Below are positions 1 through 54,515 of a stretch of 54,515 bases of DNA, in pieces. The DNA is from an uncultured Candidatus Saccharibacteria bacterium (GTDB lineage Bacteria; Patescibacteriota; Minisyncoccia; Phycocordibacterales; UBA918), in assembly GCA_964552045.1 (NCBI GenBank), contig CAZKFF010000008.1, positions 1 to 54,515 of the forward strand, in the 5' to 3' direction. Below the pieces are notes generated by a model, which had not been told where the DNA came from, did no database searches, and saw only the letters and a program-made list of their open reading frames with translations. The translations under genes and the position numbers were made by a program. Positions within the stretch are counted from its first letter, which is position 1, and each line of letters opens with the position of its first letter.

Positions 1-121
1 AGCGCTTTGTCGGCCTCCGTCGGGGACGAAAGCTCAACGATGATGTCTTTGGCGGTCACCATGAAGCCATTGTAGTGAGTATGCGCGACATTGGCAACAC
101 GAAAGCTGGATCGCTTCGCGT

Positions 122-2476
122 CTATTGCTTAAGGAGCGCAATAGCGTCTTCCAGCGTAAAGTCCTCGAGTTTGGTGCTGTCAGGCAGCGATATGCGCTTG
201 AAGCCTTTGCGGAGATAGCGGCCGGATTTGGATTCGTACACATTGACCAACTTTTTGGTCTTCGGATGTACTCCGAGCTCCTTTACGAGCTTCTCACCTT
301 TGCGGCCCTGTTTCGGTTCGGCAAGTATCTGCAGCGCCCGCTCGTAGGTGATAGTGTAGGGATTGTCTTCGCCCTTGAGCGACCGGTAGTCTCCGGCGTG
401 CACAATGTACGGGCCGAACCGCCCGGTATTGGCCTGGATCGGCTCTCCTGTCTTCGGATGCACTCCGAGCTCACGGGGCAGCAACAGATACTGTACGGCT
501 TCTTCGAGCGTGACTGTGCTCGGGTCCTTGCCCTCCGGCAATGCGGCTCGCTTGGGCTTCGGTGCTTTTTTGTCTCCTTTCTCCGGATTCTTTCCGAGCT
601 GCACATACGGTCCGAAACGGCCATCGAGCACATAGATCGGCTCCCCGGTCTCTGGATGTTCGCCGATGGGTTCACCTTCCTTCAGTTCTGTCCCGTCAAT
701 AAGACGTGCGCCGTCGCATGCGGGGAAGTTGCTGCAGGAGAGGAATTTGCCGCTTCGCCCGAGCTTGATAACCATAGGCTTTCCGCACTTTGGGCAGGGA
801 AATTCCTTCGGGGCCTCTCCGAGATTGGTGAGCTTCTCAATGTCCTCTTTTGCTGCAACAGTCTTAGTAAACGGCTTGTAGAAGTCGCTCAGCACCGTTT
901 CATATTCCGCTGTGCCTTCGGCGATGGCGTCGAGCTTATCTTCCATGTCGCTTGTGAAATCATCCCCGATGTACTGTGCGAAATGTTCTTCGAGGAACGA
1001 TGAGACAACGTCACCCGTATCAGTCGGAATGAGCGTGCGTCCTTCTTTTACGGTATAGCCGCGGTCAGTGATGGTCTTCATGATTGATGCGTACGTGGAC
1101 GGTCGTCCAATGCCGCGTTTTTCAAGCTCTTTGATGAGCCCGGCTTCAGAATAGCGGTTTGGCGGCTGCGTCTGTCTTGCTTCGATCGTTATCTCTGCAA
1201 GCGTCAGCACATCGCCCTCGTTGAGTTTCGGCACCTCCGTATCCTCGCCGCGCGCTCCACTGTCAACGCGGAGCCATCCGTCGAACACCACGCGTGAACC
1301 GTTGACGCTGAAGTCAGGTATTTCCTCTGTGCTGTCGGTGATATTTGCGATGATCTTCGTGCGGAGTATCTTCGCATCAGCCATCTGAGAAGAGACGGCT
1401 CGCTTCCAGATGAGTTCATAGAGTGCTTTCTGGTCATGCGAATGACCCGCTGACGTGTGCGAAAAATTCGTCGGACGGATCGCTTCGTGTGCCTCCTGTG
1501 CTGACTTGCTTTTGGTCTTGTATGCATGGATATGCGCATACTCCTTGCCGTATTCTGTCTGCAGCAGCGCCGCGATCTGTTTGATCGCCACATCGCTCAT
1601 GTTCGTGCTGTCCGTACGCATATAGGTGATGAGTCCTGCCTCATAGAGCTTCTGCGCCGCTCCCATTGTCCTGCTCGGAGAAAAGCCGAGCCGCGTGGAT
1701 GCCGCCTGCTGCAGGGTTGATGTGGTGAACGGCGCGCGTGGCGCGCGCTTTGCCTCGGTTTCTTTTATGCCGACAACGTGCCAGCTGTTTTTTTCTCCGA
1801 TGTGTTTGATATGCTGCGCTTCCTCCTGCGTTTTCGGTTCTTCGGTGCAGGTGAAGGGAATAGACAGCCCGTCTTTGCTGGTGTGCGCGGTGAGTATAAA
1901 AAAATCTTCAGGAATGAAAGCCCGTATTTCCCGCTCGCGTTCCATGAGGATGCGCAGTGCCGGTGACTGCACGCGCCCTGCTGAAAGCCCGTAGCGCACT
2001 TTTTTCCAGATGAGGCCCGAAAGATCGTATCCGACCAGCCGGTCAAGGACGCGCCGCGCTTCCTGCGCCTCTTTGAGATTGTCGTTTATGTCCCGCGGAT
2101 GGGTGATCGCCTCTTTGACCGCATCCTCGGTGATCTCATGGAAGACGATCCGCTTCTGGTTCGGGTTCTCCTTCTTGATGAGTTCTGCCACATGCCAGGC
2201 GATCGCCTCACCCTCCCGGTCGGGGTCGGACGCGAGCAGTACCTCATCAGCTTTCTTCGCCTCGCGCCGAAGTTCGGCAATGACCTTCTCTTTGCCTGGC
2301 GAGACAATGTAATGCGGCACGAAACCGCCCTCAATATCGACGGCGTCCTTGTTGCTTTTTGGCAGATCACGGACGTGGCCAATCGAAGAGCGTACCGTAT
2401 ATCCTTCACCAAGGTATTTTTCAATAGTTTTCGCCTTTGCCGGCGATTCCACGATAACAAGTGTCTTTTTTCCCAT
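122..2476 (-). CDS. topA: DNA topoisomerase I (type IA)
   Basis: ORF 122..2494(-). Toprim N-terminus MGKKTLVIVESPAKAKTIEKYLG..GHVRDLP and C-terminal Cys4 zinc ribbon (CPKCGK..CSNFPAC). First ATG is at 2476; the 2494 start is TTG. Confidence 0.95.
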   Translation of the reverse strand: MGKKTLVIVESPAKAKTIEKYLGEGYTVRSSIGHVRDLPKSNKDAVDIEGGFVPHYIVSPGKEKVIAELRREAKKADEVLLASDPDREGEAIAWHVAELIKKENPNQKRIVFHEITEDAVKEAITHPRDINDNLKEAQEARRVLDRLVGYDLSGLIWKKVRYGLSAGRVQSPALRILMEREREIRAFIPEDFFILTAHTSKDGLSIPFTCTEEPKTQEEAQHIKHIGEKNSWHVVGIKETEAKRAPRAPFTTSTLQQAASTRLGFSPSRTMGAAQKLYEAGLITYMRTDSTNMSDVAIKQIAALLQTEYGKEYAHIHAYKTKSKSAQEAHEAIRPTNFSHTSAGHSHDQKALYELIWKRAVSSQMADAKILRTKIIANITDSTEEIPDFSVNGSRVVFDGWLRVDSGARGEDTEVPKLNEGDVLTLAEITIEARQTQPPNRYSEAGLIKELEKRGIGRPSTYASIMKTITDRGYTVKEGRTLIPTDTGDVVSSFLEEHFAQYIGDDFTSDMEDKLDAIAEGTAEYETVLSDFYKPFTKTVAAKEDIEKLTNLGEAPKEFPCPKCGKPMVIKLGRSGKFLSCSNFPACDGARLIDGTELKEGEPIGEHPETGEPIYVLDGRFGPYVQLGKNPEKGDKKAPKPKRAALPEGKDPSTVTLEEAVQYLLLPRELGVHPKTGEPIQANTGRFGPYIVHAGDYRSLKGEDNPYTITYERALQILAEPKQGRKGEKLVKELGVHPKTKKLVNVYESKSGRYLRKGFKRISLPDSTKLEDFTLEDAIALLKQ

Positions 2477-2516
2477 GTGTAGTAGTGCTAACAAATACTA
2501 CCCTTACATATATATG

Positions 2517-3395
2517 TCAAATAACAGCACGGTATTCATTCTGATCGCAGACAAGGAGACCCTTGATCTCCATCTGCATTAAGAGCGCATTTGCCTCCCG
2601 TGCTTCAAGCTGCAGTAGCCGGATGAGCGCATCCCGGCTGGTCGGTTCGTGCAGGTGCTGCAGCACCTGTATTTCCGCAGGCGAAAGTTCTTGTAGATGT
2701 CGATGACGCGGCTGCTTCTGTTCTTTCTGAGGATCGATATTGAGTGCATCAAGTATGTCGTGCGCATGCGTGACAGGACTCGCTCCGAGCTTCAGGAACT
2801 GGTGCGCTCCGGCGCTGTTTGAAGAAAAGATGCTTCCCGGTACGACAAGGAGCTCGCGGTTGTAATCGGCAGCAAGACGCGCAGTGATAAGCGTGCCCGA
2901 TTTCTCACCGGCTTCGATGACGAGCGTGGCGTGGGCGATGCCGGCCATGATGCGGTTGCGCTGCGCGAAGGACCACATCGTTGCCTTAAACAGGGGCTCG
3001 AATTCCGAAAGCAGACCGCCGCCTTCCTCAAGGATCCTCCGTGCGAGCGGCTTGTGCGACGCGGGGTACATGACGCTTGCATCGAGACCCGACCCAGGTA
3101 CAGCAAGCGTATAGAGCCTGTGTCGGAGCGCAGCTTCGTGGGCGAGCGAATCGATCCCGAGCGCGAGACCCGAGACAATGCCCACAGGATATCCTTCAAG
3201 TCCGGCGATGAGATGCTCGACCACCTGCTTGCCGTAGGTGGTGTATTTGCGCGAGCCGACCACAGAAATGAGCTTGAGTTCCGCAGGAGGCAGCGCACCG
3301 CGATGGAAAATCCGGGCGGGAGTTTGGGGGATCTCCATAAGGAGCGGCGGAAAAAGATCAGGGGAAAGCTCGTGGATGGGAAAGGACGAGGACAT
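2517..3395 (-). CDS. dprA: DNA processing protein DprA (Smf)
   Basis: ORF 2517..3431(-). Core VVGSRKYTTYGKQVVEHLIAGL..GIVSGLALGIDSLAHEAAL is typical of DprA. The 3431 start is TTG and the first ATG is at 3395. Lies 40 nt upstream of topA on the same strand. Confidence 0.9.
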   Translation of the reverse strand: MSSSFPIHELSPDLFPPLLMEIPQTPARIFHRGALPPAELKLISVVGSRKYTTYGKQVVEHLIAGLEGYPVGIVSGLALGIDSLAHEAALRHRLYTLAVPGSGLDASVMYPASHKPLARRILEEGGGLLSEFEPLFKATMWSFAQRNRIMAGIAHATLVIEAGEKSGTLITARLAADYNRELLVVPGSIFSSNSAGAHQFLKLGASPVTHAHDILDALNIDPQKEQKQPRHRHLQELSPAEIQVLQHLHEPTSRDALIRLLQLEAREANALLMQMEIKGLLVCDQNEYRAVI

Positions 3396-3472
3396 GAAAA
3401 AAGTGTACCATGACTCGTTTTTTGGGCTCAACCGTGTATAATCCTAAGGTTATCAATGCTCATACGTACGCA

Positions 3473-4735
3473 ATGTTAGACATTAAATTCATCCGCGAAA
3501 ATCTTGATATCGTCAAGATGGCAGCCACAAAGAAACACATCACAGTCGATCTCGACCGTTTGGTTGCTGTCGATGATTCGCGGCGCGAGCTGATGTCTTC
3601 CATCGAGTCCAAAAAAGCGGAACAAAATACAGTGACCGCGCAGATCGCCCGCACACAGGACGCCGCAGAGCGCGAACGATTGATCACGCAGATGCAGGAG
3701 CACAAGGCAGGGATCGCGCAGGAGGAGGAGGAGCTCAAACCCATCTTGCAGGAGTGGCAGGAACTTATGCTCCAGGTGCCGAACATTCCGGATATGTCCG
3801 TTCCCGACGGGGACAGCGACGAAGACAATGTCGAGATCAAGACGTGGGGAGAGAAGCCGAACTTCGGATTCACTCCGAAAGACCATGTAGAGATCATGAC
3901 GAAGCTCAATATGGTCGATTTCGAGCGCGGCGCGAAGGTGCATGGTTTCCGCGGGTACTATCTGCGCGGCGACGGGGCAAAGCTCTCTTGGGCGATCTGG
4001 AATTATGCCAATGATTTCTTCACAAAGAAGGGCTTTGAACAGCTTCTTGTTCCTGCCATTGTCCGCAAGAGCAACCTCTATGGCACGGGACACCTGCCGA
4101 ACGAAGCCGAGGATGTGTACAAAACGCAGGACGATGATTACCTGATCGGTACGAGCGAAGTCTCGACCATGGGCATGTACGCCGATGAGGTGCTCGAGAA
4201 GAAAGAGCTTCCGATCCGGCATTTGTCGTTCTCTCCATGCTTTCGCCGCGAGGCGGGCAGCCACGGCAAGGATACACGAGGGCTCATCCGCGTGCATGAG
4301 TTCTACAAAGTGGAACAGGTGGTCATCTGTGAAGCATCACATGAGGAATCGGTAAAATTCCATGAGGAGCTCAACCGCAATACCGAGGAATTCATCGAGT
4401 CGCTCGGTATCCCGTACCGCACGGTGTTAAACTGCGGCGGCGATATCGGCCAGGGCCAGGTGAAGAAATACGACATCGAACTGTGGGTGCCGCTTGAAGA
4501 GAAATACCGTGAGATCAGCTCGGCATCATATTTTCACGATTTCCAGACGCGTCGTTTCAATATCCGCTACAAGGATGAGGAGGGCAAGATGCGTTACGCC
4601 CATTCGCTCAACTGTACAGCGATTCCGACCCCGCGCATCCTTGTGTCGCTCATCGAGAATTTCCAGGAGGAGAACGGCACGGTTCGCGTGCCGCAGGCAC
4701 TTGCTGCCTACATGGGCAAAGAGATCATCGGCTAA
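3473..4735 (+). CDS. serS: seryl-tRNA synthetase
   Basis: MLDIKFIRENLD.. N-terminal coiled coil and class II core (FRREAGSHGKDTRGLIRVHEF, SLNCTAIPTPR). ATG at 3473 lies inside ORF 3410..4735. Confidence 0.95.
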   Translation: MLDIKFIRENLDIVKMAATKKHITVDLDRLVAVDDSRRELMSSIESKKAEQNTVTAQIARTQDAAERERLITQMQEHKAGIAQEEEELKPILQEWQELMLQVPNIPDMSVPDGDSDEDNVEIKTWGEKPNFGFTPKDHVEIMTKLNMVDFERGAKVHGFRGYYLRGDGAKLSWAIWNYANDFFTKKGFEQLLVPAIVRKSNLYGTGHLPNEAEDVYKTQDDDYLIGTSEVSTMGMYADEVLEKKELPIRHLSFSPCFRREAGSHGKDTRGLIRVHEFYKVEQVVICEASHEESVKFHEELNRNTEEFIESLGIPYRTVLNCGGDIGQGQVKKYDIELWVPLEEKYREISSASYFHDFQTRRFNIRYKDEEGKMRYAHSLNCTAIPTPRILVSLIENFQEENGTVRVPQALAAYMGKEIIG

Positions 4736-4736
4736 T

Positions 4737-4766
4737 ACAAAAACGGGGCGTGAGCCCTGTTTTTGT
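4737..4766 (+). terminator. intrinsic terminator after serS
   Basis: ACAAAAACGGGGC-GTGA-GCCCTGTTTTTGT, a 13-bp stem with one G-U pair; the 3' arm ends in a T-run. Confidence 0.7.
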
Positions 4767-4790
4767 ATTGCATGTGCTACCATACAAGCG

Positions 4791-5672
4791 ATGAAGTTCT
4801 CCAAGAAAAAACCCCGCAAGACGCGATACTGGCAGCTCACGCCGCTCCAGAAGCAGCTCATCGCAGGAGCGGTCATTCTCGTGGCTGTCAGTCTGATTAT
4901 CACTGCAGTGTATTACGCGTCGCGCATTGATTCGCTGCAGATACGGGAGGTGTCTGTTGTCGGAGGCGAGACCATTCCGCACTCGCTCATTGAGGATACG
5001 GTCAGACAGGAACTCGCGGGGACGTATATGCACCTTATCCCGAAACAGTTCATGCCGCTGTATCCGAAAGATCGGATACACGAACGCGTCGCTGCGCTCG
5101 ATCGGGTGAAGAACGTGCACGTGGAGCTCGGGGGCAACCAGACGCTCATTGTCGCCTTCGATGAGTATGTGCCGTATGCGCTCTGGTGCGAACATCCTGA
5201 TTCGCGCGCCTGTCTTTTCATTGATGCAACCGGCTATGCGTTCGCCGCTTCTCCGGCTCTTTTGGGAAGCGCCTTCGTCCGCTACACACAGGAGGGCGTT
5301 GCGCCTGCAGTGGACACATCCGGATTCGACCGCTCGTTTATTGAACAATCGGAAACTTTCATACAGCAGCTGGAACAGCAGCTCGATCTGTATGTCACGC
5401 ACGTGATCAGGCGCGGAGCATATGACGTCGATTACACAATAGCCGGAGGCGGGGTTATCAAGGTGTCTCAGTCTGTGCCGATGCAGGAAAGCTTTGAAAA
5501 TCTGCAGACGATTCTGCTGTCTGACGAGTTCAAACACATTGCCCCCGGTTCGTTCCAGTACATCGACCTGCGGTTCGGTGAAAAGATATTTGTAAACGAA
5601 GAAGTCGCCGCACCTGCAGAAGCAAATGCGACGACTATACAGGAGGAAGGTGTGCCATCTGAGTCTGAGTAG
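4791..5672 (+). CDS. FtsQ/DivIB-like cell division protein (N-terminal TM plus POTRA-like region)
   Basis: ATG at 4791 in ORF 4494..5672. MKFSKKKPRK.. then TM LIAGAVILVAVSLIITAVYY, then IREVSVVGGETIPHSLIEDTVRQEL, which is POTRA-like. Confidence 0.6.
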   Translation: MKFSKKKPRKTRYWQLTPLQKQLIAGAVILVAVSLIITAVYYASRIDSLQIREVSVVGGETIPHSLIEDTVRQELAGTYMHLIPKQFMPLYPKDRIHERVAALDRVKNVHVELGGNQTLIVAFDEYVPYALWCEHPDSRACLFIDATGYAFAASPALLGSAFVRYTQEGVAPAVDTSGFDRSFIEQSETFIQQLEQQLDLYVTHVIRRGAYDVDYTIAGGGVIKVSQSVPMQESFENLQTILLSDEFKHIAPGSFQYIDLRFGEKIFVNEEVAAPAEANATTIQEEGVPSESE

Positions 5673-5673
5673 C

Positions 5674-5874
5674 TCAGTCGTACCCTACCGCCAGCACGAT
5701 GATGGCGAACGTAACTGCGGCGCTTGCGAGAGCCATTCCGCCGATGCCCACAACCGACCCGATCAGTGGCGACGCGTGAGTGTACAGGTACGGCGCCGTC
5801 CAGAGACCGCTTGTCAGCGCAATGGCGGAGACAGCGAAGAGCTGCGCTGCCGATTTGATGCGTTGTATCATCAT
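5674..5874 (-). CDS. small hydrophobic protein (2 predicted TM), unknown function
   Basis: 66-aa ORF with two hydrophobic stretches. GGGAG sits 5 nt upstream of the ATG on the minus strand. Confidence 0.5.
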   Translation of the reverse strand: MMIQRIKSAAQLFAVSAIALTSGLWTAPYLYTHASPLIGSVVGIGGMALASAAVTFAIIVLAVGYD

Positions 5875-5941
5875 GACATCTCCCAGGTATGATTGACTTG
5901 TTCCAGCATTAACCCTACTCTTATCACCTCAAAAGTAAAGT

Positions 5942-6955
5942 ATGTCTTTCTGGGAAAAATTACAGCCGCCGTTTTTTGTGCTCGCGCCGATGGCGGACGT
6001 CACCGACGCGCCGTTTCGGCGTATGATCGCCAAGTATTCGGCACACGAACGCGATGACGGCACCGTGGGCGGTCCGGACGTCATGTGGACCGAGTTCGTC
6101 TCTGCGGATGGTCTTCTGCGCGCAACACCCGAAGGGAAAGAGAAGCTCATGAAGGATCTCCTCTACAGCGAGGAGGAGCGTCCGATTGTCGCCCAACTCT
6201 TCACCTCGAACCCCGAGCATATGGAGCAGGCCGCGGCACTGTGCCGCGAGCTTGGGTTCGACGGCATCGATATCAATATGGGCTGTCCGGACCGTTCGAT
6301 AGAAAAACAGGGTTGCGGGTCGGCGATGATCAAGAATCCCCAAAACGCCAAAGCGGTCATTGAGGCTGCCAAAAGAGGCGCGGGCGAATTGCCGGTATCA
6401 GTGAAGACGCGTCTCGGCTACAAAGAGGATCAGCTTGAAGAATGGCTTCCACATCTGCTCTCCTGCTCGCCTGCGGCTGTGACGATCCATGCGCGCACGC
6501 GCAAAGAGATGTCGAAGGTGCCTGCTCGCTGGGAGCGGGTGAAGCGGGCGGTTGAGATCCGCGACGAGCAGGGAAGCAATACGCTCATTCTCGGCAATGG
6601 CGACGTACTCTCGCTTGAGGACGCCCGGACAAAAGCGCATGAGACAGGCGCAAACGGGGTCATGCTCGGGCGGGCGATCTTCGGCAATCCATGGCTCTTC
6701 CATCCAGAGAAGGATCTCTCGAACGTCACGCTTGAAGAACGATTTGCAGTAATGCTCGAGCATACACGATTATTTGAAGAACTGTTGCCGCACAAGAACT
6801 TCGCCATCATGAAAAAACACTACAAAGCGTATGTGAACGGCTTTAACGGTGCCAAAGAACTCCGCAATGAACTTATGGACTGTGCAAATGCCCAGGAAAT
6901 GGCTCAAAAGATAGATATTTTTATGACGTCAAACGGTACACAACAGGACATTTAA
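5942..6955 (+). CDS. dus: tRNA-dihydrouridine synthase
   Basis: FFVLAPMADVTDAPFRRM.., DINMGCP, VSVKTRLG and TIHARTR motifs of the Dus family. Confidence 0.9.
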   Translation: MSFWEKLQPPFFVLAPMADVTDAPFRRMIAKYSAHERDDGTVGGPDVMWTEFVSADGLLRATPEGKEKLMKDLLYSEEERPIVAQLFTSNPEHMEQAAALCRELGFDGIDINMGCPDRSIEKQGCGSAMIKNPQNAKAVIEAAKRGAGELPVSVKTRLGYKEDQLEEWLPHLLSCSPAAVTIHARTRKEMSKVPARWERVKRAVEIRDEQGSNTLILGNGDVLSLEDARTKAHETGANGVMLGRAIFGNPWLFHPEKDLSNVTLEERFAVMLEHTRLFEELLPHKNFAIMKKHYKAYVNGFNGAKELRNELMDCANAQEMAQKIDIFMTSNGTQQDI

Positions 6956-7023
6956 TTGCTTTTGTCAATAGAAAGCGTATACTTGAGTGGTGCTTCAGGG
7001 GGAAGCACAGAAAGGAGACTCAA

Positions 7024-7545
7024 TTGATCTTGAGCCATACTAAACTCTTGGCGGCAACTGCCGCAGGTGTGCTCATTGCAGCCTGTGCCGGAGTCGCCGC
7101 GTTCTTCCCGACGTGGTCGCATGCTGATGAGGTGCCACCGGATGGGTACGCGCTTGCGTGTCCGTCTGAAGCACTGCTGCAGCGGCTCCTGATCGGGGAG
7201 TTCACGGAAGCGAACCGGGTGTGCAGCCTCGTCCTCTTTGTGGAGGTCGAGCTCAACATCCCGGTGCGGGACGTCTTCGGCGACACCTATGACGCGTGGT
7301 TTGCGCATCTGGTGGATGATCCGTCGCAGACGCTTCCGGAAGTGCATCTGTCGATGATGAAAATTGCCGGATTGCGTGCATACGCAGCCTGGCCGCTTTC
7401 GTTCGTTGACGAGCACTGGCTCGACGAAGATGCGATGGCGCAAAACGCCATCACGTTCGGCCTCCAGTTCGAGGCATTCGACTCGTGGGAGCCGGCTCTC
7501 CCGGGATACTTCGGGGATCCGGTCATGGTCGCGAGTACGCAGTAG
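7024..7545 (+). CDS. hypothetical secreted protein
   Basis: TTG start preceded by AAAGGAGA. Signal-like LLAATAAGVLIAACAGVAA. Followed by a hairpin terminator. No family recognised. Confidence 0.5.
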   Translation: MILSHTKLLAATAAGVLIAACAGVAAFFPTWSHADEVPPDGYALACPSEALLQRLLIGEFTEANRVCSLVLFVEVELNIPVRDVFGDTYDAWFAHLVDDPSQTLPEVHLSMMKIAGLRAYAAWPLSFVDEHWLDEDAMAQNAITFGLQFEAFDSWEPALPGYFGDPVMVASTQ

Positions 7546-7586
7546 TAACAACAAGGGTACACAGGGAAAAATGGCGTCACAACGCT

Positions 7587-7618
7587 GAGCCATGGTGCGT
7601 ACACACGTGCCATGGCTC
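7587..7618 (+). terminator. hairpin terminator
   Basis: GAGCCATGG..N14..CCATGGCTC followed by TTATTTT. Confidence 0.55.
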
Positions 7619-7643
7619 TTATTTTGTGTATAGCTCATATGAA

Positions 7644-7668
7644 CTGAAGTACTATTTCTGTACTTCAG
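7644..7668 (+). terminator. second perfect 9-bp hairpin (terminator or leader element)
   Basis: CTGAAGTAC-TATTTCT-GTACTTCAG. Confidence 0.35.
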
Positions 7669-7753
7669 AAGGTTGTTTGAAATTTTGCATAAACTATCAA
7701 CAACCTGTACAGCATCTGTAAGATGGACAGAGTCTGTAAGGTATACTGTATAT

Positions 7754-8050
7754 ATGAGCGAGATATTGCAAGCGAACATTTTCTTCGTGATCACAAGCGT
7801 CGCAGTGTTGGTATTCACATTGTTTGTCTGTGTCATTCTCTTCCACGTCATCAAGATCCTGAAGTCGATCCGAACGATCGTTTCTCGTGTTGAAGAAGGG
7901 AGCGAGCTGATAGCAGAAGACATGTCACAGCTGCGGAGCTATGTACTCGAAGGGAGTCTTGTCTCGCAGATAATGGGGTTTTTCCTCGGGAAGAGAGCGC
8001 GCAGAGCTCCTTCGCCGCGGAAGAGCAAGGACGTTACAAGTGAAGATTAA
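7754..8050 (+). CDS. small membrane protein with basic C-terminal tail
   Basis: ATG at 7754 in ORF 7673..8050. TM IFFVITSVAVLVFTLFVCVILFHVI. Confidence 0.5.
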   Translation: MSEILQANIFFVITSVAVLVFTLFVCVILFHVIKILKSIRTIVSRVEEGSELIAEDMSQLRSYVLEGSLVSQIMGFFLGKRARRAPSPRKSKDVTSED

Positions 8051-8060
8051 AAAATAAGAT

Positions 8061-8561
8061 ATGGCAAACAAAAAGTCAGATATTTCTAATGCACAAAAAC
8101 TCGGTATCGGTGTTGGTCTCACAACCGCAGCCGTCGCTGCAGTTGGTGCTTATTTTTTATACGGCAGCAAGGATGCGGCCAAGAACCGCAAGAAGGTGAA
8201 GAGCTGGGCATTGAAGGCAAAGGGAGAAGTGCTTGAAGCCCTGGAGAATGCCGAAAAGATAACGGAAGGCGAGTTTAGGGAACTTGTGGACGGGGTGGTT
8301 GCGACCTATGCCAAAGGTCAGAAGCTCACCAAGAGAGAACTTGCTGAGTTCAAGGCCGAGATGGCAGACAACTGGCAGGATCTTGTGAAGAGCGGCGTTA
8401 CTAAGGTATTCGGACAGACCGTCACCGCTTCAGTGGCAAAGAAGGCTCCGGCAAAAAGATCAGGTAAGAGTACACCAAAGAAGGCTTCTGCAAAAAAGGC
8501 TGCGAAAGCGCCTGCGAAAAAAGCATCAGCGAAGAAGGCTTCCGCAAAGAAAGCAGGTTAA
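8061..8561 (+). CDS. membrane-anchored YtxH-like protein with Lys/Ala-rich (histone-H1-like) C-terminal tail
   Basis: N-terminal TM LGIGVGLTTAAVAAVGAYFLYGS, a helical region, then AKKAPAKRSGKSTPKKASAKKAAKAPAKKASAKKASAKKAG. Confidence 0.6.
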   Translation: MANKKSDISNAQKLGIGVGLTTAAVAAVGAYFLYGSKDAAKNRKKVKSWALKAKGEVLEALENAEKITEGEFRELVDGVVATYAKGQKLTKRELAEFKAEMADNWQDLVKSGVTKVFGQTVTASVAKKAPAKRSGKSTPKKASAKKAAKAPAKKASAKKASAKKAG

Positions 8562-8574
8562 TGCACAGAAATGT

Positions 8575-8613
8575 AATAACGCGGCAGGCACCTTTGGTGC
8601 CTGCCGCGTTATT
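8575..8613 (+). terminator. intrinsic terminator (18-bp perfect stem)
   Basis: AATAACGCGGCAGGCACC-TTT-GGTGCCTGCCGCGTTATT. Confidence 0.8.
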
Positions 8614-9483
8614 ATGTGTGAGATGTTCAAGACCGCGCTCGGGCGCATCACTATTCTTTTTATTGTCATCGTAGCGTTCTGCTTCGGCATGCTCCTGATC
8701 GCCGCCTGGAGCGTTGAGGATGCGCTCAATTACACGCCGCAGCTCTCTGTGTCTTCCTTCGATGCCACGGCGTCGGATGCGGCAGCCTTTGTCGTATTCG
8801 ACCTCCAGAGCGGAACAGAGATCGCGTCACGCAATGCTTCAGAACTGCGGCCGATCGCTTCGCTCACGAAGCTCGTGGCAGCCTCGGTGTTTTATGAGCA
8901 CGCGGACATGCTCGCTTCAACGACCATCACCTTAGCTGATGTGCAAACCGAAAGCAGCGCAGGCAGGCTCGCATACGGAGAAGAGTATGGATACCACGAG
9001 CTGCTCTATCCGCTGCTGTTAGAGTCGTCCAATGACGCTGCATCGGTCATGCTGCGGGTTGAGCCGGAGCTTCTGTCGCTCATGAATGCCTATGCAGAAT
9101 CGCTTGGAGCATCCAATACTTATTTTTCTGACACATCGGGACTTTCCGCGGAGAATGTATCTACCGCGTATGAGCTTGCACTTATTGCCCGCGACCTCTA
9201 CGGCAAGGAACCGCACATATACGACATTACCCGCCTGCCGCAGTATATCGGTACGCATACAGGCTGGCTCAACAACAACCCATTTGTCAATGAAGAGGGA
9301 TACGTCGGCGGTAAGCATGGCTACACCTATGAGGCGAACCGCACGGGCATTTCATTCTTCAATGAAGTGCTTCAGAACGGCGCAGTGCGCACCATCGGCT
9401 ACGTCGTCCTCGGGAGTGCGGACCTGCACACAGATGTCGCTGCCTTGCGGGAAGAGGTGCACAAAAGCGTCTTCCTGCAGTGA
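8614..9483 (+). CDS. D-alanyl-D-alanine carboxypeptidase (serine peptidase S11, PBP5-like)
   Basis: SxxK (ASLTKL), SxN (ESSNDAA) and KxG-like (GGKHGYT) motifs, with an N-terminal TM. Confidence 0.8.
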   Translation: MCEMFKTALGRITILFIVIVAFCFGMLLIAAWSVEDALNYTPQLSVSSFDATASDAAAFVVFDLQSGTEIASRNASELRPIASLTKLVAASVFYEHADMLASTTITLADVQTESSAGRLAYGEEYGYHELLYPLLLESSNDAASVMLRVEPELLSLMNAYAESLGASNTYFSDTSGLSAENVSTAYELALIARDLYGKEPHIYDITRLPQYIGTHTGWLNNNPFVNEEGYVGGKHGYTYEANRTGISFFNEVLQNGAVRTIGYVVLGSADLHTDVAALREEVHKSVFLQ

Positions 9484-9492
9484 TGGTATACT
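9484..9492 (+). promoter_or_regulatory. putative extended -10 box (TGgTATACT) 9 nt upstream of the dnaX ATG
   Basis: TGGTATACT at 9484-9492 and ATG at 9502, with no SD between them. Confidence 0.4.
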
Positions 9493-9501
9493 AGGCTCTG
9501 T

Positions 9502-10536
9502 ATGACAGAAAATCTTGCCTTATACCGCAAATACCGTCCAACCTCATTTCAGGACGTTCGTGACCAGGAGCACATCGTATCGGTGCTCGAAGGAGCGATC
9601 AAGAAGAATACGATCCCGCACGCTATCCTTTTCTCGGGCTCCCGTGGGACCGGGAAGACCACGCTCGCGCGGCTGTTTGCCAAAGCCATTGGCGTCAGCG
9701 ATGTCGATATCTATGAGATAGATGCGGCGAGCAACCGTGGCATTGACGATGTGCGTGAGCTGAGCGAGGCGGTGTACACGCTTCCATATGAATCGGAACG
9801 GAAAGTGTACATTATCGACGAGGTCCATATGTTCACCAAGGAAGCGTTCAATGCGCTCCTGAAGACGCTCGAAGAACCGCCCGCGCATGTGGTCTTTATT
9901 TTGGCGACCACCGAAGAGGAAAAATTGCTTGATACGATCCTCTCACGCTGTCAGGTGTTCCGCATGCGTGCTCCCTCCCGCGCAGTGCTTGCACAGACTG
10001 TGACCGATGTCGCCAAGAAAGAAGGCTTTACGCTGTCGCCCGAAGCGGCTGACCTCATTGCGATAGCCGCCGATGGTTCGTTCCGCGATGCGCTCGGCGT
10101 CACACAAAAGGTCATTATGGCTTCGGGCGATGTGATCGGCAGCGCTGACGAGGTCGCTGCCATCATCGGAGCTCCGAAATCAGAAATGCTACGTATGTTA
10201 CTACAGGCGCTTCATGACAAGCATGCAGAACCAGCGCTTGAGGCTGTCGCCTGGGCGACAGCCTCGCACGCTGATATGAAGCTTTTCATGCGGCTCCTTC
10301 TTGAGCGTGTGCGGGCGGTTATGCTGCTGCGGAACATGCCGGGCAAGAAGGAAGATATCCTCGCTGCATTCAGTGAAGAGGATCGTACGGTACTCGCGCA
10401 GTTTGCGGAGAATGCGCAGTCTGCGCTCAATTCCAATCTGCTCCAGTTATTGCTTGAAGCTGCGCAGCAGACGGGGAAGACGGTTCTGTCGCAGCTTCCT
10501 CTGGAACTGGCGATCGTCGAGCACTGCAGAAAATAG
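9502..10536 (+). CDS. dnaX: DNA polymerase III subunit gamma/tau (short form)
   Basis: LYRKYRPTSFQDVRDQEH.., Walker A GSRGTGKTT, DEVHM, SRC motif. Confidence 0.9.
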   Translation: MTENLALYRKYRPTSFQDVRDQEHIVSVLEGAIKKNTIPHAILFSGSRGTGKTTLARLFAKAIGVSDVDIYEIDAASNRGIDDVRELSEAVYTLPYESERKVYIIDEVHMFTKEAFNALLKTLEEPPAHVVFILATTEEEKLLDTILSRCQVFRMRAPSRAVLAQTVTDVAKKEGFTLSPEAADLIAIAADGSFRDALGVTQKVIMASGDVIGSADEVAAIIGAPKSEMLRMLLQALHDKHAEPALEAVAWATASHADMKLFMRLLLERVRAVMLLRNMPGKKEDILAAFSEEDRTVLAQFAENAQSALNSNLLQLLLEAAQQTGKTVLSQLPLELAIVEHCRK

Positions 10537-10547
10537 TTAGATACAGT

Positions 10548-11183
10548 ATGAAACACGTGTATCTCACCCGGCATGGAGAAACGGTCGCCAACAGAAAATG
10601 GGTTCATCAGGGCCCCAGTGAGCCGCTGTCTGAGCTTGGACGCATGCAGGCGCAGAACGTCGCCCGATACTTCAAAGAGAAACCCATAGATATGCTTATG
10701 AGCAGCACATATCTGCGGGCGAGACAGACAGCTGAGATTGTGAGTGAGGAGCTGGCGCTTCCGTGCCTATTTGAAGACACCCTCAAGGAATTCCGCAGAC
10801 CCAACCATCTCTATGGCCGACGGCACTATTCGCCACAGTCTTTTCTGTACCTTGCGCGATTGTTCATCCACCAGGAGGATCCGCAGTGGGATGATGATGG
10901 CGCTGAGAATATGTTTACTGTGCGCAACCGGATACGGCAAGCGCGTGACATACTCGCGCAGGCGCAGGGAGAACATGTGATCGCGGTCTCGCATGCGATC
11001 TTCATGGATATGTTCATCGAGCTCGCCTGCAAAGAGAAGGATCTGACGCTTATGGAATACATCAGCGGGCTTATGGCATTCAAGAAGACGCCAAATACCG
11101 GTATTATTCACCTTTTCTTTGATGCGCAGGCACAGCCAGGGGTTTGTCCGTGGCAGCTGGTGGAATTCATTGACCCGCGGTAA
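10548..11183 (+). CDS. histidine phosphatase family protein (phosphoglycerate-mutase-like)
   Basis: VYLTRHGETVAN catalytic RHG motif and a later SH motif (VSHAIF). Confidence 0.8.
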   Translation: MKHVYLTRHGETVANRKWVHQGPSEPLSELGRMQAQNVARYFKEKPIDMLMSSTYLRARQTAEIVSEELALPCLFEDTLKEFRRPNHLYGRRHYSPQSFLYLARLFIHQEDPQWDDDGAENMFTVRNRIRQARDILAQAQGEHVIAVSHAIFMDMFIELACKEKDLTLMEYISGLMAFKKTPNTGIIHLFFDAQAQPGVCPWQLVEFIDPR

Positions 11184-11251
11184 GGGGAATTACTCTGCTT
11201 GATTTATCGTTGAAATTTGGCACTATAGTGCCACTGCGTGAGAGCGCATAT

Positions 11252-11322
11252 TGCCCGATCGTCTAATGGTAGGACTCTGGTTTCTGGCACCAGCTATCGA
11301 GGTTCGAATCCTTGTCGGGCAG
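11252..11322 (+). tRNA. tRNA-Gln (anticodon CUG)
   Basis: Hand-folded cloverleaf. Acceptor TGCCCGA/TCGGGCA, D arm GTCT-AATGGTA-GGAC, anticodon arm CTGGT-TTCTGGC-ACCAG, variable loop CTAT, T arm CGAGG-TTCGAAT-CCTTG, discriminator G. CCA is not encoded. Confidence 0.9.
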
Positions 11323-11475
11323 CAGCCATGTGAGACCGACCGAGACGCTGATTATAGAGGTTAGCAGTTCGCACCAGTCATGGGCACGAACTCGTCCAAG
11401 AAGTCAGCAGATCGGATCGTAATCTCCAGGTACTATTCCGAAATTGCATACCTGCTGAGAGCAGTATCCAGAAAA

Positions 11476-11500
11476 AACCACCCGAATGGGTGGTTTTTCT
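11476..11500 (+). terminator. intrinsic terminator
   Basis: ACCACCC-GAAT-GGGTGGT followed by TTTTTCT. It ends a ~150-nt non-coding stretch downstream of tRNA-Gln. Confidence 0.75.
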
Positions 11501-11516
11501 TTGCCTCAAAATTCGG

Positions 11517-11522
11517 TATAAT
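11517..11522 (+). promoter_or_regulatory. putative -10 box TATAAT 6 nt upstream of the ATG at 11529
   Basis: GGTATAATTTGGTCATG with no SD. Confidence 0.4.
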
Positions 11523-11528
11523 TTGGTC

Positions 11529-11957
11529 ATGAGAGTAACGAGACTCATTTCAAGATACTTCCTTCTTCTTGCCGTTTTCGCGTTCTTTTTCCTTGGCTTC
11601 CTTGGGCTCTCTCATACGAGTATGGCGATGGGGCAGGACGGGCAGATGAACTCGGGCAATTGCTTTATGCCTGGCATGACAGAAGCGCTCTGCCAGATGA
11701 ACCCACTTGAACACATCGCTTCATGGCAGAGCATGTTCACTGCAGTGCCGAGTCAGAGTGACATCATTTTGCTTCTTCTTGCCTTGCTCGCATTGGCACT
11801 TGGTGCACTCTTTTTGGCGCATCGCAGTTCTGCACCTCCGAGAGCGGTACCCGTATTGCAGCAAAAACTATCTTTATATTTCAAACAAAGGATTCCGATC
11901 GTACTCCCGCTTCAAGAAGCATTTTCTAACGGCATTCTAAACCCAAAGATTTTCTAA
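11529..11957 (+). CDS. small 2-TM protein with Met/Cys/His-rich loop and C-terminal GILNPKIF motif (unnamed family; paralog at 43562..43945)
   Basis: ATG at 11529 in ORF 11490..11957. TMs YFLLLAVFAFFFLGFLGL and IILLLLALLALALGALFLA. Loop NCFMPGMTEALCQMNPLEH. The C-terminus ..AFSNGILNPKIF matches ..LFTAGILNPKLF of the paralog. Confidence 0.65.
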   Translation: MRVTRLISRYFLLLAVFAFFFLGFLGLSHTSMAMGQDGQMNSGNCFMPGMTEALCQMNPLEHIASWQSMFTAVPSQSDIILLLLALLALALGALFLAHRSSAPPRAVPVLQQKLSLYFKQRIPIVLPLQEAFSNGILNPKIF

Positions 11958-12030
11958 ATACCGTTGCTCTCGTTCGCAAAAAATCGAGCGGTTTTTGCTA
12001 TTTATCAATTCTTAACTATATGCATCAATT

Positions 12031-12759
12031 ATGGAAGAACCATCAAAATCAAATCAATTATCAATCCCCATAGCTATTGTAATCGCCGGAGCATTGATCG
12101 CCGGCGCGGTCTATCTCGGCACATCAAAAGGCACAGAAACAGTTGCAGGAAACAATCAGCAACCCCAGCAGGTAGCACAGCAAACGGGCAGTCTTGATGA
12201 AATGAGAGCAATCTCAAAAGACGACCATGTTCGCGGCAATCCCGACGCTCCGGTCAAGATCGTCGAGTACTCGGATCCGGAATGTCCGTTCTGCAAACGA
12301 TTCCACGACACCATGAAGCAGGTCATGGACGAGTACGGTAAGGACGGAAAGGTTGCATGGGTCTACCGCAATTTTCCGCTCGACCAGCTCCACCAAAAAG
12401 CCCGCAACGAAGCGACAGCCATTGAATGCGCTGGCGATCTTGGGGGTAACGACAAGTTCTGGGCATATGCTGACCGGCTCTATGAAATAACTCCATCGAA
12501 TGACGGTCTTGACCCAGCAGAGCTTCCTAAGATTGCACAGTATGTAGGTCTTGATGTAAGCAAGTTCAACACTTGTCTCACCAGTGGTAAATTTACCAAG
12601 CATATCGAGGATGATGTACAAAATGCCATCGCTACCGGGGGCAATGGAACGCCGTGGAGTATTGTCGTTGCGGTCAATGGTAAAAAGTATCCGCTCTCCG
12701 GCGCACAGCCGTATGCATCGGTAAAACAGCTCATTGATCTGGCACTCTCGGAGAAATAA
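12031..12759 (+). CDS. DsbA-family thiol:disulfide oxidoreductase (membrane-anchored)
   Basis: N-terminal TM. Thioredoxin-fold active site YSDPECPFCKRFH. Confidence 0.85.
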   Translation: MEEPSKSNQLSIPIAIVIAGALIAGAVYLGTSKGTETVAGNNQQPQQVAQQTGSLDEMRAISKDDHVRGNPDAPVKIVEYSDPECPFCKRFHDTMKQVMDEYGKDGKVAWVYRNFPLDQLHQKARNEATAIECAGDLGGNDKFWAYADRLYEITPSNDGLDPAELPKIAQYVGLDVSKFNTCLTSGKFTKHIEDDVQNAIATGGNGTPWSIVVAVNGKKYPLSGAQPYASVKQLIDLALSEK

Positions 12760-12761
12760 CT

Positions 12762-13304
12762 ATGGTCATTCAAGCTCTGCAAAAAGTATTCCGGAAACCG
12801 CAGTATATAATCCTCGCCCTTGTCGTGAGCGCGGCGGTTTTCGCCTTTGCGGTTTGGCTTCCGAATCTTTCGCTTATCGTGAAGATCATGGGTCACCCGG
12901 GAATAACGTTTTCGCAGAAGCTTGATCTGCCGCTTAGTCTCTTGGGATCAATTGTCACTAACTTCACTTTGCTTTCCGCTTCGTACACGATCGCCATCGC
13001 ACTACTCTTTGGAGTAAACCTCGCTATGGCGATCTACTTCCTGAACCGAAAAATAAGTGAAGTAAAACAGGGCGGAATAACTACAGGATTTTTGGGTATA
13101 GCAAGTGGCGTGCTTGGTATGGGATGCGCCGCATGCGGTTCGTTCCTGCTCACGAGCGGACTCTCGCTCATTGGCGCATCCGGCATTCTTGTGTTCCTAC
13201 CGCTTGCCGGTTCTGAATTCGGCATCCTTGGAGTAATCTTGCTTTCGGTCTCGATCTACCTCACCGCAAAGCAAATCCAAAATCCTGCGGTCTGTAAAAT
13301 TTAA
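12762..13304 (+). CDS. polytopic membrane protein with intramembrane CxxC (GMGCAACGS), unknown family
   Basis: 180 aa with about 5 hydrophobic segments. Starts 3 nt after the DsbA-like stop. Confidence 0.6.
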   Translation: MVIQALQKVFRKPQYIILALVVSAAVFAFAVWLPNLSLIVKIMGHPGITFSQKLDLPLSLLGSIVTNFTLLSASYTIAIALLFGVNLAMAIYFLNRKISEVKQGGITTGFLGIASGVLGMGCAACGSFLLTSGLSLIGASGILVFLPLAGSEFGILGVILLSVSIYLTAKQIQNPAVCKI

Positions 13305-13315
13305 CCACTAAAATC

Positions 13316-13891
13316 ATGAATAAAAACTTACAAGTCTCAATCCTCATTGCCGTACTCCTTGTTGGAGGAGCACTGTATCTTGGGACATCAAAAAAGAATG
13401 GGGGTCCGCCACTTGCGGCTAACACGGCTCTTGCGGCGAAATTCGACGAGTTAAGTAAAAACGGCAATTCATCCTGCTCTGGCGCATTCAAAGATTCGAT
13501 AGACACGATGCCGGATACGGCACGGTTGCAAGGATCGTGTTGCTCTCCGATGGACATGCACCGCTATGAGGAGCAAGTCACTGGCTTGAAGAAATACAGT
13601 AACATTCCGGAGATCCCGTCGGACCCGTATGACATTGATGCAAAGCTGGCAAAAGATCTCAAAGCGTACTACGACGTAGAGCTTACTCCAGAACAGCAAG
13701 AAGCATACGACTATGCGATGGCTAATTCTGATGAGAAAGGCCCCTGCTGTTGCAAGTGCTGGAGATGGTACGTATACGGAGGCTTGGGCAAATTATTAAT
13801 CCAAAAATATAGCTTCACCGGCGAGCAAGTAACTGAAATCTGGAATCTGTCCGATGGTTGCGGAGGTGCCGGTGATCACGTAAATCACTAA
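13316..13891 (+). CDS. Cys-rich secreted protein, PCYCGC-motif-family-like
   Basis: Signal/anchor VSILIAVLLVGGALYLG. Motifs GSCCSPMDMH, GPCCCKCWRW (compare the PCYCGC motif) and DGCGGAGDHVNH. The family assignment is from memory of the motif only. Confidence 0.55.
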   Translation: MNKNLQVSILIAVLLVGGALYLGTSKKNGGPPLAANTALAAKFDELSKNGNSSCSGAFKDSIDTMPDTARLQGSCCSPMDMHRYEEQVTGLKKYSNIPEIPSDPYDIDAKLAKDLKAYYDVELTPEQQEAYDYAMANSDEKGPCCCKCWRWYVYGGLGKLLIQKYSFTGEQVTEIWNLSDGCGGAGDHVNH

Positions 13892-13892
13892 T

Positions 13893-14423
13893 ATGGAAGA
13901 ACAGACACAATTAACTAAAAAAGAACGTAAAGAATTAAACCGACAGGAAAAAATAGGGACAAAGGAAGCGGAAATGAAATCGCGCCATGCAAAGAAAGTC
14001 ATTACCCGAGTCGGATGGGGTACATTCGGCGTTGCTGTTGTAGCAGGCTTAATATGGCTTGTAGCTTCAGCTCCTAAAACCCCAGAAGGCGACATTCTCT
14101 CTCGCAACGGCTTTCATTGGCATCCGGAGGTCACGATCTACGTCAAAGGAGAGAAGCAGGAAATACCGGCAAACATCGGTATTGGAGCGGTTCATCAGCC
14201 GATCCATACTCACGACGATAGCAATCAAGGAATTGTGCATATGGAATTTCAGGGTCTGGTGAGAAAAGAGAATGCTACGCTTGGCCAGTTTCTTAAAAGC
14301 TGGGGTAAGGACATCAATTCATTCGGCACGAACGTGAAGATGACCGTCAATGGAGAGGAAAATACTGAATTGGAAACTTACGTCATGCAGGATAAAGACA
14401 AGATTGAGTTGCGTTACGAGTAG
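13893..14423 (+). CDS. membrane-anchored protein with HWHP / IHTHD His motifs, unknown function
   Basis: TM GTFGVAVVAGLIWLVA. Motifs GFHWHPEVTIYVKG..IPANIGIG..IHTHDDSNQGIVHME..TLGQFLKSWG. Starts 2 nt after the previous stop. Confidence 0.6.
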   Translation: MEEQTQLTKKERKELNRQEKIGTKEAEMKSRHAKKVITRVGWGTFGVAVVAGLIWLVASAPKTPEGDILSRNGFHWHPEVTIYVKGEKQEIPANIGIGAVHQPIHTHDDSNQGIVHMEFQGLVRKENATLGQFLKSWGKDINSFGTNVKMTVNGEENTELETYVMQDKDKIELRYE

Positions 14424-14441
14424 AGAAATGAACATGCTTGC

Positions 14442-14468
14442 GCAGTATACCCCTAGGGGGTATACTGC
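14442..14468 (+). promoter_or_regulatory. CsoR-type operator: 12-bp inverted repeat around a C4/G5 core, overlapping a TATACT -10 box
   Basis: GCAGTATACCCC-TAG-GGGGTATACTGC. The TATACT at 14461-14466 is 8 nt upstream of the csoR ATG at 14475. Confidence 0.7.
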
Positions 14469-14474
14469 TTGTAT

Positions 14475-14747
14475 ATGCGAAAAGATATCAAGTCAAAAAC
14501 CCTCCGCCGCCTTAAGCTCGTCGAGGGTCAGATTCGGGGAATTCAGAAGATGATTGAGGATGAGAAATATTGTGTCGATATCATTACTCAGTCGAGTGCG
14601 GCTAAGGAAGCTCTTTCTAGTATTGAACACTTAATTCTTGAGAACCATCTATCGACTCATGTTCTTGATTACATTAAGCATGGCAAGGAAAAGAAAGCTA
14701 TTGAGGAAATTCTAAAGGTCTATAAATTAGCACAAAAGAAAAGGTAA
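14475..14747 (+). CDS. csoR: CsoR/RcnR-family metal-sensing transcriptional repressor
   Basis: LRRLKLVEGQIRGIQKMIEDEKYCVDIITQSSAAKEAL..ENHL. Carries the Cys and His ligand positions typical of the family. Confidence 0.9.
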   Translation: MRKDIKSKTLRRLKLVEGQIRGIQKMIEDEKYCVDIITQSSAAKEALSSIEHLILENHLSTHVLDYIKHGKEKKAIEEILKVYKLAQKKR

Positions 14748-14751
14748 CAAC

Positions 14752-16857
14752 ATGCACGACCAAATAATACAAAAGAATATGTACACTTGCCCCATGCATC
14801 CGGAGGTGATGCAGGGAAACCCCGGTATGTGTCCGGAATGCGGTATGCAGTTGGTGCCTACAAAGAATAAAAAATCAGTCGGGCACGAGGGTCATGACAA
14901 ACACGCAGGCCATTCAACCCAGATGTTTTTCCGCAAATTTTGGGTAAGCCTTATTTTGACTATTCCGGTCGTGCTCTACGCCAAGGTTGTGGAGACTATT
15001 TTCAAGTGGTCGCCTCCTGCTTTCCCCGGATCAGACTATCTCCCTCTGATTCTCGGATCAGTTGTCTTTTTCTATGGCGGTTGGGTATTTCTTGCCGGTG
15101 CATGGCGAGAGATCAAAGGACGACTGCCTGGCATGATGACTCTCATAGCCATTGCTATTTCTGCCGCCTATCTCTGGAGCCTGTATGCGGTGTTTGCAGG
15201 AGCCGAGGCTCTGTTTTGGGAGCTTACAACTTTGATCACCATCATGCTTCTTGGACACTGGCTCGAAATGCGAGCAGTTTCCGGGGCACAGGGTGCGCTC
15301 AAGGAACTTTCAAAATTGCTCCCCGATACCGCGGAAGTAATCCGCAACGGAGTAACAATGACTATTCCGCTTTCCGAGCTTCGAGAGAACGATGTTGTAT
15401 TAGTAAAACCCGGAACGAAGATTCCGGCCGACGGATCAATTATTGACGGAGATTCTGACGTGAATGAATCAATGGTCACCGGAGAGTCCAAGCCGGTCTC
15501 CAAAAAACAGGGTGATGCGGTCATCGCAGGTACGATTAACGGCGACGGTGCGCTGAAAATTAAGGTTGCACAAATCGGCGAGAAGACATTTCTTGCCGGC
15601 GTTATGCGCTTGGTCGCCGAGGCGCAGGCTTCCAAATCGCGCCTGCAGATTCTTTCTGATCGGGCGGCTCTTTATCTCACCGTAGTCGCAGTCGGCGGAG
15701 GTATTATCACGCTCGTTGCCTGGCTTCTAGCCGGAGCCGATGTCGGTTTTGCGGTGGCTCGGCTCGTGGCCGTGCTCGTCATCGCCTGTCCGCATGCGCT
15801 TGGTTTGGCAGTCCCTCTTGTTGCATCAATCTCCACGACCAAAGCGGCACAGAATGGCTTTTTAGTAAAACAGCGTCTTTCTCTTGAAGCCGCTCGAACT
15901 GTTGATACGGTGCTTTTTGATAAAACAGGAACACTCACAAAGGGAGAGTTTGGAGTTGTAGAAGTATGGAGTGTCGCAGATCATTCTAAAGACGAGGTCG
16001 TAGAATTGGCCGCTTCCCTCGACGCCTTGTCGGAACATCCGATTGCTCGTGCTGTTGTAGCAAAAGCAAAAGAGCAAGGACTTGCTCTTAAAGACCCTAA
16101 GAAATTTGAAGCGATCAAGGGCAAGGGCGTCAAAGCAATGATCGATGAACAGGAAATAATGATCGGCGGACCGGCACTTCTTGAAGGTCTCAATATTTCT
16201 ATTCCCAGCGAATTATCCAAGCCAGTACAGGATGCAGGGAGAAAAGGCCAAACTATCATTTTTACTATCAGAGACAAAAAACTTCTGGGAGCAATCGCCC
16301 TTGCAGATATTATTCGAGAAGAATCACGTGAAGCTATTAAGTCACTCAAAGAAATGGGCGTGAAGTCGGCTATGATCACTGGTGATTCTGAAGATGTGGC
16401 CAAATGGGTTGCTTCCGAGCTTGGCATTGATGAGTATTTTGCCCGGGTACTTCCGCATCAAAAATCTGAAAAGGTAAAAGCATTGCAAGGCAGAGGTTTA
16501 AAGGTCGCTATGGTCGGCGATGGCATCAACGACGCCCCAGCCCTTACTCAAGCTGATCTCGGTATTGCCATCGGTGCAGGTACAAACGTCGCTATTGAAT
16601 CGGCCGGAATTATTCTTGTTCGCAACGATCCACGGGATATCGTAAAAATCGTCAGATTATCACAGATGACTTACACGAAGATGATCCAAAACCTCTTCTG
16701 GGCAACCGGCTACAACATTGTCGCACTACCACTTGCCGCCGGTGCACTTGCTTTCAAGGGTATTATTCTTGATCCAGCTATCGCCGCTGTGTTCATGTCA
16801 GCAAGTACGGTAATTGTGGCATTTAATGCTGTGCTTTTGAAAAGACGTAAATTATAA
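14752..16857 (+). CDS. copB: P1B-type copper-transporting ATPase, CPH (CopB-like) subtype
   Basis: N-terminal CPMHPE..CPECGM metal-binding module, His-rich SVGHEGHDKHAGHS, TM6 ACPHALGLAVP, DKTGTLT, GDGINDAP. Confidence 0.9.
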   Translation: MHDQIIQKNMYTCPMHPEVMQGNPGMCPECGMQLVPTKNKKSVGHEGHDKHAGHSTQMFFRKFWVSLILTIPVVLYAKVVETIFKWSPPAFPGSDYLPLILGSVVFFYGGWVFLAGAWREIKGRLPGMMTLIAIAISAAYLWSLYAVFAGAEALFWELTTLITIMLLGHWLEMRAVSGAQGALKELSKLLPDTAEVIRNGVTMTIPLSELRENDVVLVKPGTKIPADGSIIDGDSDVNESMVTGESKPVSKKQGDAVIAGTINGDGALKIKVAQIGEKTFLAGVMRLVAEAQASKSRLQILSDRAALYLTVVAVGGGIITLVAWLLAGADVGFAVARLVAVLVIACPHALGLAVPLVASISTTKAAQNGFLVKQRLSLEAARTVDTVLFDKTGTLTKGEFGVVEVWSVADHSKDEVVELAASLDALSEHPIARAVVAKAKEQGLALKDPKKFEAIKGKGVKAMIDEQEIMIGGPALLEGLNISIPSELSKPVQDAGRKGQTIIFTIRDKKLLGAIALADIIREESREAIKSLKEMGVKSAMITGDSEDVAKWVASELGIDEYFARVLPHQKSEKVKALQGRGLKVAMVGDGINDAPALTQADLGIAIGAGTNVAIESAGIILVRNDPRDIVKIVRLSQMTYTKMIQNLFWATGYNIVALPLAAGALAFKGIILDPAIAAVFMSASTVIVAFNAVLLKRRKL

Positions 16858-16869
16858 TTAACAAACTTT

Positions 16870-18447
16870 ATGAATAAAAAAAATCTTTACATTAGTCTCG
16901 GTATCGCAATAGTCGCCATAGGTGGAGCGTTTCTCTTTTCTCAGAATAATCCGTCCTCTTTGGTGCGGAGCGAATATGTTAGTGCGGATACATCCGGACT
17001 CTCTGAAGCTTCGGCAACACAGACCGTTGAGCTAAAGAATGGCGATACCTATGATCTCACTGCAAGCTATGTCAAAAAGAATATTAACGGCAAAGAGTAT
17101 CGGATGCTTGCGTACAACGGATCGATTCCGGGACCGCTTATTAAAATCGCCCAAGGAGCGGAAGTCACGATCAATTTCAAAAATGGCACTGATATGAATA
17201 CGCTTCTCCACTCGCACGGCGTCAGAATGGACAATGCGTTTGATGGATCGCAGACATCGCAAAAAGAAATGAAGCCGGGTGAGATTTTTTCTTACCAGAT
17301 CAAGTTTCCTGATGCCGGCATCTACTGGTATCACCCTCATGTCCGAGAAGACTTTGAGCAGGAGCTCGGGCTCTATGGAAACTACCTTGTAGTTCCCGGA
17401 GGTGCCGATTATTGGTCGCCGGTCAATCGTGAAGTTGCTCTGTTTCTGGATGACATTCTGATCGAGGATGGAACGATCGCTTTAAGCAAACAAGAAGCCG
17501 ACCGTACCCTCATGGGGAGATTCGGCAATGTCATGCTCGTAAACGGCGAGACTGATTACTCGCTATCTGCAAAAAGAAGCGAGGTTGTGAGACTCTATAT
17601 CACTAATTCAGCAAACACTAGACCATTTAATTTTGCTATAGAAGGAGCAAAAATGAAGCTGGTGGGAGCGGATGGCGGTGCATACGAAAAGGATCAATGG
17701 GCAGATTCAGTGACACTGGGACCGTCGGAGCGAGCTGTTGTTGAGGTATTGTTTGATACGACCGGCACGTTTGTGATTCAAAATAAGACACCAGATAAAA
17801 CCTACACGCTTGGCACGGTCAATGTCAGCACGGATTCTGTTGAGGTCTCTTATGCATCTGAGTTCAATCAACTCCGCACTCATGTAGAAACGTCTGAGAG
17901 CATTGCTCCATTCCGACAATATTTCGACAAAATACCGGACAAACAAATCAAGCTCTCCATCGACATGGGTGGAAACATGATGAATATGATGGGTGGCCAC
18001 ATGATGCCGGACGGCACGATGATGGGCGGCTCGATGATGAGTCCGGAAGGAGGTATTGAATGGGATGACGAAAACGAGATGATGAATCAAATGTCCGATT
18101 CCGATTCAGTCAAATGGAAAGTGGTGGATCAGGCAACCGGAAAAGAGAACATGGACATCGATTGGACATTCAAGCGTGGAGAGCCGGTCAAAATCAGGAT
18201 TTTCAATGATCCAAATTCAATGCACCCGATGCAACACCCGATGCATTTTCACGGCCAGCGGTTCCTAATCTTGGAGCGAAACGGTGTAAAAGAAACTAAT
18301 CTTGTATGGAAAGACACTGTCTTTATCCCTTCAGGCGAGACGGTGGATATTCTGCTCGACACTTCAAACCCGGGTACATGGATGGCGCACTGCCATATTG
18401 CCGAGCACTTGGAAGCGAGCATGATGATGAAATTCGAGGTTAAGTAG
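16870..18447 (+). CDS. multicopper oxidase with Met-rich insert
   Basis: Cu-ligand motifs HSHG, WYHPH, HPMHFHG and HCHIAEHLEASMM. Met-rich segment MGGNMMNMMGGHMMPDGTMMGGSMM. Confidence 0.9.
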   Translation: MNKKNLYISLGIAIVAIGGAFLFSQNNPSSLVRSEYVSADTSGLSEASATQTVELKNGDTYDLTASYVKKNINGKEYRMLAYNGSIPGPLIKIAQGAEVTINFKNGTDMNTLLHSHGVRMDNAFDGSQTSQKEMKPGEIFSYQIKFPDAGIYWYHPHVREDFEQELGLYGNYLVVPGGADYWSPVNREVALFLDDILIEDGTIALSKQEADRTLMGRFGNVMLVNGETDYSLSAKRSEVVRLYITNSANTRPFNFAIEGAKMKLVGADGGAYEKDQWADSVTLGPSERAVVEVLFDTTGTFVIQNKTPDKTYTLGTVNVSTDSVEVSYASEFNQLRTHVETSESIAPFRQYFDKIPDKQIKLSIDMGGNMMNMMGGHMMPDGTMMGGSMMSPEGGIEWDDENEMMNQMSDSDSVKWKVVDQATGKENMDIDWTFKRGEPVKIRIFNDPNSMHPMQHPMHFHGQRFLILERNGVKETNLVWKDTVFIPSGETVDILLDTSNPGTWMAHCHIAEHLEASMMMKFEVK

Positions 18448-18454
18448 CCATCGA

Positions 18455-18558
18455 GGGGATGTCTGGGATTCGAACCGGATCTGAAATAGATTCCGACTAT
18501 ATTTTAAGCCACACCAGTCATGTGCGACCGAGACGGTTCGAATCCTTTTGTGGCAGCA
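18455..18558 (+). other. tmRNA-5'-like motif plus tRNA-Gln-3'-half-like segment (relic or att-site scar; not a complete RNA gene)
   Basis: GGGGATGTCTGGGATTCGAACCGGAT resembles the start of ssrA. CACCAG-N17-GGTTCGAATCCTTTTGTGGCAGCA parallels the tRNA-Gln 3' half. No matching acceptor strand was found. Confidence 0.5.
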
Positions 18559-18689
18559 AAAGTAGGAGGTATCGAGTGATCAGGATGGGGCAATAAAATA
18601 TGAACATTTTGAACACCAGTTCGGATCATTGGATCTGTGACCCGTCTAAGTGCATTCCCTGAACCCATCGAAAGAACTATACTGTATCT

Positions 18690-19085
18690 ATGTTTACAAT
18701 TGATCAAATACAATCAGCACACAGCAAGGTAAAGAGCGGAGCAGATTTTCCTGCTTACGTGCAGGATCTCATCGCTCTGGGTGTGGAGAAATACCACACG
18801 TTCGTGACTGATGGCCACACTGAATATTTTGGTACGGATGATTACAAAGCAGCGTCTCCCGCAAAATATGTTCCGCTTGAGATCGCTGATCCAGAAAACA
18901 AGGAAAAATTTGTAGAGCGCCTCAAGCTTCACCAGCAAGGAGGAACCGACTATATGACGTTCTGTAAAGATGCTGCCGAAGCGGGAGTGGAAAAATGGAC
19001 AGTGGATACGATCAGGATGACGTGCACGTATTACGACACATCCGGGAAAGAAATGCTGGTTGAAGCCATTCCTGGAGTAAAGTGA
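18690..19085 (+). CDS. DUF1398-family protein
   Basis: MFTIDQIQSAHSKVKSGADFPAYVQDLIALGV..YMTFCKDAAEAGVEKW. TATACT lies 6 nt upstream of the ATG. Confidence 0.7.
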   Translation: MFTIDQIQSAHSKVKSGADFPAYVQDLIALGVEKYHTFVTDGHTEYFGTDDYKAASPAKYVPLEIADPENKEKFVERLKLHQQGGTDYMTFCKDAAEAGVEKWTVDTIRMTCTYYDTSGKEMLVEAIPGVK

Positions 19086-19183
19086 AGGAACAATGCGGAG
19101 GACTGGCAGTCACATGAAAAGCCCGAAAAGGCAGCTTTTTGTTTGGCTAAACAGCTAACCATCAACATGATATTGTTGTTTAT

Positions 19184-19384
19184 ATGGCACATATTTTAAA
19201 TAAGATGGTCGCACCGGTCGAAGCGGTGCGAAAGCAACTTGAAGAAGATAAAGAAGCGCATGCAGGACAAGGTATGTACCTCGAACATCTTTGGACAAAT
19301 GATGATGATCCAGACGAGGTATTTTTTCTTTTTCGTGTAGATGATATCAACCAGTGCAAGAATGCAATTGAGGAAGTGTACTAG
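19184..19384 (+). CDS. small hypothetical protein (possibly truncated by TAG at 19382)
   Basis: 66-aa ORF. The same frame stays open for 21 more codons after the TAG. Confidence 0.4.
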   Translation: MAHILNKMVAPVEAVRKQLEEDKEAHAGQGMYLEHLWTNDDDPDEVFFLFRVDDINQCKNAIEEVY

Positions 19385-19525
19385 AAGGCACGAGCAGAGA
19401 ATCCTGACGCAGTACTCCCTGAAAAGATCTATTTAAATGAGAACCTGTGATCGCCAGCATATCTGAGAAGGGTAAGATTCTGGATCCGAGCGCGGACAGT
19501 CCGGCATTTGTGCCATAATTTATCC

Positions 19526-20111
19526 ATGACCCAACCGGAAATAACAGAAAAGTCAGTTCGTTCCTTTACGACGGCACATGCTTGGCGTACCTGGCTCGAA
19601 AAAAAATCAAGGAAGAACAGATGGTGTTTGGCTGCGTATCTATAAAAAAGATTCAAGAAAAAAAACGGTCACATACGCTGAGGCACTTGACGAAGCGCTC
19701 TGCTACGGGTGGATAGACGGGCAAAGGAAAACGTACGATCCTGAATCCTTTTTGCAGAAGTTCACGCCCCGTCGGTCAAACAGCATGTGGTCGAAGCGGA
19801 ACCGTGAGCACGCCTTGCGTCTCATCAAAGAGAAACGCATGACTGCGGCTGGCCACGCTGAAATTGATGCCGCTCAAAAGGATGGACGATGGGAACAAGC
19901 ATATGACGCTCCCAGCACCATGACGATTCCAACGGATTTTCTCAAAACGCTAAAGAAGGACAAGAAAGCATACGAGTTTTTCAAGACCCTGAATAAGGCA
20001 AATACCTATGCCATTGCGTGGCGTCTGCAAACTGCACGCAAACCAGAGACGCGAGCGAAACGTATGGAATCGCTGTTCGCCATGATGAAAGAGGGAAAGA
20101 AATTGCATTAG
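19526..20111 (+). pseudogene. YdeI/OmpD-associated-family gene split by a +1 frameshift in an A8 run
   Basis: Frame A 19526..19645 gives MTQPEITEKSVRSFTTAHAWRTWLEKK.. then stops. Frame B (ORF 19578..20111) gives ..NQGRTDGVWLRIYKK..ALCYGWIDG... Removing one A from 19599-19606 gives a continuous WLEKNQGRTDGVWL. Confidence 0.7.
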
Positions 20112-20123
20112 CGTGGTAGCGAG

Positions 20124-20157
20124 AACATAAAAGCACCCGATCGGGTGCTTTTATGTT
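20124..20157. terminator. bidirectional palindromic terminator between convergent genes
   Basis: AACATAAAAGCACCCGATCGGGTGCTTTTATGTT, a perfect palindrome with A/T-rich flanks. Confidence 0.75.
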
Positions 20158-20164
20158 GACTGAA

Positions 20165-20914
20165 TTAGGCGAGGGTATTGCAATAGACGTGCATCGCATC
20201 GCGCATAAATTCAGGAAGATCGGGGTGGTACTTCTTGAAGGTTGCCGCGAAGCGCGGATCATCCACATACATGTTGGCAAGACCCCGATACAATTCAGGA
20301 TTTGGTTCGTAGAAGAACCGCAAGCCGTCGTAGTGTTTCGCTATCAGCGCTTGCACTTCAGGACTTTCCGCGCCGCTGCTCATATTTGCAACAATTTCTT
20401 TCAGGAGATCATCACCGGCTTTCTGCATCGCAGCCCGTTCTTCCTTCGTCAATTTTTCGTACTTTCCAACTGACTGCTTGAAAGCATCGGTGTCACCCCA
20501 GCGCTCTTTGGCTTCCTTGCTGTATGCCTCGTACTCTTCTTTGGTGAAGCCGCCATAGAGTTCTTTGTCGTGCATAGTTTTTTCCTTATTGATCTTTTTA
20601 ATCGTCTTATCAATCGTCTTCAGTAAGTCATTCATCCGCTTCTTTTTGATCTCGATCAGTTTCCGGTGATCTGCCAGAGCCGCGGTGAGGTCAAAGTGCG
20701 GATCAGCAAGTATGTGTTTTATTTCTTCGAGAGGGAACTCGAGTTCGCGAAAGAACATGATTTGCTGGAGCTTCAAGAGCTCTGCTTCGCCATACTGGCG
20801 ATAGCCGTTCTTCGCATTGCGGACAGGTTTCAGAAGCCCGATTGCATCATAGTGATGAAGTGTCCGAGTCGTTATGTCTGCGAGCGTCGCGAGTTGTTGA
20901 ACGGTGTATGTCAT
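20165..20914 (-). CDS. MerR-family transcriptional regulator with TipAS-like C-terminal domain
   Basis: MTYTVQQLATLADITTRTLHHYDAIGLL..GYRQY HTH, plus a ~140-aa C-terminal TipAS-like domain. Confidence 0.85.
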   Translation of the reverse strand: MTYTVQQLATLADITTRTLHHYDAIGLLKPVRNAKNGYRQYGEAELLKLQQIMFFRELEFPLEEIKHILADPHFDLTAALADHRKLIEIKKKRMNDLLKTIDKTIKKINKEKTMHDKELYGGFTKEEYEAYSKEAKERWGDTDAFKQSVGKYEKLTKEERAAMQKAGDDLLKEIVANMSSGAESPEVQALIAKHYDGLRFFYEPNPELYRGLANMYVDDPRFAATFKKYHPDLPEFMRDAMHVYCNTLA

Positions 20915-20957
20915 ATAACGTGCATGAGGACGATTGTGTATCGACCAACAGTAGCAG

Positions 20958-20988
20958 AGTCTAAACTATCACGCAACGTTAGAGTCAA
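20958..20988 (-). promoter_or_regulatory. MerR-type promoter with 19-bp spacer
   Basis: Minus strand reads TTGACT-CTAACGTTGCGTGATAGTT-TAGACT. The -35 is at 20988-20983 and the -10 at 20963-20958, 44 nt upstream of the merR-like ATG. Confidence 0.6.
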
Positions 20989-21069
20989 GTGATTGTGTAC
21001 TTCATACACTGTGGCAGGCAATCGAGGCAACTCATACTGAACAGTCAGCCGGTAGGTTACAATAAATTG

Positions 21070-21648
21070 ATGAAAAAAATAGTCATCGGAGTGATTGCTT
21101 TTGCTGTACTTCTTGCAGGGGCTTTGTATGTATTTAATGCATATATCTATGAGGTAAAGCAAGTGCCTGCATCCGGCGATTATAAAGACGGAGCGTATCG
21201 CATTGATGGCGTTCCGGTACAACTCAAAGACGGAATTTCTGAAATCGAAGCTGCGCCAGGGTCTGCTTCAAAGATCACCACTCGTTATTTTGGAAACGAA
21301 TATATGACTGACTTGGATAGCGATGGGCGGGAGGATGTTGTCTTTTTGGTAACGCAAGAAACAGGAGGGAGTGGGATTTTTTACTATGTTGTAGCTGCAC
21401 TTAATACAAAACGCGGATATGTTGGGTCTGATGCATATTTACTTGGTGATAGAATTGCCCCACAAACGATCGAAACGAGTTCCAATCCGCGACACAAGAA
21501 TGTGATAGTTGTGAACTATGCAAAGCATGCAGTGGACGAACCGATGTCTGCGCAACCTACAATCGGAACAAGCACCTATTTGAAGCTTGATGCCACCGAT
21601 ATGACATGGGGAATTGTCGAACCTCATTTCGAAGGAGAGTCGGGCTAA
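21070..21648 (+). CDS. hypothetical membrane-anchored or secreted protein
   Basis: ATG at 21070 in ORF 20989..21648. MKKIVIGVIAFAVLLAGALYVF. Divergent from the merR-like gene. Confidence 0.6.
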   Translation: MKKIVIGVIAFAVLLAGALYVFNAYIYEVKQVPASGDYKDGAYRIDGVPVQLKDGISEIEAAPGSASKITTRYFGNEYMTDLDSDGREDVVFLVTQETGGSGIFYYVVAALNTKRGYVGSDAYLLGDRIAPQTIETSSNPRHKNVIVVNYAKHAVDEPMSAQPTIGTSTYLKLDATDMTWGIVEPHFEGESG

Positions 21649-21780
21649 GTCTATAGAAAAGCTCTGACTTCAACAGGTTCCGTACAATCTCCTACTGAGA
21701 GACTGTCTCGTAGGCAATTTTTTGTGTGTCGGACGAGTCTGCACAAAAGATCAAAGCATCAATTCAAAATATGTATAATT

Positions 21781-22215
21781 ATGCATATGACAACACTAAA
21801 TCCCTGGATCAATTTCAACGGCAACGCAGAAGAAGCATTTATTTTTTACAAGTCAGTGTTTGGCGGCGAGTTTACAACAATAACCCGTTTTAAAGATCTC
21901 TCAGGACCAGAGTTTCAGGTTCCAGAAAAGGAAGGAGAGAAGATCATGCAGATCATTCTGCCGATAGGAAACGGCAATATGCTCATCGGTAACGATGTGC
22001 CTGAATTCATGGGGAAAGTCAACGAGAATGAGAACAGAAGCAAGATCCATATAGATACAGACAGTAAAGAAGAGGCTGAAAGAATATTCAACGGTCTTTC
22101 TGCCGGAGGGCAAGTCGAAGGGCCATTTGGCGACAGCCCGTGGGGAACATACGCAGCAATGTTTAGAGACAAATACGGTATTGAGTGGATCATAGAATGC
22201 AATCCGGCACACTAG
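21781..22215 (+). CDS. VOC-superfamily protein (PhnB/glyoxalase-like)
   Basis: LNPWINFNGNAEEAFIFYKSVFGGEF..SPWGTYAAMFRDKYGIEWII. Confidence 0.8.
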   Translation: MHMTTLNPWINFNGNAEEAFIFYKSVFGGEFTTITRFKDLSGPEFQVPEKEGEKIMQIILPIGNGNMLIGNDVPEFMGKVNENENRSKIHIDTDSKEEAERIFNGLSAGGQVEGPFGDSPWGTYAAMFRDKYGIEWIIECNPAH

Positions 22216-22331
22216 ACTTAAGTGAGTTTCAGTATGTCCCCGTCACTTGCAATAATGGGGGCTCGCTGTCGAGCGAGTCTCAATGTTTTGCATTGGAGTA
22301 TGCTCTTGGTGTCTGATGCACGACGCGATAT

Positions 22332-22940
22332 ATGCCGACTGCCACGCTCTGCTATACTTCCAATATGCTTGCAATTTTTGGTCTGGTCTCAGGAATCCTC
22401 AGTGTCATCACGTATATTCCATATCTGTGCGATATTTTCAGATTGAAAACGAAACCTGAACGAGCTACCTGGCTTATATGGTCGGTGCTCACTGCTATCG
22501 CATTCTTTTCACAATTGGCAGAAGGGGCAACACATTCACTGTGGCTCACTGGTGTACAAGCAGCAGGGGTGGTAATGATTTTTTTACTCTCGATAAAATT
22601 TGGTATAGGCGGACTTACGCGGAGAGATATCTCTGCTCTCGTTGCCGCAGGGGTGGGGTTATTACTGTGGTACTACACGGACAATGCTGCCATTGCGTTA
22701 TTTATAACCATTGCGATCGATGCTCTCGGAGCATCTCTTACAGTGATCAAGGCATATGCCGATCCGGAGAGTGAGACACTCAGTACATGGGTGCTTTCTG
22801 GTACAGCTGGTATTTTTGGAGCTCTCGCAGTCGGCGCATTTGACTACGTGCTTTTGGCATTTCCTGTGTACATTATACTCATCAACTATACAGTGGCAGG
22901 TGCTATGGTCTTAGGCAGGAGAAAGCTCCAAGTTACATAA
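22332..22940 (+). CDS. polytopic membrane protein, unknown function
   Basis: About 6 hydrophobic segments. An alternative ATG lies at 22365 (MLAIFGLVSG..). Confidence 0.55.
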   Translation: MPTATLCYTSNMLAIFGLVSGILSVITYIPYLCDIFRLKTKPERATWLIWSVLTAIAFFSQLAEGATHSLWLTGVQAAGVVMIFLLSIKFGIGGLTRRDISALVAAGVGLLLWYYTDNAAIALFITIAIDALGASLTVIKAYADPESETLSTWVLSGTAGIFGALAVGAFDYVLLAFPVYIILINYTVAGAMVLGRRKLQVT

Positions 22941-23047
22941 AAGGTCGCACAAAAGCACCTGTACCATTCGTCGGAAGTCTAGACAGATTTATTTTTTGTT
23001 GTATCATCCCACCGGATCAATTGAACAACGAAACAGGGAGTTGCTGC

Positions 23048-23797
23048 ATGTATGTTGAAAACTATCCGATCTTGGCCTCCGACATTGCAACGGGAGAGGA
23101 TATCTTCGCCCGGTTTGAGCAGTGGCCCTCAAACGGCACGTACGTGCGCTTCCCTGACGGGAGACGATTCGACCGTGTTTCCACAAAAGAGAAGAGGATC
23201 CACTACCTGGTTGGAACAAATCAGAGCACGCATATAGGCTTCATCACCGATGCTCTGCTGGTCTCGCGGATCGTTGAGTATATGGAGCACTACTACGGCA
23301 CGAAGCATACCAACTGCTCGGCTTTCGCACACTTCCTCACAACGGGGAGGTTCATCGAATGCGATCCGGAACTGCAGTACCTCGTGCTCGAGCAGGGCAT
23401 GTGCGTGTACGACAGCCAAAAGATCGGCGTCGGCGATATGATCTGCATTCTGTACAGCAGCAAGCGCCAGGCGCGGTCCCGGAAGAGCACGCTGCGGACT
23501 GGCTATATGAAGGTCCAGAAGGAGAGGCACAATGACGGCCGTTTCGGGCATTCGATCGCTACGAAGCACACGACGTTCACTGCAGCGCAGATACACGACC
23601 TGCGCGGCGACTATCGCGTCGAGGACTACCATTTCATGGTGTGCGCTGCGATCCATAACGGTGAACCGGTTTGGGTCTCACAGCGCGGCCGATTCGTGCC
23701 AGGCGAAGTGCCTGTGCCGATCGTTCTCACTGTCGGCTTGCACGACTGCTATGATCCGGACGTGCCGATCCTGACGCTCATCAAGAAGCGACGCTAA
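23048..23797 (+). CDS. orphan protein with His..Cys (THIGF..HTNCSAFAHF) thiol-hydrolase-like motif
   Basis: ATG at 23048, 7 nt after GGGAG, inside ORF 23021..23797. G+C-rich. No family recognised with confidence. Confidence 0.55.
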   Translation: MYVENYPILASDIATGEDIFARFEQWPSNGTYVRFPDGRRFDRVSTKEKRIHYLVGTNQSTHIGFITDALLVSRIVEYMEHYYGTKHTNCSAFAHFLTTGRFIECDPELQYLVLEQGMCVYDSQKIGVGDMICILYSSKRQARSRKSTLRTGYMKVQKERHNDGRFGHSIATKHTTFTAAQIHDLRGDYRVEDYHFMVCAAIHNGEPVWVSQRGRFVPGEVPVPIVLTVGLHDCYDPDVPILTLIKKRR

Positions 23798-23915
23798 CCA
23801 CGCTTCGCCACCCGCGGCTCTATGCCGCGGGTGTATTATTATCCATCACTCTGCGGTTCTCCATTGTTTTTGTGTTCTGTGCTATGGTATTCGTAGTTTT
23901 GTTCAGGAGGTCGTA

Positions 23916-24527
23916 ATGATAAGCGAAAGACCTGTCGTAGCCGTCGACTTCGACGACATCGTCGCCGGGTACAATAAGGCGTATCACCAGTGGCACAACA
24001 AGCACTACGGCACGACATTCACGTATGATGAGCTCGTGACGTTCGATATGTGCGCACTCTACGGAATCGACATCTCGACGCTCGGCAAACGCGTGGACCG
24101 GTTCGTGGAGGAACATCACGACGAGATCCTTCCCATCGAAGGTGCGAAAGAAGGGCTGCAACTGCTTTCGTCGGCGTGCGATCTGCAGGTGGTCACGAGT
24201 CGGTGTGAATCCCTTCGCGGTGTCACTACCGGATGGATCAAGACGGTCGGACTCGAGTATTTCTCACACTATCACTTCACCAACGGTTTCAACTCGATCT
24301 ATCCCGAGCGGAAACGGAAGAAGGTAGAGGTGTGTGCAGAGATCGGTGCAGTCGCACTTATAGACGATGCCGACGGCAACGCACTCGAAGCTGCGCACAG
24401 CGGTCTGCGGGTGTTCATGCTCGCGCGTCCATGGAACGGCAGCGCGACGCATAAGCTCATCACCCGTCTGCAAAGCTGGGAAGAGATCGTGCCGGAGGTG
24501 CTGCACTTCGTACACGCAGATGCATAG
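23916..24527 (+). CDS. HAD-superfamily 5'(3')-deoxyribonucleotidase-like hydrolase
   Basis: VAVDFDDIV (DxDx motif), VVTSR, ALIDDA. AGGAGG SD upstream. Confidence 0.7.
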   Translation: MISERPVVAVDFDDIVAGYNKAYHQWHNKHYGTTFTYDELVTFDMCALYGIDISTLGKRVDRFVEEHHDEILPIEGAKEGLQLLSSACDLQVVTSRCESLRGVTTGWIKTVGLEYFSHYHFTNGFNSIYPERKRKKVEVCAEIGAVALIDDADGNALEAAHSGLRVFMLARPWNGSATHKLITRLQSWEEIVPEVLHFVHADA

Positions 24528-24557
24528 CCGGGTCCCCTACGGGGACCCGGCCTTTTC
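24527..24557 (+). terminator. intrinsic terminator
   Basis: GCCGGGTCCCC-TAC-GGGGACCCGGC followed by CTTTTC. Confidence 0.8.
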
Positions 24558-24609
24558 GTTGTTCGGTCGCAGCGCGTATTGTGTTAAAATACTGCAATCA
24601 TGCAACAAT

Positions 24610-25155
24610 ATGTTCTTCTGGCTTGATACGATCAATTTCACATTGGCGCTTGCGGGTCTGGCACTGCTACCGGTCACTGCCGGTCTCTATCTTGATTACT
24701 TCTTTTTCCACAGCAGGTACTTCAAACGCTGGCTCCAGCCTTATGCCTGGAAGGCGATCATGCTGATCACCGCAGGCAGTGTTGCTGTCTCACTGCTGTA
24801 TTCCGAATATTTCGGATTCGTGCCGTGCTCGCTGTGCTGGCTGCAGCGCATAGCGCTGTATCCACAGGCGCTTTTGTCCGTCATTGCTTTCAAGACAAAC
24901 GACACGCTCCGCTTCCCGCTGTATGGCATCGCTCTGTCGGCATTTGGGTTTGTGGTCGGACTGTATCACTACGTGTATCAGCTTATTCCTAAGGAAGCAT
25001 TGACTTCGCAGATCATGCCCTGTCTTGCTGACGGCAGCGCAGACTGCGGAGTGCGGGTCATAGACGAGTTCGGTTTTATGACCTTTCCGCTCTTATCCGC
25101 CATAACGTTCGCGCTCCTGATCGCGCTCTATCTGCACCTGCGCAGAGCCGGTTAA
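24610..25155 (+). CDS. dsbB: disulfide bond formation protein B (BdbC-like)
   Basis: ATG at 24610 in ORF 24367..25155. Motif PCSLCWLQRIALYP, a second Cys pair PCLADGSADC, and 4 TMs. Confidence 0.85.
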   Translation: MFFWLDTINFTLALAGLALLPVTAGLYLDYFFFHSRYFKRWLQPYAWKAIMLITAGSVAVSLLYSEYFGFVPCSLCWLQRIALYPQALLSVIAFKTNDTLRFPLYGIALSAFGFVVGLYHYVYQLIPKEALTSQIMPCLADGSADCGVRVIDEFGFMTFPLLSAITFALLIALYLHLRRAG

Positions 25156-25262
25156 ACCACACAGGCGTTGAGCGCGGTGATCCTAACGGCAATGAGCTTG
25201 CAGTCTGGTCTGATGCATAGACACTCTCTCCTCATCAATTTTCAGAGTGGTACTATGAGATC

Positions 25263-25787
25263 ATGCTTACGGTATATACCATCGGGCATTCGACGCATCC
25301 TATAGACGAATTCATCACGATGCTGCAGGCTTCCGGCATACAGCGGCTTATTGATATCCGTACCATTCCGAAGTCACGGCACAACCCCCAGTTTATGCAG
25401 GAGGCGTTCCACAAGAGCCTGGCTGAAGCAGGGATTGAGTACGAATACATGAAAGATCTCGGCGGACTGCGCTCCGCTTCCAAAGACTCAGTCAATACCG
25501 GCTGGCGCAACAAATCATTCCGCAATTACGCCGATTATATGCAGACCGATGCATTTAAAACAGCGGTTGAAAAACTCATTGAAAAAGCGAAAGAAAAGAC
25601 CACAGCCATCATGTGTGCCGAAGCGGTGCCATGGCGGTGCCATCGTTCGCTTGTGGGTGATGCGCTTTTGATACGCGATGTATGTGTGATGGACATCATG
25701 AGCCGCACAAGCCAAAAACCGCATACGCTCACTTCGTTTGCGCAGGTTGACGGGACAGAGATAACGTATCCGGAACAGGCGGTGTGA
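25263..25787 (+). CDS. DUF488-family protein
   Basis: MLTVYTIGHSTHPIDEFI..IDIRTIPKSRHNPQF..MCAEAVPWRCHRSLV. Confidence 0.8.
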   Translation: MLTVYTIGHSTHPIDEFITMLQASGIQRLIDIRTIPKSRHNPQFMQEAFHKSLAEAGIEYEYMKDLGGLRSASKDSVNTGWRNKSFRNYADYMQTDAFKTAVEKLIEKAKEKTTAIMCAEAVPWRCHRSLVGDALLIRDVCVMDIMSRTSQKPHTLTSFAQVDGTEITYPEQAV

Positions 25788-25794
25788 GCGGATC

Positions 25795-25803
25795 TGATAT
25801 ACT
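25795..25803 (+). promoter_or_regulatory. putative extended -10 (TGaTATACT) 8 nt upstream of the ATG at 25812
   Basis: No SD between the box and the ATG. Confidence 0.4.
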
Positions 25804-25811
25804 ATCTACAT

Positions 25812-26228
25812 ATGAAAGACGCAATCACCGTAGAAACGGCCGTGCATGCACCCCTCCAAAAAGTGTGGGATGCGTTCACGAGCCCTGAAGCTATTATGCA
25901 GTGGAATGCCGCATCGGAAGACTGGCATTGTCCAAGAGCGGAGAATGAGCTGAAGGAAGGAGGAACGTTCTCATACCGCATGGAAGCAAAAGACGGAAGC
26001 GAAGGGTTCGACCTCACCGGCACATTCACATCTGTGGTTGCTCCTGAACTCCTCGCGTATGAGCTTTCAGACGGCAGAACGGTCGAGACACGATTTACTG
26101 CCGAGCAGGACAGCGTCCGAGTAACTGAGTCTTTCGAACCCGAATCAGAAAACACACACGAGCTGCAAAAGACGGGCTGGCAGGCGATTCTCGACCGTTT
26201 CAAGCAGTATGTTGAAGAGCAATCTTAA
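25812..26228 (+). CDS. SRPBCC/AHSA1-like domain protein
   Basis: ITVETAVHAPLQKVWDAFTSPEAIMQWN..GGTFSYRMEAKDGSEGFDLTGTF. Confidence 0.8.
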   Translation: MKDAITVETAVHAPLQKVWDAFTSPEAIMQWNAASEDWHCPRAENELKEGGTFSYRMEAKDGSEGFDLTGTFTSVVAPELLAYELSDGRTVETRFTAEQDSVRVTESFEPESENTHELQKTGWQAILDRFKQYVEEQS

Positions 26229-26252
26229 TCAATTCTTAATTCCCGTATAGGG

Positions 26253-26258
26253 TATACT
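26253..26258 (+). promoter_or_regulatory. putative -10 TATACT 8 nt upstream of the ATG at 26267
   Basis: GGTATACTTTCCACATATG. Confidence 0.35.
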
Positions 26259-26266
26259 TTCCACAT

Positions 26267-26644
26267 ATGATCCATCACGCTTCAGTAGGAGTCACCGATT
26301 ATGAGAAATCGAAGGAGCTGTACGCGAGCATGCTCGCGCCGCTCGGGTACACCGTCGGCGCAGATATGCCTGAGTATACCGTAGCCGGCTTTTCTGACGG
26401 GGAAGGCATAGACTTCTGGGTCGGACAGAAAGAACACATCGGCGATGGCAGCCATGTCGCGTTTGTCGCAAAAGATCAGAAGGCGGTCGAGGATTTCCAT
26501 GCTGCAGCCCTGAAAGCCGGAGCCTCCGATAACGGTGCGCCCGGCTATCGTACCGAATACAGTCCCGGCTATTACGCCGCCTTCATACATGACTTCGACG
26601 GCAATAATATAGAGGCGGTCTGGCAAGACCCATCGAAGGCGTAA
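26267..26644 (+). CDS. VOC/glyoxalase-family protein
   Basis: MIHHASVGVTDYEKSKELY..HVAFVAKD..YAAFIHDFDGNNIEAV. Confidence 0.8.
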   Translation: MIHHASVGVTDYEKSKELYASMLAPLGYTVGADMPEYTVAGFSDGEGIDFWVGQKEHIGDGSHVAFVAKDQKAVEDFHAAALKAGASDNGAPGYRTEYSPGYYAAFIHDFDGNNIEAVWQDPSKA

Positions 26645-26661
26645 GCCCTTTCTCAACAGCG

Positions 26662-26684
26662 AAAACACCCCCACAGGTGTTTTT
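26662..26684 (+). terminator. intrinsic terminator
   Basis: AAAACACC-CCCACA-GGTGTTTT followed by TG. Confidence 0.55.
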
Positions 26685-26724
26685 GTTGTGAATGTACCTC
26701 AGAACTTTTTCATAATTATAGTTT

Positions 26725-27978
26725 ATGCTTGTGTATATGAAAGCATTTCTTATCATTCTTGGCATTGTAGTCATTGCTGCAGTCGGCTATGCAGCGTATA
26801 CATACGTGAAGCAGGATCCGCCTGAAGTGGTCATTGACGCTGTCACTTCGCAGGATCCTCCGCCGCCTCTGCCGCAGGGGGAGCTCGCTCCGCTTGAAGC
26901 GCCTGAGGGTTTTGTGGCAACCATCTACTCGCGTGAGACGCCGGGCGCCCGGGTCATGACACGGGATCCGAAGGGAACGCTGCTTGTCTCACTTACCTCT
27001 GAAGGGAGGATCGTCGCGCTTCCCGATCTTGATGCCGACGGTATTTCAGATGAAACGAAAACTGTGCTCGACGGACTTGACCGGCCCCACGGCATGCTAG
27101 TTCTGTGTTCAGATACCGGTTTTGAAAGCGTTGATCAGGATGCCTGCACGCTGTATGTCGCTGAAACAGGCGCGCTGAAATCGTATCGGTATGATGCAGA
27201 TACCCAAACCGCGCAGCAGGAAGAAGTGCTTGCTGCGCTGCCGAAAGAGGACGGCGGCGGTCACTATACGCGCACGCTCCTTTTGCACCCCGACGGAGAG
27301 GAGATACTCATTTCCGTCGGCAGTTCATGCAACGTCTGCGAAGAGGCAAATACACAGCGGGCGACGATCCTCTCCTATGATCTGGAAAACAAGACTCTTC
27401 AGACGTATGCGACAGGTTTGCGCAATACCGTGTTCATGGCAATTGATCCAGTCATGGGCGGGATATGGGGGACTGATAACGGACGCGACATCATTGGGGA
27501 CGATACGCCGCCAGATGAGATCAATATCATCGAAGCAGGAAAGTCATACGGGTGGCCATACTGTTACGGCAACAATGTCTATGACTCGGATTTCAACAGG
27601 GAAGAAGACTCGATCTGCGCCGCGATGACTCCGCCGCATATTGAACTGCAGGCGCACTCTGCCGCGCTCGGGCTTGCATTTGTGCCAGAGGAGGGCTGGC
27701 CTGAGGATATGCGCAACGATCTTTTGATCGCCTACCACGGTTCATGGAACCGTAGCGTTCCCACGGGATACAAGGTGGTCAGGTTTGATCTCGAAACGGG
27801 AAACGGGCGTAATGCGGAAAGCGGCCCGATCGACTTTTTGACTGGTTTCCTGCAGAGCGACGATACTAACGACGCGATCGGCCGTCCGGCAGGCGTGTTG
27901 GTGGAGCCGGGAGGCGTTGCCTATGTAAGCGATGACCATGCGGGAGCGATCTATCGCATTGCATGGCAGGGAGAATAA
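26725..27978 (+). CDS. PQQ-dependent sugar dehydrogenase-like beta-propeller (sorbosone/glucose dehydrogenase family)
   Basis: N-terminal TM. Motifs RPHGMLV, GGHYTRTLLL, SSCNVCEE, WGTDNGRD..PPDEINIIE.GKSYGWPYCYG. An alternative ATG lies at 26737. Confidence 0.75.
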   Translation: MLVYMKAFLIILGIVVIAAVGYAAYTYVKQDPPEVVIDAVTSQDPPPPLPQGELAPLEAPEGFVATIYSRETPGARVMTRDPKGTLLVSLTSEGRIVALPDLDADGISDETKTVLDGLDRPHGMLVLCSDTGFESVDQDACTLYVAETGALKSYRYDADTQTAQQEEVLAALPKEDGGGHYTRTLLLHPDGEEILISVGSSCNVCEEANTQRATILSYDLENKTLQTYATGLRNTVFMAIDPVMGGIWGTDNGRDIIGDDTPPDEINIIEAGKSYGWPYCYGNNVYDSDFNREEDSICAAMTPPHIELQAHSAALGLAFVPEEGWPEDMRNDLLIAYHGSWNRSVPTGYKVVRFDLETGNGRNAESGPIDFLTGFLQSDDTNDAIGRPAGVLVEPGGVAYVSDDHAGAIYRIAWQGE

Positions 27979-27991
27979 CAAGCGTGTCTCC

Positions 27992-28504
27992 ATGATCACG
28001 TACTACGTCAAAAAACCGAAGCTGCTGTTTGCCGGTATCAACCCGCATCCCGGTTCTGATGCGCGCGGTGTGCCGTTCTCCAACAACAAGCTGTTCTGGT
28101 ATCTGCTCTCGCGCGCAGGACTTATCGACGAACCAGAGGCACTGCTGCGCCAGGACGCGCTTCTGCAGGAGATGTACCGCACGAGGTTCAATCAGGTCTA
28201 CGGTCTCGGGTTTCTCAATATCATCGACCGGCCCACCAAAGACATTACCCTTCTTAAAAAGGGGGAAGAGCTCGAAGGACGGCGACGGATGGAGGCGGTG
28301 ATCAGGAAAGAAAAACCGCGCGTTGTGTGCTTCGTCGGGAAGGTCGTCTATGAGAAATGGAGCGGTAGGAAAAAATGTGACTTCGGCTGGCAGGAAGATA
28401 TCTTCGATTCAAAGGCATTCGTCATGCATTTCCCGCTGCGGGGAGCGGCTTCTGTGCGGATAGAGGAGCTGCAACTGGTGGCACAGTACGCATTCGCAGT
28501 GTGA
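27992..28504 (+). CDS. uracil-DNA glycosylase superfamily, Mug/TDG-like
   Basis: LLFAGINPHPGSDARGVPFSNNKLFWYLLSRAGL parallels E. coli Mug VVFCGINPGLSS..FPFAHPANRFWKVIYQAGF. ATG at 27992. Confidence 0.7.
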   Translation: MITYYVKKPKLLFAGINPHPGSDARGVPFSNNKLFWYLLSRAGLIDEPEALLRQDALLQEMYRTRFNQVYGLGFLNIIDRPTKDITLLKKGEELEGRRRMEAVIRKEKPRVVCFVGKVVYEKWSGRKKCDFGWQEDIFDSKAFVMHFPLRGAASVRIEELQLVAQYAFAV

Positions 28505-28527
28505 TAATATGCTTGACGTATAGATAT

Positions 28528-28863
28528 ATGTCCACGCAGAAGGAAACCATCGAATTCATACTGGAGAAATTGCAGACAGAACCGCCGCGGTTCTCTTCGC
28601 GCGCGATGTTCGGCGAGTATGCGCTGTATGCAGACAGCAAGACAGTGGCGCTTGTGTGCGATGATCTTTTGTATGTGAAGATCGTCCCTGCGAGCGCTGC
28701 GCTTGAGAGTGTGTGTGAGAAAGGCGAACCCTATCCCGGCGCCCGGCCCCACTATATTGTGGAGGAGGACATGCTTTCGCGCATGGAAGACCTTCCGGAG
28801 ATTCTCTTTGCGATTGCAGAGAGCCTGCCGGAGAAGAAGAAACGTAAGAAGAAAACAGCATAA
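28528..28863 (+). CDS. TfoX N-terminal-domain protein
   Basis: MSTQKETIEFILEKL..SRAMFGEYALYADSKTVALVCDDLLYVK. Confidence 0.7.
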   Translation: MSTQKETIEFILEKLQTEPPRFSSRAMFGEYALYADSKTVALVCDDLLYVKIVPASAALESVCEKGEPYPGARPHYIVEEDMLSRMEDLPEILFAIAESLPEKKKRKKKTA

Positions 28864-28903
28864 GTCGGAGGTACAGTGCGCGGTGAACGTACGGGGCATG
28901 CCA

Positions 28904-28960
28904 TGTGCACCGGATCAGAAAAAAATCCCCAGGGGGGATTTTTTTCTGATCCGGTGCACA
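28904..28960. terminator. 27-bp-stem palindromic bidirectional terminator
   Basis: TGTGCACCGGATCAGAAAAAAATCCCC-AGG-GGGGATTTTTTTCTGATCCGGTGCACA, between convergent genes. Confidence 0.85.
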
Positions 28961-28963
28961 GCG

Positions 28964-29383
28964 TTAGTTCGCCACACTCTCGACGGCCATACCGTCCTCG
29001 ATAAAACCTTCGTCAATCGCAACTCCGCTGTGTACAGCGATGTTCGGAGCGATCTGTAATGCCACCGCTGCGCTTGGTGCAGAAACGGAGTCGGTCAATC
29101 CTTGTGTATTCACATAATGGTAGGTTCCTCCTCCAGTGTCGCGTACGCCGCCGGCTGCCCGAACTGCGGTCGCGGTAACAGGCATACCGTCTTCAATAAG
29201 ACCTTCGTCAATCGCAACTCCGCTGTTTGAGGCGATATTCGGCGCAGCTGCGAGTGCAGTTTGCGCGTCGGGTGCCACAATAGTGTCAGTTACACCTTGC
29301 GTATTCACATAGTGATAGGTCGCTGCTGAAGAAAGGAACGGGAAACATCCCACTGCGAGTGCGAGAAAAAATGCATATTTCAT
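28964..29383 (-). CDS. secreted protein made of two tandem ~65-aa repeats (TYHYVNTQG..APNIA..SGVAIDEG.IEDGM)
   Basis: ATG at 29383 in ORF 28964..29425. Signal MKYAFFLALAVGCFPFLSSA. The DNA repeat period is 195 nt (29006 versus 29201). Confidence 0.7.
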   Translation of the reverse strand: MKYAFFLALAVGCFPFLSSAATYHYVNTQGVTDTIVAPDAQTALAAAPNIASNSGVAIDEGLIEDGMPVTATAVRAAGGVRDTGGGTYHYVNTQGLTDSVSAPSAAVALQIAPNIAVHSGVAIDEGFIEDGMAVESVAN

Positions 29384-29527
29384 AATGTGTACTTTTAACT
29401 GATAACTGCATATACATAGAACCATAACTGCATGAATGTCTGATGAAGACTCTGCAGTATGTGCTCATGAAACATTCATATACGATAGTGCTATCATGAG
29501 GACTATATTGGTTAATTTTCTACATAT

Positions 29528-29965
29528 ATGGCAAAAGTAAGCACTTATCTCAATTTCGAACGGGAGACCGAACAGGCATTCACTTTTTACCAGTCTGTCT
29601 TCGGGACACAATTTGAAGGGGAGATCGTACGCATGGGAAGCGTTCCCCCGCAGGAGGGAATGCCTGCACTTTCTGAAGCGGACAAACAGCTGGTCATGCA
29701 TGTCTCACTGCCGATCTGGGGTGGACACGTGCTCCACGGCACCGACGCTCCGAAATCCATGGGCTTTGCAATGAACTTCGGCAACAACATGTACATCATG
29801 TTGGAGACTGACACCAAAGAAGAAGCTGATACGCTTTTCGCAGCGCTCTCAGAGGACGGAGAGGTGGAAATGCAGCTCCAGGACATGTTCTGGGGAGATT
29901 ACTTCGGGTCGTTCACCGACAAATTCGGCACCCAATGGATGATCAATACTCCAGGGAAGCACTAG
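29528..29965 (+). CDS. VOC-superfamily protein (PhnB-like)
   Basis: STYLNFERETEQAFTFYQSVFGTQF..MFWGDYFGSFTDKFGTQWMIN. Confidence 0.8.
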   Translation: MAKVSTYLNFERETEQAFTFYQSVFGTQFEGEIVRMGSVPPQEGMPALSEADKQLVMHVSLPIWGGHVLHGTDAPKSMGFAMNFGNNMYIMLETDTKEEADTLFAALSEDGEVEMQLQDMFWGDYFGSFTDKFGTQWMINTPGKH

Positions 29966-30046
29966 CATAAAAAGCATCGGAATTACGGCCTTTTTGTCGG
30001 GTGCATAACTGCGCTCTGCACGCTCTATGTGCCTTAAAATAGGAAT

Positions 30047-30928
30047 ATGGCTAGTGCAGCTCCGACAAACAAGGAATTCCTGCAGGAAAAATTTTTCTCT
30101 TTCCCGATAACGCTTCTCATCATTGCGCTTCTTACCCCGCCGGGGGTCGCAGACGCCTATCTGATCCTCGGCCATGCCCACTTCATGATGACGGCGCTTT
30201 ACCAGTACAAGATGGGGAGGATCACCCCGAAAAGCTTCGTCTTCTATCTTGCCGCGTTTGCCGCTGTCTTTTATATCGCGTATCTGTTTCCCCGGGCATT
30301 CACACTCTTTGTGTCAGCGTTTTTGCTCTTCCATGTCTATACCGGCGAAGTGCGGCACATTAAAAGAGGATTTTCCGCCCCGTACCTGTTGATGACGCTC
30401 AGTATCCTACTTCTGCTCTGTTCATGGCTAGCCATAGAACTCTGGCTTCTCCCCATATCCATCCCTGCTGTGCTTATCGGCTCAATTGTGCTCGCGTGTC
30501 TGGCGGTGGTGCTCTTCGTCCGGCAGGAAGGGGTAGTGATCGAATATTTTTTCCTTACCCTGCTTGTGCTCCTTGCTGCATTCGTCCTGCTTGAACTGTT
30601 CGGCATGCGACCAATGTCCGTCGAGAGTTTCGGTTTCATTGTCATCGCGCATTATCTTGCGACCTATTTCAATGTATTCCGCAGTTTCACCCGAAAAGGA
30701 CAGGGGAAGCAATGGCCGTTCGTATGGGAGAGTATAGGAATGAATCTTCTGTTTTTGGCCGGATATATCGCCATCTTCTATTATTTTGGCACTGACAATG
30801 TCGTGTACGCGTATGTCTACCATCCGATCTCATTCTATGTATGGACACTCATGCACTTTCTCACCACGATGAACTTCAAAGGCTACTACCAGACGGTTGT
30901 TTCGGCGGTGCAGAAAATACGGTCCTAA
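30047..30928 (+). CDS. polytopic membrane protein, unknown function
   Basis: 293 aa with 8 or more hydrophobic segments. No family recognised. Confidence 0.6.
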   Translation: MASAAPTNKEFLQEKFFSFPITLLIIALLTPPGVADAYLILGHAHFMMTALYQYKMGRITPKSFVFYLAAFAAVFYIAYLFPRAFTLFVSAFLLFHVYTGEVRHIKRGFSAPYLLMTLSILLLLCSWLAIELWLLPISIPAVLIGSIVLACLAVVLFVRQEGVVIEYFFLTLLVLLAAFVLLELFGMRPMSVESFGFIVIAHYLATYFNVFRSFTRKGQGKQWPFVWESIGMNLLFLAGYIAIFYYFGTDNVVYAYVYHPISFYVWTLMHFLTTMNFKGYYQTVVSAVQKIRS

Positions 30929-30968
30929 CAGCAACCCACTCTCCTTCATCCAGGCGCCATAAAGACTT

Positions 30969-30977
30969 TGGTATACT
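30969..30977 (+). promoter_or_regulatory. putative extended -10 (TGgTATACT) 7 nt upstream of the ATG at 30985
   Basis: TTGGTATACTTTCATATATG with no SD. Confidence 0.4.
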
Positions 30978-30984
30978 TTCATAT

Positions 30985-31908
30985 ATGCAAAAAATCATCC
31001 CTCATCTTTGGTTCAATACCAATGCACAGGAAGCGGTGAAGTTCTACACGTCGATATTCCAGGGCGGTAAGACACATGCAACTTCCTATTATCCGGAAGT
31101 CGGACAGGAGATACACCACATGCCTGCAGGTTCGCTCATGACCGCAGAGTTCGAAATAGAAGGATACCGCATGCTGGCGCTCAATGGCGGCCCGGTATTC
31201 ACCTTCACACCGGCGATTTCCTTCATGGTCAATTTCGACCCATCGCGGGAAGAAAAGGCAGAAGAGCACCTTGTAGAGCTTTGGGAACAGCTTTCGCAGG
31301 GCGGTACGGCTTTGATGGAGCTCGGCGTATACCCATTCAGTAAAAAGTATGGATGGATACAGGACAAATACGGCGTCTCGTGGCAGCTTATTTTGACCGA
31401 TCCGAACGGCGAAGAGCGGCCAAAGATCATCCCGTCGCTTATGTTCGCAGGTGATATTGCAGGAAAAGCTGAAGAGGCGATCGAATACTACGTATCTCTG
31501 TTCGAAAATTCGAGAAAGGGGCAGCTCGCGCATTATGGCGCGGGCCAGGAACCCGACAAAGAAGGCTCACTCATGTTCGGAGACTTTACGCTCGAAGGGC
31601 AGTGGTTTGCCGCCATGGATAGTGCGTATGCCCACGCCTTCACTTTCAATGAGGCGATCTCACTTTTAGTGCTCTGCGAAGATCAAGAAGAGATCGATCA
31701 TTTTTGGAATGCGCTGTCAGCGCATCCGCAATCGGAGCAGTGCGGTTGGCTCAAAGACAAGTACGGTGTGTCGTGGCAGATCAGTCCGAAAGGCATGGAG
31801 GAGCTGCTCAACAGCGAGGACAAGGAAAAAGCGAACAAAGCAATGCAGGCAATGCTGCAGATGAAGAAGCTCGATATTGCAAAATTGAAAGAAGCATTCA
31901 ACAGTTGA
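30985..31908 (+). CDS. two-domain VOC protein (duplicated 3-demethylubiquinone-9 3-methyltransferase-like domain)
   Basis: MQKIIPHLWFNTNAQEAVKFYTSIF.. is repeated as IIPSLMFAGDIAGKAEEAIEYYVSLF... WLKDKYGVSWQI occurs twice. Confidence 0.8.
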   Translation: MQKIIPHLWFNTNAQEAVKFYTSIFQGGKTHATSYYPEVGQEIHHMPAGSLMTAEFEIEGYRMLALNGGPVFTFTPAISFMVNFDPSREEKAEEHLVELWEQLSQGGTALMELGVYPFSKKYGWIQDKYGVSWQLILTDPNGEERPKIIPSLMFAGDIAGKAEEAIEYYVSLFENSRKGQLAHYGAGQEPDKEGSLMFGDFTLEGQWFAAMDSAYAHAFTFNEAISLLVLCEDQEEIDHFWNALSAHPQSEQCGWLKDKYGVSWQISPKGMEELLNSEDKEKANKAMQAMLQMKKLDIAKLKEAFNS

Positions 31909-31911
31909 TGT

Positions 31912-32418
31912 ATGCCTGAGACCATTGACGCTTTTAAAGATGAGTCACGAACGCTTACAGGTCTCTTTGATGCGTTTGCGCGTAAGCATGCGCTCGAAGG
32001 GAAGGCAGCGGCAGACCATATCTGTTACAAATGCGGCTCATCGGATACGTTTGAACGCCTGCGCGCTCTGTTCGAGTATGAAAGTGCGTACGAGTATCAG
32101 TCGATCATCTCAAAAAGAAGAATAGCGTACATTAGATTCAAGGAGGGGATAGAGACAGTGCTCGGCACGATCATGTACCTTGAGCTGTCAGATCAGAAGC
32201 CTGATGGATCACAAAAAGACGGATTCGATCACATCGAAGTGTATCCGGTTGTGGGAACCTATGACGAACTTGTGATGCTGCTTGAAGAGACGGAAACAGT
32301 TATTAAAGTGGAGCGTCCGCACCATACAACGCACGATGTAGAGCTCAATGAAGGCTTCATATTCCGGTGCGAACATGAGCCCCTGATTGAAAAGATAAAA
32401 AGAGAAGAAATGTTCTAA
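31912..32418 (+). CDS. VOC-fold protein, YecM-like
   Basis: ADHICYKCGSSDTFERLRALFE..DHIEVYP..HHTTHDVEL. Assignment is tentative. Confidence 0.55.
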   Translation: MPETIDAFKDESRTLTGLFDAFARKHALEGKAAADHICYKCGSSDTFERLRALFEYESAYEYQSIISKRRIAYIRFKEGIETVLGTIMYLELSDQKPDGSQKDGFDHIEVYPVVGTYDELVMLLEETETVIKVERPHHTTHDVELNEGFIFRCEHEPLIEKIKREEMF

Positions 32419-32520
32419 TGGAGGGAGGGGTTGACAAAATGTAATAAATGCTGCAGTATTGTCACGATTTTGTTCTCCTGTTCTTTGCAAAGAACGGCAA
32501 GACTCATGGCAATAACTGCA

Positions 32521-32578
32521 GAGACCCGATGCTTTTTGGGCTTTTTTGACGCGAAAAGAGCAAAAAAAGCATCGGTCT
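32521..32578 (+). promoter_or_regulatory. long imperfect hairpin in the 5' leader of the 32630 gene
   Basis: GAGACCCGATGCTTTTT..N26..AAAAAGCATCGGTCT, about a 15-bp stem with one bulged C. Preceded by TTGACA at 32431 and the palindrome GTTCTTTGCAAAGAAC at 32480-32495. Confidence 0.45.
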
Positions 32579-32629
32579 GTCCGAATGAATCGGATGGGAC
32601 GCTCTGCCTTCATCAGCAAGGAGACTTCA

Positions 32630-33643
32630 ATGAACAAACTCGCGGTTGCGGCTCTTCTCTCGACGTGCCTCGCCGTTGTGCCCGGCGCCGTTTTGGCGCA
32701 GGAGACCACGACGGTCAAGTTCAACCTTTCGGTCAACCAGCCCACGCTGTTCGACGAAGGTGACGCGGTCCGCGACACTTTCAAGGGCAGCGTGGACGAC
32801 CAGAGTGGTGTGACCTCGTTCGAGGTCGTCTGTTCGGCGGGCGCGAAGGGAACCTTCGGCTTCGGAAGGAAGGATGAGACCTGTGCCGTCACCGGCGAAG
32901 GTATTATCCGCAATCCGGCCAATCCCTCGCAGACGATCAAGCGCATCGCCTACTCCGGCGGCTTCGTCATCGAGGCGAAGAAGGACGGCTACACCAACAT
33001 GGGAACCATCAACGCCAACTATGCCCGTGTCGGCAGTGCTCCGGCCGAGAACGCGACGTTCGGCGGCTCGGTGACCATGATGCCTGAGAACCCCTCGGCA
33101 CCGGCCATGGAGCTCGCCAGGCGCGCCCTTGACTACCTCAAGGAAAAGGCAGCCGGCGATGCGGTCGAGTTCGACACCCAGATCGATTCGATCCGGTTTT
33201 CTGACCTCACCATTCCGCACGTCGGGCAGAAGGGCTCGACCTCGTGCTCGTGGGACAAGGACGCTATCTTCGTCTATGCCAACGAGCAGTGGCAGGTTGC
33301 GCTCGACGTCAGCTGCGGCGGCACCACGTATCCGCTTGAAGGCAACGTCGCACTCGCCGATGCCCCCGAGGGCAGCGAGCATGACCATGAGTACCAGATC
33401 AATCTGCTTCTCGGCGGCGCCCAAAGCGGCGGCGATCCGTTCGCTGCTGCGGACCCGTTCGCTACGGTCAACGGCATCACCGGCATTCTCAGGATGACCG
33501 ATGCCGGCCGCGTGACCGAAGACGACGTCGCTGAGCGGATCGAGGTCGAAGGCGAGATCGTCGGCACGGGCGTCCCGCTGGAAGCCACGCGCGGTCTGGG
33601 GCAGATCATGCTGGTCTTTGCCCGCACGTTCTATGGGGAGTGA
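32630..33643 (+). CDS. secreted hypothetical protein (G+C-rich module)
   Basis: AAGGAG lies 6 nt upstream of the ATG at 32630. Signal MNKLAVAALLSTCLAVVPGAVLAQE. No family recognised. Confidence 0.65.
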   Translation: MNKLAVAALLSTCLAVVPGAVLAQETTTVKFNLSVNQPTLFDEGDAVRDTFKGSVDDQSGVTSFEVVCSAGAKGTFGFGRKDETCAVTGEGIIRNPANPSQTIKRIAYSGGFVIEAKKDGYTNMGTINANYARVGSAPAENATFGGSVTMMPENPSAPAMELARRALDYLKEKAAGDAVEFDTQIDSIRFSDLTIPHVGQKGSTSCSWDKDAIFVYANEQWQVALDVSCGGTTYPLEGNVALADAPEGSEHDHEYQINLLLGGAQSGGDPFAAADPFATVNGITGILRMTDAGRVTEDDVAERIEVEGEIVGTGVPLEATRGLGQIMLVFARTFYGE

Positions 33644-33661
33644 AGACTCCCACACAAACAT

Positions 33662-33687
33662 GTCCCCGGCGGTACGCCGCCGGGGAC
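33662..33687 (+). terminator. GC-rich hairpin (11-bp stem) after the 32630 gene, no T-tract
   Basis: GTCCCCGGCGG-TACG-CCGCCGGGGAC. Confidence 0.5.
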
Positions 33688-33806
33688 AACGCTCTGGATA
33701 TTCTCCGGGGCGTTTTTGTACATTGACTATTTCATGTTTGTATGGCACAGTTGATCCGAACTAAGTACACAAGTCCTTCACGTCAACCCAACCGCTCGGA
33801 GGAATC

Positions 33807-34247
33807 ATGAGCAAACCCTACTGGCGAATTCTTCTCGAACGGATCGTTCTCGCCGCGATCCTGGTCTTCGTGACCTACAACATCTCCGGCTTCTCGTACA
33901 GCCACTGGGTGATCGGGACTCCGTTCGAGGGGTTCAATGCAGTCATGGGCGTGCTCAAGATCCTGACCGGCATCGTGCTGCTGGTCGGCTTCGGCATCCT
34001 GCTGCGCGCCGCGTGGCGTGCAACCGGGCTGGTCGGGGTCATCGCGATCGTCGGCATTTGTGCGGCGTTCGTCTGGCTTCTGCAGGTAGCGGGATGGATC
34101 AATCTCGCAAAGCCGACTACGAGCATCATCGCTGCTCAGATCATCGTCGTTTTGATCTTGGCGATCGGCTCCACATGGAGCATCTTCTGGAAGCGGGGCA
34201 CCGGCCAAATGCAGGTCGAAGACCCGGACACTCCCGAGCCGACGTGA
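33807..34247 (+). CDS. 4-TM membrane protein, unknown function
   Basis: GGAGG SD 4 nt upstream. Hydrophobic segments throughout, with an acidic and Pro-rich tail. Confidence 0.65.
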   Translation: MSKPYWRILLERIVLAAILVFVTYNISGFSYSHWVIGTPFEGFNAVMGVLKILTGIVLLVGFGILLRAAWRATGLVGVIAIVGICAAFVWLLQVAGWINLAKPTTSIIAAQIIVVLILAIGSTWSIFWKRGTGQMQVEDPDTPEPT

Positions 34248-34274
34248 GTGGACAAGCACCTCTTGCATACAAGA

Positions 34275-34307
34275 CCCCGGCAGCATCGCTGCCGGGGTTG
34301 GTTTTTT
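34275..34307 (+). terminator. intrinsic terminator
   Basis: CCCCGGCAGC-ATC-GCTGCCGGGG followed by TTGGTTTTTTG. Confidence 0.85.
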
Positions 34308-34370
34308 GATGAAATTGACATTATTATAAAAGATTGTATTATTTGATCAGAGGTACCAAGGGAGGTTCCG

Positions 34371-35054
34371 GTGAAGAAAGTCATCACTGCCCTCCTTGTG
34401 GCAGGGCTCATTGCAAGTCTCGGGTTGTGGATCTTCTTCGATCATATCGTGCTTCTGTGGACGAGCGTTCTCAGTGTACTGGTGAAGGGAATGATCTCTG
34501 CACTGGTAAAGGGAACGGTCTTCATGTGGATCGTCTCGCTGTTGCAGCGATGGCTGTGGACTGGACTGCCGCGACTTGTGCTCGGCTTTCTGCTCCGCAT
34601 AGGGGTGCCGCATTCCATCCAGCGCAAGGTCCGGCGGGCCATTACGATCTCCAAGCTGTGGATGCTCAGCACCATGGATGCGGTCAGGAGCAGACTGCAG
34701 CGCATGATCGGGCCGCGCACCGCCGTACTGATCGCACTGGCGGTAACAGTCCTGATCGGCATACTGGCGTTCGTATTCATGGGCGCATACGTGGTCTGGC
34801 TGGTCGGGCCGTCCCGCATCTTTGCGATGCTGGAGTGGCTGCTCTCGCCTTTCTTCCGGTGGCTACAGAATTTCATCTTTCGGCTTCTTGCCAACACCGG
34901 ACTGGTGCGGGTATGGAACTGGGCGGTCACGCTCATCCCTGAACCTTCGCGTAAAGCTACGCGTTCATTCTGGTGGGGTGTCATCAGGAGACGGAGACGT
35001 TTCCTCCTGCGGACGCGCCGACTTCGCCAGATCAAAAAAGTAGCTGCTGAATAG
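34371..35054 (+). CDS. polytopic membrane protein with Arg-rich C-terminus, unknown function
   Basis: GTG start 5 nt after GGAGG. Sequence MKKVITALLVAGLIASLGLWIFF.., tail ..RRRRRFLLRTRRLRQIKK. Confidence 0.6.
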   Translation: MKKVITALLVAGLIASLGLWIFFDHIVLLWTSVLSVLVKGMISALVKGTVFMWIVSLLQRWLWTGLPRLVLGFLLRIGVPHSIQRKVRRAITISKLWMLSTMDAVRSRLQRMIGPRTAVLIALAVTVLIGILAFVFMGAYVVWLVGPSRIFAMLEWLLSPFFRWLQNFIFRLLANTGLVRVWNWAVTLIPEPSRKATRSFWWGVIRRRRRFLLRTRRLRQIKKVAAE

Positions 35055-35062
35055 CGAGCCTC

Positions 35063-35094
35063 ATGGCCGCGACGTACGTCGCGGCCATTTTTTC
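35063..35094 (+). terminator. intrinsic terminator
   Basis: 26-nt palindrome ATGGCCGCGACGTACGTCGCGGCCAT followed by TTTTTT. Confidence 0.85.
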
Positions 35095-35404
35095 TTCTGT
35101 GTCCACACCGCCTGAGTCCGCCGTTCATCAAAAGTTCACCACCGTGCTTTATGATGCAGTCACGCTTATGAAACAATTTTTTGAGGAATTAAAAGTAGGT
35201 CTGGCCGTAGCATTTGATGGTCTCTTCGGATGGTTCCTTCTGATGACCTTCTTCGTGTGGCTTGTTTCGTATCTGCTGTACATATAAATATGAAGAGGCT
35301 TCACCGATACGCTCAGACGGGTTGCGGTGTGCTGTTGCAATAATTTCAACTGTTGAGCGTAGTAGATCTAAGTGGGTCTTGCAAATAGAGACTTGTTTAT
35401 TTTT

Positions 35405-36613
35405 ATGCATAAAGAAGACATATTGAAATTCTGTGCAGTAGGAATTGCTGCAGCAGTGACAACGATACTGATACTGGGCGTAGGACTGTTCTTGCTTCTG
35501 ACATTCAGACCTGGAAGCATCATGCCGGTTCTGTCGGCATTAGGCGCTGCAGAATCGGGCACTGTGCGCACCGAGGATTCATCCGAAGCAAAAGTGATAC
35601 AGGCGGTCAAAAAAGCGAATCCTGCTGTTGTGGCCATCACCGTATCGAAGAATGTGCCCGTGTATGAACGCTACTATACCAATCCATTCAATGACTTTTT
35701 CGGCAACTTTTTTTGGATGCCGCAGATCCGCCAGAACGGCACACAGCTGCAGGAGGTGGGCGGTGGATCAGGCTTCCTGGTCTCGCCTGACGGGTACATT
35801 GTCACGAACCGGCATGTGGTGAGCGACGAGAATGCCCAGTACACCGTATTTACCAACGACGGCGACACCTATGATGCTCAAGTGGTGGCGCGCGATTCGG
35901 TGCTGGATATCGCTGTGCTGAAAATTGAAGGGGAGCATTTCGAGCATCTGCAATTCGGCGATTCCTCTGCGCTTGAGGTAGGCCAAAGCGTCATCGCTAT
36001 CGGCAATGCGCTTGCAGAGTTCCGCAATACCGTATCGGTCGGCGTCGTCTCCGGCCTGTCCCGTTCCATTGTTGCTTCCGATCAGCGCGGAGAACTTGAG
36101 TCGCTTGAGGAGCTTATCCAGACCGATGCGGCGATCAACAGCGGCAACTCCGGCGGGCCGCTCCTTAATCTCTCCGGCGAAGTGATCGGAGTGAATGTCG
36201 CTATCGTGAGCGGCGCACAGAACGTCGGCTTTGCGCTGAGCGCCAACAGTGTGAAGAACATTGTCGCATCGGTGCAGGAGACGGGAGAGATCACCCGTCC
36301 GTATCTGGGGGTGCGATATATTCCTATCACAGAGGCACTGAAGGAGCGGAACGATCTGCCGGTTGACCATGGCGTTCTGGTGCAGCGCGGGACGAGTGCC
36401 GAGGAATTGGCTGTCATCCCCGATTCTCCCGCTGATAAGGCAGGCATTCTTGAGAATGACATCATCCTTGGGGTTGACGGGACACCGATTGATGCTGAAC
36501 ATTCGCTGTCCTCGCTTATCGCGCGAAAGAAGATCGGCGATACAATACGGCTGGTGGTGCTGAGCAAAGGGACACAGAAGGAAGTCTTTGCGACCATAGA
36601 AGCGATGCCGTGA
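35405..36613 (+). CDS. htrA: HtrA/DegP-family serine protease with PDZ domain
   Basis: Catalytic triad contexts TNRHVV, DIAVLKI and GNSGGPLLN. C-terminal PDZ (GVLV..PADKAGI). ATG at 35405. Confidence 0.9.
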   Translation: MHKEDILKFCAVGIAAAVTTILILGVGLFLLLTFRPGSIMPVLSALGAAESGTVRTEDSSEAKVIQAVKKANPAVVAITVSKNVPVYERYYTNPFNDFFGNFFWMPQIRQNGTQLQEVGGGSGFLVSPDGYIVTNRHVVSDENAQYTVFTNDGDTYDAQVVARDSVLDIAVLKIEGEHFEHLQFGDSSALEVGQSVIAIGNALAEFRNTVSVGVVSGLSRSIVASDQRGELESLEELIQTDAAINSGNSGGPLLNLSGEVIGVNVAIVSGAQNVGFALSANSVKNIVASVQETGEITRPYLGVRYIPITEALKERNDLPVDHGVLVQRGTSAEELAVIPDSPADKAGILENDIILGVDGTPIDAEHSLSSLIARKKIGDTIRLVVLSKGTQKEVFATIEAMP

Positions 36614-36645
36614 ACAAAAAATCCCCATATGGGGATTTTTTGTTC
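36612..36645. terminator. palindromic terminator
   Basis: GAACAAAAAATCCCC-ATAT-GGGGATTTTTTGTTC. Confidence 0.8.
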
Positions 36646-36720
36646 ATAGCGTATTCATGCACTCTGCATATGCTGAGAAGACCGCATCATACGACGTTAC
36701 CAGTATAATCACCAAACCAT

Positions 36721-37221
36721 ATGCTCGAGAACAAAAAAGAATTACCTGAGACCGCTGGTACGCCGCCTGGTGCACCGGTCCGCAGGGAAGAGACATCGCT
36801 GCGTGATCTCTTCAACCGCTTCCTTGAAGAGGATTTTTTTGGCGAACCATTTGATTTTGCACGCAGCAGCAGGCTTGCCTCCCTGTTCAACAGGCAGTTC
36901 GTGCCACGCATTGATATCAGTGAAACAGATACGCATGTGAAGGTCGTAGCGGATGTGCCCGGTGTCGATCCTGAGAATATCGATATACATATTGAAGGAG
37001 ACAGAATGCACATACGCGGCAAGACCGAACGCACCAGCACGCCCAATGAGCGCCCGTACCGATACGAACGTACATACGGTGAGTTCCAGAGAGAATTCAC
37101 CTTGCCCACTCCTGTGAAGCAGGATGAGATAAAAGCGGCCTACAAAGACGGTATACTTACCGTAACGCTTCCGAAAGCAGAGGGAAGCAGAAGAGAAAAA
37201 ATACAGATTGAACGGCAGTAA
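36721..37221 (+). CDS. Hsp20/alpha-crystallin small heat-shock protein
   Basis: PRIDISETDTHVKVVADVPGV..GEFQREFTLP..AAYKDGILTVTLPK. Confidence 0.9.
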   Translation: MLENKKELPETAGTPPGAPVRREETSLRDLFNRFLEEDFFGEPFDFARSSRLASLFNRQFVPRIDISETDTHVKVVADVPGVDPENIDIHIEGDRMHIRGKTERTSTPNERPYRYERTYGEFQREFTLPTPVKQDEIKAAYKDGILTVTLPKAEGSRREKIQIERQ

Positions 37222-37225
37222 CATC

Positions 37226-37675
37226 ATGCGTATGAAAATAGCAAGCGAAGCGTTCGAAGACAATGCGCTCATACCAAAGGAACATACCTGCGAGGGAACA
37301 GACATCCATCCGTCGTTTGTAGTGGATGATCTGCCGGATGGCACACAGAGTATTGTGCTCATTGTGTGCGATCCGGACGCCCCGTCGGGAGATTTTGTGC
37401 ATTGGCTGGTGTGGAATATTGATCCTTCAGAGCTGCATATTGCCAAAGGAACAGTGCCTGCGGGGGCGGTGGAAGGCTTCAACGACTTCGGCAAGATGGG
37501 CTGGAGCGGCCCGTGTCCGCCGTTCGGCACGCACCGCTATGAGTTCCGTGTATACGCGCTCGATTCACTCATCGCTCTTCCGGAGACCGCGAATAAAACC
37601 GACCTGCGGAGTGAGCTCGGCGGCCGCATCCTCGATGAGGCGCTGCTTGTCGGGTTCTATGCGCGTGAATCCTGA
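37226..37675 (+). CDS. YbhB/YbcL-family PEBP (Raf-kinase-inhibitor-like) protein
   Basis: CDPDAPSGDFVHWLVWNI..GPCPPFGTHRYEFRVYALD. ATG at 37226. Confidence 0.85.
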   Translation: MRMKIASEAFEDNALIPKEHTCEGTDIHPSFVVDDLPDGTQSIVLIVCDPDAPSGDFVHWLVWNIDPSELHIAKGTVPAGAVEGFNDFGKMGWSGPCPPFGTHRYEFRVYALDSLIALPETANKTDLRSELGGRILDEALLVGFYARES

Positions 37676-37708
37676 GAGTTTCTTATTACTCACTTTTATA
37701 TATCCCTT

Positions 37709-38749
37709 ATGAAATATTTCATCGCTTTTTTAATTATCGTGCTCATGGCTTTGGGTGCGTACATGACCTTCACCCGGAACGTGTCTGCGCCGGAGGAAGA
37801 AGAGCAGACACCGCTGCGCGAAATATATATGAGCGACACCTATGGTTTTTCATTTACAGTGCCTGAAGGATATACCTTCCATGAGTATACGCAGGAGTCG
37901 ATATCGGTTGGGAATCCTCTTGACGACGGATTCCTGAGCGTTGCTGACGTTCGCCTGTACGCTGCAGGAGAGGATGTCGCGTTCGGATCATACGACGCGT
38001 TCATCACACAGACACTCAAAAATATGTGTGCGGCGGATGGTCCCAATGAGACCATATACTGCACGGATGTCACCGACCGCCAGCCATTTGCTGCCAGTAC
38101 CGGACTGCAAGGGGAAGTGCTCTATCTGGACCGCATCCATGAAGACCGTGCCACTGGTGCACAAAAGATGGACAGGTTTGGTCCGGTATTCGTCTTCAAT
38201 ATTCAGGCGAATGTTCCACAGTCTGACTTTGCTGCGCTTGCGGTTCAACCGCCTGCTAACCTCAGTGCCACAGATGTGCAAAGCGCTCTCGTGCGCAGCG
38301 TGGCAGACAGCGTCAATATAGAGGCACAGGATGACGCGTGGGTGACCACAGAGGACTCCGGCGCAGTGTTCGAGTATCCTGCGGCACTGCCGACATTCTA
38401 TACTGAAGCGGTTGACTGGCCGCCGAGCGTCCAGGTGCTTGACGAGCCGTACTCATGCACGGAAGCGGGGAGCATCACTGATCGGACAGGTGCCACTGCA
38501 GAACGGACGTATGACGGCACGCCGTACTGCGTCACCGAAGTTGTTGAAGGCGCCGCAGGAAGCATCTATACGCAATATGCGTATCTGTTCGCGAAGGAAG
38601 ATAAGACGATCGCGCTTACGTTCAGCACCCGGACAGTCCAGTGTGGCAACTTCGACGAAGTACAGCGCGCTTCCTGCGAGCTCGAGCGTAATACCAATGA
38701 TATCGACTCGATCGTGCATGAGATAGCGCAGACGCTTCGCCTCCAATAG
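37709..38749 (+). CDS. hypothetical secreted or anchored protein
   Basis: N-terminal TM MKYFIAFLIIVLMALGAYM. No family recognised. Confidence 0.6.
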   Translation: MKYFIAFLIIVLMALGAYMTFTRNVSAPEEEEQTPLREIYMSDTYGFSFTVPEGYTFHEYTQESISVGNPLDDGFLSVADVRLYAAGEDVAFGSYDAFITQTLKNMCAADGPNETIYCTDVTDRQPFAASTGLQGEVLYLDRIHEDRATGAQKMDRFGPVFVFNIQANVPQSDFAALAVQPPANLSATDVQSALVRSVADSVNIEAQDDAWVTTEDSGAVFEYPAALPTFYTEAVDWPPSVQVLDEPYSCTEAGSITDRTGATAERTYDGTPYCVTEVVEGAAGSIYTQYAYLFAKEDKTIALTFSTRTVQCGNFDEVQRASCELERNTNDIDSIVHEIAQTLRLQ

Positions 38750-38772
38750 AGAACCGTCGTACACCCAGTTTT

Positions 38773-38781
38773 TGCTATACT
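38773..38781 (+). promoter_or_regulatory. putative extended -10 (TGcTATACT) 7 nt upstream of the rarA ATG
   Basis: TTTGCTATACTGGGAACAATG. Confidence 0.4.
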
Positions 38782-38788
38782 GGGAACA

Positions 38789-39940
38789 ATGGAGCCGCTT
38801 GCGTCACAAGTGAGGCCAGTACGCCTCGAGGAATTCGTGGGCCAGGATCATCTGGTGGGTTTGGGCATGCCTTTGCGCGTAGCCATTGAGGAGAAGCATC
38901 TGTTCTCGTTCATACTTTGGGGGCCGCCGGGAGTTGGAAAGACTACGCTCGCACGTATATATGCGCAGAGCGTCAATGCGCTCTTTTATGAACTCTCCGC
39001 GGTTTCAGCAGGAAAAGAGGATATCCGAAAGATCGTCAACGAGCGTCCGTCTTTGCCTGGACAGCCCAAGATACTGTTCCTCGATGAGATACATCGTTTC
39101 AATAAATCCCAGCAGGATTTTCTGCTGCCGTATGTGGAATCGGGCGAGCTGACACTTGTTGGCGCTACAACGGAAAATCCGAGCTTCGAGGTTATTTCGC
39201 CGCTCCTCTCCCGTGCACGGGTATTTGTGCTCAACGAACTGAGCGTTGACGAGATGAAACGCCTTATCAGACACGCGGCAAAGCGCGCCAAGATGAAGAT
39301 CAAAGCTCCGGCGCTCCAGTGGCTTTCAGAGCTTGCCAATGGCGATGCCCGGCAGGCGCTTTCCATGCTTGAGGCAACCCATCATCTGTATGGGGAACTG
39401 ACAATTGAGCATTTTAAACAGGCATTGCAGTCAAAATTTCTCCGCTATGACAAGAAAGGGGAGGAACATTACAATACGATCTCAGCATTCATAAAAAGCA
39501 TGCGCGCGTCCCAGGCTGATGCTGCCATGTACTACCTCGCACGCATGCTTGACGCCGGCGAGGATCCGAAGTTCATAGCGCGGAGAATGATCATTTTTGC
39601 GAGCGAGGACATCGGGCTTGCTCAGCCGACGGCACTTGTTGTCGCCAATGCGGTATTTGAAGCCGTAGAGAAGGTCGGCCTCCCTGAGGCATCGCTCAAT
39701 CTTGCTCATGGTGTTGCGTATCTTTCTCAAGCAAAGAAAGACCGTACCGCCAACGATGCTATCGGTCGTGCGATGCATGATGTACAGCAGTACGGCAACC
39801 TGCCTATACCGCTCATGATCCGCAATGCACCGACCAAGCTCATGAAAGAGCTCGGCTATAAAAAAGGATATGAGAAATATACGAAAGAGGATCTCCTTCC
39901 GGATAAGCTCAAAGGTAAAAAATATTTTCCGAGGAAGTAA
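38789..39940 (+). CDS. rarA: replication-associated recombination protein A (AAA+ ATPase)
   Basis: Walker [12 protein letters not shown], Walker [10 protein letters not shown]-terminal MgsA domain ([27 protein letters not shown]). Confidence 0.9.
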
Positions 39941-39946
39941 GCGTAA

Positions 39947-40882
39947 CTATTGAGGGAACGAGAAACTGCCGGCCCCCTCAGGTACTGCGGCCTCTTGTGT
40001 TGCGGATCCATCGTCATCTTGAGGAGTTGCGGTGGCCGTGGTAGTCGATTCAGTGGTTTCCGGTTCTATTCTTCCGCCGTACTCCTCAACTTCGATGAAG
40101 CGGAGCGCTTCAGCAATGGCTGATATTGCCCGTGGGAAGTCGCCCTTCTCCACGGCAGGCGCAACACGGTTGATGTAAACCTGTGCGTCATCGACAGCTG
40201 CCTGGTCCAATTCCGTATTCTCGAGCTTCCGTGAGACTGCCTGAAGCTGCTGCGTAATGAACGCGTAGATATTTTGCGGCGTCTCGCGCTCCACGAACCG
40301 GTCGGTTGTATCATTGAACAGGTTCACGCTCTGTCGGCGCACATCCTCCATCTCTTCTCCAAGCGCTTCCAGTCCGGGAGTGTTCTCGCTTATTTCCTCT
40401 ATTGCTGCGGCGACGCTCGCAAATGAGCCCAGTACAGAAAGCGTATCCGGATACGTCATACCGTTGTCCGGAAGATTGATCAGTTCTGTGAACTTTGAGT
40501 GATGTGCATAGACCTGTTCTTTGTATGCGTCAATTTCTTCCTGCGTGACCTCTTCTTCTGATGAAAGCCGCTTTATTTCATCCAGACGCGCCTCCATGCG
40601 ACGCACCTGGTACTGTGCCTTACTTTTTGTGCCGAACTGCACTGAACCCTGAAGCGGCTCGAGAAGTCCGGTCTTCATACCGTACAGTGTGCTTCCCGGA
40701 AGGCTCCGCGATGCCATGAAACCAAGTGCCAAAAGCAGCAGGAAAAGTATGAGCGCGACAACAGCAGCGGTCTTTGTCTGCTGTGTGAGCGTGCTTGTCT
40801 GCTGCCACCATGTATACAGGCTCAACTGACCAGCGTTCGGAGATGTGTGGCGCTCGCCGTCTGTATGTTCATCGTTATTCAT
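39947..40882 (-). CDS. membrane-anchored coiled-coil protein (DUF5667-like)
   Basis: TM AAVVALILFLLLLALGF followed by LPGSTLYGMK..RRMEARLDEIKRL. Family assignment is tentative. Confidence 0.55.
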   Translation of the reverse strand: MNNDEHTDGERHTSPNAGQLSLYTWWQQTSTLTQQTKTAAVVALILFLLLLALGFMASRSLPGSTLYGMKTGLLEPLQGSVQFGTKSKAQYQVRRMEARLDEIKRLSSEEEVTQEEIDAYKEQVYAHHSKFTELINLPDNGMTYPDTLSVLGSFASVAAAIEEISENTPGLEALGEEMEDVRRQSVNLFNDTTDRFVERETPQNIYAFITQQLQAVSRKLENTELDQAAVDDAQVYINRVAPAVEKGDFPRAISAIAEALRFIEVEEYGGRIEPETTESTTTATATPQDDDGSATQEAAVPEGAGSFSFPQ

Positions 40883-41263
40883 AGGTCAATTACATTATTC
40901 TGGTTCACGATCTGTAGGACTTTAGCGCATTTCGATGAAGACGTAATGAAGAGCTTAACTTTACCATATCTTCATCTTCCTTTCGTATAAATTATACATG
41001 CGGATCTTAAAAGCGCTGTTCAGTATTTTTCTCATAGCATATACGCTCTATCGGCGTCTACGAGTGCTGTTCAGTCTATTCCGACGATGATATGGCTGTC
41101 TTTTTAAAATTAGTTATTGGGTTCTTCCTCCTGCTCGTTGCGGCGCTTCTGCTGCTGGCATACCTCGGTCCATCAGACGTACCGGGCGACAGATATGGGC
41201 AGGGCTTCACGGCTACTTCATGTGTATGAGCAACTATAGCAGAGAAATGACAGAGCAAAAAAT

Positions 41264-41638
41264 ATGAAAAAGAATGCACTGAGCAAGTATGCGTATTTCT
41301 GGGTGACACTCATACTCTTCCTGGGGAGTTTTATTGGACACTGGACTTTTGCGTGGTTCGCTTTCGTTAATGAGCAGACTGATCATAACCAGGATGTGGT
41401 CGTTGGGGAATACATTGTCGAAGTTGCCCGTGATACGTTTGAAAATTGGCAATCAGAGTTTTTGCAGCTTATCTGGCAAGTAGCTGGCCTCGCACTGCTC
41501 CTGTATGTCGGGTCACCGCAGTCCAAGGAAGGTGATGAACGAAAGGAAGAGAAACTCGACCACATTCTGCGCGCTGCATATGGCAGGGACGGACAGGACA
41601 TTCTCGACGAACTCGACAGAAAGTACCCTCGGTCGTGA
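41264..41638 (+). CDS. small membrane protein (DUF6766-like)
   Basis: Two TMs and an FENWQSEFLQ motif. Family assignment is tentative. Confidence 0.5.
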   Translation: MKKNALSKYAYFWVTLILFLGSFIGHWTFAWFAFVNEQTDHNQDVVVGEYIVEVARDTFENWQSEFLQLIWQVAGLALLLYVGSPQSKEGDERKEEKLDHILRAAYGRDGQDILDELDRKYPRS

Positions 41639-41673
41639 TTGCATTCACTGTATAAGAGGTGCATAGTGTTATT

Positions 41674-42060
41674 ATGAAAACAGACGATGAACTGCAGCAG
41701 CAGGATCCCGAACTGTATCGGGTCGCGCGTGAGAAGGGGACTGAAGCGCCATTCTCCGGAACATACGTGCATGAGAAAAAGCGGGGCATGTATCACTGTG
41801 CTGTCTGCGATGCGCCACTGTTCTCCTCGGAAACCAAGTTTGAAAGCAATACCGGTTGGCCGTCGTTCACTGATCCGGCTTTTGCGAACGCAGTAACGAT
41901 TCACACTGACGAATCGCATGGCATGGTACGCACCGAGGTGCGGTGCGCGCACTGCGGAGCGCACCTGGGGCATGTGTTTCCTGACGGTCCGCAGAAGGCC
42001 GGGAAGGTGTGCGACCGTTACTGCATCAACAGCGTTTCACTGACGCTCAAAGAAGAGTGA
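41674..42060 (+). CDS. msrB: peptide-methionine (R)-S-oxide reductase
   Basis: [38 protein letters not shown]. Confidence 0.9.
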
Positions 42061-42066
42061 TATTCT

Positions 42067-42529
42067 ATGGAAAAGCAAGCGGTACTCGCAGGAGGTTCTG
42101 CGCTTTTGCCGGGTATTGTCGAACTGATACAGGAAGACTGCCATACCATCGGTGCTCGCTGATCCGCTTTTGAAGGTCAAAGGGCATGAGGTGCTCGGGT
42201 CAGGAACTCCGGGCATATTGTTCGCCTCAGTCATCGGATTGGCCCTCTATGCAAAACAGCGCCGCAGAAGCGATATTCATTTGCTCGGCAAGTACCGGTA
42301 TGAAGAAGGTGACACTAAAAAGGAGCTGCCGCGCATACAGGATATCCGCACCCTGAACGATCTGTATTATTACACCTACAGCACCGTGCAGAATGTCCGG
42401 AGTCTTCTGGATGAACGCGCCGATCTCTTTGCAAAGAAAATGACGCTACCGATCCAGCTGATACTGAGCCTTCTGTTTTTGATGTGTACGCTTGCATTTC
42501 TCGTTTGGGTTGTCCTTACATACATGTAA
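42067..42529 (+). pseudogene. 5'-truncated, frameshifted pilM-like (actin-fold ATPase C-terminus) remnant fused to a TM tail
   Basis: 42067..42162 gives MEKQAVLAGGSALLPGIVELIQEDCHTIGAR*. The +1 frame (ORF 42152..42529) continues LADPLLKVKG..LFASVIGLALY, like a PilM/FtsA C-terminus, and only ~75 aa of that domain remain. Confidence 0.45.
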
Positions 42530-42534
42530 AATAT

Positions 42535-42999
42535 ATGCATATGTTCAGTTCGACGCACAAAGGGTTCACTCTCATAGAAGTACTCCTAGTCATCGCGATC
42601 CTTGCGATCCTCGCTTCGATCGTGATCATCGCCATTAATCCTGCAAAGCAGTTTGCGAGCGCTCGCGATGCGCAGCGCTTGAGCGATGTCTACTCGATCA
42701 TGAATGCGCTCCATCAGTATGCGCTTGATAACGAAGGAGCGTTTCCTGATGCACTTTCAACTGAGGAGCTCGAGATATGCCGTACCGACAGCGATTCCTG
42801 CGAGGGGCTCTCTGACCTCTCAGAGCTCACCAACGACCAGCTCTATCTGGTATCTATGCCGCTCGATCCGCAGTGTCCATCCTCAGACGCCAATTGTGAC
42901 GCAAATGGCACCGGATATTTTGTCGGTCTCACCGACGGCGGCCGAGTCACGGTCAATGCGTATGGTGCTGAAGACAGTGAGATAAGCATTACCCGCTAG
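42535..42999 (+). CDS. type IV pilin-like protein (prepilin N-terminal cleavage/methylation domain)
   Basis: ..HKG/FTLIEVLLVIAILAILASIVIIAINP. The alternative ATG at 42541 is 8 nt after TAAAAT. Confidence 0.85.
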   Translation: MHMFSSTHKGFTLIEVLLVIAILAILASIVIIAINPAKQFASARDAQRLSDVYSIMNALHQYALDNEGAFPDALSTEELEICRTDSDSCEGLSDLSELTNDQLYLVSMPLDPQCPSSDANCDANGTGYFVGLTDGGRVTVNAYGAEDSEISITR

Positions 43000-43064
43000 G
43001 CCACATGAGGGGATAATGTTCATTGTCTGCACCCTATAGAGCTTTATATACTTGAGTGGTTACT

Positions 43065-43073
43065 TGTCATACT
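43065..43073 (+). promoter_or_regulatory. putative extended -10 (TGtCATACT) 7 nt upstream of the ATG at 43081
   Basis: TTGTCATACTTTTTTTCATG. Confidence 0.35.
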
Positions 43074-43080
43074 TTTTTTC

Positions 43081-43554
43081 ATGAATACACACCGCGCAGT
43101 CTTCCGCAGCGCATCAGGATTTACCCTCATAGAAGTACTCCTGGTCATTGCCATACTCGCTATTCTGGCGGCAGTTGTGATTGTCGCTATCAATCCGGCA
43201 AAACAGTTTGGCGAAGCGCAGAATGCGCAGCGCAGAAGTGATGTCAGGTCGATACTTGATGCTGTACACCAATACAGCATTGATAATTTCGGTTCACTTC
43301 CGTCCGACAGCATTCCCTCGGGTTCGGCCTGCAGCACCGACGGCGCAGAGATATGCGTTTCCGGAGCTGCCTGCACCGGTGTCAGCCTTGACGATCTCAT
43401 TGATGAGGAACTTTATCTCACCGACATCCCGACGGATCCGACAGCAGCGAGCGATCTTGGTACCGGCTATTATATTTTTGAAAACGGCAACGGGCGCATC
43501 GGAGTCTGTGCTCCTTCAGCGTATGGTGACGTGGATATTAGTGTGATACGATGA
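43081..43554 (+). CDS. type IV pilin-like protein (paralog of 42535)
   Basis: ..ASG/FTLIEVLLVIAILAILAAVVIVAINPAKQF. Shares the ..ELYL..P.DP.. motif and the C-terminal ..ISVIR/ISITR with its neighbour. Confidence 0.85.
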   Translation: MNTHRAVFRSASGFTLIEVLLVIAILAILAAVVIVAINPAKQFGEAQNAQRRSDVRSILDAVHQYSIDNFGSLPSDSIPSGSACSTDGAEICVSGAACTGVSLDDLIDEELYLTDIPTDPTAASDLGTGYYIFENGNGRIGVCAPSAYGDVDISVIR

Positions 43555-43561
43555 AAATCAT

Positions 43562-43945
43562 ATGGCGGGGAGGAGAACGCTGACAAAAATCATCTCAGGA
43601 GCATTGGCAATAACTGCCTGCCTGCTCGTCGTCTCGTTCAGCATGCATGCTTTGCAGATCAAGCATGTGCACCCCGGTTCCGACGCGCATACGCAGGGAA
43701 AGACCGAAGTGCTCAGCGAATATATGCACGGAGCGGAGAAAAAGCTGTTCCTCTATACGCTGGCGTCTTTCTTGTTACTTGGCGCCTTTCTCTCCGCTGT
43801 TGCACGTACCTATCCGGCCTCCCTGCACATCCACAAACTCAGTTCGATACTGCGCCGCTATGCCGGCGTTCCTCTGCATCCATATTTTTTCAGTTATCTC
43901 CGTATTCTTTTTACAGCGGGAATTTTAAATCCCAAGCTCTTTTAA
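43562..43945 (+). CDS. small 2-TM protein with His-rich loop and C-terminal GILNPKLF motif (paralog of 11529..11957)
   Basis: TMs IISGALAITACLLVVSF and LFLYTLASFLLLGAFLSAV. Loop HALQIKHVHPGSDAHTQ..YMHG. C-terminus LFTAGILNPKLF. Confidence 0.65.
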   Translation: MAGRRTLTKIISGALAITACLLVVSFSMHALQIKHVHPGSDAHTQGKTEVLSEYMHGAEKKLFLYTLASFLLLGAFLSAVARTYPASLHIHKLSSILRRYAGVPLHPYFFSYLRILFTAGILNPKLF

Positions 43946-43990
43946 CGCGCATACCGTAGTCCTTATTAGAGTCAATACATACCATTAACT

Positions 43991-44680
43991 ATGAGTATCA
44001 CATCACAATACAACACGCTTGTCTTATTTGTCTTCGCGTTCACCACACTGCTCTTGCTGCCGTTCTCTGCTTCGGCGCATGAAACGCACATGTACGAGAT
44101 TAACGGCGCAACATATAAGTTCGTAGTCGGCTCGCTCAACGAACCGGTTATTGTCGACGATAAGACCGGCGCCAGTTTCGAGATAATCCGAAACGGCACA
44201 CCTCTTGTAGGAGCTCAGGATTCGCTGCAGTTGGAGATGAGTGCCGGCGATAAGAGCAGAGTCGTCAGCCTGAGCCCCGTACATGGTGCGGAGGGCCAAT
44301 ACAAGTCGGACTTCATCGCAACGGTCCCGACGACGCTTACTTACCGCGTGTACGGTACCCTTGAGGATACGGAGGTGGATCTCTCGTTCACCTGCAATCC
44401 TGCAGGTCATCCACAGTCGGAAGAGGATACAAACCGCACGGAAATAAGCGACAACGTTTTCCAGACGCTCAAGCGCGGCTCGTTCGGATGTCCGCAGCCT
44501 AAAGAAGCGTTCGGATTCCCTGAGGAAGCGCAAAGCTCATTCCAGATGGAACAGGCTGTTGCTGAAGTCGCTCAGAGTCAAAGCGACAGCAGTGCAGCAC
44601 AGCGGCCGCTGACAATGGGTGCACTTGCGCTCTCAGTCTTGGCATGCGCGCTTGCGGCATTCGCCATCAACAAAAAATAA
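43991..44680 (+). CDS. YcnI-like (DUF1775-like) copper-binding protein with C-terminal TM anchor
   Basis: The signal ends ..SASA/HETH, so the mature N-terminus would be His. Beta-rich domain and a C-terminal TM LTMGALALSVLACALAAFAI. Sits directly upstream of the copC-copD fusion, as ycnI-ycnJ does in B. subtilis. Confidence 0.55.
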   Translation: MSITSQYNTLVLFVFAFTTLLLLPFSASAHETHMYEINGATYKFVVGSLNEPVIVDDKTGASFEIIRNGTPLVGAQDSLQLEMSAGDKSRVVSLSPVHGAEGQYKSDFIATVPTTLTYRVYGTLEDTEVDLSFTCNPAGHPQSEEDTNRTEISDNVFQTLKRGSFGCPQPKEAFGFPEEAQSSFQMEQAVAEVAQSQSDSSAAQRPLTMGALALSVLACALAAFAINKK

Positions 44681-44701
44681 CAGCATAAGACCAAAAAAAC
44701 T

Positions 44702-46798
44702 ATGTGGTTTAGAAAAGTAGGGGTGTATGCCGCTATGGTCTCTGCTATAGCTTTATTGCCATCGCTGGCTTTTGCACATGCAACTCCAGTCTCATATGTT
44801 CCCGCAGCTTCTGCCACGGAATTGGCGGTTCCTTCATCGATTTCAATACGCTTTACGGAGCGTATTGAGGTGGGTGCGAGCAGTCTGACGGTATATGCGC
44901 CAGACGGTGCAGAGGTGAATGAAGGGAAGGGCGTGCTCGACCCCGCAGATGAGCGCGTTCTGTCTGTGCCAATCCGTGACTCAGGCGAGGGGGTTTATAC
45001 CGTGTCGTGGCAAGTAGTGTCTGTTGACGACGGACATTTCACGAAAGGAGCATATTCGTTTCTGGTGGATGCCACCGGGAAAGCCTATGAAGGCGGCGAC
45101 GCCGGAGTGGAGATCACATACAGCTCCAAATTGCCCGAAGCTGCGCTCTCATTCCTTAATCTCATAGGCGAAAGCCTGTTCCTTGCGGTTTTGCTGTGCG
45201 CAGCTTTCGTCATGCCTTCCGTCCGAAAGAAGATGCCGCAGCTTGCGGATGCCGGGTCAGTGTTCCTTCGTGCATGCGTGCATCTGGTATCAGTCGGATA
45301 TCTGCTGTTTGTCGCCGGAGGCCTGCTGAGCATCATGCACAAAAGTGCAGAGCTCGGTGCGCTGCAGAAAATAACCGTATTCGAAGCGATAACCACCTAT
45401 GCCGGGTCTTCGGCGGGGACATACGCAATACTCAAACTGCTTGCGGCAACAGTGTTCCTTGCGGTGTTCCTGAGTATACGTAAAAAACTGCCTGTCTTCC
45501 CGACGTGGGCGGTTGCGCTCCTGGGGGCGACGCTCGGCACGATCCTGTACATGCAGTCGCACATCAGCCATGCTGCAGCATCGCTTATACTTCCGAAATT
45601 CAGTATTTTCGTGACGTTCGTACACCTGGCGGCGAAAGAACTTGTTATCGGCAGTATCGTGGTACTCTTTATTTTCTTTGTCCTTTCGCTCAGACAACGA
45701 TCGCTTGGTCTTTTCTCTGGCATCGCATTGCGTCTTGACGTGTTCATCGCAGGAGCGCTGTGCTTTGCAAGTGTCTCGGGCGCATACATCACTTGGCTGC
45801 ATTTGAAGCACGGGATAAATATTGCCACAACCGAGTGGGGGGAACGGTTTCTGGTGCTTCTTGTTCTGACAGCGCTCTTCGGCGTCTTCAGGCTTCTCCA
45901 TCAGTGCATAACGGTACCGCGTCTGGCACAGACGCGCGTCCAGAGGCTCATGCTGTTCTCACTCCTTGTGGAGACAGGCATCGCCTTGGCGGTCCTCTTC
46001 TTCTCAGGATACATATCCATGACAACCCCGCCGTTCACTGTCGCACAGTATGATTATGCGAAGGAGTACACTTCTGAAGGAGTGCGGATACAGATGGGCG
46101 TGCATCCGTATGAGGAAGGGTCCATGCTCATCACGCTTACTGATGCTCATACGCACGCACCGATCGAGCCAACCAGCGTGATCGTGTCCGCCCACAATGA
46201 AGAGAAGGATATCGGACCTAATGTGCTGCCTTTGGCGCAGCGGTTCGAAGGAGGATACGTCTTTCCGCTTGCTGATCTGGTGCCGGCAGGCCAGTGGGAA
46301 CTGTCAGTGAACGCAGGACAGCAAAACGGATACGATGCGCATGCGATGTTTGCCTTAAACTATCCGCAGGATATCGAAGCAAGCGCCTGGTCGGATACTG
46401 TCCGGGTATTTGACGAGCTGGCAGTATGGACCATCGCTGCGGGCATTGGCATGCTTGTCTTCTTCTGCGCGTTGTTCGCGTATAGCAGCAGACAATGGGA
46501 CAAGGCGTCATATGCGCCCATAACCGCATCGCCTGTAGCTGCGTCTCAGTTCATCGCGGCAGCTGTAGGCGCGGTTGCCTGCATGCTCGCCCTGTTCTTT
46601 CTCTGGCAGCTTGTGGGGGTGTCCTCATTCCAGAAGCAGTGCATCGCCGACGGCTTCGCATGGCGGCAGGCGTTTCCTACCAGGGAGTTCGACGCCACGT
46701 CACAGAATGCGGTCGTCGGTTGCACGGTCCATGAGGGACACTATCATTTCGTCGACCAACGCGAATACCGTTTCTTCATGAAATCTCAACATGAATGA
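44702..46798 (+). CDS. CopC-CopD fusion protein (YcnJ-like) with extra C-terminal extracytoplasmic domain and Cys/His tail
   Basis: CopC: AHATPVSYVP..VYTVSWQVVSVDDGHFTKGAYSFLV. Then about 8 CopD-type TMs, an Ig-like segment (GVRIQMGVHPYEEG..WELSVNAG), 2 more TMs, and the tail ..GCTVHEGHYHF. Confidence 0.8.
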   Translation: MWFRKVGVYAAMVSAIALLPSLAFAHATPVSYVPAASATELAVPSSISIRFTERIEVGASSLTVYAPDGAEVNEGKGVLDPADERVLSVPIRDSGEGVYTVSWQVVSVDDGHFTKGAYSFLVDATGKAYEGGDAGVEITYSSKLPEAALSFLNLIGESLFLAVLLCAAFVMPSVRKKMPQLADAGSVFLRACVHLVSVGYLLFVAGGLLSIMHKSAELGALQKITVFEAITTYAGSSAGTYAILKLLAATVFLAVFLSIRKKLPVFPTWAVALLGATLGTILYMQSHISHAAASLILPKFSIFVTFVHLAAKELVIGSIVVLFIFFVLSLRQRSLGLFSGIALRLDVFIAGALCFASVSGAYITWLHLKHGINIATTEWGERFLVLLVLTALFGVFRLLHQCITVPRLAQTRVQRLMLFSLLVETGIALAVLFFSGYISMTTPPFTVAQYDYAKEYTSEGVRIQMGVHPYEEGSMLITLTDAHTHAPIEPTSVIVSAHNEEKDIGPNVLPLAQRFEGGYVFPLADLVPAGQWELSVNAGQQNGYDAHAMFALNYPQDIEASAWSDTVRVFDELAVWTIAAGIGMLVFFCALFAYSSRQWDKASYAPITASPVAASQFIAAAVGAVACMLALFFLWQLVGVSSFQKQCIADGFAWRQAFPTREFDATSQNAVVGCTVHEGHYHFVDQREYRFFMKSQHE

Positions 46799-46804
46799 GG
46801 TACT

Positions 46805-47758
46805 ATGTACGGTATGAAAAACATAGCAATCGTGATTGTGGCGCTCATCGTTGTGTTGGCCGTTGCCTCTATGTTTATAAGCTGGCAGGCAGCTCAGGTC
46901 ATTGATCAGAGTGGTACGCAGGTACCGCTTACAGAGGAGAGCACTGCGCACACACAAGAAACGGCCTATGGCTTTTCGTATGAGTACGAGCCAGACACGG
47001 ACGGGTATACCGTCGTTACTCCCGAGAATGCCACGCGCGGCGATCTGGTGTTCACGCAGTCAGTGTTTGACACGACCGATTATGAGGATCTGCAGCAGGG
47101 TGAGGTTCCCCGTGAAGCTCCCGCCTCGCTCACTATAGAGGTATATCGTAATCCGGCGAATCAGGAGACGCGCGAATGGATCACGCAGCACGATGAGTCG
47201 AACTACCATCTGAGCCCTGATGGCACGATCTCATCTGTCACGAAGAACAGCACGGAATTTCTGACCTATCAGTACGATGGGCTGTACCGTGCGGATGCAT
47301 ATGTAACCGGGAAGAATGGATACATATATGTATTCGCCAACATGTGGGACAATCCGCAGAGTGCGATGAAAACGGATATGGAGGAACTGCTTGAAACAGT
47401 GCAGTGGAGCACTCCGCAGGTGCCCGCACAGGCAGCGCATGGGGATATCATGGTCTTTTCCCCTGCATACAATGCCCACATCGGTTCTCCGCTTAAGGTC
47501 GAGGGTACCGCACGGGGCTTCTGGTACTTTGAAGGCTCATTTCCGCTTATGCTTGTCGATGCAAATGGGGATACTGTCGGAGAAGGCATTGCAACTGCCC
47601 AGGGTGAATGGATGACCGAGGATTTCGTCCCGTTTTCTGGAGAGGTCACATTCAGCGCGCCGGTTTCAGGGGAGGGAACACTCATCCTGAGGAAGGATAA
47701 TCCGTCAGGGATGCCTGAAAATGATGATTCCATCGAAATATCCGTACGGTTCGAGTGA
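46805..47758 (+). CDS. membrane-anchored protein with C-terminal Gmad2-type Ig-like domain
   Basis: GDIMVFSPAYNAHIGSPLKVEGTARGFWYFEGSFPLMLVDANGD..GEWMTEDFVPFSGEVTF. The alternative ATG at 46814 is 7 nt after TACTAT. Confidence 0.65.
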   Translation: MYGMKNIAIVIVALIVVLAVASMFISWQAAQVIDQSGTQVPLTEESTAHTQETAYGFSYEYEPDTDGYTVVTPENATRGDLVFTQSVFDTTDYEDLQQGEVPREAPASLTIEVYRNPANQETREWITQHDESNYHLSPDGTISSVTKNSTEFLTYQYDGLYRADAYVTGKNGYIYVFANMWDNPQSAMKTDMEELLETVQWSTPQVPAQAAHGDIMVFSPAYNAHIGSPLKVEGTARGFWYFEGSFPLMLVDANGDTVGEGIATAQGEWMTEDFVPFSGEVTFSAPVSGEGTLILRKDNPSGMPENDDSIEISVRFE

Positions 47759-47818
47759 TTTGAAAAAACCTGTCCGGCTGACTATACTGGAACCCGGGTC
47801 AGCACAAGGAAGGATATT

Positions 47819-48148
47819 ATGCGGTCTATCCAGGGAGAGCTCGCAGCAGCTCTTCGAGAAGCGACAGGTTTTGAAGTCGCCGGAGAATGGTGCGAAGGCA
47901 CATTCTATTTCGAATCCGACTGTTTCGAATTCTCCTGCGTCATGCACCAGGATGCGTTCGAGATCAGAAACATAGAGTGCACACAGAAAGGTGTCGGCAG
48001 AAAGATCGTGGAAGCAGTCCACGAATACTGTGACGACCGGGACCTGTGCGTCTTTGCAAGCTGCGTTGCAAGCAGCGCGATCGGATTCTGGCACAAGATG
48101 GGCTACGTCGAAAGCGGTGAACGCGATGAGTTCTTCCGTGTAGCGTAA
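47819..48148 (+). CDS. small GNAT-like (acetyltransferase C-terminal half) protein
   Basis: ..QKGVGRKIVEAV..AIGFWHKMGYVE resembles GNAT motifs A and B. It is short and the call is tentative. Confidence 0.4.
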   Translation: MRSIQGELAAALREATGFEVAGEWCEGTFYFESDCFEFSCVMHQDAFEIRNIECTQKGVGRKIVEAVHEYCDDRDLCVFASCVASSAIGFWHKMGYVESGERDEFFRVA

Positions 48149-48157
48149 CAATCATTG

Positions 48158-48184
48158 CAGCTCCGGGCATCCGGGGCTGTTTTG
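48158..48184 (+). terminator. intrinsic terminator
   Basis: CAGCTCCGG-GCAT-CCGGGGCTG followed by TTTTGTT. Confidence 0.65.
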
Positions 48185-48228
48185 TTCGGTCAAGCGCCAA
48201 TGTGCTAGGATATAAGGAGTTTTGTAAT

Positions 48229-48234
48229 TATAAT
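48229..48234 (+). promoter_or_regulatory. putative -10 TATAAT 8 nt upstream of the ATG at 48243
   Basis: ATTATAATCATATAGTATG. Confidence 0.4.
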
Positions 48235-48242
48235 CATATAGT

Positions 48243-48749
48243 ATGAAAACCGTTTACATTCTCATCGCAGCTTTAATTGTCATAGGAGGAGGCGTGTTGG
48301 GATATTTCTCATTCAACAAAACGCAAGAGGAACCGGTTCCCGAAGGGTATCACCGCATGGAAGACGGTACGCTGATGCGCAATGATGCGGGCGTCGAGGG
48401 CATGGGGGCGTTGCAGGAATTCCAGCTGAATGAAATGGAGCGGGAAAGCGCTTCATCTGCTGTCGATCAAAATGCACGCGTCTTTGATGTGAAGGGCATG
48501 AATTTCGCTTTCGATGTGAAAGAGATTCGAGTGAAGAAAGGCGATACTGTAGCAATCAACTTCGAAAGCACCGACGGCCTCCATGACTGGACACTCGACG
48601 AGTTTGATGCACAGACAAACCGGGTCCAGCCAGGCACGCCGACATCCGTCACGTTCGTCGCGGACGAAGCAGGTACATTTGAATATTACTGTTCAGTCGG
48701 CAATCACCGCGCACAAGGGATGGTCGGTACACTCGTCGTTGAAGAATAA
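48243..48749 (+). CDS. membrane-anchored cupredoxin (type-1 copper) domain protein
   Basis: Ligand pattern LHDW ... YYCSVGNHRAQGM (His; Cys-x4-His-x4-Met). Confidence 0.8.
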   Translation: MKTVYILIAALIVIGGGVLGYFSFNKTQEEPVPEGYHRMEDGTLMRNDAGVEGMGALQEFQLNEMERESASSAVDQNARVFDVKGMNFAFDVKEIRVKKGDTVAINFESTDGLHDWTLDEFDAQTNRVQPGTPTSVTFVADEAGTFEYYCSVGNHRAQGMVGTLVVEE

Positions 48750-48770
48750 TTATTTCCTGGGGCACTGCTC

Positions 48771-48776
48771 TATAAT
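48771..48776 (+). promoter_or_regulatory. putative -10 TATAAT 9 nt upstream of the ATG at 48786
   Basis: CTCTATAATCGAAACAGTATG. Confidence 0.4.
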
Positions 48777-48785
48777 CGAAACAGT

Positions 48786-49469
48786 ATGAAAAAACACACA
48801 TGGAAGATCGTATTTGTTGTTGCAGCGCTGTTGATGGGTGCTTCATTCCTGTACGCACATTACGTCAGCAGCAAGGCAAACGAAGGAGTGGTCATCTCCG
48901 ATCACTTTAAGGGAAATGAATCCGCCGCAGTCACGCTTACCGAGTATGCAGACTTCCAGTGTCCGGCCTGCGGGCAGTTCTATCCGATCATGAAAGAGGT
49001 CGAGACGCAGTATGGAGACAAACTCAGGATCGAGTTTAAGCACTTTCCACTGATGACCATCCATCCGTTTGCACTGCCAGCGGCTAAGGCAGCGGAAGCC
49101 GCTGGACAGCAGGGGCAATTTTGGCAAATGCATGACAAACTTTTTGAGAATCAGAACACCTGGTCACGGTCTGCAGCGCCGCAGGCATACTTTATCCAAT
49201 ATGCAGAGGAGCTTGGGCTCGACATGCCGTTGTTCAAGAAGCATCTGCGATCCTCGCTTCTGCAGGACCATATTGAAAGCCAATTCAATGAAGCTCAGGA
49301 TTTGGGTCTTACGGGTACTCCTTCCTTCTACCTCAATGGCGAGCGTCTGGAGTTCCAGACATTCGAGGAGTTTTTTGGCGCTATCGACGCAGCGCTCGGC
49401 ATCGCTCCGCAGGATGCGGCGCAGACTGTAGCTTCAAGCAGCGAGAATGGAGTAGAGTTCGGCATCTAG
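48786..49469 (+). CDS. DsbA-family thiol:disulfide oxidoreductase (second copy)
   Basis: N-terminal TM. Active site YADFQCPACGQFYP. Confidence 0.85.
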   Translation: MKKHTWKIVFVVAALLMGASFLYAHYVSSKANEGVVISDHFKGNESAAVTLTEYADFQCPACGQFYPIMKEVETQYGDKLRIEFKHFPLMTIHPFALPAAKAAEAAGQQGQFWQMHDKLFENQNTWSRSAAPQAYFIQYAEELGLDMPLFKKHLRSSLLQDHIESQFNEAQDLGLTGTPSFYLNGERLEFQTFEEFFGAIDAALGIAPQDAAQTVASSSENGVEFGI

Positions 49470-49475
49470 TCAGGG

Positions 49476-50807
49476 ATGGGTACGTCAATTGATACACACT
49501 GGTACAGGCAGCTTGCGCCACTCAGTATTGAGGTGCTGCATTACCTCAAGAGCGATCTGCACGGGCAAGAAGCACAGAGACTGGCGTTCTTTTCCGGAGA
49601 GGTTCAGGTGCCCTGTTTTGATTATTCTCATATTGAAATAGGACAGATCGAAGGGAAAGTTTCCGGTTTGAAGGAGTTGCGCGAACGTATCATCGCGCAG
49701 GAGAAGGAGGCAGTGGTAACTGAATTGTATACCGCGAAGATCGATGAGTATCTCGCCAATGCGCTTTTGCTGCGATCCGCGTATGAGGCTTCAGTCGCTC
49801 CACAGCACGGTTATGCTGCGATGGAGCATTTTAAAAAGGCGAACACGTATCTCTATGGGGAATTGGATGCCGACATGTTCAATCTGACACTGCGTACGCT
49901 GCGCAGGAAACTGGCCAATGTGCCGCAAGAGGTGCAAAGAAACCATCCGGAAGAGTATGCACGTCTGCAGCGGCTGGTACAGGATCTTCCTGTCCCTGCG
50001 CAGCGCTACGCCTTCGCTCTCGCACAACAGACTCCCCGGGATTCGAGGATCATACAGGATATTGTGGAGATAACGGGCTTGTTTCAAAGTGCGCTTCTGG
50101 ACCGGGGACTCGCAGATGTGTGGAAGGTACTGGTTGACACAACGGGTCTGCTGCAGACATTTTCGGTTGTCAATCATGAGCGGGTGCTCGCTATTCCCGG
50201 ACAGGAGTATTTTACTGCGCACGGCGGCTATACCGTTGCACAGCTCAACGGTCTTATCGCTCACGAGATCGATACGCATATCATCCGCAGGCATAATGGC
50301 AAACGATCGCTATTGCGTCTGCTCGGAGCCGGACTCGACCGGTATCACCGGGGCGAGGAAGGTATTGCGACGTTCAGGGCGCAGCGGGAAAAGGGATCGC
50401 GTTCGTTCGCCGGTTTCCTCGGGTATCTGTCGCTCGGATTGACGCAGGGAATGGAGCGCGGCGGCGCCGCGAAGGACTTCGCGGAGCTGTATACATTGCT
50501 GAATGCATATTTCCTGGTAGTCGGGGGGTTCACCCAGCCGATAGCGCAGATGCGGGCATGGCATGCCTGCTGGCGGGTATTCCGTGGAACGACCTGTGCC
50601 GAGCCAGGAGTGGTTTTCAAACGAGACGCGATGTATCGACAGGGCAATATTCTCATCCATCAGCTTCTTGCGGCGTATCCTGATGCGGAGAAGGATTTCG
50701 ACGTGGGGAATTTCGATCCAACAAAGAAAACACACATCACTGCGCTGTTAAAACTGCGACTGCTCTCGGGAGAACCATGGGAAACGCTTGCTACCGCATC
50801 GCAATAG
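49476..50807 (+). CDS. DUF1704 / QEGLA-motif metallopeptidase-like protein (tyrosine/phenylalanine carboxypeptidase-like fold)
   Basis: HExxH-like IAHEIDTHIIR and QEGLA-like GEEGIATF, 443 aa. Confidence 0.7.
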   Translation: MGTSIDTHWYRQLAPLSIEVLHYLKSDLHGQEAQRLAFFSGEVQVPCFDYSHIEIGQIEGKVSGLKELRERIIAQEKEAVVTELYTAKIDEYLANALLLRSAYEASVAPQHGYAAMEHFKKANTYLYGELDADMFNLTLRTLRRKLANVPQEVQRNHPEEYARLQRLVQDLPVPAQRYAFALAQQTPRDSRIIQDIVEITGLFQSALLDRGLADVWKVLVDTTGLLQTFSVVNHERVLAIPGQEYFTAHGGYTVAQLNGLIAHEIDTHIIRRHNGKRSLLRLLGAGLDRYHRGEEGIATFRAQREKGSRSFAGFLGYLSLGLTQGMERGGAAKDFAELYTLLNAYFLVVGGFTQPIAQMRAWHACWRVFRGTTCAEPGVVFKRDAMYRQGNILIHQLLAAYPDAEKDFDVGNFDPTKKTHITALLKLRLLSGEPWETLATASQ

Positions 50808-50814
50808 CGTGTAT

Positions 50815-51588
50815 CTAGTCTCCACTTTGACGGATGATCGTCTCAACCGGCAGCAGGTGGGGATATTTTGTCGCCTGTGTATATTTTTCTTTCGTGTCTT
50901 CTGTACAGATAAGGTACGCCTGCTTCACCTGCCGGCCTTCTGGCGGACACTGCAATATGAGCGTATCGCAGGTTGCTGCGTCAGTATCGAAGGTCAGTAT
51001 TTCCTGTGCAGATGCAGGGATCAACGCAGTGCATCCTATGGAAAGTTTGAACGCAGCCAATCCGATGTATGAATTGACGCCATAGGGGTTGCGATCCCTG
51101 CCATGGGAAAGTTTAGGCAGTCCGCGTTCGTACGCATATGTATTGATAAGGTACTCGGTATAGAGCGAAGGGTTTGCCTGGAGCGTAACACTTGACCATT
51201 TATGCGGATAGATGCGGTATGCAATGGACAGCATGGTCTTCCGTTCGGAAAAAATGGTGGCACCGATGCGCTGCCTGTTCTCGTACAGCAGGAGCGCGTA
51301 ATAGGTATACGGAGACTCTTTCCCGAGCGTCGTACCGTAAATATCGGAGACTTTCGGATTCGCTCTGTTTGATATCTCCTGCGTATACAAAGGAGTGAAC
51401 CATTGGAGGATATCATCAGACAACGGCTCAATGCTGTAGGTGATCCGAGAGAGGTCGTCGTGTCTGAGGGTTGAGCGCAGCTGCGCCTGGCTGCTTTTCC
51501 CCATGAGTGACAAGGGGTCTTCGACTACCGGTTTATACCACGCATGTTCAGGAATATAGGGTATCTTCATGAACGTAGAGTATAGCAT
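50815..51588 (-). CDS. GNAT-fold, FemAB/Acetyltransf_6-like protein
   Basis: C-terminal SHGRDRNPYGVNSYIGLAAFKLSIG resembles the ..G..FK..G end of Fem/CelD-like acyl or peptidyl transferases. Tentative. Confidence 0.45.
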   Translation of the reverse strand: MLYSTFMKIPYIPEHAWYKPVVEDPLSLMGKSSQAQLRSTLRHDDLSRITYSIEPLSDDILQWFTPLYTQEISNRANPKVSDIYGTTLGKESPYTYYALLLYENRQRIGATIFSERKTMLSIAYRIYPHKWSSVTLQANPSLYTEYLINTYAYERGLPKLSHGRDRNPYGVNSYIGLAAFKLSIGCTALIPASAQEILTFDTDAATCDTLILQCPPEGRQVKQAYLICTEDTKEKYTQATKYPHLLPVETIIRQSGD

Positions 51589-51729
51589 TATTTGCCGCCC
51601 CGTTCTTCACCCTCTTGAAAAAGGAGGGTAATTTTAGTATCCTAATACGCATATTAGATTCTGACAGACATCATTCAGAACGCAACTCGCTTGGCGCACA
51701 CGCCATTTTTTTTTCGAAATCTATTTTCT

Positions 51730-52989
51730 ATGCAGCATAAGAAAAACATTGTGGTCTTTGTGGAGCAGTACATTCCGCAGGCGGTGAAGAGCGTCCGAAA
51801 GCACTTCAAGGATATCGAGATACTGTTGCTCCGTGATATCAAAGACCGGCCAAAGGACAACGGCAGGGTCTTCAATGTCGATCATCTTGCGTATGTCGAT
51901 TTCACCAAGCCGCTGAAGATCGCCGAGGCGCTTCTGCCGTACCAGGAGCGGATGCTCTGTATCACCGCGCGCGGAGAGGGAGGCGCCAATAAGCTCAAAG
52001 AGGTCATCCCGCACGTGCCGTATCTGCGGACGCCGACGCGCGAATCGCTCGACTGGGCAACAGACAAATATGAGATGCGCAAGCGTATGAAGCTCTTCGA
52101 CCCCAAGAATACGCCGCGTTTCACCAAGATCAGCGAGAATTCGAAGAAGGAGCGCAACCGCGTCATTGAGAAGGTCGGCTTTCCGCTCGTCATCAAGCCG
52201 GCGAACCTGCAGGAGAGCCTCTTAGTGACCATCTGCTTCCATGCAGAGGAATTCGAGAAAGCGCTCGGGAACGTCTTCCGGAAACTACGGAAGGAGTATC
52301 AGCGCATTGGACGTTCGCAACTGCCGACGATCATGGCTGAGGAATTTATGGAGGGTGATATGTATTCCATAGATTCATACGTCAATTCGCGCGGAGAAAT
52401 ATTCCACTGCCCATTGGTTCGCGTCATGACCGGACGCAATATCGGACGCGAGGATTTTTATAATTACAAGCAGACCTCACCGGCTTCGCTGAAAAAAGAA
52501 ACAGTGGAAAAAGCGCAGCGGGTTGCGGAAACCGCCATCCATGCGCTTGGACTGCGCAGCATCACGGCGCACGTAGAACTCATGAAGATGGACGATGAGT
52601 GGAAGATCATTGAGATCGGTCCGCGTGTCGGCGGCTTTCGTCCGCTCCTCTATGAGCTCAGCTGCGACATAGATCACTCGCTGAACGATGTACTCGTCCG
52701 TATTCCGCGAAAACCGATCATTCCTAAAAAATGCAAAGGGTTCGCTACTGCCATGAAATGGTTCGCAGATAAGGAGGGGAAGATCGTTGAAATGAAAGGC
52801 ATCAAAAAGATCGAATCGCTCGAGTCCTTCCACAGTATTGTCATGAACAAAAAAGTCGGCGACCGTTCAACATTTGCAAAGAATGGAGGCATTTCCATAT
52901 TCAACCTCTTCCTCTATAACAGCGACCGTTCGAAACTGCTCGCTGACATCCGGCGGGTGGAGCAGCTTGTGAAGATAAAGGTTGGCTGA
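51730..52989 (+). CDS. ATP-grasp ligase (L-amino-acid-ligase-like)
   Basis: GFPLVIKPANLQESLLV, MAEEFMEGDMYSIDSYV, HVELMKMDDEWKIIEIGPRVGG. ATG at 51730. Confidence 0.75.
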   Translation: MQHKKNIVVFVEQYIPQAVKSVRKHFKDIEILLLRDIKDRPKDNGRVFNVDHLAYVDFTKPLKIAEALLPYQERMLCITARGEGGANKLKEVIPHVPYLRTPTRESLDWATDKYEMRKRMKLFDPKNTPRFTKISENSKKERNRVIEKVGFPLVIKPANLQESLLVTICFHAEEFEKALGNVFRKLRKEYQRIGRSQLPTIMAEEFMEGDMYSIDSYVNSRGEIFHCPLVRVMTGRNIGREDFYNYKQTSPASLKKETVEKAQRVAETAIHALGLRSITAHVELMKMDDEWKIIEIGPRVGGFRPLLYELSCDIDHSLNDVLVRIPRKPIIPKKCKGFATAMKWFADKEGKIVEMKGIKKIESLESFHSIVMNKKVGDRSTFAKNGGISIFNLFLYNSDRSKLLADIRRVEQLVKIKVG

Positions 52990-53043
52990 TACTTGTCCAA
53001 AGGCGCATGAGCTTCCTGCACGTGTGTTTGGTATGATACACCC

Positions 53044-53841
53044 ATGATCAGGAAACGGGATCTCATTGTCTTCATTGTCGTCTTGTTTGTGCTGCTTTTG
53101 TGTATTGCGGTGACGCTTGTTGCCGGCAGTGTGAAGGTGTCCCCGACAGGAGTACTCTTCACGGGAGATGAAGCTCCTCAGGAATTCACCGCCCAGGCTC
53201 CGCAGAATGACCTCAACAGAGAAGATATTATTTCGCGTCTGCGAAACGCCCTTGCACAGAACCAAAGCGATATCGAGCCGCAACCGAGTGTCGAGGAAGA
53301 CGCGGTCGAAGAAACGCAGACCATGGGAGAAGTCGATGAGCCTACGGGGGTGGACCGATGCGGTGGAGCCGATGATGCGCTTGCGTATGTGAAATCGTGG
53401 CCGCTTGCGGGCGTCGGGGTGGAGCAACAGGGAGGTGTACGAACTGTCGTGCATACGCAACAAATCACCGGTGTTCCGCTTCCGTATGCTTCCTCCACAG
53501 CTTCGTCTACACAGGGACAGACACGCACAGTGCTGCTCACGCTTCCTACTTCCCCGTATGCGACAGGCGAGACGCACTGCGTACCGAGCGATGTCATCGG
53601 CGTCACCACTTCCGGATCGTTGATGTTCAACAGTGACGCCGCCTTCTACCGCGGATATGGCACTGAATACCTCATCGGCTATGCCCGTGATGGATATCCC
53701 ATTTACGGCTACTATGAAGGGACGCTCGACAGCTGCGGCGGTTACATGCACCCATCCGGTTACCGTTACTCTGTGTCGGCGTCAAAGGATCATCTGCTGA
53801 GCTGCTATACGGCGACGCCCGCTTCTTTCACCGGATTGTAA
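53044..53841 (+). CDS. membrane-anchored YHYH-domain-like protein
   Basis: TM LIVFIVVLFVLLLCIAVTLVAG. C-terminal ..GYPIYGYYEGTLDSCGGYMHPSGYRYSV resembles the D.CGGH..YHYH pattern. Confidence 0.55.
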   Translation: MIRKRDLIVFIVVLFVLLLCIAVTLVAGSVKVSPTGVLFTGDEAPQEFTAQAPQNDLNREDIISRLRNALAQNQSDIEPQPSVEEDAVEETQTMGEVDEPTGVDRCGGADDALAYVKSWPLAGVGVEQQGGVRTVVHTQQITGVPLPYASSTASSTQGQTRTVLLTLPTSPYATGETHCVPSDVIGVTTSGSLMFNSDAAFYRGYGTEYLIGYARDGYPIYGYYEGTLDSCGGYMHPSGYRYSVSASKDHLLSCYTATPASFTGL

Positions 53842-54507
53842 ATGAGTATGGCCACACTTATCTTTGATATTGAAACGGTAGGTGAGGATTGGAAAACGCT
53901 CGACGCACTTACACAACATACGCTCACGCGGTGGATACAGAAGACCTCGCACACTAAGAGTGAACAGGACGCACTTCTGGAGGATCTCAAACAGGGATTG
54001 GGTTTTTCTCCGTTGACGGGTACGATCGTTGCTATCGGCCTGTACGACCTTGAACGCAGACAGGGAGCGGTGTATTACACCGGATTGTCGGACGAGGGGG
54101 ATATACCGCACGGGGAGTTCATTCTCAGGCAGTGTTCTGAGAAGGAGATGCTTGAAGCGTTCTGGGAAGGCGCAAAGAGCTATGACACCTTTGTGACATA
54201 CAACGGCAGGGAGTTCGATGTGCCGTTTATACTGCACCGTTCGGTCGCGCACGGTGTTGTACCGACCTGTCCGCTCATGGAAGGACGATATCTCTACCAG
54301 CAGAAGACGGTACGCCACGTCGATCTGCAGGATCAGCTTACGTTCTATGGTGCGATGCGCCGCAGGCCGAGTCTTCATCTGTTCTGCCGCTTATACGGTA
54401 TAGAGAGCCCGAAAGCGGGAGGTATCGGAGGCGATGATGTCGCGGGCAATTTTGGGGGCCAAAAATTACCCCACCACGCACCTGATAAAAAACCCCAAGT
54501 TCAATAA
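53842..54507 (+). CDS. RNase-H-fold 3'-5' exonuclease (PolB-exo/YprB-like); 3' end unreliable
   Basis: Exo I motif LIFDIETVG, plus TYNGREFDVPFI. The last ~25 codons lie in homopolymer-inflated contig-end sequence. Confidence 0.65.
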   Translation: MSMATLIFDIETVGEDWKTLDALTQHTLTRWIQKTSHTKSEQDALLEDLKQGLGFSPLTGTIVAIGLYDLERRQGAVYYTGLSDEGDIPHGEFILRQCSEKEMLEAFWEGAKSYDTFVTYNGREFDVPFILHRSVAHGVVPTCPLMEGRYLYQQKTVRHVDLQDQLTFYGAMRRRPSLHLFCRLYGIESPKAGGIGGDDVAGNFGGQKLPHHAPDKKPQVQ

Positions 54508-54515
54508 AAAAAAAA

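Follow-up and report, generated by a model that had tools for sequence, protein, structure and literature searches.

A copper/thiol gene module behind tRNA-Gln in a Saccharibacteria genome, probably a recombinase-less member of a family of site-specific integrative elements

Described systems and the tRNA-Gln locus

In Dehalococcoides, ssrA-specific genomic islands lie in tandem downstream of the tDNA, each bounded by the gene or by a short direct repeat of its 3' end, with a conserved motif upstream of each repeat that does not align with the gene, and with a serine recombinase of ~540 aa encoded on the reverse strand beside attL; islands that carry only cargo were interpreted as cis-mobilizable elements that move by accretion (McMurdie et al. 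2011, PMC3146451). The same paper cites the concept of CIMEs, att-flanked modules without recombination or transfer functions. By their description, the tycheposons of Prochlorococcus are cargo elements at tRNA genes of streamlined genomes, flanked by partial tRNAs, in which older insertions are pushed outward by newer ones and degraded remnants persist; some are PICI-like with terS and a minority have a large serine recombinase (Hackl et al., bioRxiv 10.1101/2020.12.28.424599). Islander-type tDNA islands have endpoints marked by a regenerated target gene and a displaced fragment, and are a class defined around gene-splitting tyrosine integrases (PMC4383910).

We analysed a window of 54,515 nt from an uncultured Candidatus Saccharibacteria bacterium (contig CAZKFF010000008.1), in which positions 11324-18558 form one discrete 7.2-kb module with eight intact thiol/copper genes between its ends. 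The ssrA islands and the tycheposons, whose features listed above recur in this module or its family, are the closest known systems, and the island is a newly found member of an already known kind of element. In contrast to the ssrA islands, the target here is tRNA-Gln (or tRNA-Ser), the host belongs to Patescibacteria, the repeat is a ~65-nt unit with its own consensus, the cargo consists of copper/thiol genes rather than dehalogenases, and the large serine recombinase (LSR) is distal to the cargo in cargo-bearing members, where it is linked to terminase and methylase genes. The tycheposons differ in that most have tyrosine recombinases (910/937), often with replication genes. Unlike in the Islander-type islands, the tRNA here appears unsplit, with exchange no earlier than its last bases, and the island contains no integrase. 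Both att-type ends and no recombination or transfer genes were found in the module, as in a CIME; mobilization of CIMEs by accretion with ICEs and IMEs differs from the present case in that the resident genome lacks a cognate-type LSR.

Ends, composition and cargo of the module

The module begins directly behind an intact tRNA-Gln(CUG) gene at 11252..11323 on the forward strand (ARAGORN; the Rfam RF00005 call covers 11252-11322 at 56.4 bits), whose 3' end, GGTTCGAATCC...GGCAGC, supplies the chromosomal side of the left junction (attL, B arm). In the conserved left arm that follows, a "class B" stretch precedes a 21-nt motif. Class B (11324..11419, forward strand; nhmmer profile match E 1.4e-14, the sole genuine one in the genome) is a conserved element-borne sequence that stands after the tRNA-Gln 3' end or, in arrays, after a tRNA-like unit of the kind described below; part of it is a decayed tRNA-like piece, and the stretch probably represents a mini-module without cargo. 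The left-arm leader of the copper module (11431..11503, forward strand) is conserved in the related genomes G019, G007, G047, and G089, and holds both the 21-nt motif GCATACCTGCTGAGAGCAGTA at 11446-11466 and an intrinsic-terminator hairpin. Folding of 11324-11520 gave z = -4.8.

The right end is a unit of ~65 nt (18491..18558, forward strand; nhmmer E 7.9e-18), the sole one in the genome, which is composed of a P arm and a mimic of the tRNA-Gln 3' half with terminal GGCAGCA, and is the attR of the module. Positions 18535-18558 are identical to the tRNA-Gln 3' end at 21/24 positions, a second match to that end arose in 0/100 shuffles, and the local score of the copy is 18 for tRNA-Gln(CUG), the best among the 40 tRNAs of the genome, and at most 14 for the others. 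The direct repeat is above chance and tRNA-specific, and the original prediction of a real island with attL/attR-type ends at 11324 and 18558 holds: the module is discrete and moves horizontally (see below). That prediction had also described the distal copy as a displaced partial tRNA 3' end. The repeat is real, but this copy belongs to the element and is no decay product of the resident gene: the unit is 1 nt off the consensus of a conserved element-borne family (family alignment), and ~40 nt in its upstream part recur in other species. Moreover, its acceptor strand would mispair with the 5' strand of the resident tRNA at 2/7 positions. Together, the near-match to the consensus and the mispairing place the exchange point in or 3' of the shared GGCAGCA, and we infer that the exact crossover lies in or just after these letters. 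An inverted copy of the T-arm motif (18466..18477, reverse strand) could form a 12-bp inverted repeat with 18534-18545 (centroid fold), and the fold of 18448-18575 is as stable as that of shuffles (z = -0.1). Independent support for the passage from the unit into the right flank comes from Logan contigs of run X3, which span 17069-18627.

The compositional anomaly of the island is moderate. G+C falls from 54.2% in 1-11323 to 47.4% in 11324-18558, so the left boundary is a real compositional step; it is 45.7% in 18559-23020 and 52.6% in 23021-54515 (genome, 51.8%). The island is thus A+T-rich, as had been proposed, but there is no step at 18558, and the low G+C continues to ~23.0 kb before it rises again. 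Only 48/1674 intervals of 7.2 kb genome-wide are equally G+C-poor, 11 of them from the island region, and in tetranucleotide distance 11490-18490 ranks at the 96th percentile. The low-G+C stretch at 18559..23020 is an accessory block separate from the island; it encodes DUF1398, an OmdA/YdeI-like protein, a MerR/TipAS regulator, p219, a glyoxalase-fold protein, and p202, and neither a unit nor class B was found in it by nhmmer. Its DUF1398 gene is unique among 128 genus genomes, and in G042 and G007 the cargo near LSR elements includes homologues of p219 and the glyoxalase.

Pfam matches and motif reading agree with the gene content originally assigned to the island, all of it on the forward strand. 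The first gene (11529..11957) encodes a small 2-TM protein with a C-terminal GILNPKIF and no Pfam family, homologues of which stand alongside copper genes in G019, G087, G070, G022, G053, and G054. It is followed by a membrane-anchored, DsbA-like thiol-disulfide oxidoreductase with CPFC (12031..12759; Thioredoxin_4 8e-27, DSBA 7e-14) and by a 5-TM membrane protein with CAAC (12762..13304), which always adjoins the DsbA-like gene and may be its redox partner; the DsbA-p180 synteny is kept in G019, G006, G002, G007, G089, G087, and G073. A secreted or anchored Cys-rich protein (CC...CCCKC; 13316..13891) belongs to no family and has no homologue in the relatives' loci, and an anchored His-motif protein (HWHP, HQPIHTHD; 13893..14423), also without a Pfam family, has 52% homologues in the islands of G007, G047, and G089. 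A perfect palindrome, CAGTATACCCC TAG GGGGTATACTG (14443..14467), read directly upstream of csoR, is a candidate CsoR operator by analogy with the CsoR family. The remaining genes encode a CsoR-family copper-sensing repressor (14469..14747; Trns_repr_metal 2.7e-25), a CopB-like P1B-type ATPase (14752..16857; E1-E2_ATPase 1.6e-53, Hydrolase 3e-37, HMBD 1.4e-8) with a CPH transmembrane motif at residue 346 and an N-terminal CxxC/His-rich metal-binding region, and a secreted three-domain multicopper oxidase (16870..18447; Cu-oxidase, Cu-oxidase_2, Cu-oxidase_3).

This set, in which a CsoR repressor is combined with a CPx-motif P1B ATPase and a three-domain multicopper oxidase behind a candidate palindromic operator with G/C tracts, resembles CsoR-CopA/CopB-multicopper oxidase operons and would constitute a CsoR-regulated copper efflux operon. 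It differs from them in being coupled to a five-gene extracytoplasmic thiol/His module, of which four genes have no Pfam family. Copper resistance is the phenotype that the gene content suggests. The distribution is sporadic as well as the composition atypical (47.4% vs 51.8%), with the oxidase present in 36/128 genus genomes.

The element family and its recombinase

At 13 same-genus loci, a conserved left flank (PBP-dnaX-HisPhos-tRNA-Gln) is followed by differing downstream regions; the invariant gene order that would have argued against an island was not observed. The original prediction had also proposed a search for an empty site, and none was found in any relative. The island family occurs at tRNA-Gln(CUG) in G000, G019, and G089, at tRNA-Gln(UUG), with another conserved upstream flank, in G007, G047, and G053, and at tRNA-Ser(GCU) in G087. 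G007 and G047 are 99.05% identical over 8966 bp from the tRNA onward, with flanks at 79-83%, and G070 and G127 are 99.4% identical over 9.5 kb; these near-identical copies are evidence of recent transfer between species. In G097 (two), G042 (four), G105, G066, G004, and G061, tRNA-Gln(CUG) is followed at 1.3-23 kb by units that share its strand. Class B-type sequence stands behind tRNAs or units in these six genomes and in G019, and other sequence stands behind terminal units; tandem arrays with repeats and a conserved non-tDNA motif before each repeat are found in G097 and G042. Only one module is present in the window.

At least 120 metagenome contigs contain the 21-mer without mismatch, and 80 of these were examined for context: in 47 it lies 50-1221 nt after tRNA-Gln (46 within 252 nt), in two after tRNA-Ser, and in six after a unit. 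Run X5, from a different study's soil metagenome, contains only 11318-18479, with one difference and with the flanks absent. One X5 contig joins 18551 back to 11318, with exactly 7 letters (GGCAGCA) fitting both sides; according to the contig data, this is an array-type junction and not a circle, with 39 nt on the unit side and then ~2.9 kb unlike the window. This near-identical copy in a different context shows recent movement. The island, which had been judged fixed or decayed, is non-autonomous in this copy, but its kind has moved recently between contexts.

As predicted, the window holds neither a tyrosine nor a serine recombinase, nor a detectable remnant, inside the island or elsewhere; there is no PF00589 or PF00239 match on the contig, and no tblastn hit below E = 0.1 was obtained with four LSRs as queries. 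An LSR on the reverse strand by the tDNA junction, absent here, is present in relatives and in metagenome contigs of the element family. The earlier description of the ends as a classic signature implied a tyrosine type, whereas the linkage data make the large serine family the likely one. An orthologous LSR with TerL stands at the distal cargo end in G007, G070, G087, G022, G127, G073, G097, G042, and G147; a convergent LSR together with terminase genes is the usual ending of the related copper modules. Among metagenome contigs that extend 3 kb or more past the 21-nt motif, 19/37 carry this LSR in convergent orientation (9/15 of those that extend 7 kb or more), and in minimal elements the LSR stop codon is ~55 nt past this motif. 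LSR genes end inside the tRNA-Gln 3' end in G022, G066, and G112, and in G110 the LSR end adjoins a partial tRNA-Gln copy. The resident genome has three LSR genes, all of which terminate within a 3' end, that of tRNA-His, tmRNA, or tRNA-Glu; they are 35-38% identical to the cognate type, which is absent. No LSR is nearby in the unit-bearing arrays of G004, G061, G066, and G105; in the 20-30 kb read at LSR-bearing copper loci such as those of G007 and G087, neither a unit nor a tRNA repeat was present, and an LSR module bracketed by two units is found only in G042. A long tRNA mimic is unexpected for serine integrases, which normally make do with a 2-bp common core. An LSR is presumably the enzyme that moves the family, and the window copy, having no recombinase, is non-autonomous and CIME-like.

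Competing explanations and implications

Most probably, 11324-18558 is a module of a site-specific integrative element family of Patescibacteria that is moved by an LSR, carries copper/thiol cargo and has lost its recombinase. Their target would be the 3' boundary of tRNA-Gln or, occasionally, tRNA-Ser genes. A complete one would comprise the tRNA 3' end, a left arm with the 21-nt motif, variable cargo, a convergent LSR gene together with terminase and methylase genes, and, as seen only in G042, a right-end unit mimicking the 3' half of tRNA-Gln. The resident tRNA would stay intact because the crossover would fall within or directly behind the shared GGCAGCA, and repeated insertion would build arrays in which modules and units alternate behind the tRNA. 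Within the cargo, CsoR, through its palindromic operator, would control the CopB-type efflux ATPase and the secreted oxidase, with the set of extracytoplasmic DsbA-like and Cys/His-rich proteins encoded upstream of csoR. With both ends but no recombinase, the module would move only with a cognate LSR in trans or by accretion with a neighbouring element. It could be mobilizable by a related element's recombinase, to which the one pointer is that X5 has a near-identical module, one difference apart, standing behind a unit.

Natural transformation and homologous recombination anchored on the tRNA, the 21-nt motif and the units, with the LSR and terminase genes as remnants of neighbouring prophages or satellites in a shared hotspot, would dispense with a dedicated recombinase. 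The 99% block of G007/G047 starts at the conserved tRNA, many arrays have no LSR, and type IV pilus and pilin genes are nearby. However, this account is improbable, as the junction falls precisely at the 7-nt core, the same module stands behind three different tRNAs and behind units, and the motif is strongly associated with a convergent LSR whose stop codon follows it so closely in minimal elements. Even less probable is a classical tyrosine-integrase island whose distal copy is the displaced, decayed 3' end of its own tRNA-Gln and whose integrase was deleted. The intact tRNA with its direct repeat would fit such an island, as would the perfect 45-55-nt duplications from the anticodon or D arm beside tRNA-Gln in G006 and G004, a geometry typical of tyrosine integrases. 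Yet the genus genomes have essentially one Xer-like tyrosine recombinase each, none near tRNA-Gln, and the unit follows the element-borne consensus, not the resident tRNA, in its copy, in its recurrent upstream part and in its mispairing acceptor strand.

It is hardly credible that nothing was inserted, that is, that the cluster is ancestral at the locus, with a low G+C that reflects its secreted and membrane proteins and a tRNA-like element that serves as terminator or regulatory RNA. Copper genes are also downstream of the same tRNA in G019 and G089, the island proteins have diverged about as much as core proteins (61-68% vs 60-75%), and G+C is unchanged at 18558. However, the oxidase is missing from most congeners, gene order differs among relatives, the island also lies at other tDNAs, and the right-end region folds no better than shuffles; near-identical copies across species and studies, without the flanks, already contradict this explanation.

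Beyond the favoured reading of an LSR-moved module lies a bolder one, which we consider unlikely enough to offer only tentatively. The tRNA-Gln 3' flank may be an integron-like cassette platform driven by a serine recombinase, at which cargo-only modules of 1-7 kb, with a left arm and a ~65-nt attC-like unit, would be captured, stacked and shuffled in trans by a phage-satellite-like LSR/terminase element. No IntI-type tyrosine recombinase was found beside the array. If this were true, ultra-small genomes would share an exchangeable pool of copper-resistance, defence and surface-protein cassettes.

Patescibacteria (CPR) genomes are minimal and are thought to be poor in mobile elements. Here, a complete copper and thiol homeostasis package travels between species and soils as a discrete cassette, and the element family to which it belongs, with its tRNA-Gln target, 21-nt hallmark and LSR as presumed enzyme, is widespread. 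The att sequences and recombinase candidates are testable and, if functional, may provide integration tools for organisms without genetics.

The tRNA-Gln locus and the ends of the module

The source genome (926 kb in 13 contigs, G+C 51.8%, with the window being one entire 54.5-kb contig) belongs to a genus with at least 128 species representatives, whose core proteins are approximately 70-75% identical to its own. The relatives identified through its DnaX-like protein are metagenome-assembled genomes (MAGs) labelled Patescibacteria, Paceibacteria or 'Kaiserbacteria'. ARAGORN and Rfam both place tRNA-Gln(CUG) at 11252-11323; apart from this tRNA, an Rfam scan of 11-24 kb gave only an RNAI match that is merely a terminator hairpin. 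The left flank (PBP, dnaX, histidine phosphatase) and the tRNA itself are kept in 13 loci of the same genus, but the downstream content is not, and many relatives have additional partial tRNA-Gln 3' copies after the tRNA. The 3' flank of tRNA-Gln(CUG) is a hotspot. The acceptor-stem types TGCCCGA/TCGGGCA and TGGGGTA/TACCCCA are exchanged between the CUG and UUG isoacceptor loci of different species (the source genome, G000, and its relatives G007, G047 and G089), a possible sign of past recombination or replacement at these tDNAs.

The island had been described as A+T-rich, and G+C indeed drops at the tRNA, from 54.2% on its left to 47.4% over 11324-18558, where tetranucleotide distance from the genome puts the copper block at the 96th percentile. 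However, composition does not mark the right boundary, since low G+C persists past 18558 (45.7%, 90th percentile for this next block) until about 23.0 kb, beyond which it is 52.6%. The right end is marked by the 24-nt repeat at 18535-18558, 21 positions of which agree with the tRNA 3' end. A second match did not arise in any shuffle, and tRNA-Gln(CUG) was the best partner among 40 tRNAs; the predicted tRNA 3'-half repeat is therefore real. It is not the resident tRNA's own diverged copy, because its acceptor strand would mispair with the resident tRNA 5' strand at two positions and instead matches a family consensus. The repeat thus arrived with the element, and the exchange point should therefore lie in or after the shared GGCAGCA.

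The repeat is the end of a longer unit (18491-18558), in which an A/T-rich box is followed by ...GACCGAGACG, GGTTCGARTCC, a short variable stretch and GCGGCAGC. The window's unit is one base off the family consensus in its tRNA-like part, and the approximately 40 nt upstream are 85% identical to those in G147. Elsewhere, units follow tRNA-Gln(CUG) at 1.3-23 kb and share its strand; G097 has two and G042 four, and they also occur in G105, G066, G004 and G061. A further conserved stretch, class B (11324-11419 in the window), lies directly after the tRNA end or after a unit, and the sequence beyond terminal units is unrelated, a pattern expected from repeated insertion. With class B and the leader behind it taken as a left arm, the tRNA plus left arm would be attL, a unit plus left arm an internal attP-like junction, and a unit plus flank attR. 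In profile searches the source genome gave exactly one match each to the unit and to class B, so there is just one module in the window, at 11324-18558, in agreement with the original coordinates. The exact 46-nt unit had no matches in JGI metagenome contigs, and 18448-18575, considered as a structured RNA, folded no better than shuffles.

The leader contains the 21-mer GCATACCTGCTGAGAGCAGTA (11446-11466), which occurs exactly in at least 120 metagenome contigs (loci L149-L228 among them). Their hosts have DnaX proteins only 44-72% identical, and the 21-mer is much better conserved than the DNA around it; it may serve as a site for a recombinase or an RDF, or form a small RNA hairpin. In 47 of 80 fetched contigs it lies 50-1221 nt after tRNA-Gln (at most 252 nt in 46 of these 47), with two more behind tRNA-Ser and six behind a unit. 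The cargo that follows is variable: CsoR-CopB, DsbA and p180 (a 5-TM CxxC protein), a MerR-type regulator, or none.

Another conserved stretch of approximately 170 nt, class A, is found immediately behind tRNA-Gln genes, at times in tandem (source genome contig C6:63041-63185; loci L022, L026, L027, L029, L031, L051, L054, L057, L140 and L141). It begins with a terminator hairpin and an inverted tRNA 3'-end copy split by a hairpin, and continues with a second hairpin, ...CTGTAAG... and a direct copy of the same species' tRNA 3' end. Class A could be native flank, a miniature element or a structured RNA; neither it nor the unit matched an Rfam family.

Distribution and movement of the island family

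The multicopper oxidase is present in 36 of 128 congeners. Orthologous islands share 61-68% protein identity; that of G089 is at the same tRNA-Gln(CUG) locus, those of G007 and G047 are behind the other tRNA-Gln with a different conserved upstream flank (shared with source contig C6), and that of G087 is behind tRNA-Ser(GCU). Core genes of G019, G007 and G089 are equally distant, with identity ranking as a proxy for phylogeny, and an argument from incongruence is thus weak. The case for transfer rests instead on blocks of 99% identity. For instance, an 8966-bp stretch of G007 and G047 that starts at the tRNA, spans the island and runs into a recombinase gene shows 99.05% identity, whereas their flanks are just 79-83% identical. 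Similarly, G070 and G127 are 99.4% identical across 9.5 kb.

An empty site, with tRNA-Gln directly joined to the 18.56-kb flank, had been proposed as a check, but none was found in 14 loci and the five closest MAGs, nor through the DUF1398 gene of that flank (18690-19085), which has no homologue in the 127 other genus genomes. Metagenome sequencing runs (Logan contigs) provide junctions. In X5, a soil metagenome from a different study, only 11318-18479 of window positions 9000-25000 is covered, with one base difference and neither flank. A 5.4-kb X5 contig connects 18551 to 11318, and exactly 7 letters at this joint agree with both sides; the contig carries 39 nt of the unit and then approximately 2.9 kb unlike the window. 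The module therefore lies behind a unit in another context, with the junction at the predicted core. The proposal of a fixed or decayed island thus holds as to the missing recombinase, but not as to immobility. Contigs of X3 give independent cover across the unit and on into the right flank of the window; an X3 joint of 11469 to 20122 was distrusted (32 nt on one side only, 4-nt overlap). X7, from a third study, has the left arm and 13990-18407 in a variant form of 91-95% identity, with the flanks absent. Those examined among runs X7-X20 (11-14% of words) contained diverged relatives or conserved ATPase/oxidase pieces, and these runs were left out of inferences on habitat or presence. Overall, the reading of the island as a mobile module is held with high confidence.

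The block at 18559-23020 is outside the module. Homologues elsewhere of its ORF p219 and its glyoxalase-fold gene are cargo near large serine recombinase (LSR) elements, and the block probably represents older cargo that has lost its ends; where G+C rises at 23.0 kb, no additional tRNA-like copy was found. The DsbB-like gene at 24367-25155 has counterparts 1.5-7 kb past tRNA-Gln in G054 and G018, and in G066 immediately after an LSR element, which suggests that native flank resumes near 23-24 kb.

Candidate recombinase

The island lacks a recombinase, as originally noted, and has no detectable remnant of one; no LSR or terminase pseudogene remnants were found in the window. A tyrosine integrase was considered and rejected, as each genome has only one Xer-like gene, never close to tRNA-Gln. 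LSRs are found in 95 of 128 congeners. The three of the source genome (C2:364-1981, C6:16134-18164 and C6:98674-100274, all outside the window) each end antisense within the 3' end of tRNA-His, tmRNA or tRNA-Glu, so serine integrases targeting tDNAs seem to be the norm here; two of the three genes have low-G+C DNA behind them. In G022, G066 and G112 an LSR ends antisense in the tRNA-Gln 3' end, with a partial tRNA copy 4.7-6.1 kb from this junction in G022 and G066, and in G110 an LSR ends beside a partial tRNA-Gln copy. The 4.7-kb element of G022, at tRNA-Gln(UUG), includes a LOOT RNA (RF03000, 66 bits; L054:3695-3803).

A second LSR type, 35-38% identical to those of the source genome and accompanied by TerL, TerS and a DNA methylase, is convergent at the distal cargo end in G007, G070, G087, G022, G127, G073, G097, G042 and G147, and it is carried convergently by 19 of 37 metagenome contigs with at least 3 kb downstream of the 21-nt motif. 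In cargo-less members its stop codon is approximately 55 nt past the motif, and in G042 two units enclose an LSR-bearing module of about 15.7 kb. This association with motif and cargo makes the LSR the leading candidate for the enzyme moving the family, with moderate confidence. The far ends of the LSR-bearing copper elements of G007 and G087 showed no unit or tRNA repeat in the 20-30 kb read.

The methylase-TerS-TerL-LSR cassette is conserved beside variable cargo, namely copper genes, a HerA-like helicase pair or Abi (L036:1-3733, L047:10827-15999, L139:7556-12923 and L143:13592-18943), and in G007 a CBASS-like SMODS/AGS-C gene adjoins it (L045:15182-16534). With no capsid or tail genes recognised, it looks more like a phage satellite than a full prophage.

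Cargo and relation to known systems

All eight island ORFs are intact, with the gene content originally described. By analogy with their families, CsoR on a candidate palindrome (14443-14467) would dissociate in response to Cu(I), and both the CPH-type P1B ATPase and the secreted multicopper oxidase would then be induced. Upstream lie genes for a DsbA-like protein anchored in the membrane, for the 5-TM CxxC protein that is its constant neighbour, and for exported proteins rich in Cys or His; these products plausibly keep or repair extracytoplasmic thiols and handle metal. Further copper/thiol loci lie at 43562-46798 and 48786-49469 in the window and at C7:14297-19011 in the source genome. One combines a GILNPK-type 2-TM paralogue and a 229-aa ORF that matched no Pfam family with a CopC-CopD fusion and another DsbA-like gene; on C7, tRNA-Ser(UGA) and tRNA-Arg flank a paralogous multicopper oxidase.

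The closest described system is the Dehalococcoides ssrA-specific island array, in which a CcrB-like serine recombinase is adjacent to attL, a conserved motif lies upstream of every repeat, and cargo-only islands are interpreted as cis-mobilizable elements (PMC3146451). Tycheposons are a second analogue. The window's island has no integrase inside, and is therefore best classed as non-autonomous and CIME-like, within a new family of LSR-associated tRNA-Gln elements. The original observation of an island stands, and its interpretation does so with three corrections: the unit is borne by the element, the recombinase is probably of another type, and the module has moved recently. The kind of element is already known; what is new is the host phylum, the target, the unit and the cargo.

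Follow-up and report, generated by a model that had tools for sequence, protein, structure and literature searches.

Two small membrane proteins encoded in the window, the whole stretch of 54,515 nucleotides that was analysed, belong, as far as sequence comparison can tell, to a large, uncatalogued and apparently Patescibacteria-wide family of lead open reading frames (ORFs) placed before genes of envelope copper defence. Protein A (142 aa; 11529..11957, plus strand), read as an ORF in the window, is a member of the A type of this family, and protein B (127 aa; 43562..43945, plus strand) is of the B type. Tentatively, and at somewhat less than an even chance, we read the family as cis-acting, co-translational sensors of extracytoplasmic copper that would act in the manner of CutF.

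A sequence-only reading of this DNA had proposed that A and B share one architecture, with particular loops and C-termini, and both ORFs were found on the plus strand as it claimed, as two-helix proteins with the loops and C-termini that it gave. In A, lysine and arginine residues at the N-terminus and helix 1 (residues 3-25) make up an N-terminal topogenic sequence, which is followed by a loop free of K and R, a short helix (59-71), helix 2 (76-100) and a basic tail of 45 aa, an arrangement with which the AlphaFold2 model agrees. Helix 2 (11754..11828, plus strand) was predicted with a pLDDT of about 90 and would run N-out/C-in. Because the loop is acidic and the tail basic in averages taken across the family (K+R 0.6 versus D+E 3.2 in the loop; net charge +3.1 in the tail), a topology with the N-terminus in, the loop out and the C-terminus in is predicted. 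AlphaFold2, run once on 37 and once on 120 sequences, predicted helices and coil only, with loop and tail at low confidence and the last nine residues of A as low-confidence coil, and a Foldseek comparison of the A model with the PDB returned 0 matches.

Conservation in the A type is concentrated in two places. The extracytoplasmic one (11661..11741, plus strand) was defined from alignments as the ligand motif C45-x9-C55-x-M57-N-P-L-E61-H62, continued by a juxtamembrane helix to T71 that includes W66, Q67, M69 and F70. Across an alignment of 120 A-type sequences Q67 is invariant and C45, C55, M57, E61, H62, W66, M69 and F70 are each at least 90% conserved, while in a set of 37 sequences C45, C55, E61, H62, W66, Q67 and F70 are all invariant; the spacing of the loop cysteine pair is tight, at 8-9 residues. 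The second place is the tail, where L128, E130, F132, S133, G135, I136, L137, P139 and K140 reach at least 90% in the same 120 sequences. Between the two, family alignments showed no sequence conservation in helix 2 and the linker and no conserved ligands in the transmembrane helices, and yet the C-terminal motif ends at a nearly constant distance past helix 2 (median 40 aa, IQR 38-42, n=276), with the linker free in sequence. The loop of B carries histidines only (H29, H35, H37, H43 and H56) and no cysteine, and a CX2C/CxxC motif is absent from both proteins. The ligands are thus of the soft kind in A (Cys, Met, His and Trp) and borderline in B (His).

What A and B have in common lies at the C-terminus. 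The motif of A, PLQEAFSNGILNPKIF, runs into its TAA stop codon (11907..11957, plus strand; from alignments), as does that of B, YLRILFTAGILNPKLF (43895..43945, plus strand; from BLASTP, hhalign and alignments). Pairwise similarity is restricted to the last 11 aa, of which 8 are identical (BLASTP, E 8e-4), and a profile-profile comparison with hhalign extended the match to 20 columns (E 2.6e-6, probability 88.6). On these sequence comparisons, the C-terminal match between A and B is not a product of chance. In general form the motif reads LQEAFSxGIL(N/H)PK(I/L/V)(F/Y).

The match is conserved far beyond the two copies from which the sequence-only reading had started. Searching with a profile of all subtypes gave at least 1,910 representative clusters (50% identity) at a threshold of E<=1e-3, of which 1,060 also passed E<=1e-10. 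Of 280 retrieved proteins, 240 contained the pattern G-[ILV]-[ILV]-[NH]-[PSA]-[KR]-x-[FYH], and 200 of these 240 ended exactly with it. The A-type ligand motif occurred in 158 of the 280. A has 182 word-indexed homologues of about 130-145 aa, unnamed or called 'hypothetical', the few source names among them pointing to Ryanbacteria, Kaiserbacteria and similar groups of Patescibacteria; for B a single further homologue was found; and most family members are 127-151 aa long. Seemingly longer homologues with N-terminal domain fusions were rejected as mis-called starts, some of which translate a tRNA, seen as GSNPTRGA in the over-extended ORFs. A third subtype, the C type, was recognised in the 80 loci that we fetched for neighbourhood analysis: its loop reads D-H-G-H...C-E-T-V and its tail ...SYLxxLFSSGLIHSKLH, it bridges A and B by sequence, and it shares islands with A-type copies. 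There are therefore three loop subtypes (Cys/Met/His; His-only; HGH-Cys) with no loop cysteine in B and one in the C type, all joined to one common tail, and where paralogues occur in the same island each precedes its own gene block.

No named family could be assigned when the proteins were first read, and our searches upheld this. Scans of A, B and 42 family members against Pfam, and scans against NCBIfam, returned transmembrane-biased noise only, a sequence-profile search of the PDB found no match, and a search of the literature for the motif string likewise found none.

The 80 loci came from genome-database species representatives, nearly all of them titled Patescibacteria; 74 had at least 500 nt of downstream sequence and served for the next-gene test, and 55 had at least 5 kb and served for cluster content. 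A same-strand ORF began within 300 nt of the lead ORF in 74 of 74 loci and within 100 nt in 71, with a median distance of 63.5 nt. The next gene encoded a DsbA-like protein in 37 of these loci, a DUF305 protein in 13, a DUF411 protein in 9 and an ATPase in 8, and 71 of the 74 next genes fell into the DsbA-like, DUF305, DUF411, P1B-ATPase, DUF3105, TM180 or Cys-rich clusters. The association with copper genes proposed in the sequence-only reading was thereby borne out for the A type. Among the 55 longer loci an ATPase was found within 6 kb in 43, a DsbA-like gene in 35, TM180 in 23 (31 of all 80 loci), DUF305 in 16 and csoR in 14. The C type behaves similarly, as the next gene is DsbA-like in three of its four core copies and cupredoxin-like in the fourth, and a divergent copy (L054) also precedes a DsbA-like gene. 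There was no partner gene linked in every locus. Across the 80 loci no regulator other than CsoR recurred near the lead ORFs, two-component, sigma and anti-sigma genes being absent as recurrent genes, and so there is no evident partner acting in trans. Serine recombinases recurred in 23 loci, and a tRNA precedes the A unit both in the window and in other loci, which gives the clusters the look of mobile islands.

In the window, the A unit lies directly downstream of a tRNA-Gln (11252..11323, plus strand; ARAGORN), an adjacency that recurs, since over-extended homologue ORFs translate a tRNA. A GC hairpin with a T-run (ACCACCC/GGGTGGT; 11478..11503, plus strand), identified by reading the sequence, resembles a terminator and would insulate A from what lies upstream, a design also found in its nearest relatives (L088-L090). 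A -10 box, TATAAT (11517..11522, plus strand), stands 6 nt before the ATG with no Shine-Dalgarno sequence, pointing to a leaderless or near-leaderless start; the hexamer TTGCCT was considered as a -35 box and rejected, being just 10 nt from the -10 box. A second hairpin with a T-run, read from the sequence as terminator- or attenuator-like, begins 13 nt past the A stop codon (11970..12001, plus strand), and is kept, with different stem sequences, in four of five loci made up of the window and the nearest relatives. After a gap of 73 nt from A follows a gene for a DsbA-like thiol oxidoreductase (12031..12759; Pfam Thioredoxin_4/DSBA), then 'TM180', a multi-helix membrane protein with a GCAACG motif (CxxC) that fits no known family in Pfam or NCBIfam (12762..13304), two secreted or membrane proteins without a family match, one Cys-rich with 191 aa and one with 176 aa (13316..14423), and csoR, a copper P1B-ATPase with an HMBD N-terminus and a multicopper oxidase, identified by family searches (14469..18447), all on the plus strand. 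The same gene order was found in the four nearest relatives of A. The only CsoR-type operator palindrome in the window, TATACCCCTAGGGGGTATA (14446..14464), is 2.9 kb downstream of the A start, and control of A by CsoR was rejected; in other loci, too, CsoR-like boxes mostly follow the A block at a distance of several kb, so that as a rule no CsoR operator precedes A.

B is not promoter-proximal. A pilin-like (N_methyl) gene (43081..43554, plus strand) ends 7 nt before it, and B is followed after 45 nt by genes for a 229-aa secreted protein without a family match and a CopC-CopD fusion (43991..46798, plus strand). A pilin-like gene also lies 7 nt before the B-type gene in the only other B-type contig (L081); none was found near A-type loci, and the pilin linkage is specific to the B type. 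Here the sequence-only reading needs some revision. Its statement that each copy heads a copper-related cluster holds for A and fails for B, which two pilin-like genes precede in the same direction. The identities that it gave for the DsbA-like protein, CsoR, the copper P1B-ATPase, the multicopper oxidase and CopC-CopD were confirmed by family searches, but neither Pfam nor NCBIfam supports the label 'PCYCGC' for the product of 13316..13891 or 'YcnI-like' for the 229-aa protein (43991..44680), the latter also having no match among PDB sequences. One genome and a contig of 710 bp are the basis for associating B with CopCD.

The features seen around the start and the end of A recur in the family. 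Near the ATG, 40 of 66 loci matched a strict -10 pattern, inspection by eye adding more, and only 2 had a Shine-Dalgarno-like motif. Lead ORFs stop at TAG 41 times, at TAA 39 times and at TGA twice, compared with 112, 290 and 56 in neighbouring genes, so that TGA is avoided (p 3.6e-6). The 60 nt past the lead-ORF stop fold more stably than expected (mean z -1.63, 41% below -2), as against a mean z of about 0 after DsbA-like, TM180 and csoR genes, and strict terminator-like hairpins follow 25 of 80 A genes versus 5 of 74 DsbA-like genes; the one in the window occupies 11970-11991. In a subset of loci the stop region and last codons form a duplex with the region in which the next gene starts, and an inner hairpin is enclosed between the two. 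By permutation and within-locus tests, the duplex energy was -8.1 kcal/mol within a locus versus -5.7 kcal/mol across loci, a value reached in 0 of 20000 permutations, and 8 of 30 loci ranked among the top 5% within their own locus (p 8e-5), the pairing loci being partly related to each other. Such pairing is present in about 8-12 of 30 A-to-DsbA junctions, and also in A-to-DUF411 junctions and in three of four C-type-to-DsbA junctions. The A-to-DsbA and B-to-next-gene junctions of the window showed no stop-start pairing (51st percentile). For 18 junctions RNAalifold returned no consensus structure, because MAFFT was unable to align the stems.

How might such a protein act? The sequence-only reading had suggested a dedicated membrane metal sensor, chaperone or anchoring component. 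Of these, the sensor agrees best with the data, since the part that every subtype conserves lies in the cytoplasm, and we favour a cis-acting sensor of the CutF kind over classical signalling, a chaperone or an anchor. The sole element that all subtypes share is an almost invariant peptide of 16 aa which is cytoplasmic and ends at the stop codon. With the ribosome at this motif, helix 2 would be just out of the exit tunnel and the loop exposed, and copper binding or cysteine oxidation in the loop might alter the insertion of helix 2. Altered insertion would change the pull on the nascent chain, and with it the dwell of the ribosome at the motif or the stop codon; the dwell could then remodel the downstream RNA and set the expression of the following genes, which would be DsbA and those after it for A, and the 229-aa protein and CopCD for B. 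Differing loops, of Cu(I) type in A and Cu(II) type in B, would in this way feed one common output. In favour of this model we count the size of the family and the position of its motif, the predicted topology, the one tail behind three kinds of loop, the same-strand next gene in 74 of 74 loci with no evident trans partner, the fixed spacer, the predicted coil of the last nine residues, the structured and in places paired RNA past the stop codon, the avoidance of TGA, and the -10 box of A with no Shine-Dalgarno sequence. Several observations count against it. B is not promoter-proximal, RNAalifold returned no consensus structure, the window junctions are unpaired, there is no proline-rich stalling motif (PP or RAPP-like motifs, as in known copper or Sec/YidC arrest peptides, were found in 0 of 280 family proteins), and 13 nt separate the A stop codon from the hairpin behind it. 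The edge of the footprint of a terminating ribosome is at about this distance.

The chief rival is that A and B are stable, abundant, membrane-anchored copper binders. A would accept or buffer Cu(I) outside the membrane for the P1B-ATPase, the DsbA-like protein and the multicopper oxidase, B would serve CopCD by donating or accepting Cu(II), and the C-terminal peptide would dock on a common partner such as the ATPase. This would account well for the conserved ligand set C45, C55, M57, H62, W66 and M69, which we take to recall the His/Met/Trp site of CusF, and for the match of soft ligands in A and histidine in B with the chemistry of Cu(I) export and of Cu(II) CopC respectively. The juxtamembrane helix is very strongly conserved, and its 14 residues, NPLEHIAxWQSMFT, are conserved beyond what a bare ligand site needs, which suits a stable protein with a partner. 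An ATPase within 6 kb in 43 of 55 loci and a DsbA-like gene in 35 also speak for this reading, and the possession by A of its own promoter, with terminator-like hairpins after it, suits expression above that of its neighbours; indeed, the hairpins after 25 of 80 A genes could just reflect excess production of A as an abundant protein. We nevertheless think this explanation rather unlikely, as a buffer outside the membrane needs no invariant cytoplasmic tail at the exact C-terminus, helix 2 has no conserved residues and hence no obvious intramembrane interface, and the fixed length of an unconserved linker and the strict linkage in cis are left unexplained. Paralogues with the same tail would also compete for one partner, and no partner gene is universally linked.

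Two further models are weaker than both the CutF-like sensor and the copper binder. An outer ligand loop joined to a conserved, free cytoplasmic C-terminus is a minimal layout for a transmembrane copper sensor acting in trans, in which the state of the loop is relayed to a tail that sequesters a regulator, for example CsoR, or is a conditional C-terminal degron for Lon, FtsH or Clp. The tails of the C type (GLIHSKLH) resemble the C-terminal Lon degron of SulA, and csoR lies just upstream of A in 14 of 55 loci. Yet most loci have no CsoR and the CsoR boxes are mostly downstream of the A block, two-component, sigma and anti-sigma genes do not recur in the 80 loci, and such a sensor explains neither the strict cis linkage nor the structured RNA past the stop codon, so that we consider it improbable. 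For the A type only, the protein might serve the adjacent DsbA-like protein as redox partner or as dedicated substrate, its C-x8/9-C pair by the horizontal helix shuttling electrons, perhaps together with the CxxC of TM180, as a split DsbB/VKOR-like relay. The tightly kept cysteine spacing, the DsbA-like gene directly next in 37 of 74 loci, often with TM180 (GCAACG) after it, and the apparent coupling of DsbA-like translation to the end of A in some loci all speak for this. It becomes very improbable when set against the B type, which has no loop cysteine, and the C type, which has one, with tail and context unchanged; many A genes, moreover, precede DUF305, DUF411 or an ATPase without a DsbA-like gene or TM180, and there is no four-helix core resembling a quinone site.

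Patescibacteria have tiny genomes and few recognisable regulators. Against this background stands a family of at least 1,900 clusters (50% identity) that Pfam, NCBIfam and the PDB do not contain and that is tied to genes of copper and thiol-redox functions. If the family is CutF-like, co-translational metal sensing would be extended to a new phylum and would involve a stalling motif that is new and proline-free as well as a force step at membrane insertion; the 16-residue element would be easily testable. Were the protein a stable one instead, the family would define a copper-binding module of a new kind, tethered to the membrane and bearing an unexplained docking motif in the cytoplasm. On either reading, the family could be used as an annotation marker for copper islands in Patescibacteria genomes. 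A more specific proposal, which we regard as distinctly unlikely, is that the family forms a new class of force-sensitive arrest peptide, with a non-proline motif ending at the stop codon, that would report the copper load or thiol-oxidation capacity of the envelope through the co-translational insertion of helix 2 and feed back on DsbA-like and copper genes from near-leaderless mRNAs in bacteria of the candidate phyla radiation; it would amount to a 'DsbA/copper monitoring substrate' whose paralogues are tuned to Cu(I) and Cu(II).

Among known systems, the MerF, MerE and MerT importers are also small membrane proteins of metal operons, with two or three helices and cysteine ligands. Their cysteine pairs are inside helix 1 and at the cytoplasmic face, whereas the transmembrane helices of the A/B family have no conserved ligands. 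The thiol oxidases DsbB and VKOR have a four-helix core and combine a CxxC with a loop cysteine pair in one polypeptide; A has two helices and no CxxC. With Cu(I) chaperones of the CusF and CupA type the family shares outward Met, His, Cys and Trp ligands and linkage to a copper exporter. Those chaperones are folded beta-domains (OB or cupredoxin-like), in contrast to the loop of A with its about 30 aa, one short helix, low model confidence and no Foldseek match in the PDB.

Closer in gene position is ScsA, the first gene product of the Salmonella scsABCD copper/redox operon, which has a CX2C in or near helix 1, a lipobox-like sequence and a peroxidase-like signature (PMC10907172). Like the proteins described here, it is a small putative two-helix membrane protein heading a copper-induced operon of Dsb-like thiol oxidoreductases (PMC10907172). 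The Pfam and NCBIfam searches gave no match that would indicate sequence similarity between them, A and B do not have the CX2C, and ScsA does not have a conserved motif at its extreme C-terminus.

The monitoring substrates of the YidC type resemble the family in layout. Peptides of the ApcA and MifM type cross the membrane with one or two helices, expose a short loop on the outside and keep the C-terminus in the cytosol (PMC7897499, PMC10987492), and they share with the A/B family a length of 80-200 aa, a hydrophilic segment of at least 40 aa, a C-terminus conserved within subgroups and little variation in the spacer between transmembrane segment and arrest site (PMC7897499, PMC10987492). Where the helix is N-out/C-in, this spacer must have a defined length, and some arrest motifs form the very end of the protein and halt the ribosome at the stop codon, as with NSP-stop, NAP-stop and DGMK-stop (PMC10987492). 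The published search criteria for monitoring substrates include a position directly before a sec or yidC gene (PMC7897499). The next genes of the A/B family are not sec or yidC, its motif is unrelated, its outside loop is highly conserved and rich in ligands, and arrest is here what we infer.

The nearest functional parallel is CutF of R. capsulatus, the first gene product of cutFOG, which is small and exported, bears a Sec signal, contains a CxxxC and carries its stalling motif at the C-terminal end (PMC9973294). Copper on the nascent exported CutF chain lengthens the dwell of the ribosome, which opens a stem-loop shielding the next gene and permits its translation, and CutF acts solely in cis (PMC9973294). 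CutF-like proteins (DUF2946-like; Bordetella CruR and Xanthomonas/Stenotrophomonas CopL, with His-only subgroups) precede metal-homeostasis genes with gaps mostly below 100 nt (PMC9973294). The A/B family differs in several respects. A second transmembrane helix sits between the ligand motif and the C-terminus, and because of it the tail stays cytoplasmic; a proline-rich motif in the last 15 residues was found in 0 of 280 proteins, with GIL(N/H)PK(I/L)(F/Y) at the stop codon instead; the downstream genes are DsbA-like, DUF305, DUF411 and ATPase genes rather than CutO, Cus or TonB genes; and the hosts are Patescibacteria, unreported in the CutF survey (PMC9973294). For A and B, DUF2946 gave no match in Pfam at E<=10 and none in NCBIfam, and it was absent among the 25 listed of the 47 families matched by the 42 members. 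Since there is no PP or RAPP-like motif and no detected relationship with DUF2946, we do not place A and B in the CutF family. There are also similarities. Like CutF-type proteins, A and B are shorter than 150 aa, begin with an export or insertion signal and end in a conserved segment, and they carry a Cys/His motif on the outside (C-x9-C-x-M-x4-H in A, five histidines in B and HGH...C in the C type). They are encoded on the same strand and immediately upstream of copper genes, with gaps of 73 nt (A) and 45 nt (B) in the window and of at most 100 nt in 71 of 74 loci. The RNA between the lead ORF and the next gene is on average unusually structured, the stop-start pairing being present at a part of the junctions and absent from both junctions of the window. 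In size, topology, ligand, position, spacer and conserved C-terminus, the family agrees with what marks CutF-type proteins and monitoring substrates, and by this analogy it may be a CutF analogue, unrelated in sequence, that works like CutF.

In the interval upstream of gene A (11252-11528), a tRNA-Gln is followed by a GC hairpin and its T-run (11478-11503) and next by a -10 box, TATAAT (11517-11522), which lies 6 nt 5' of the ATG of A; a Shine-Dalgarno sequence is absent. A near-leaderless layout of this kind is common to most genes of the family. The sole CsoR-type box within the window, the perfect palindrome TATACCCCTAGGGGGTATA (14446-14464), is located directly 5' of csoR. Similar TACCC-N-GGGTA boxes were found in 22 of the 80 related loci from other genomes, mostly upstream of the csoR-ATPase genes and not of the lead ORF, the family gene directly 5' of the copper and thiol-redox genes.

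The stop codons of the lead ORFs in these 80 loci (L002-L080) were TAG in 41 cases, TAA in 39 and TGA in 2, whereas the neighbouring conserved genes of the same loci presented TAA 290 times, TAG 112 times and TGA 56 times (chi-square p 3.6e-6). Where the stop region pairs with the start region, the stem includes the stop codon of the lead ORF.

The gene behind the DsbA-like gene of the A cluster (12762-13304) encodes a multi-helix membrane protein of 180 aa that carries the motif GMGCAACG. This protein has no match in Pfam or NCBIfam and is present again in 31 related loci, usually directly 3' of the DsbA-like gene, and it may be a membrane redox partner of the adjoining DsbA-like protein. Two secreted or membrane proteins of 191 and 176 aa follow, with no family match (13316-14423). 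The 191-aa protein contains GPCCCKCW, and the PCYCGC label that the sequence-only reading had given it found no support in Pfam; the 176-aa protein groups loosely with the DsbA-like set in BLAST clustering. In many related loci (L006, L008, L047, L057, L077, L080 and others) the P1B-ATPase is read as two or three successive ORF fragments, which could result from frameshifts, assembly errors or recoding. Four loci (L046, L056, L061 and L070, at about 5-10 kb) carry, directly 5' of the A-type gene, a conserved block that encodes a ferric-reductase-like FAD/NAD membrane protein, an unassigned protein some 310-440 aa long, and ApbE; serine recombinases flank the islands.

Two pilin-like (N_methyl) genes (42484-43554) lie directly 5' of gene B with a 7-nt gap, and the same junction is found at 3-233 of L081, the only other B-type contig, with a pilin 64% identical; none of the A-type loci has pilin genes nearby. 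The 229-aa protein 3' of B (43991-44680) has a predicted signal cleavage site, SASA, that would leave H-E-T-H as the mature N-terminus. Its earlier label, YcnI-like, found no support in searches of Pfam, NCBIfam and PDB sequences, which gave no match. Downstream of CopCD, the CopC-CopD fusion, the genes at 46805-49469 encode a protein with a Gmad2 domain, a small GNAT-like protein, a plastocyanin/azurin-like cupredoxin and a second DsbA-like protein, and therefore the B-side copper cluster reaches about 49.5 kb.

A fourth type of relative, about 130 to 205 aa long, was also located in copper loci (L011, 18618-19232; L029, 5568-6185; L063, 524-913). It combines an A-like loop, NHGIxH..GC...PCPEN..HHxQA, with a tail unlike that of A, bearing a W(L/I)xLFE(N/H)SPS motif, and from this combination the loops and tails of the lead-ORF relatives look modular.

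What the first reader, a model, noticed from the sequence alone, without database searches (positions are those of the whole stretch)
49476..52989. QEGLA/DUF1704 metallopeptidase + Fem/GNAT-like protein + ATP-grasp ligase: candidate ligation-and-trimming system
Three neighbours carry complementary chemistries. The first is an ATP-grasp enzyme resembling L-amino-acid ligases, which form peptide bonds. The second is a divergently transcribed GNAT-fold protein with a Fem/CelD-like C-terminus, which suggests aminoacyl or acyl transfer. The third is a DUF1704 protein with HExxH-like HEIDTH and QEGLA-like EEGIA motifs; that fold is associated with removal of C-terminal residues. Together they resemble the ligase/peptidase pairs that add and remove amino acids on a peptide, a metabolite or a protein C-terminus. 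I know of no characterised system with this exact trio. The two ligase-type genes share a 141-nt divergent control region containing short inverted repeats (CTAATA-CGCA-TATTAG).
Basis: inference. Interest (0 to 1): 0.65.

Follow-up and report, generated by a model that had tools for sequence, protein, structure and literature searches.

The report
Peptide-ligase gene pair with optional trimming peptidase
In this uncultured ultra-small (CPR/Paceibacteria) bacterium, an ATP-driven amino-acid ligase and an unannotated, probably tRNA-dependent aminoacyl transferase form a conserved gene pair, and a carboxypeptidase related to the human tubulin-trimming enzyme MATCAP sits beside them in only some lineages; the product they make is unknown.

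Summary
The three genes and their motifs are real. A (49476-50807) belongs to the MATCAP/DUF1704 family and has invariant HExxxH and EEG motifs. C (51730-52989) is an ATP-grasp enzyme whose nearest solved structures are L-amino-acid ligases. B (50815-51570) matches no Pfam or NCBIfam family. Its high-confidence model resembles only aminoacyl-tRNA-dependent tandem-GNAT transferases (Sbb17/Sba18, FemX, MprF, ATE1), and it keeps their aromatic-Lys motif.

Surveys of about 110 related loci split the trio in two. B and C are neighbours in all but one B-seeded locus, across four gene arrangements and down to 29-45% identity. RimK-type ligases often join them. The MATCAP gene accompanies them in only about six lineages.

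MATCAP-like genes of CPR bacteria are nevertheless often next to other ATP-grasp modules. In many relatives an Rlo-like module (7TM_transglut plus ATPgrasp_ST fused to a retropepsin) fills the slot that B+C fill here.

Best reading: a cytoplasmic two-chemistry peptide-building module with an optional antagonistic carboxypeptidase, comparable to RimK/RimB and RloABC. The acceptor is unknown, and peptidoglycan side-chain synthesis is the main rival. The named inverted repeat is no more than chance and is not conserved. I rate this a new variant of a known kind, of moderate interest.

The parts
49476..50807 (+). Gene A: MATCAP/DUF1704-family HExxxH metallopeptidase, a predicted cytoplasmic carboxypeptidase. 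It is a lineage-specific accessory. It starts 6 nt after the dsbA-like gene and ends 7 nt from the convergent end of B.
   Evidence: Pfam PF08014, 48.3 bits against cut-off 27. A profile of 18 homologs hits human MATCAP 7z5g at E 4.5e-4 over the catalytic core. H263, E264, H268, E295, G296 and A298 are invariant. Present in only about 6 B+C lineages.
50262..50279 (+). HEIDTH (residues 263-268): the HExxxH zinc-binding and catalytic motif of gene A.
   Evidence: The motif is defined for TMCP/MATCAP in PMC10499314.
50355..50369 (+). EEGIA (residues 294-298): the EEG motif that supplies the presumed third metal ligand of gene A.
   Evidence: PMC10499314.
50815..51570 (-). Gene B: a 251-aa member of an unannotated family of minimal Fem/Sbb17/MprF/ATE1-like tandem-GNAT proteins, a predicted aminoacyl-tRNA-dependent aminoacyl transferase. 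The longest ORF extends to 51588.
   Evidence: No Pfam, NCBIfam or PDB sequence hit. AlphaFold2 model pLDDT 95.9. Top Foldseek hits are all aa-tRNA-dependent transferases. The family has 439 clusters at 50% identity. Start codon.
51031..51108 (-). Signature block of the B family: SHGRDRNPYG...IGLAAFKLSIGC (residues 161-186 of the long ORF). It includes the family-invariant Lys181 preceded by an aromatic residue, Phe180.
   Evidence: The analogous F304-K305 of FemX and F328-K329 of DhpH-C are catalytic (PMC12945691).
51571..51729 (.). Divergent intergenic region between B and C. It holds a weak sigma-70-like match for C (51615-51643), chance-level 6-nt inverted repeats, and a terminator-like hairpin followed by T9 (51692-51714) in the leader of C.
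51730..52989 (+). Gene C: a 419-aa ATP-grasp ligase of the L-amino-acid-ligase type, basic (pI 9.6). It is the most conserved gene of the block.
   Evidence: ATP-grasp_4, 65.6 bits. PDB sequence hits 4dim, 3vot and BacD. Model pLDDT 89. Foldseek: 3vot TM 0.79/0.80, BacD 0.77, RizA 0.69-0.74. 1601 homologs found. Identity table. pI.
48786..49469 (+). DsbA-like membrane-anchored thiol-disulfide oxidoreductase. It is the constant syntenic neighbour, lying directly upstream of A here and directly beside B where A is absent. Probably not part of the system.

Best explanation
The functional unit is the divergent pair B+C, not the trio.

C is an L-amino-acid-ligase-type ATP-grasp enzyme. It activates a carboxylate as an acyl-phosphate and joins it to the amine of an amino acid.

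B founds an unannotated family of minimal Fem-like tandem-GNAT proteins. It most likely takes an aminoacyl group from a charged tRNA and puts it on a free amine, using its invariant aromatic-Lys motif.

Neither protein has a signal peptide or membrane segment. I propose that they act in the cytoplasm on one shared acceptor and build a short non-ribosomal peptide or peptide tail by two complementary chemistries. In other lineages one or more RimK-type glutamate ligases join the same operon and would extend the product.

A is an active-looking HExxxH carboxypeptidase of the MATCAP family. In this lineage it would remove C-terminal residues from that product, limiting or recycling it. RimB plays that role against RimK, and RloA against RloC.

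Shown: the family and fold assignments, the conserved motifs, and the gene linkage. Inferred: use of aminoacyl-tRNA, a shared acceptor, and the direction and role of trimming. Unknown: the acceptor and which amino acids are added.
For: Linkage of B and C:
- B-seeded loci L001-L025 comprise about 19 distinct loci. C is next to B in all but L018.
- All three C-seeded loci have B upstream.
- The pair survives rearrangement: divergent in most; C->B in L023; C->RimK->B overlapping in L017; C->B->RimK in L025 and L030, at 45% (C) and 29-31% (B) identity.
- A still more distant B-like gene sits inside a five-gene ligase operon: 7TM_transglut, ATPgrasp_ST, B-like, RimK, a 611-aa protein, RimK, ATP-grasp_3 (L029).

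B:
- Model pLDDT 95.9.
- The best Foldseek hits are Sba18/Sbb17 (E 6.5e-8), FemX, A-PGS/MprF and ATE1, all aa-tRNA-dependent.
- Lys181 preceded by an aromatic residue is invariant down to 17% identity. It matches the catalytic Lys305 of FemX and F328-K329 of DhpH-C.
- By my reading of the alignment, there is no Q/RxxGxG/A CoA-binding loop between beta4 and alpha3.

C:
- Its nearest solved structures are L-amino-acid ligases.

A:
- The catalytic motifs are intact and invariant.
- MATCAP/TMCP enzymes are carboxypeptidases that remove C-terminal Tyr and Glu.
- Of 22 CPR MATCAP-like loci with at least 5 kb on both sides, 13 carry an ATP-grasp ligase and 10 carry a 7TM_transglut gene.
- In L007, which lacks MATCAP, two M14 carboxypeptidase genes lie just beyond DsbA.

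Precedents for a ligase opposed by a peptidase: RimK/RimB and RloABC.
Against: - No substrate or product is identified, and nothing here is biochemical.
- B's similarity to Fem-type enzymes is at fold level only (TM 0.45-0.50, 10-16% identity). No sequence model of FemAB or Acetyltransf_6 reaches significance.
- My alignment of the FK motif with FemX K305 rests on its position in the helix after beta5 of the model, not on a superposition.
- A is absent from most B+C loci, is convergent with B, and is co-directional with dsbA and 6 nt downstream of it.
- The whole block (methyltransferase, DsbA, [MATCAP], ligase module, D_265, exonuclease, GH1) is syntenic across Paceibacteria. A's adjacency could therefore be inherited gene order.
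- None of 80 MATCAP-seeded loci has B or C.
Confidence: 0.5

Rival explanations
1. Peptidoglycan side-chain or cross-bridge synthesis. B would be the FemX equivalent of CPR bacteria, adding Gly or an L-amino acid from aa-tRNA to the stem peptide of a cytoplasmic precursor. C would add a D-Asp- or D-Glu-type residue, as the Asl-type ATP-grasp ligases do. A, or the M14 enzymes elsewhere, would be a cytoplasmic stem-peptide carboxypeptidase.
For: Fem transferases and ATP-grasp ligases are the two enzyme classes known to build peptidoglycan side chains (PMC2655667). FemX is among B's best structural matches. Tandem B paralogs in L006, L021 and L028 recall FemA/FemB or BppA1/A2. Cell-wall genes occur nearby in some loci: an M23 peptidase beside B in L018, YkuD about 6 kb away in L006, L027 and L028, and YceG in L009. 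C is the most conserved gene of the block.
Against: C's nearest relatives are free-amino-acid ligases (BL00235, BacD, RizA), not Ddl. No D-aspartate-ligase model appeared among the 25 NCBIfam hits shown, of 29 in all. B's top structural hits are the small natural-product enzymes Sba18/Sbb17 rather than FemX. B lacks most of Fem domain 1, which binds UDP-MurNAc-pentapeptide. The recurrent partners are RimK-type glutamate ligases and Rlo-like modules, not mur genes. No mur, ddl or pbp gene is adjacent in any of about 30 loci.
Confidence: 0.2
2. The MATCAP gene is beside B+C only through inherited gene order. It works on something unrelated, for example general peptide turnover or a task connected with the dsbA/copper operon it follows.
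For: A starts 6 nt after dsbA and runs in the same direction, while it is convergent with B. It is present in only about 6 B+C lineages. The pattern DsbA->MATCAP recurs whatever ligase module follows. Nine of 22 well-flanked MATCAP loci have no detected ligase, and their neighbours are unrelated: IF-2, glutamate dehydrogenase, RecR, SRAP, HSP20. A evolves much faster than B or C.
Against: MATCAP-like genes are next to ATP-grasp ligases in several unrelated arrangements: 7TM->ATPgrasp_ST->RimK...MATCAP; MATCAP<-RimK<-ATP-grasp, MATCAP; and MATCAP->M14->M14. That is 13 of 22 well-flanked loci. By my rough estimate, not a measured control, a random 12-kb CPR window would give under 10%. In Photobacterium the QEGLA/DUF1704 gene RS17025 is adjacent by locus tag to a GshB-annotated ATP-grasp gene, RS17020, in the same expression table.
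Confidence: 0.3
3. B is an ordinary acyl-CoA-dependent N-acyltransferase that caps the amine of the dipeptide made by C. No tRNA is involved.
For: B has a GNAT fold. A few family members give faint hits to Acetyltransf_3 and Acetyltransf_6: 2 and 4 of 60 members, best E 0.014 and 0.055. The clavulanate tandem GNAT and aminoglycoside acetyltransferases appear lower in the Foldseek list. Capping of a peptide by a GNAT linked to ATP-grasp ligases has been proposed for other operons (PMC4431377).
Against: The best-scoring structural neighbours are aa-tRNA-dependent enzymes, apart from the uncharacterised 3frm at rank 13; acetyltransferases first appear at rank 23, at E about 1e-4 or worse. The canonical CoA pyrophosphate-binding motif is absent by my reading of the alignment. 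The invariant aromatic-Lys motif is the hallmark of Fem/DhpH-type transferases.
Confidence: 0.08
4. A secondary-metabolite cassette. C and B would make a bioactive di- or tripeptide in the manner of bacilysin, rhizocticin or dehydrophos. A would serve as a maturation or self-protection peptidase.
For: The closest characterised relatives of both enzymes come from antibiotic pathways: BacD and RizA for C; Sbb17/Sba18 and the DhpH/PacB class for B.
Against: The pair is conserved in a fixed chromosomal context across a whole CPR class, with C at 45-71% identity. That pattern is typical of housekeeping genes, not of patchy biosynthetic clusters. No transporter, tailoring enzyme or unusual-precursor gene is linked. 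CPR genomes are very small.
Confidence: 0.1

Closest known systems
RimK/RimB of Pseudomonas (glutamate ligase and opposing peptidase acting on ribosomal protein S6)
   Same: A cytoplasmic ATP-grasp ligase that adds residues to a C-terminus is paired with a peptidase that removes them. RimK-family genes join B+C in L007, L017, L025/L030 and L029.
   Different: The window has no RimK-family gene. Its ligase is of the LAL type. Its peptidase is a MATCAP-type metalloenzyme, not a retropepsin. A Fem-like transferase is present, which Rim systems lack. The target is unknown.
RloABC of Pseudomonas aeruginosa (retropepsin peptidase, 7TM inactive transglutaminase, ATP-grasp)
   Same: In many CPR relatives the slot between DsbA/MATCAP and the D_265/exonuclease genes holds a 7TM_transglut gene plus an ATPgrasp_ST gene fused to a retropepsin-like domain. 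That is an Rlo-like module, with a MATCAP gene directly upstream. In Pseudomonas, loss of the peptidases is rescued by mutating RloB or RloC.
   Different: In the window that module is replaced by B+C. There is no membrane component and no retropepsin. The Rlo peptidases are secreted, whereas A has no signal peptide.
Eukaryotic tubulin tail cycle (TTL/TTLL ATP-grasp ligases, MATCAP/TMCP and M14 CCP carboxypeptidases)
   Same: A shares the family and the HExxxH and EEG catalytic motifs with MATCAP/TMCP. ATP-grasp ligases, and in some loci M14 carboxypeptidases, are neighbours.
   Different: C is not a TTL-family enzyme. No tubulin-like substrate is implied. The Pfam match covers only the catalytic core (profile positions 170-303 of 365). 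This is a resemblance in logic, not orthology of a pathway.
FemABX and natural-product aa-tRNA-dependent GNAT transferases (FemX, MurM, DhpH-C, PacB, Orf11/Sbb17)
   Same: Tandem-GNAT-like fold, an aromatic-Lys motif in the helix after beta5, and no CoA-binding loop.
   Different: B has about 250 residues against 285-430, with a much reduced first domain. It matches no FemAB or Acetyltransf_6 sequence model. It is confined to CPR bacteria and always lies beside ATP-grasp ligases.
L-amino-acid ligases (BL00235, BacD/YwfE, RizA)
   Same: ATP-grasp_4 domain, a weak LAL_C2 match, and best structural similarity (TM 0.77-0.80).
   Different: Only 15-17% identity. C is strongly basic (pI 9.6). It is conserved as a chromosomal core gene of a CPR class rather than sitting in an antibiotic cluster.

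Membership tests
MATCAP / DUF1704 (Pfam PF08014) | Match to the family HMM above the gathering score | tested here: met
   48.3 bits against 27, residues 255-401, profile positions 170-303 of 365. All 18 homologs carry a precomputed PF08014 hit.
MATCAP / DUF1704 (Pfam PF08014) | HExxxH motif plus a downstream EEG motif (metal ligands and catalytic Glu) | tested here: met
   HEIDTH at 263-268 and EEGIA at 294-298. Both are invariant in the alignment and align with the HEIGTH and EEGLA of human MATCAP 7z5g. Motifs as defined in PMC10499314.
MATCAP / DUF1704 (Pfam PF08014) | Carboxypeptidase activity on C-terminal residues | not testable with these tools
   Needs an enzyme assay.
TIGR02421 'QEGLA motif protein' (proteobacterial equivalog) | Score above the equivalog cut-off | tested here: not met
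   30.7 bits against a cut-off of 338.65. A is a distant family member, not an ortholog.
FemABX-type aminoacyl-tRNA-dependent GNAT transferases | Sequence membership (Pfam FemAB, Acetyltransf_6 or DUF2156) | tested here: not met
   The query has no hit. Only 4 of 60 family members touch Acetyltransf_6, best E 0.055. Distant members have no hits either.
FemABX-type aminoacyl-tRNA-dependent GNAT transferases | Tandem-GNAT fold similar to solved members | tested here: met
   Model pLDDT 95.9. Foldseek probability 1.0: Sba18/Sbb17 E 6.5e-8 to 1.7e-7, FemX 5e-6, MprF and ATE1 about 1e-5. TM is only 0.35-0.50, and the first domain is reduced.
FemABX-type aminoacyl-tRNA-dependent GNAT transferases | Catalytic Lys preceded by an aromatic residue in the helix after beta5 (FemX F304-K305, DhpH-C F328-K329) | tested here: inconclusive
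   F180-K181 lies in helix 175-183, after strand 159-166. The Lys is invariant and the preceding residue is F or Y across the whole family. I inferred the equivalence from topology; no structural superposition was available.
FemABX-type aminoacyl-tRNA-dependent GNAT transferases | Use of aminoacyl-tRNA as donor | not testable with these tools
   Needs biochemistry.
L-amino-acid ligases (ATP-grasp_4 + LAL_C2) | ATP-grasp_4 domain above the gathering score | tested here: met
   65.6 bits against 27.
L-amino-acid ligases (ATP-grasp_4 + LAL_C2) | LAL C-terminal domain 2 | tested here: inconclusive
   18.7 bits against a cut-off of 29.4 over profile positions 4-77 of 78. The result is similar in the L025 homolog (20.9 bits).
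L-amino-acid ligases (ATP-grasp_4 + LAL_C2) | Closest overall fold to solved LALs | tested here: met
   3vot TM 0.79/0.80, BacD 0.77/0.70, RizA 0.69/0.74. All rank ahead of biotin carboxylases and PurK.
Rim / Rlo ligase-peptidase systems | RimK- or RloC-type ATP-grasp with a retropepsin peptidase (and a 7TM inactive transglutaminase for Rlo) | tested here: not met
   None of these is in the window. They occur in related loci, either joining B+C (RimK) or replacing B+C (Rlo-like).
Known anti-phage defence systems | Match to PADLOC models | tested here: not met
   No hits for A, B or C.

The most novel reading that the evidence does not exclude
B+C, with RimK, MATCAP-like and M14 enzymes as interchangeable partners, form a protein-tailing system of CPR bacteria. 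It would add amino acids post-translationally to a terminus of a conserved cellular protein, by an ATP-grasp route and by a tRNA-dependent route, and trim them off again. That would make it a prokaryotic counterpart, and possibly an evolutionary source, of the eukaryotic toolkit of TTL/TTLL, ATE1, MATCAP and CCP enzymes. Weak hints in this direction are the basic pI of C, the C->B pair placed directly before rpsS/rpsC in L023, and the RimK partners.
Probability: 0.12. Interest if true: 0.85.

Novelty: new variant of a known kind. Interest (0 to 1): 0.55.

Why it matters
Operons that combine several amide-bond ligases, and ligase/peptidase pairs such as RimK/RimB and RloABC, are a known kind of system.

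Three things appear to be undescribed. I base that on searches of the available literature; one key survey paper could not be read.
- An unannotated family of about 250-residue Fem-like transferases. It has 439 clusters at 50% identity, no Pfam model, and all members I could place taxonomically are CPR bacteria or mislabelled CPR-like MAGs.
- Its near-obligate pairing with a conserved L-amino-acid-ligase-type ATP-grasp enzyme.
- Bacterial MATCAP homologs sitting beside ATP-grasp modules.

If the model is right, organisms with minimal genomes keep a tRNA-dependent non-ribosomal peptide-building step as a core function. That step would be a tractable entry to unknown CPR physiology, whether cell envelope, a small peptide, or protein tailing.

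It would also give a bacterial context in which to ask what MATCAP-type carboxypeptidases did before tubulin existed.

Tried and rejected
- Sequence-only identification of B gave nothing usable. Pfam and NCBIfam had no hits. A profile against PDB sequences returned only spurious CNOT1 matches. Scanning each family member against Pfam gave only faint GNAT hits. Distant members had no Pfam hits.
- A as a single sequence against PDB gave nothing. A profile was needed.
The promoter scan was not above shuffled controls. No Rfam family matched the intergenic region. The leader folds only weakly, z = -1.97.
- I looked for a small carrier or precursor ORF. The 95-aa ORF before C in L025 and L030 looks hydrophobic, like a small membrane protein (my reading of its sequence), not like LysW or a precursor peptide. 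There is no small ORF in the window's spacer.
- The anti-phage defence reading found no PADLOC hits.
- The 281-aa gene between C and B in L017 is not a B paralog (hhalign probability 0.2). It is RimK.
- The key survey paper (Iyer et al. 2009, PMC3268129) is not held. I could cite only its summary in PMC4431377.
- Literature searches for DUF1704 with ATP-grasp, QEGLA, and Patescibacteria with ATP-grasp or FemAB found no description of this system.
- I first thought C was exceptionally conserved. The identity table shows it is the slowest-evolving gene of the block, but only modestly ahead of DsbA and the exonuclease.

Full report
**What is at the coordinates.** The window is a CPR/Patescibacteria (Paceibacteria-type) contig. 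Every homolog that a source names comes from Candidatus Paceibacterota, Kaiserbacteria or similar MAGs. Three ORFs fill 49476-52989.

Gene A (49476-50807, +, 443 aa) hits Pfam MATCAP (PF08014, formerly DUF1704) at 48.3 bits against a cut-off of 27. It hits the proteobacterial QEGLA equivalog only weakly, 30.7 bits against 338.65.

Gene B (50815-51588, -, 257 aa) hits nothing in Pfam or NCBIfam.

Gene C hits ATP-grasp_4 at 65.6 bits and LAL_C2 weakly. Its likely start is ATG 51730, giving 419 aa, the length of the 95%-identical homolog. B probably starts at its second ATG, 51570, because homologs begin with MKI and the first ATG is missing in the closest relative.

A follows a DsbA-like gene by 6 nt on the same strand and ends 7 nt from the convergent end of B. 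B and C diverge from a 141-159-nt spacer. None of the three has an N-terminal hydrophobic segment.

**Gene A.** In an alignment of 18 homologs (29-71% identity), H263, E264, H268, E295, G296 and A298 are invariant. A profile of that alignment matches human MATCAP (7z5g) over the catalytic core. HEIxTH aligns with HEIGTH, and EEGIA with EEGLA. These are the HExxxH and EEG motifs that define the TMCP/MATCAP metallocarboxypeptidases, which remove C-terminal Tyr and Glu from tubulin tails (PMC10499314).

**Gene B.** B has 94 word-indexed homologs and 439 clusters at 50% identity in an exhaustive profile search. All are about 245-285 aa with no Pfam domain. With 60 homologs, AlphaFold2 gives a model of pLDDT 95.9. 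It shows one complete GNAT domain (about residues 49-190), with the N- and C-terminal segments forming a reduced second lobe.

The best-scoring Foldseek hits against the PDB are aminoacyl-tRNA-dependent transferases: Sba18/Sbb17 (E 6.5e-8, TM 0.45-0.49), FemX, A-PGS/MprF and ATE1. Acetyltransferases appear only much lower in the list.

The family signature SHG(R/K)DRNPYG...IGLAxFKLxxGC places an invariant Lys, preceded by Phe or Tyr, in the helix after beta5. This holds even in members at 17-25% identity. In FemX the corresponding Lys305 is the only reactive active-site residue. In DhpH-C, F328 and K329 are required for activity (PMC12945691). I did not see the CoA pyrophosphate-binding motif in the beta4-alpha3 loop.

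The "Fem/CelD-like" reading is therefore supported at the level of fold and motif. Sequence membership in FemAB or Acetyltransf_6 is not met, and tRNA use remains an inference.

**Gene C.** The best PDB sequence matches are 4dim, the L-amino-acid ligase BL00235 (3vot) and BacD. The model (pLDDT 89) is closest to 3vot (TM 0.79/0.80), BacD (0.77) and RizA. All rank ahead of biotin carboxylases. C has 1601 detected homologs, and the top 120 are 61-95% identical. It is the slowest-evolving gene of the block and is strongly basic, pI 9.6.

**Is the trio linked?** I surveyed loci seeded in three ways.

- B-seeded loci (L001-L025, about 19 distinct). C is next to B in all but L018. The MATCAP gene is present only in L001 (two copies), L003 (two copies plus a second ATP-grasp gene), L004 and L011.
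- C-seeded loci (L026-L028). All three have B upstream, and one has MATCAP.
- A locus seeded with a 56%-identical A homolog shows the same arrangement as the window.

The B-C pairing is not only inherited order. It persists as C->B (L023), as C->RimK->B with overlapping genes (L017), and as C->B->RimK in a distant lineage with different flanks (L025 and L030; C 45%, B about 30% identical). A still more distant B-like gene of a Beckwithbacteria MAG lies in the operon 7TM_transglut -> ATPgrasp_ST -> B-like -> RimK -> 611-aa protein -> RimK -> ATP-grasp_3. In L007 the neighbours are RimK and, beyond DsbA, two M14 carboxypeptidases, with no MATCAP.

The core is therefore B+C. RimK, MATCAP and M14 are variable partners.

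**MATCAP-seeded survey.** Eighty metagenome loci encode proteins 26-43% identical to A. None contains B or C. Thirty-four of the 80 carry an ATP-grasp ligase within 6 kb. Among the 22 loci with at least 5 kb on both sides, 13 carry a ligase and 10 carry a 7TM_transglut gene.

About 14 loci show the order DsbA -> MATCAP -> 7TM_transglut -> ATPgrasp_ST -> D_265 -> exonuclease. That is the same syntenic slot that holds [<-B C->] in the window. Pfam confirms that the ATPgrasp_ST proteins are fused to a retropepsin-like (Zn_protease/RimB-like) domain. This is an Rlo-like module. In Pseudomonas aeruginosa, RloA retropepsins, the 7TM inactive transglutaminase RloB and the ATP-grasp RloC form an operon. 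Defects caused by loss of the peptidases are rescued by mutating RloB or RloC. RimB likewise trims the glutamates that RimK adds to S6 (bioRxiv 10.1101/2025.03.18.643919).

The remaining MATCAP loci have unrelated neighbours. In Photobacterium the QEGLA/DUF1704 gene is adjacent by locus tag to a GshB-annotated ATP-grasp gene.

**Interpretation.** The best-supported model is a cytoplasmic peptide-building module. C works by acyl-phosphate chemistry, and B probably by aminoacyl-tRNA chemistry, on a shared acceptor. RimK extends the product in some lineages. A MATCAP-type carboxypeptidase acts here as an optional antagonist or recycler. I give this 0.5.

The acceptor is unknown. The main rival is peptidoglycan side-chain synthesis, at 0.2. 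Fem transferases and ATP-grasp ligases are the two enzyme classes that build such side chains (PMC2655667). Tandem B paralogs and scattered cell-wall neighbours fit that reading. Against it, C resembles free-amino-acid ligases, the recurrent partners are RimK and Rlo-like rather than mur genes, and B lacks most of the Fem precursor-binding domain.

It also remains possible, at 0.3 and not exclusive of the above, that A is adjacent only by inherited order. It appears to belong to the dsbA transcription unit and is absent from most B+C loci.

Two further readings are less likely. One is that B is a CoA-dependent capping enzyme (0.08). The other is that the genes form an antibiotic-type cassette (0.1).

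**The control region.** CTAATA-CGCA-TATTAG is real (51642-51657), but it is one of seven 6-nt inverted pairs in 201 nt, and its left arm differs in the closest relative. The single promoter-like match is within shuffled expectation. No Rfam family matches. What is conserved between the window and L004 is TTCTGA...TCAGAA, together with a TGGCG-loop-CGCCA hairpin followed by T9 directly upstream of C. The hairpin loop differs between the two sequences. The leader folds only modestly better than shuffles, z = -1.97.

**Novelty.** Linked amidoligases of the ATP-grasp and GNAT classes are a recognised theme (PMC4431377 citing Iyer et al. 2009). Ligase/peptidase antagonism is established for Rim and Rlo. 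I found no description of the B family, of its pairing with this ATP-grasp enzyme, or of bacterial MATCAP contexts. I classify the finding as a new variant of a known kind, with interest 0.55.

Noticed in passing
window 51659-51714: The leader of the ATP-grasp gene holds a hairpin TTCTGA...TCAGAA, then TGGCGCACACGCCA followed by T9, which looks like a terminator or attenuator. Both stems are conserved in the closest relative, L004, and the second hairpin has a different loop there. No Rfam match. Fold z-score is only -1.97.
   Followed up: partly
window 51570-51588: The longest ORF of B begins at ATG 51588, but homologs begin at the second Met (MKI..., 51570). The upstream ATG is not conserved in L004, so the likely product is 251 aa and the spacer is 159 nt.
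   Followed up: yes
L057, L061, L063, L069, L083, L087, L088, L091, L092, L098, L102, L103, L105, L109: In these relatives the slot that holds B+C in the window is filled by 7TM_transglut plus ATPgrasp_ST fused to a retropepsin-like (RimB/RloA-like) domain, with MATCAP directly upstream. This looks like in-situ replacement of one ligase module by another, and it means Rlo-like systems exist in CPR bacteria.
   Followed up: partly
L029 148-7860: A Candidatus Beckwithbacteria operon runs 7TM_transglut, ATPgrasp_ST, B-like GNAT, RimK, a 611-aa protein with no Pfam hit, RimK, ATP-grasp_3, all on one strand. That is four ATP-grasp ligases plus the Fem-like protein.
   Followed up: no
L023 24-3504: Here C->B lies directly upstream of the ribosomal protein genes rpsS and rpsC (S10-operon genes). 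This is a single observation at a contig end. It may hint at a ribosomal target, as with RimK and S6.
   Followed up: no
L006 1941-3438; L021 7203-8735; L028 5417-6918; L027 5404-7002: B occurs as two tandem paralogs in several lineages. In L027 the second copy is split into fragments of 108 and 139 aa.
   Followed up: no
L018 6400-8735: This is the only B locus with no ATP-grasp gene within 8 kb. B is divergent from a 488-aa Peptidase_M23 / FG-GAP protein.
   Followed up: no
L054 2771-3829: A RimK-type ligase in a 7TM/ATPgrasp_ST/RimK/MATCAP locus also gives a short hit to the tubulin-tyrosine-ligase family (PF03133, 29.1 bits, whole-protein score only).
   Followed up: no
window 53044-54507: A membrane-anchored 265-aa protein with a weak YHYH hit and a PolB-exonuclease-like (DNA_pol_B_exo2) gene follow the ligase module in nearly all relatives, whichever module is present. 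They seem to be syntenic anchors rather than system parts.
   Followed up: partly
window 43991-49469 and 12031-21648: There are two copper/redox gene groups. One, directly upstream of A, is a CopC-CopD fusion, Gmad2, cupredoxin and DsbA. The other lies in a lower-GC stretch (0.455-0.483 against about 0.53) and comprises a DsbA paralog, a CopA-type P-type ATPase with a heavy-metal-binding domain, a multicopper oxidase and a MerR/TipAS regulator.
   Followed up: partly
L025 6244-6531; L030 4369-4656: A conserved 95-aa ORF, hydrophobic enough to look like a small membrane protein, and a thioredoxin-reductase-like Pyr_redox_2 gene precede the C->B->RimK operon in this distant lineage. L025 is labelled Gammaproteobacteria but looks CPR-like.
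   Followed up: partly
window 51730-52989: The ATP-grasp protein is strongly basic (pI 9.6), whereas A and B are near neutral. This is compatible with an acidic or nucleic-acid-associated substrate, but I did not analyse it further.
   Followed up: no
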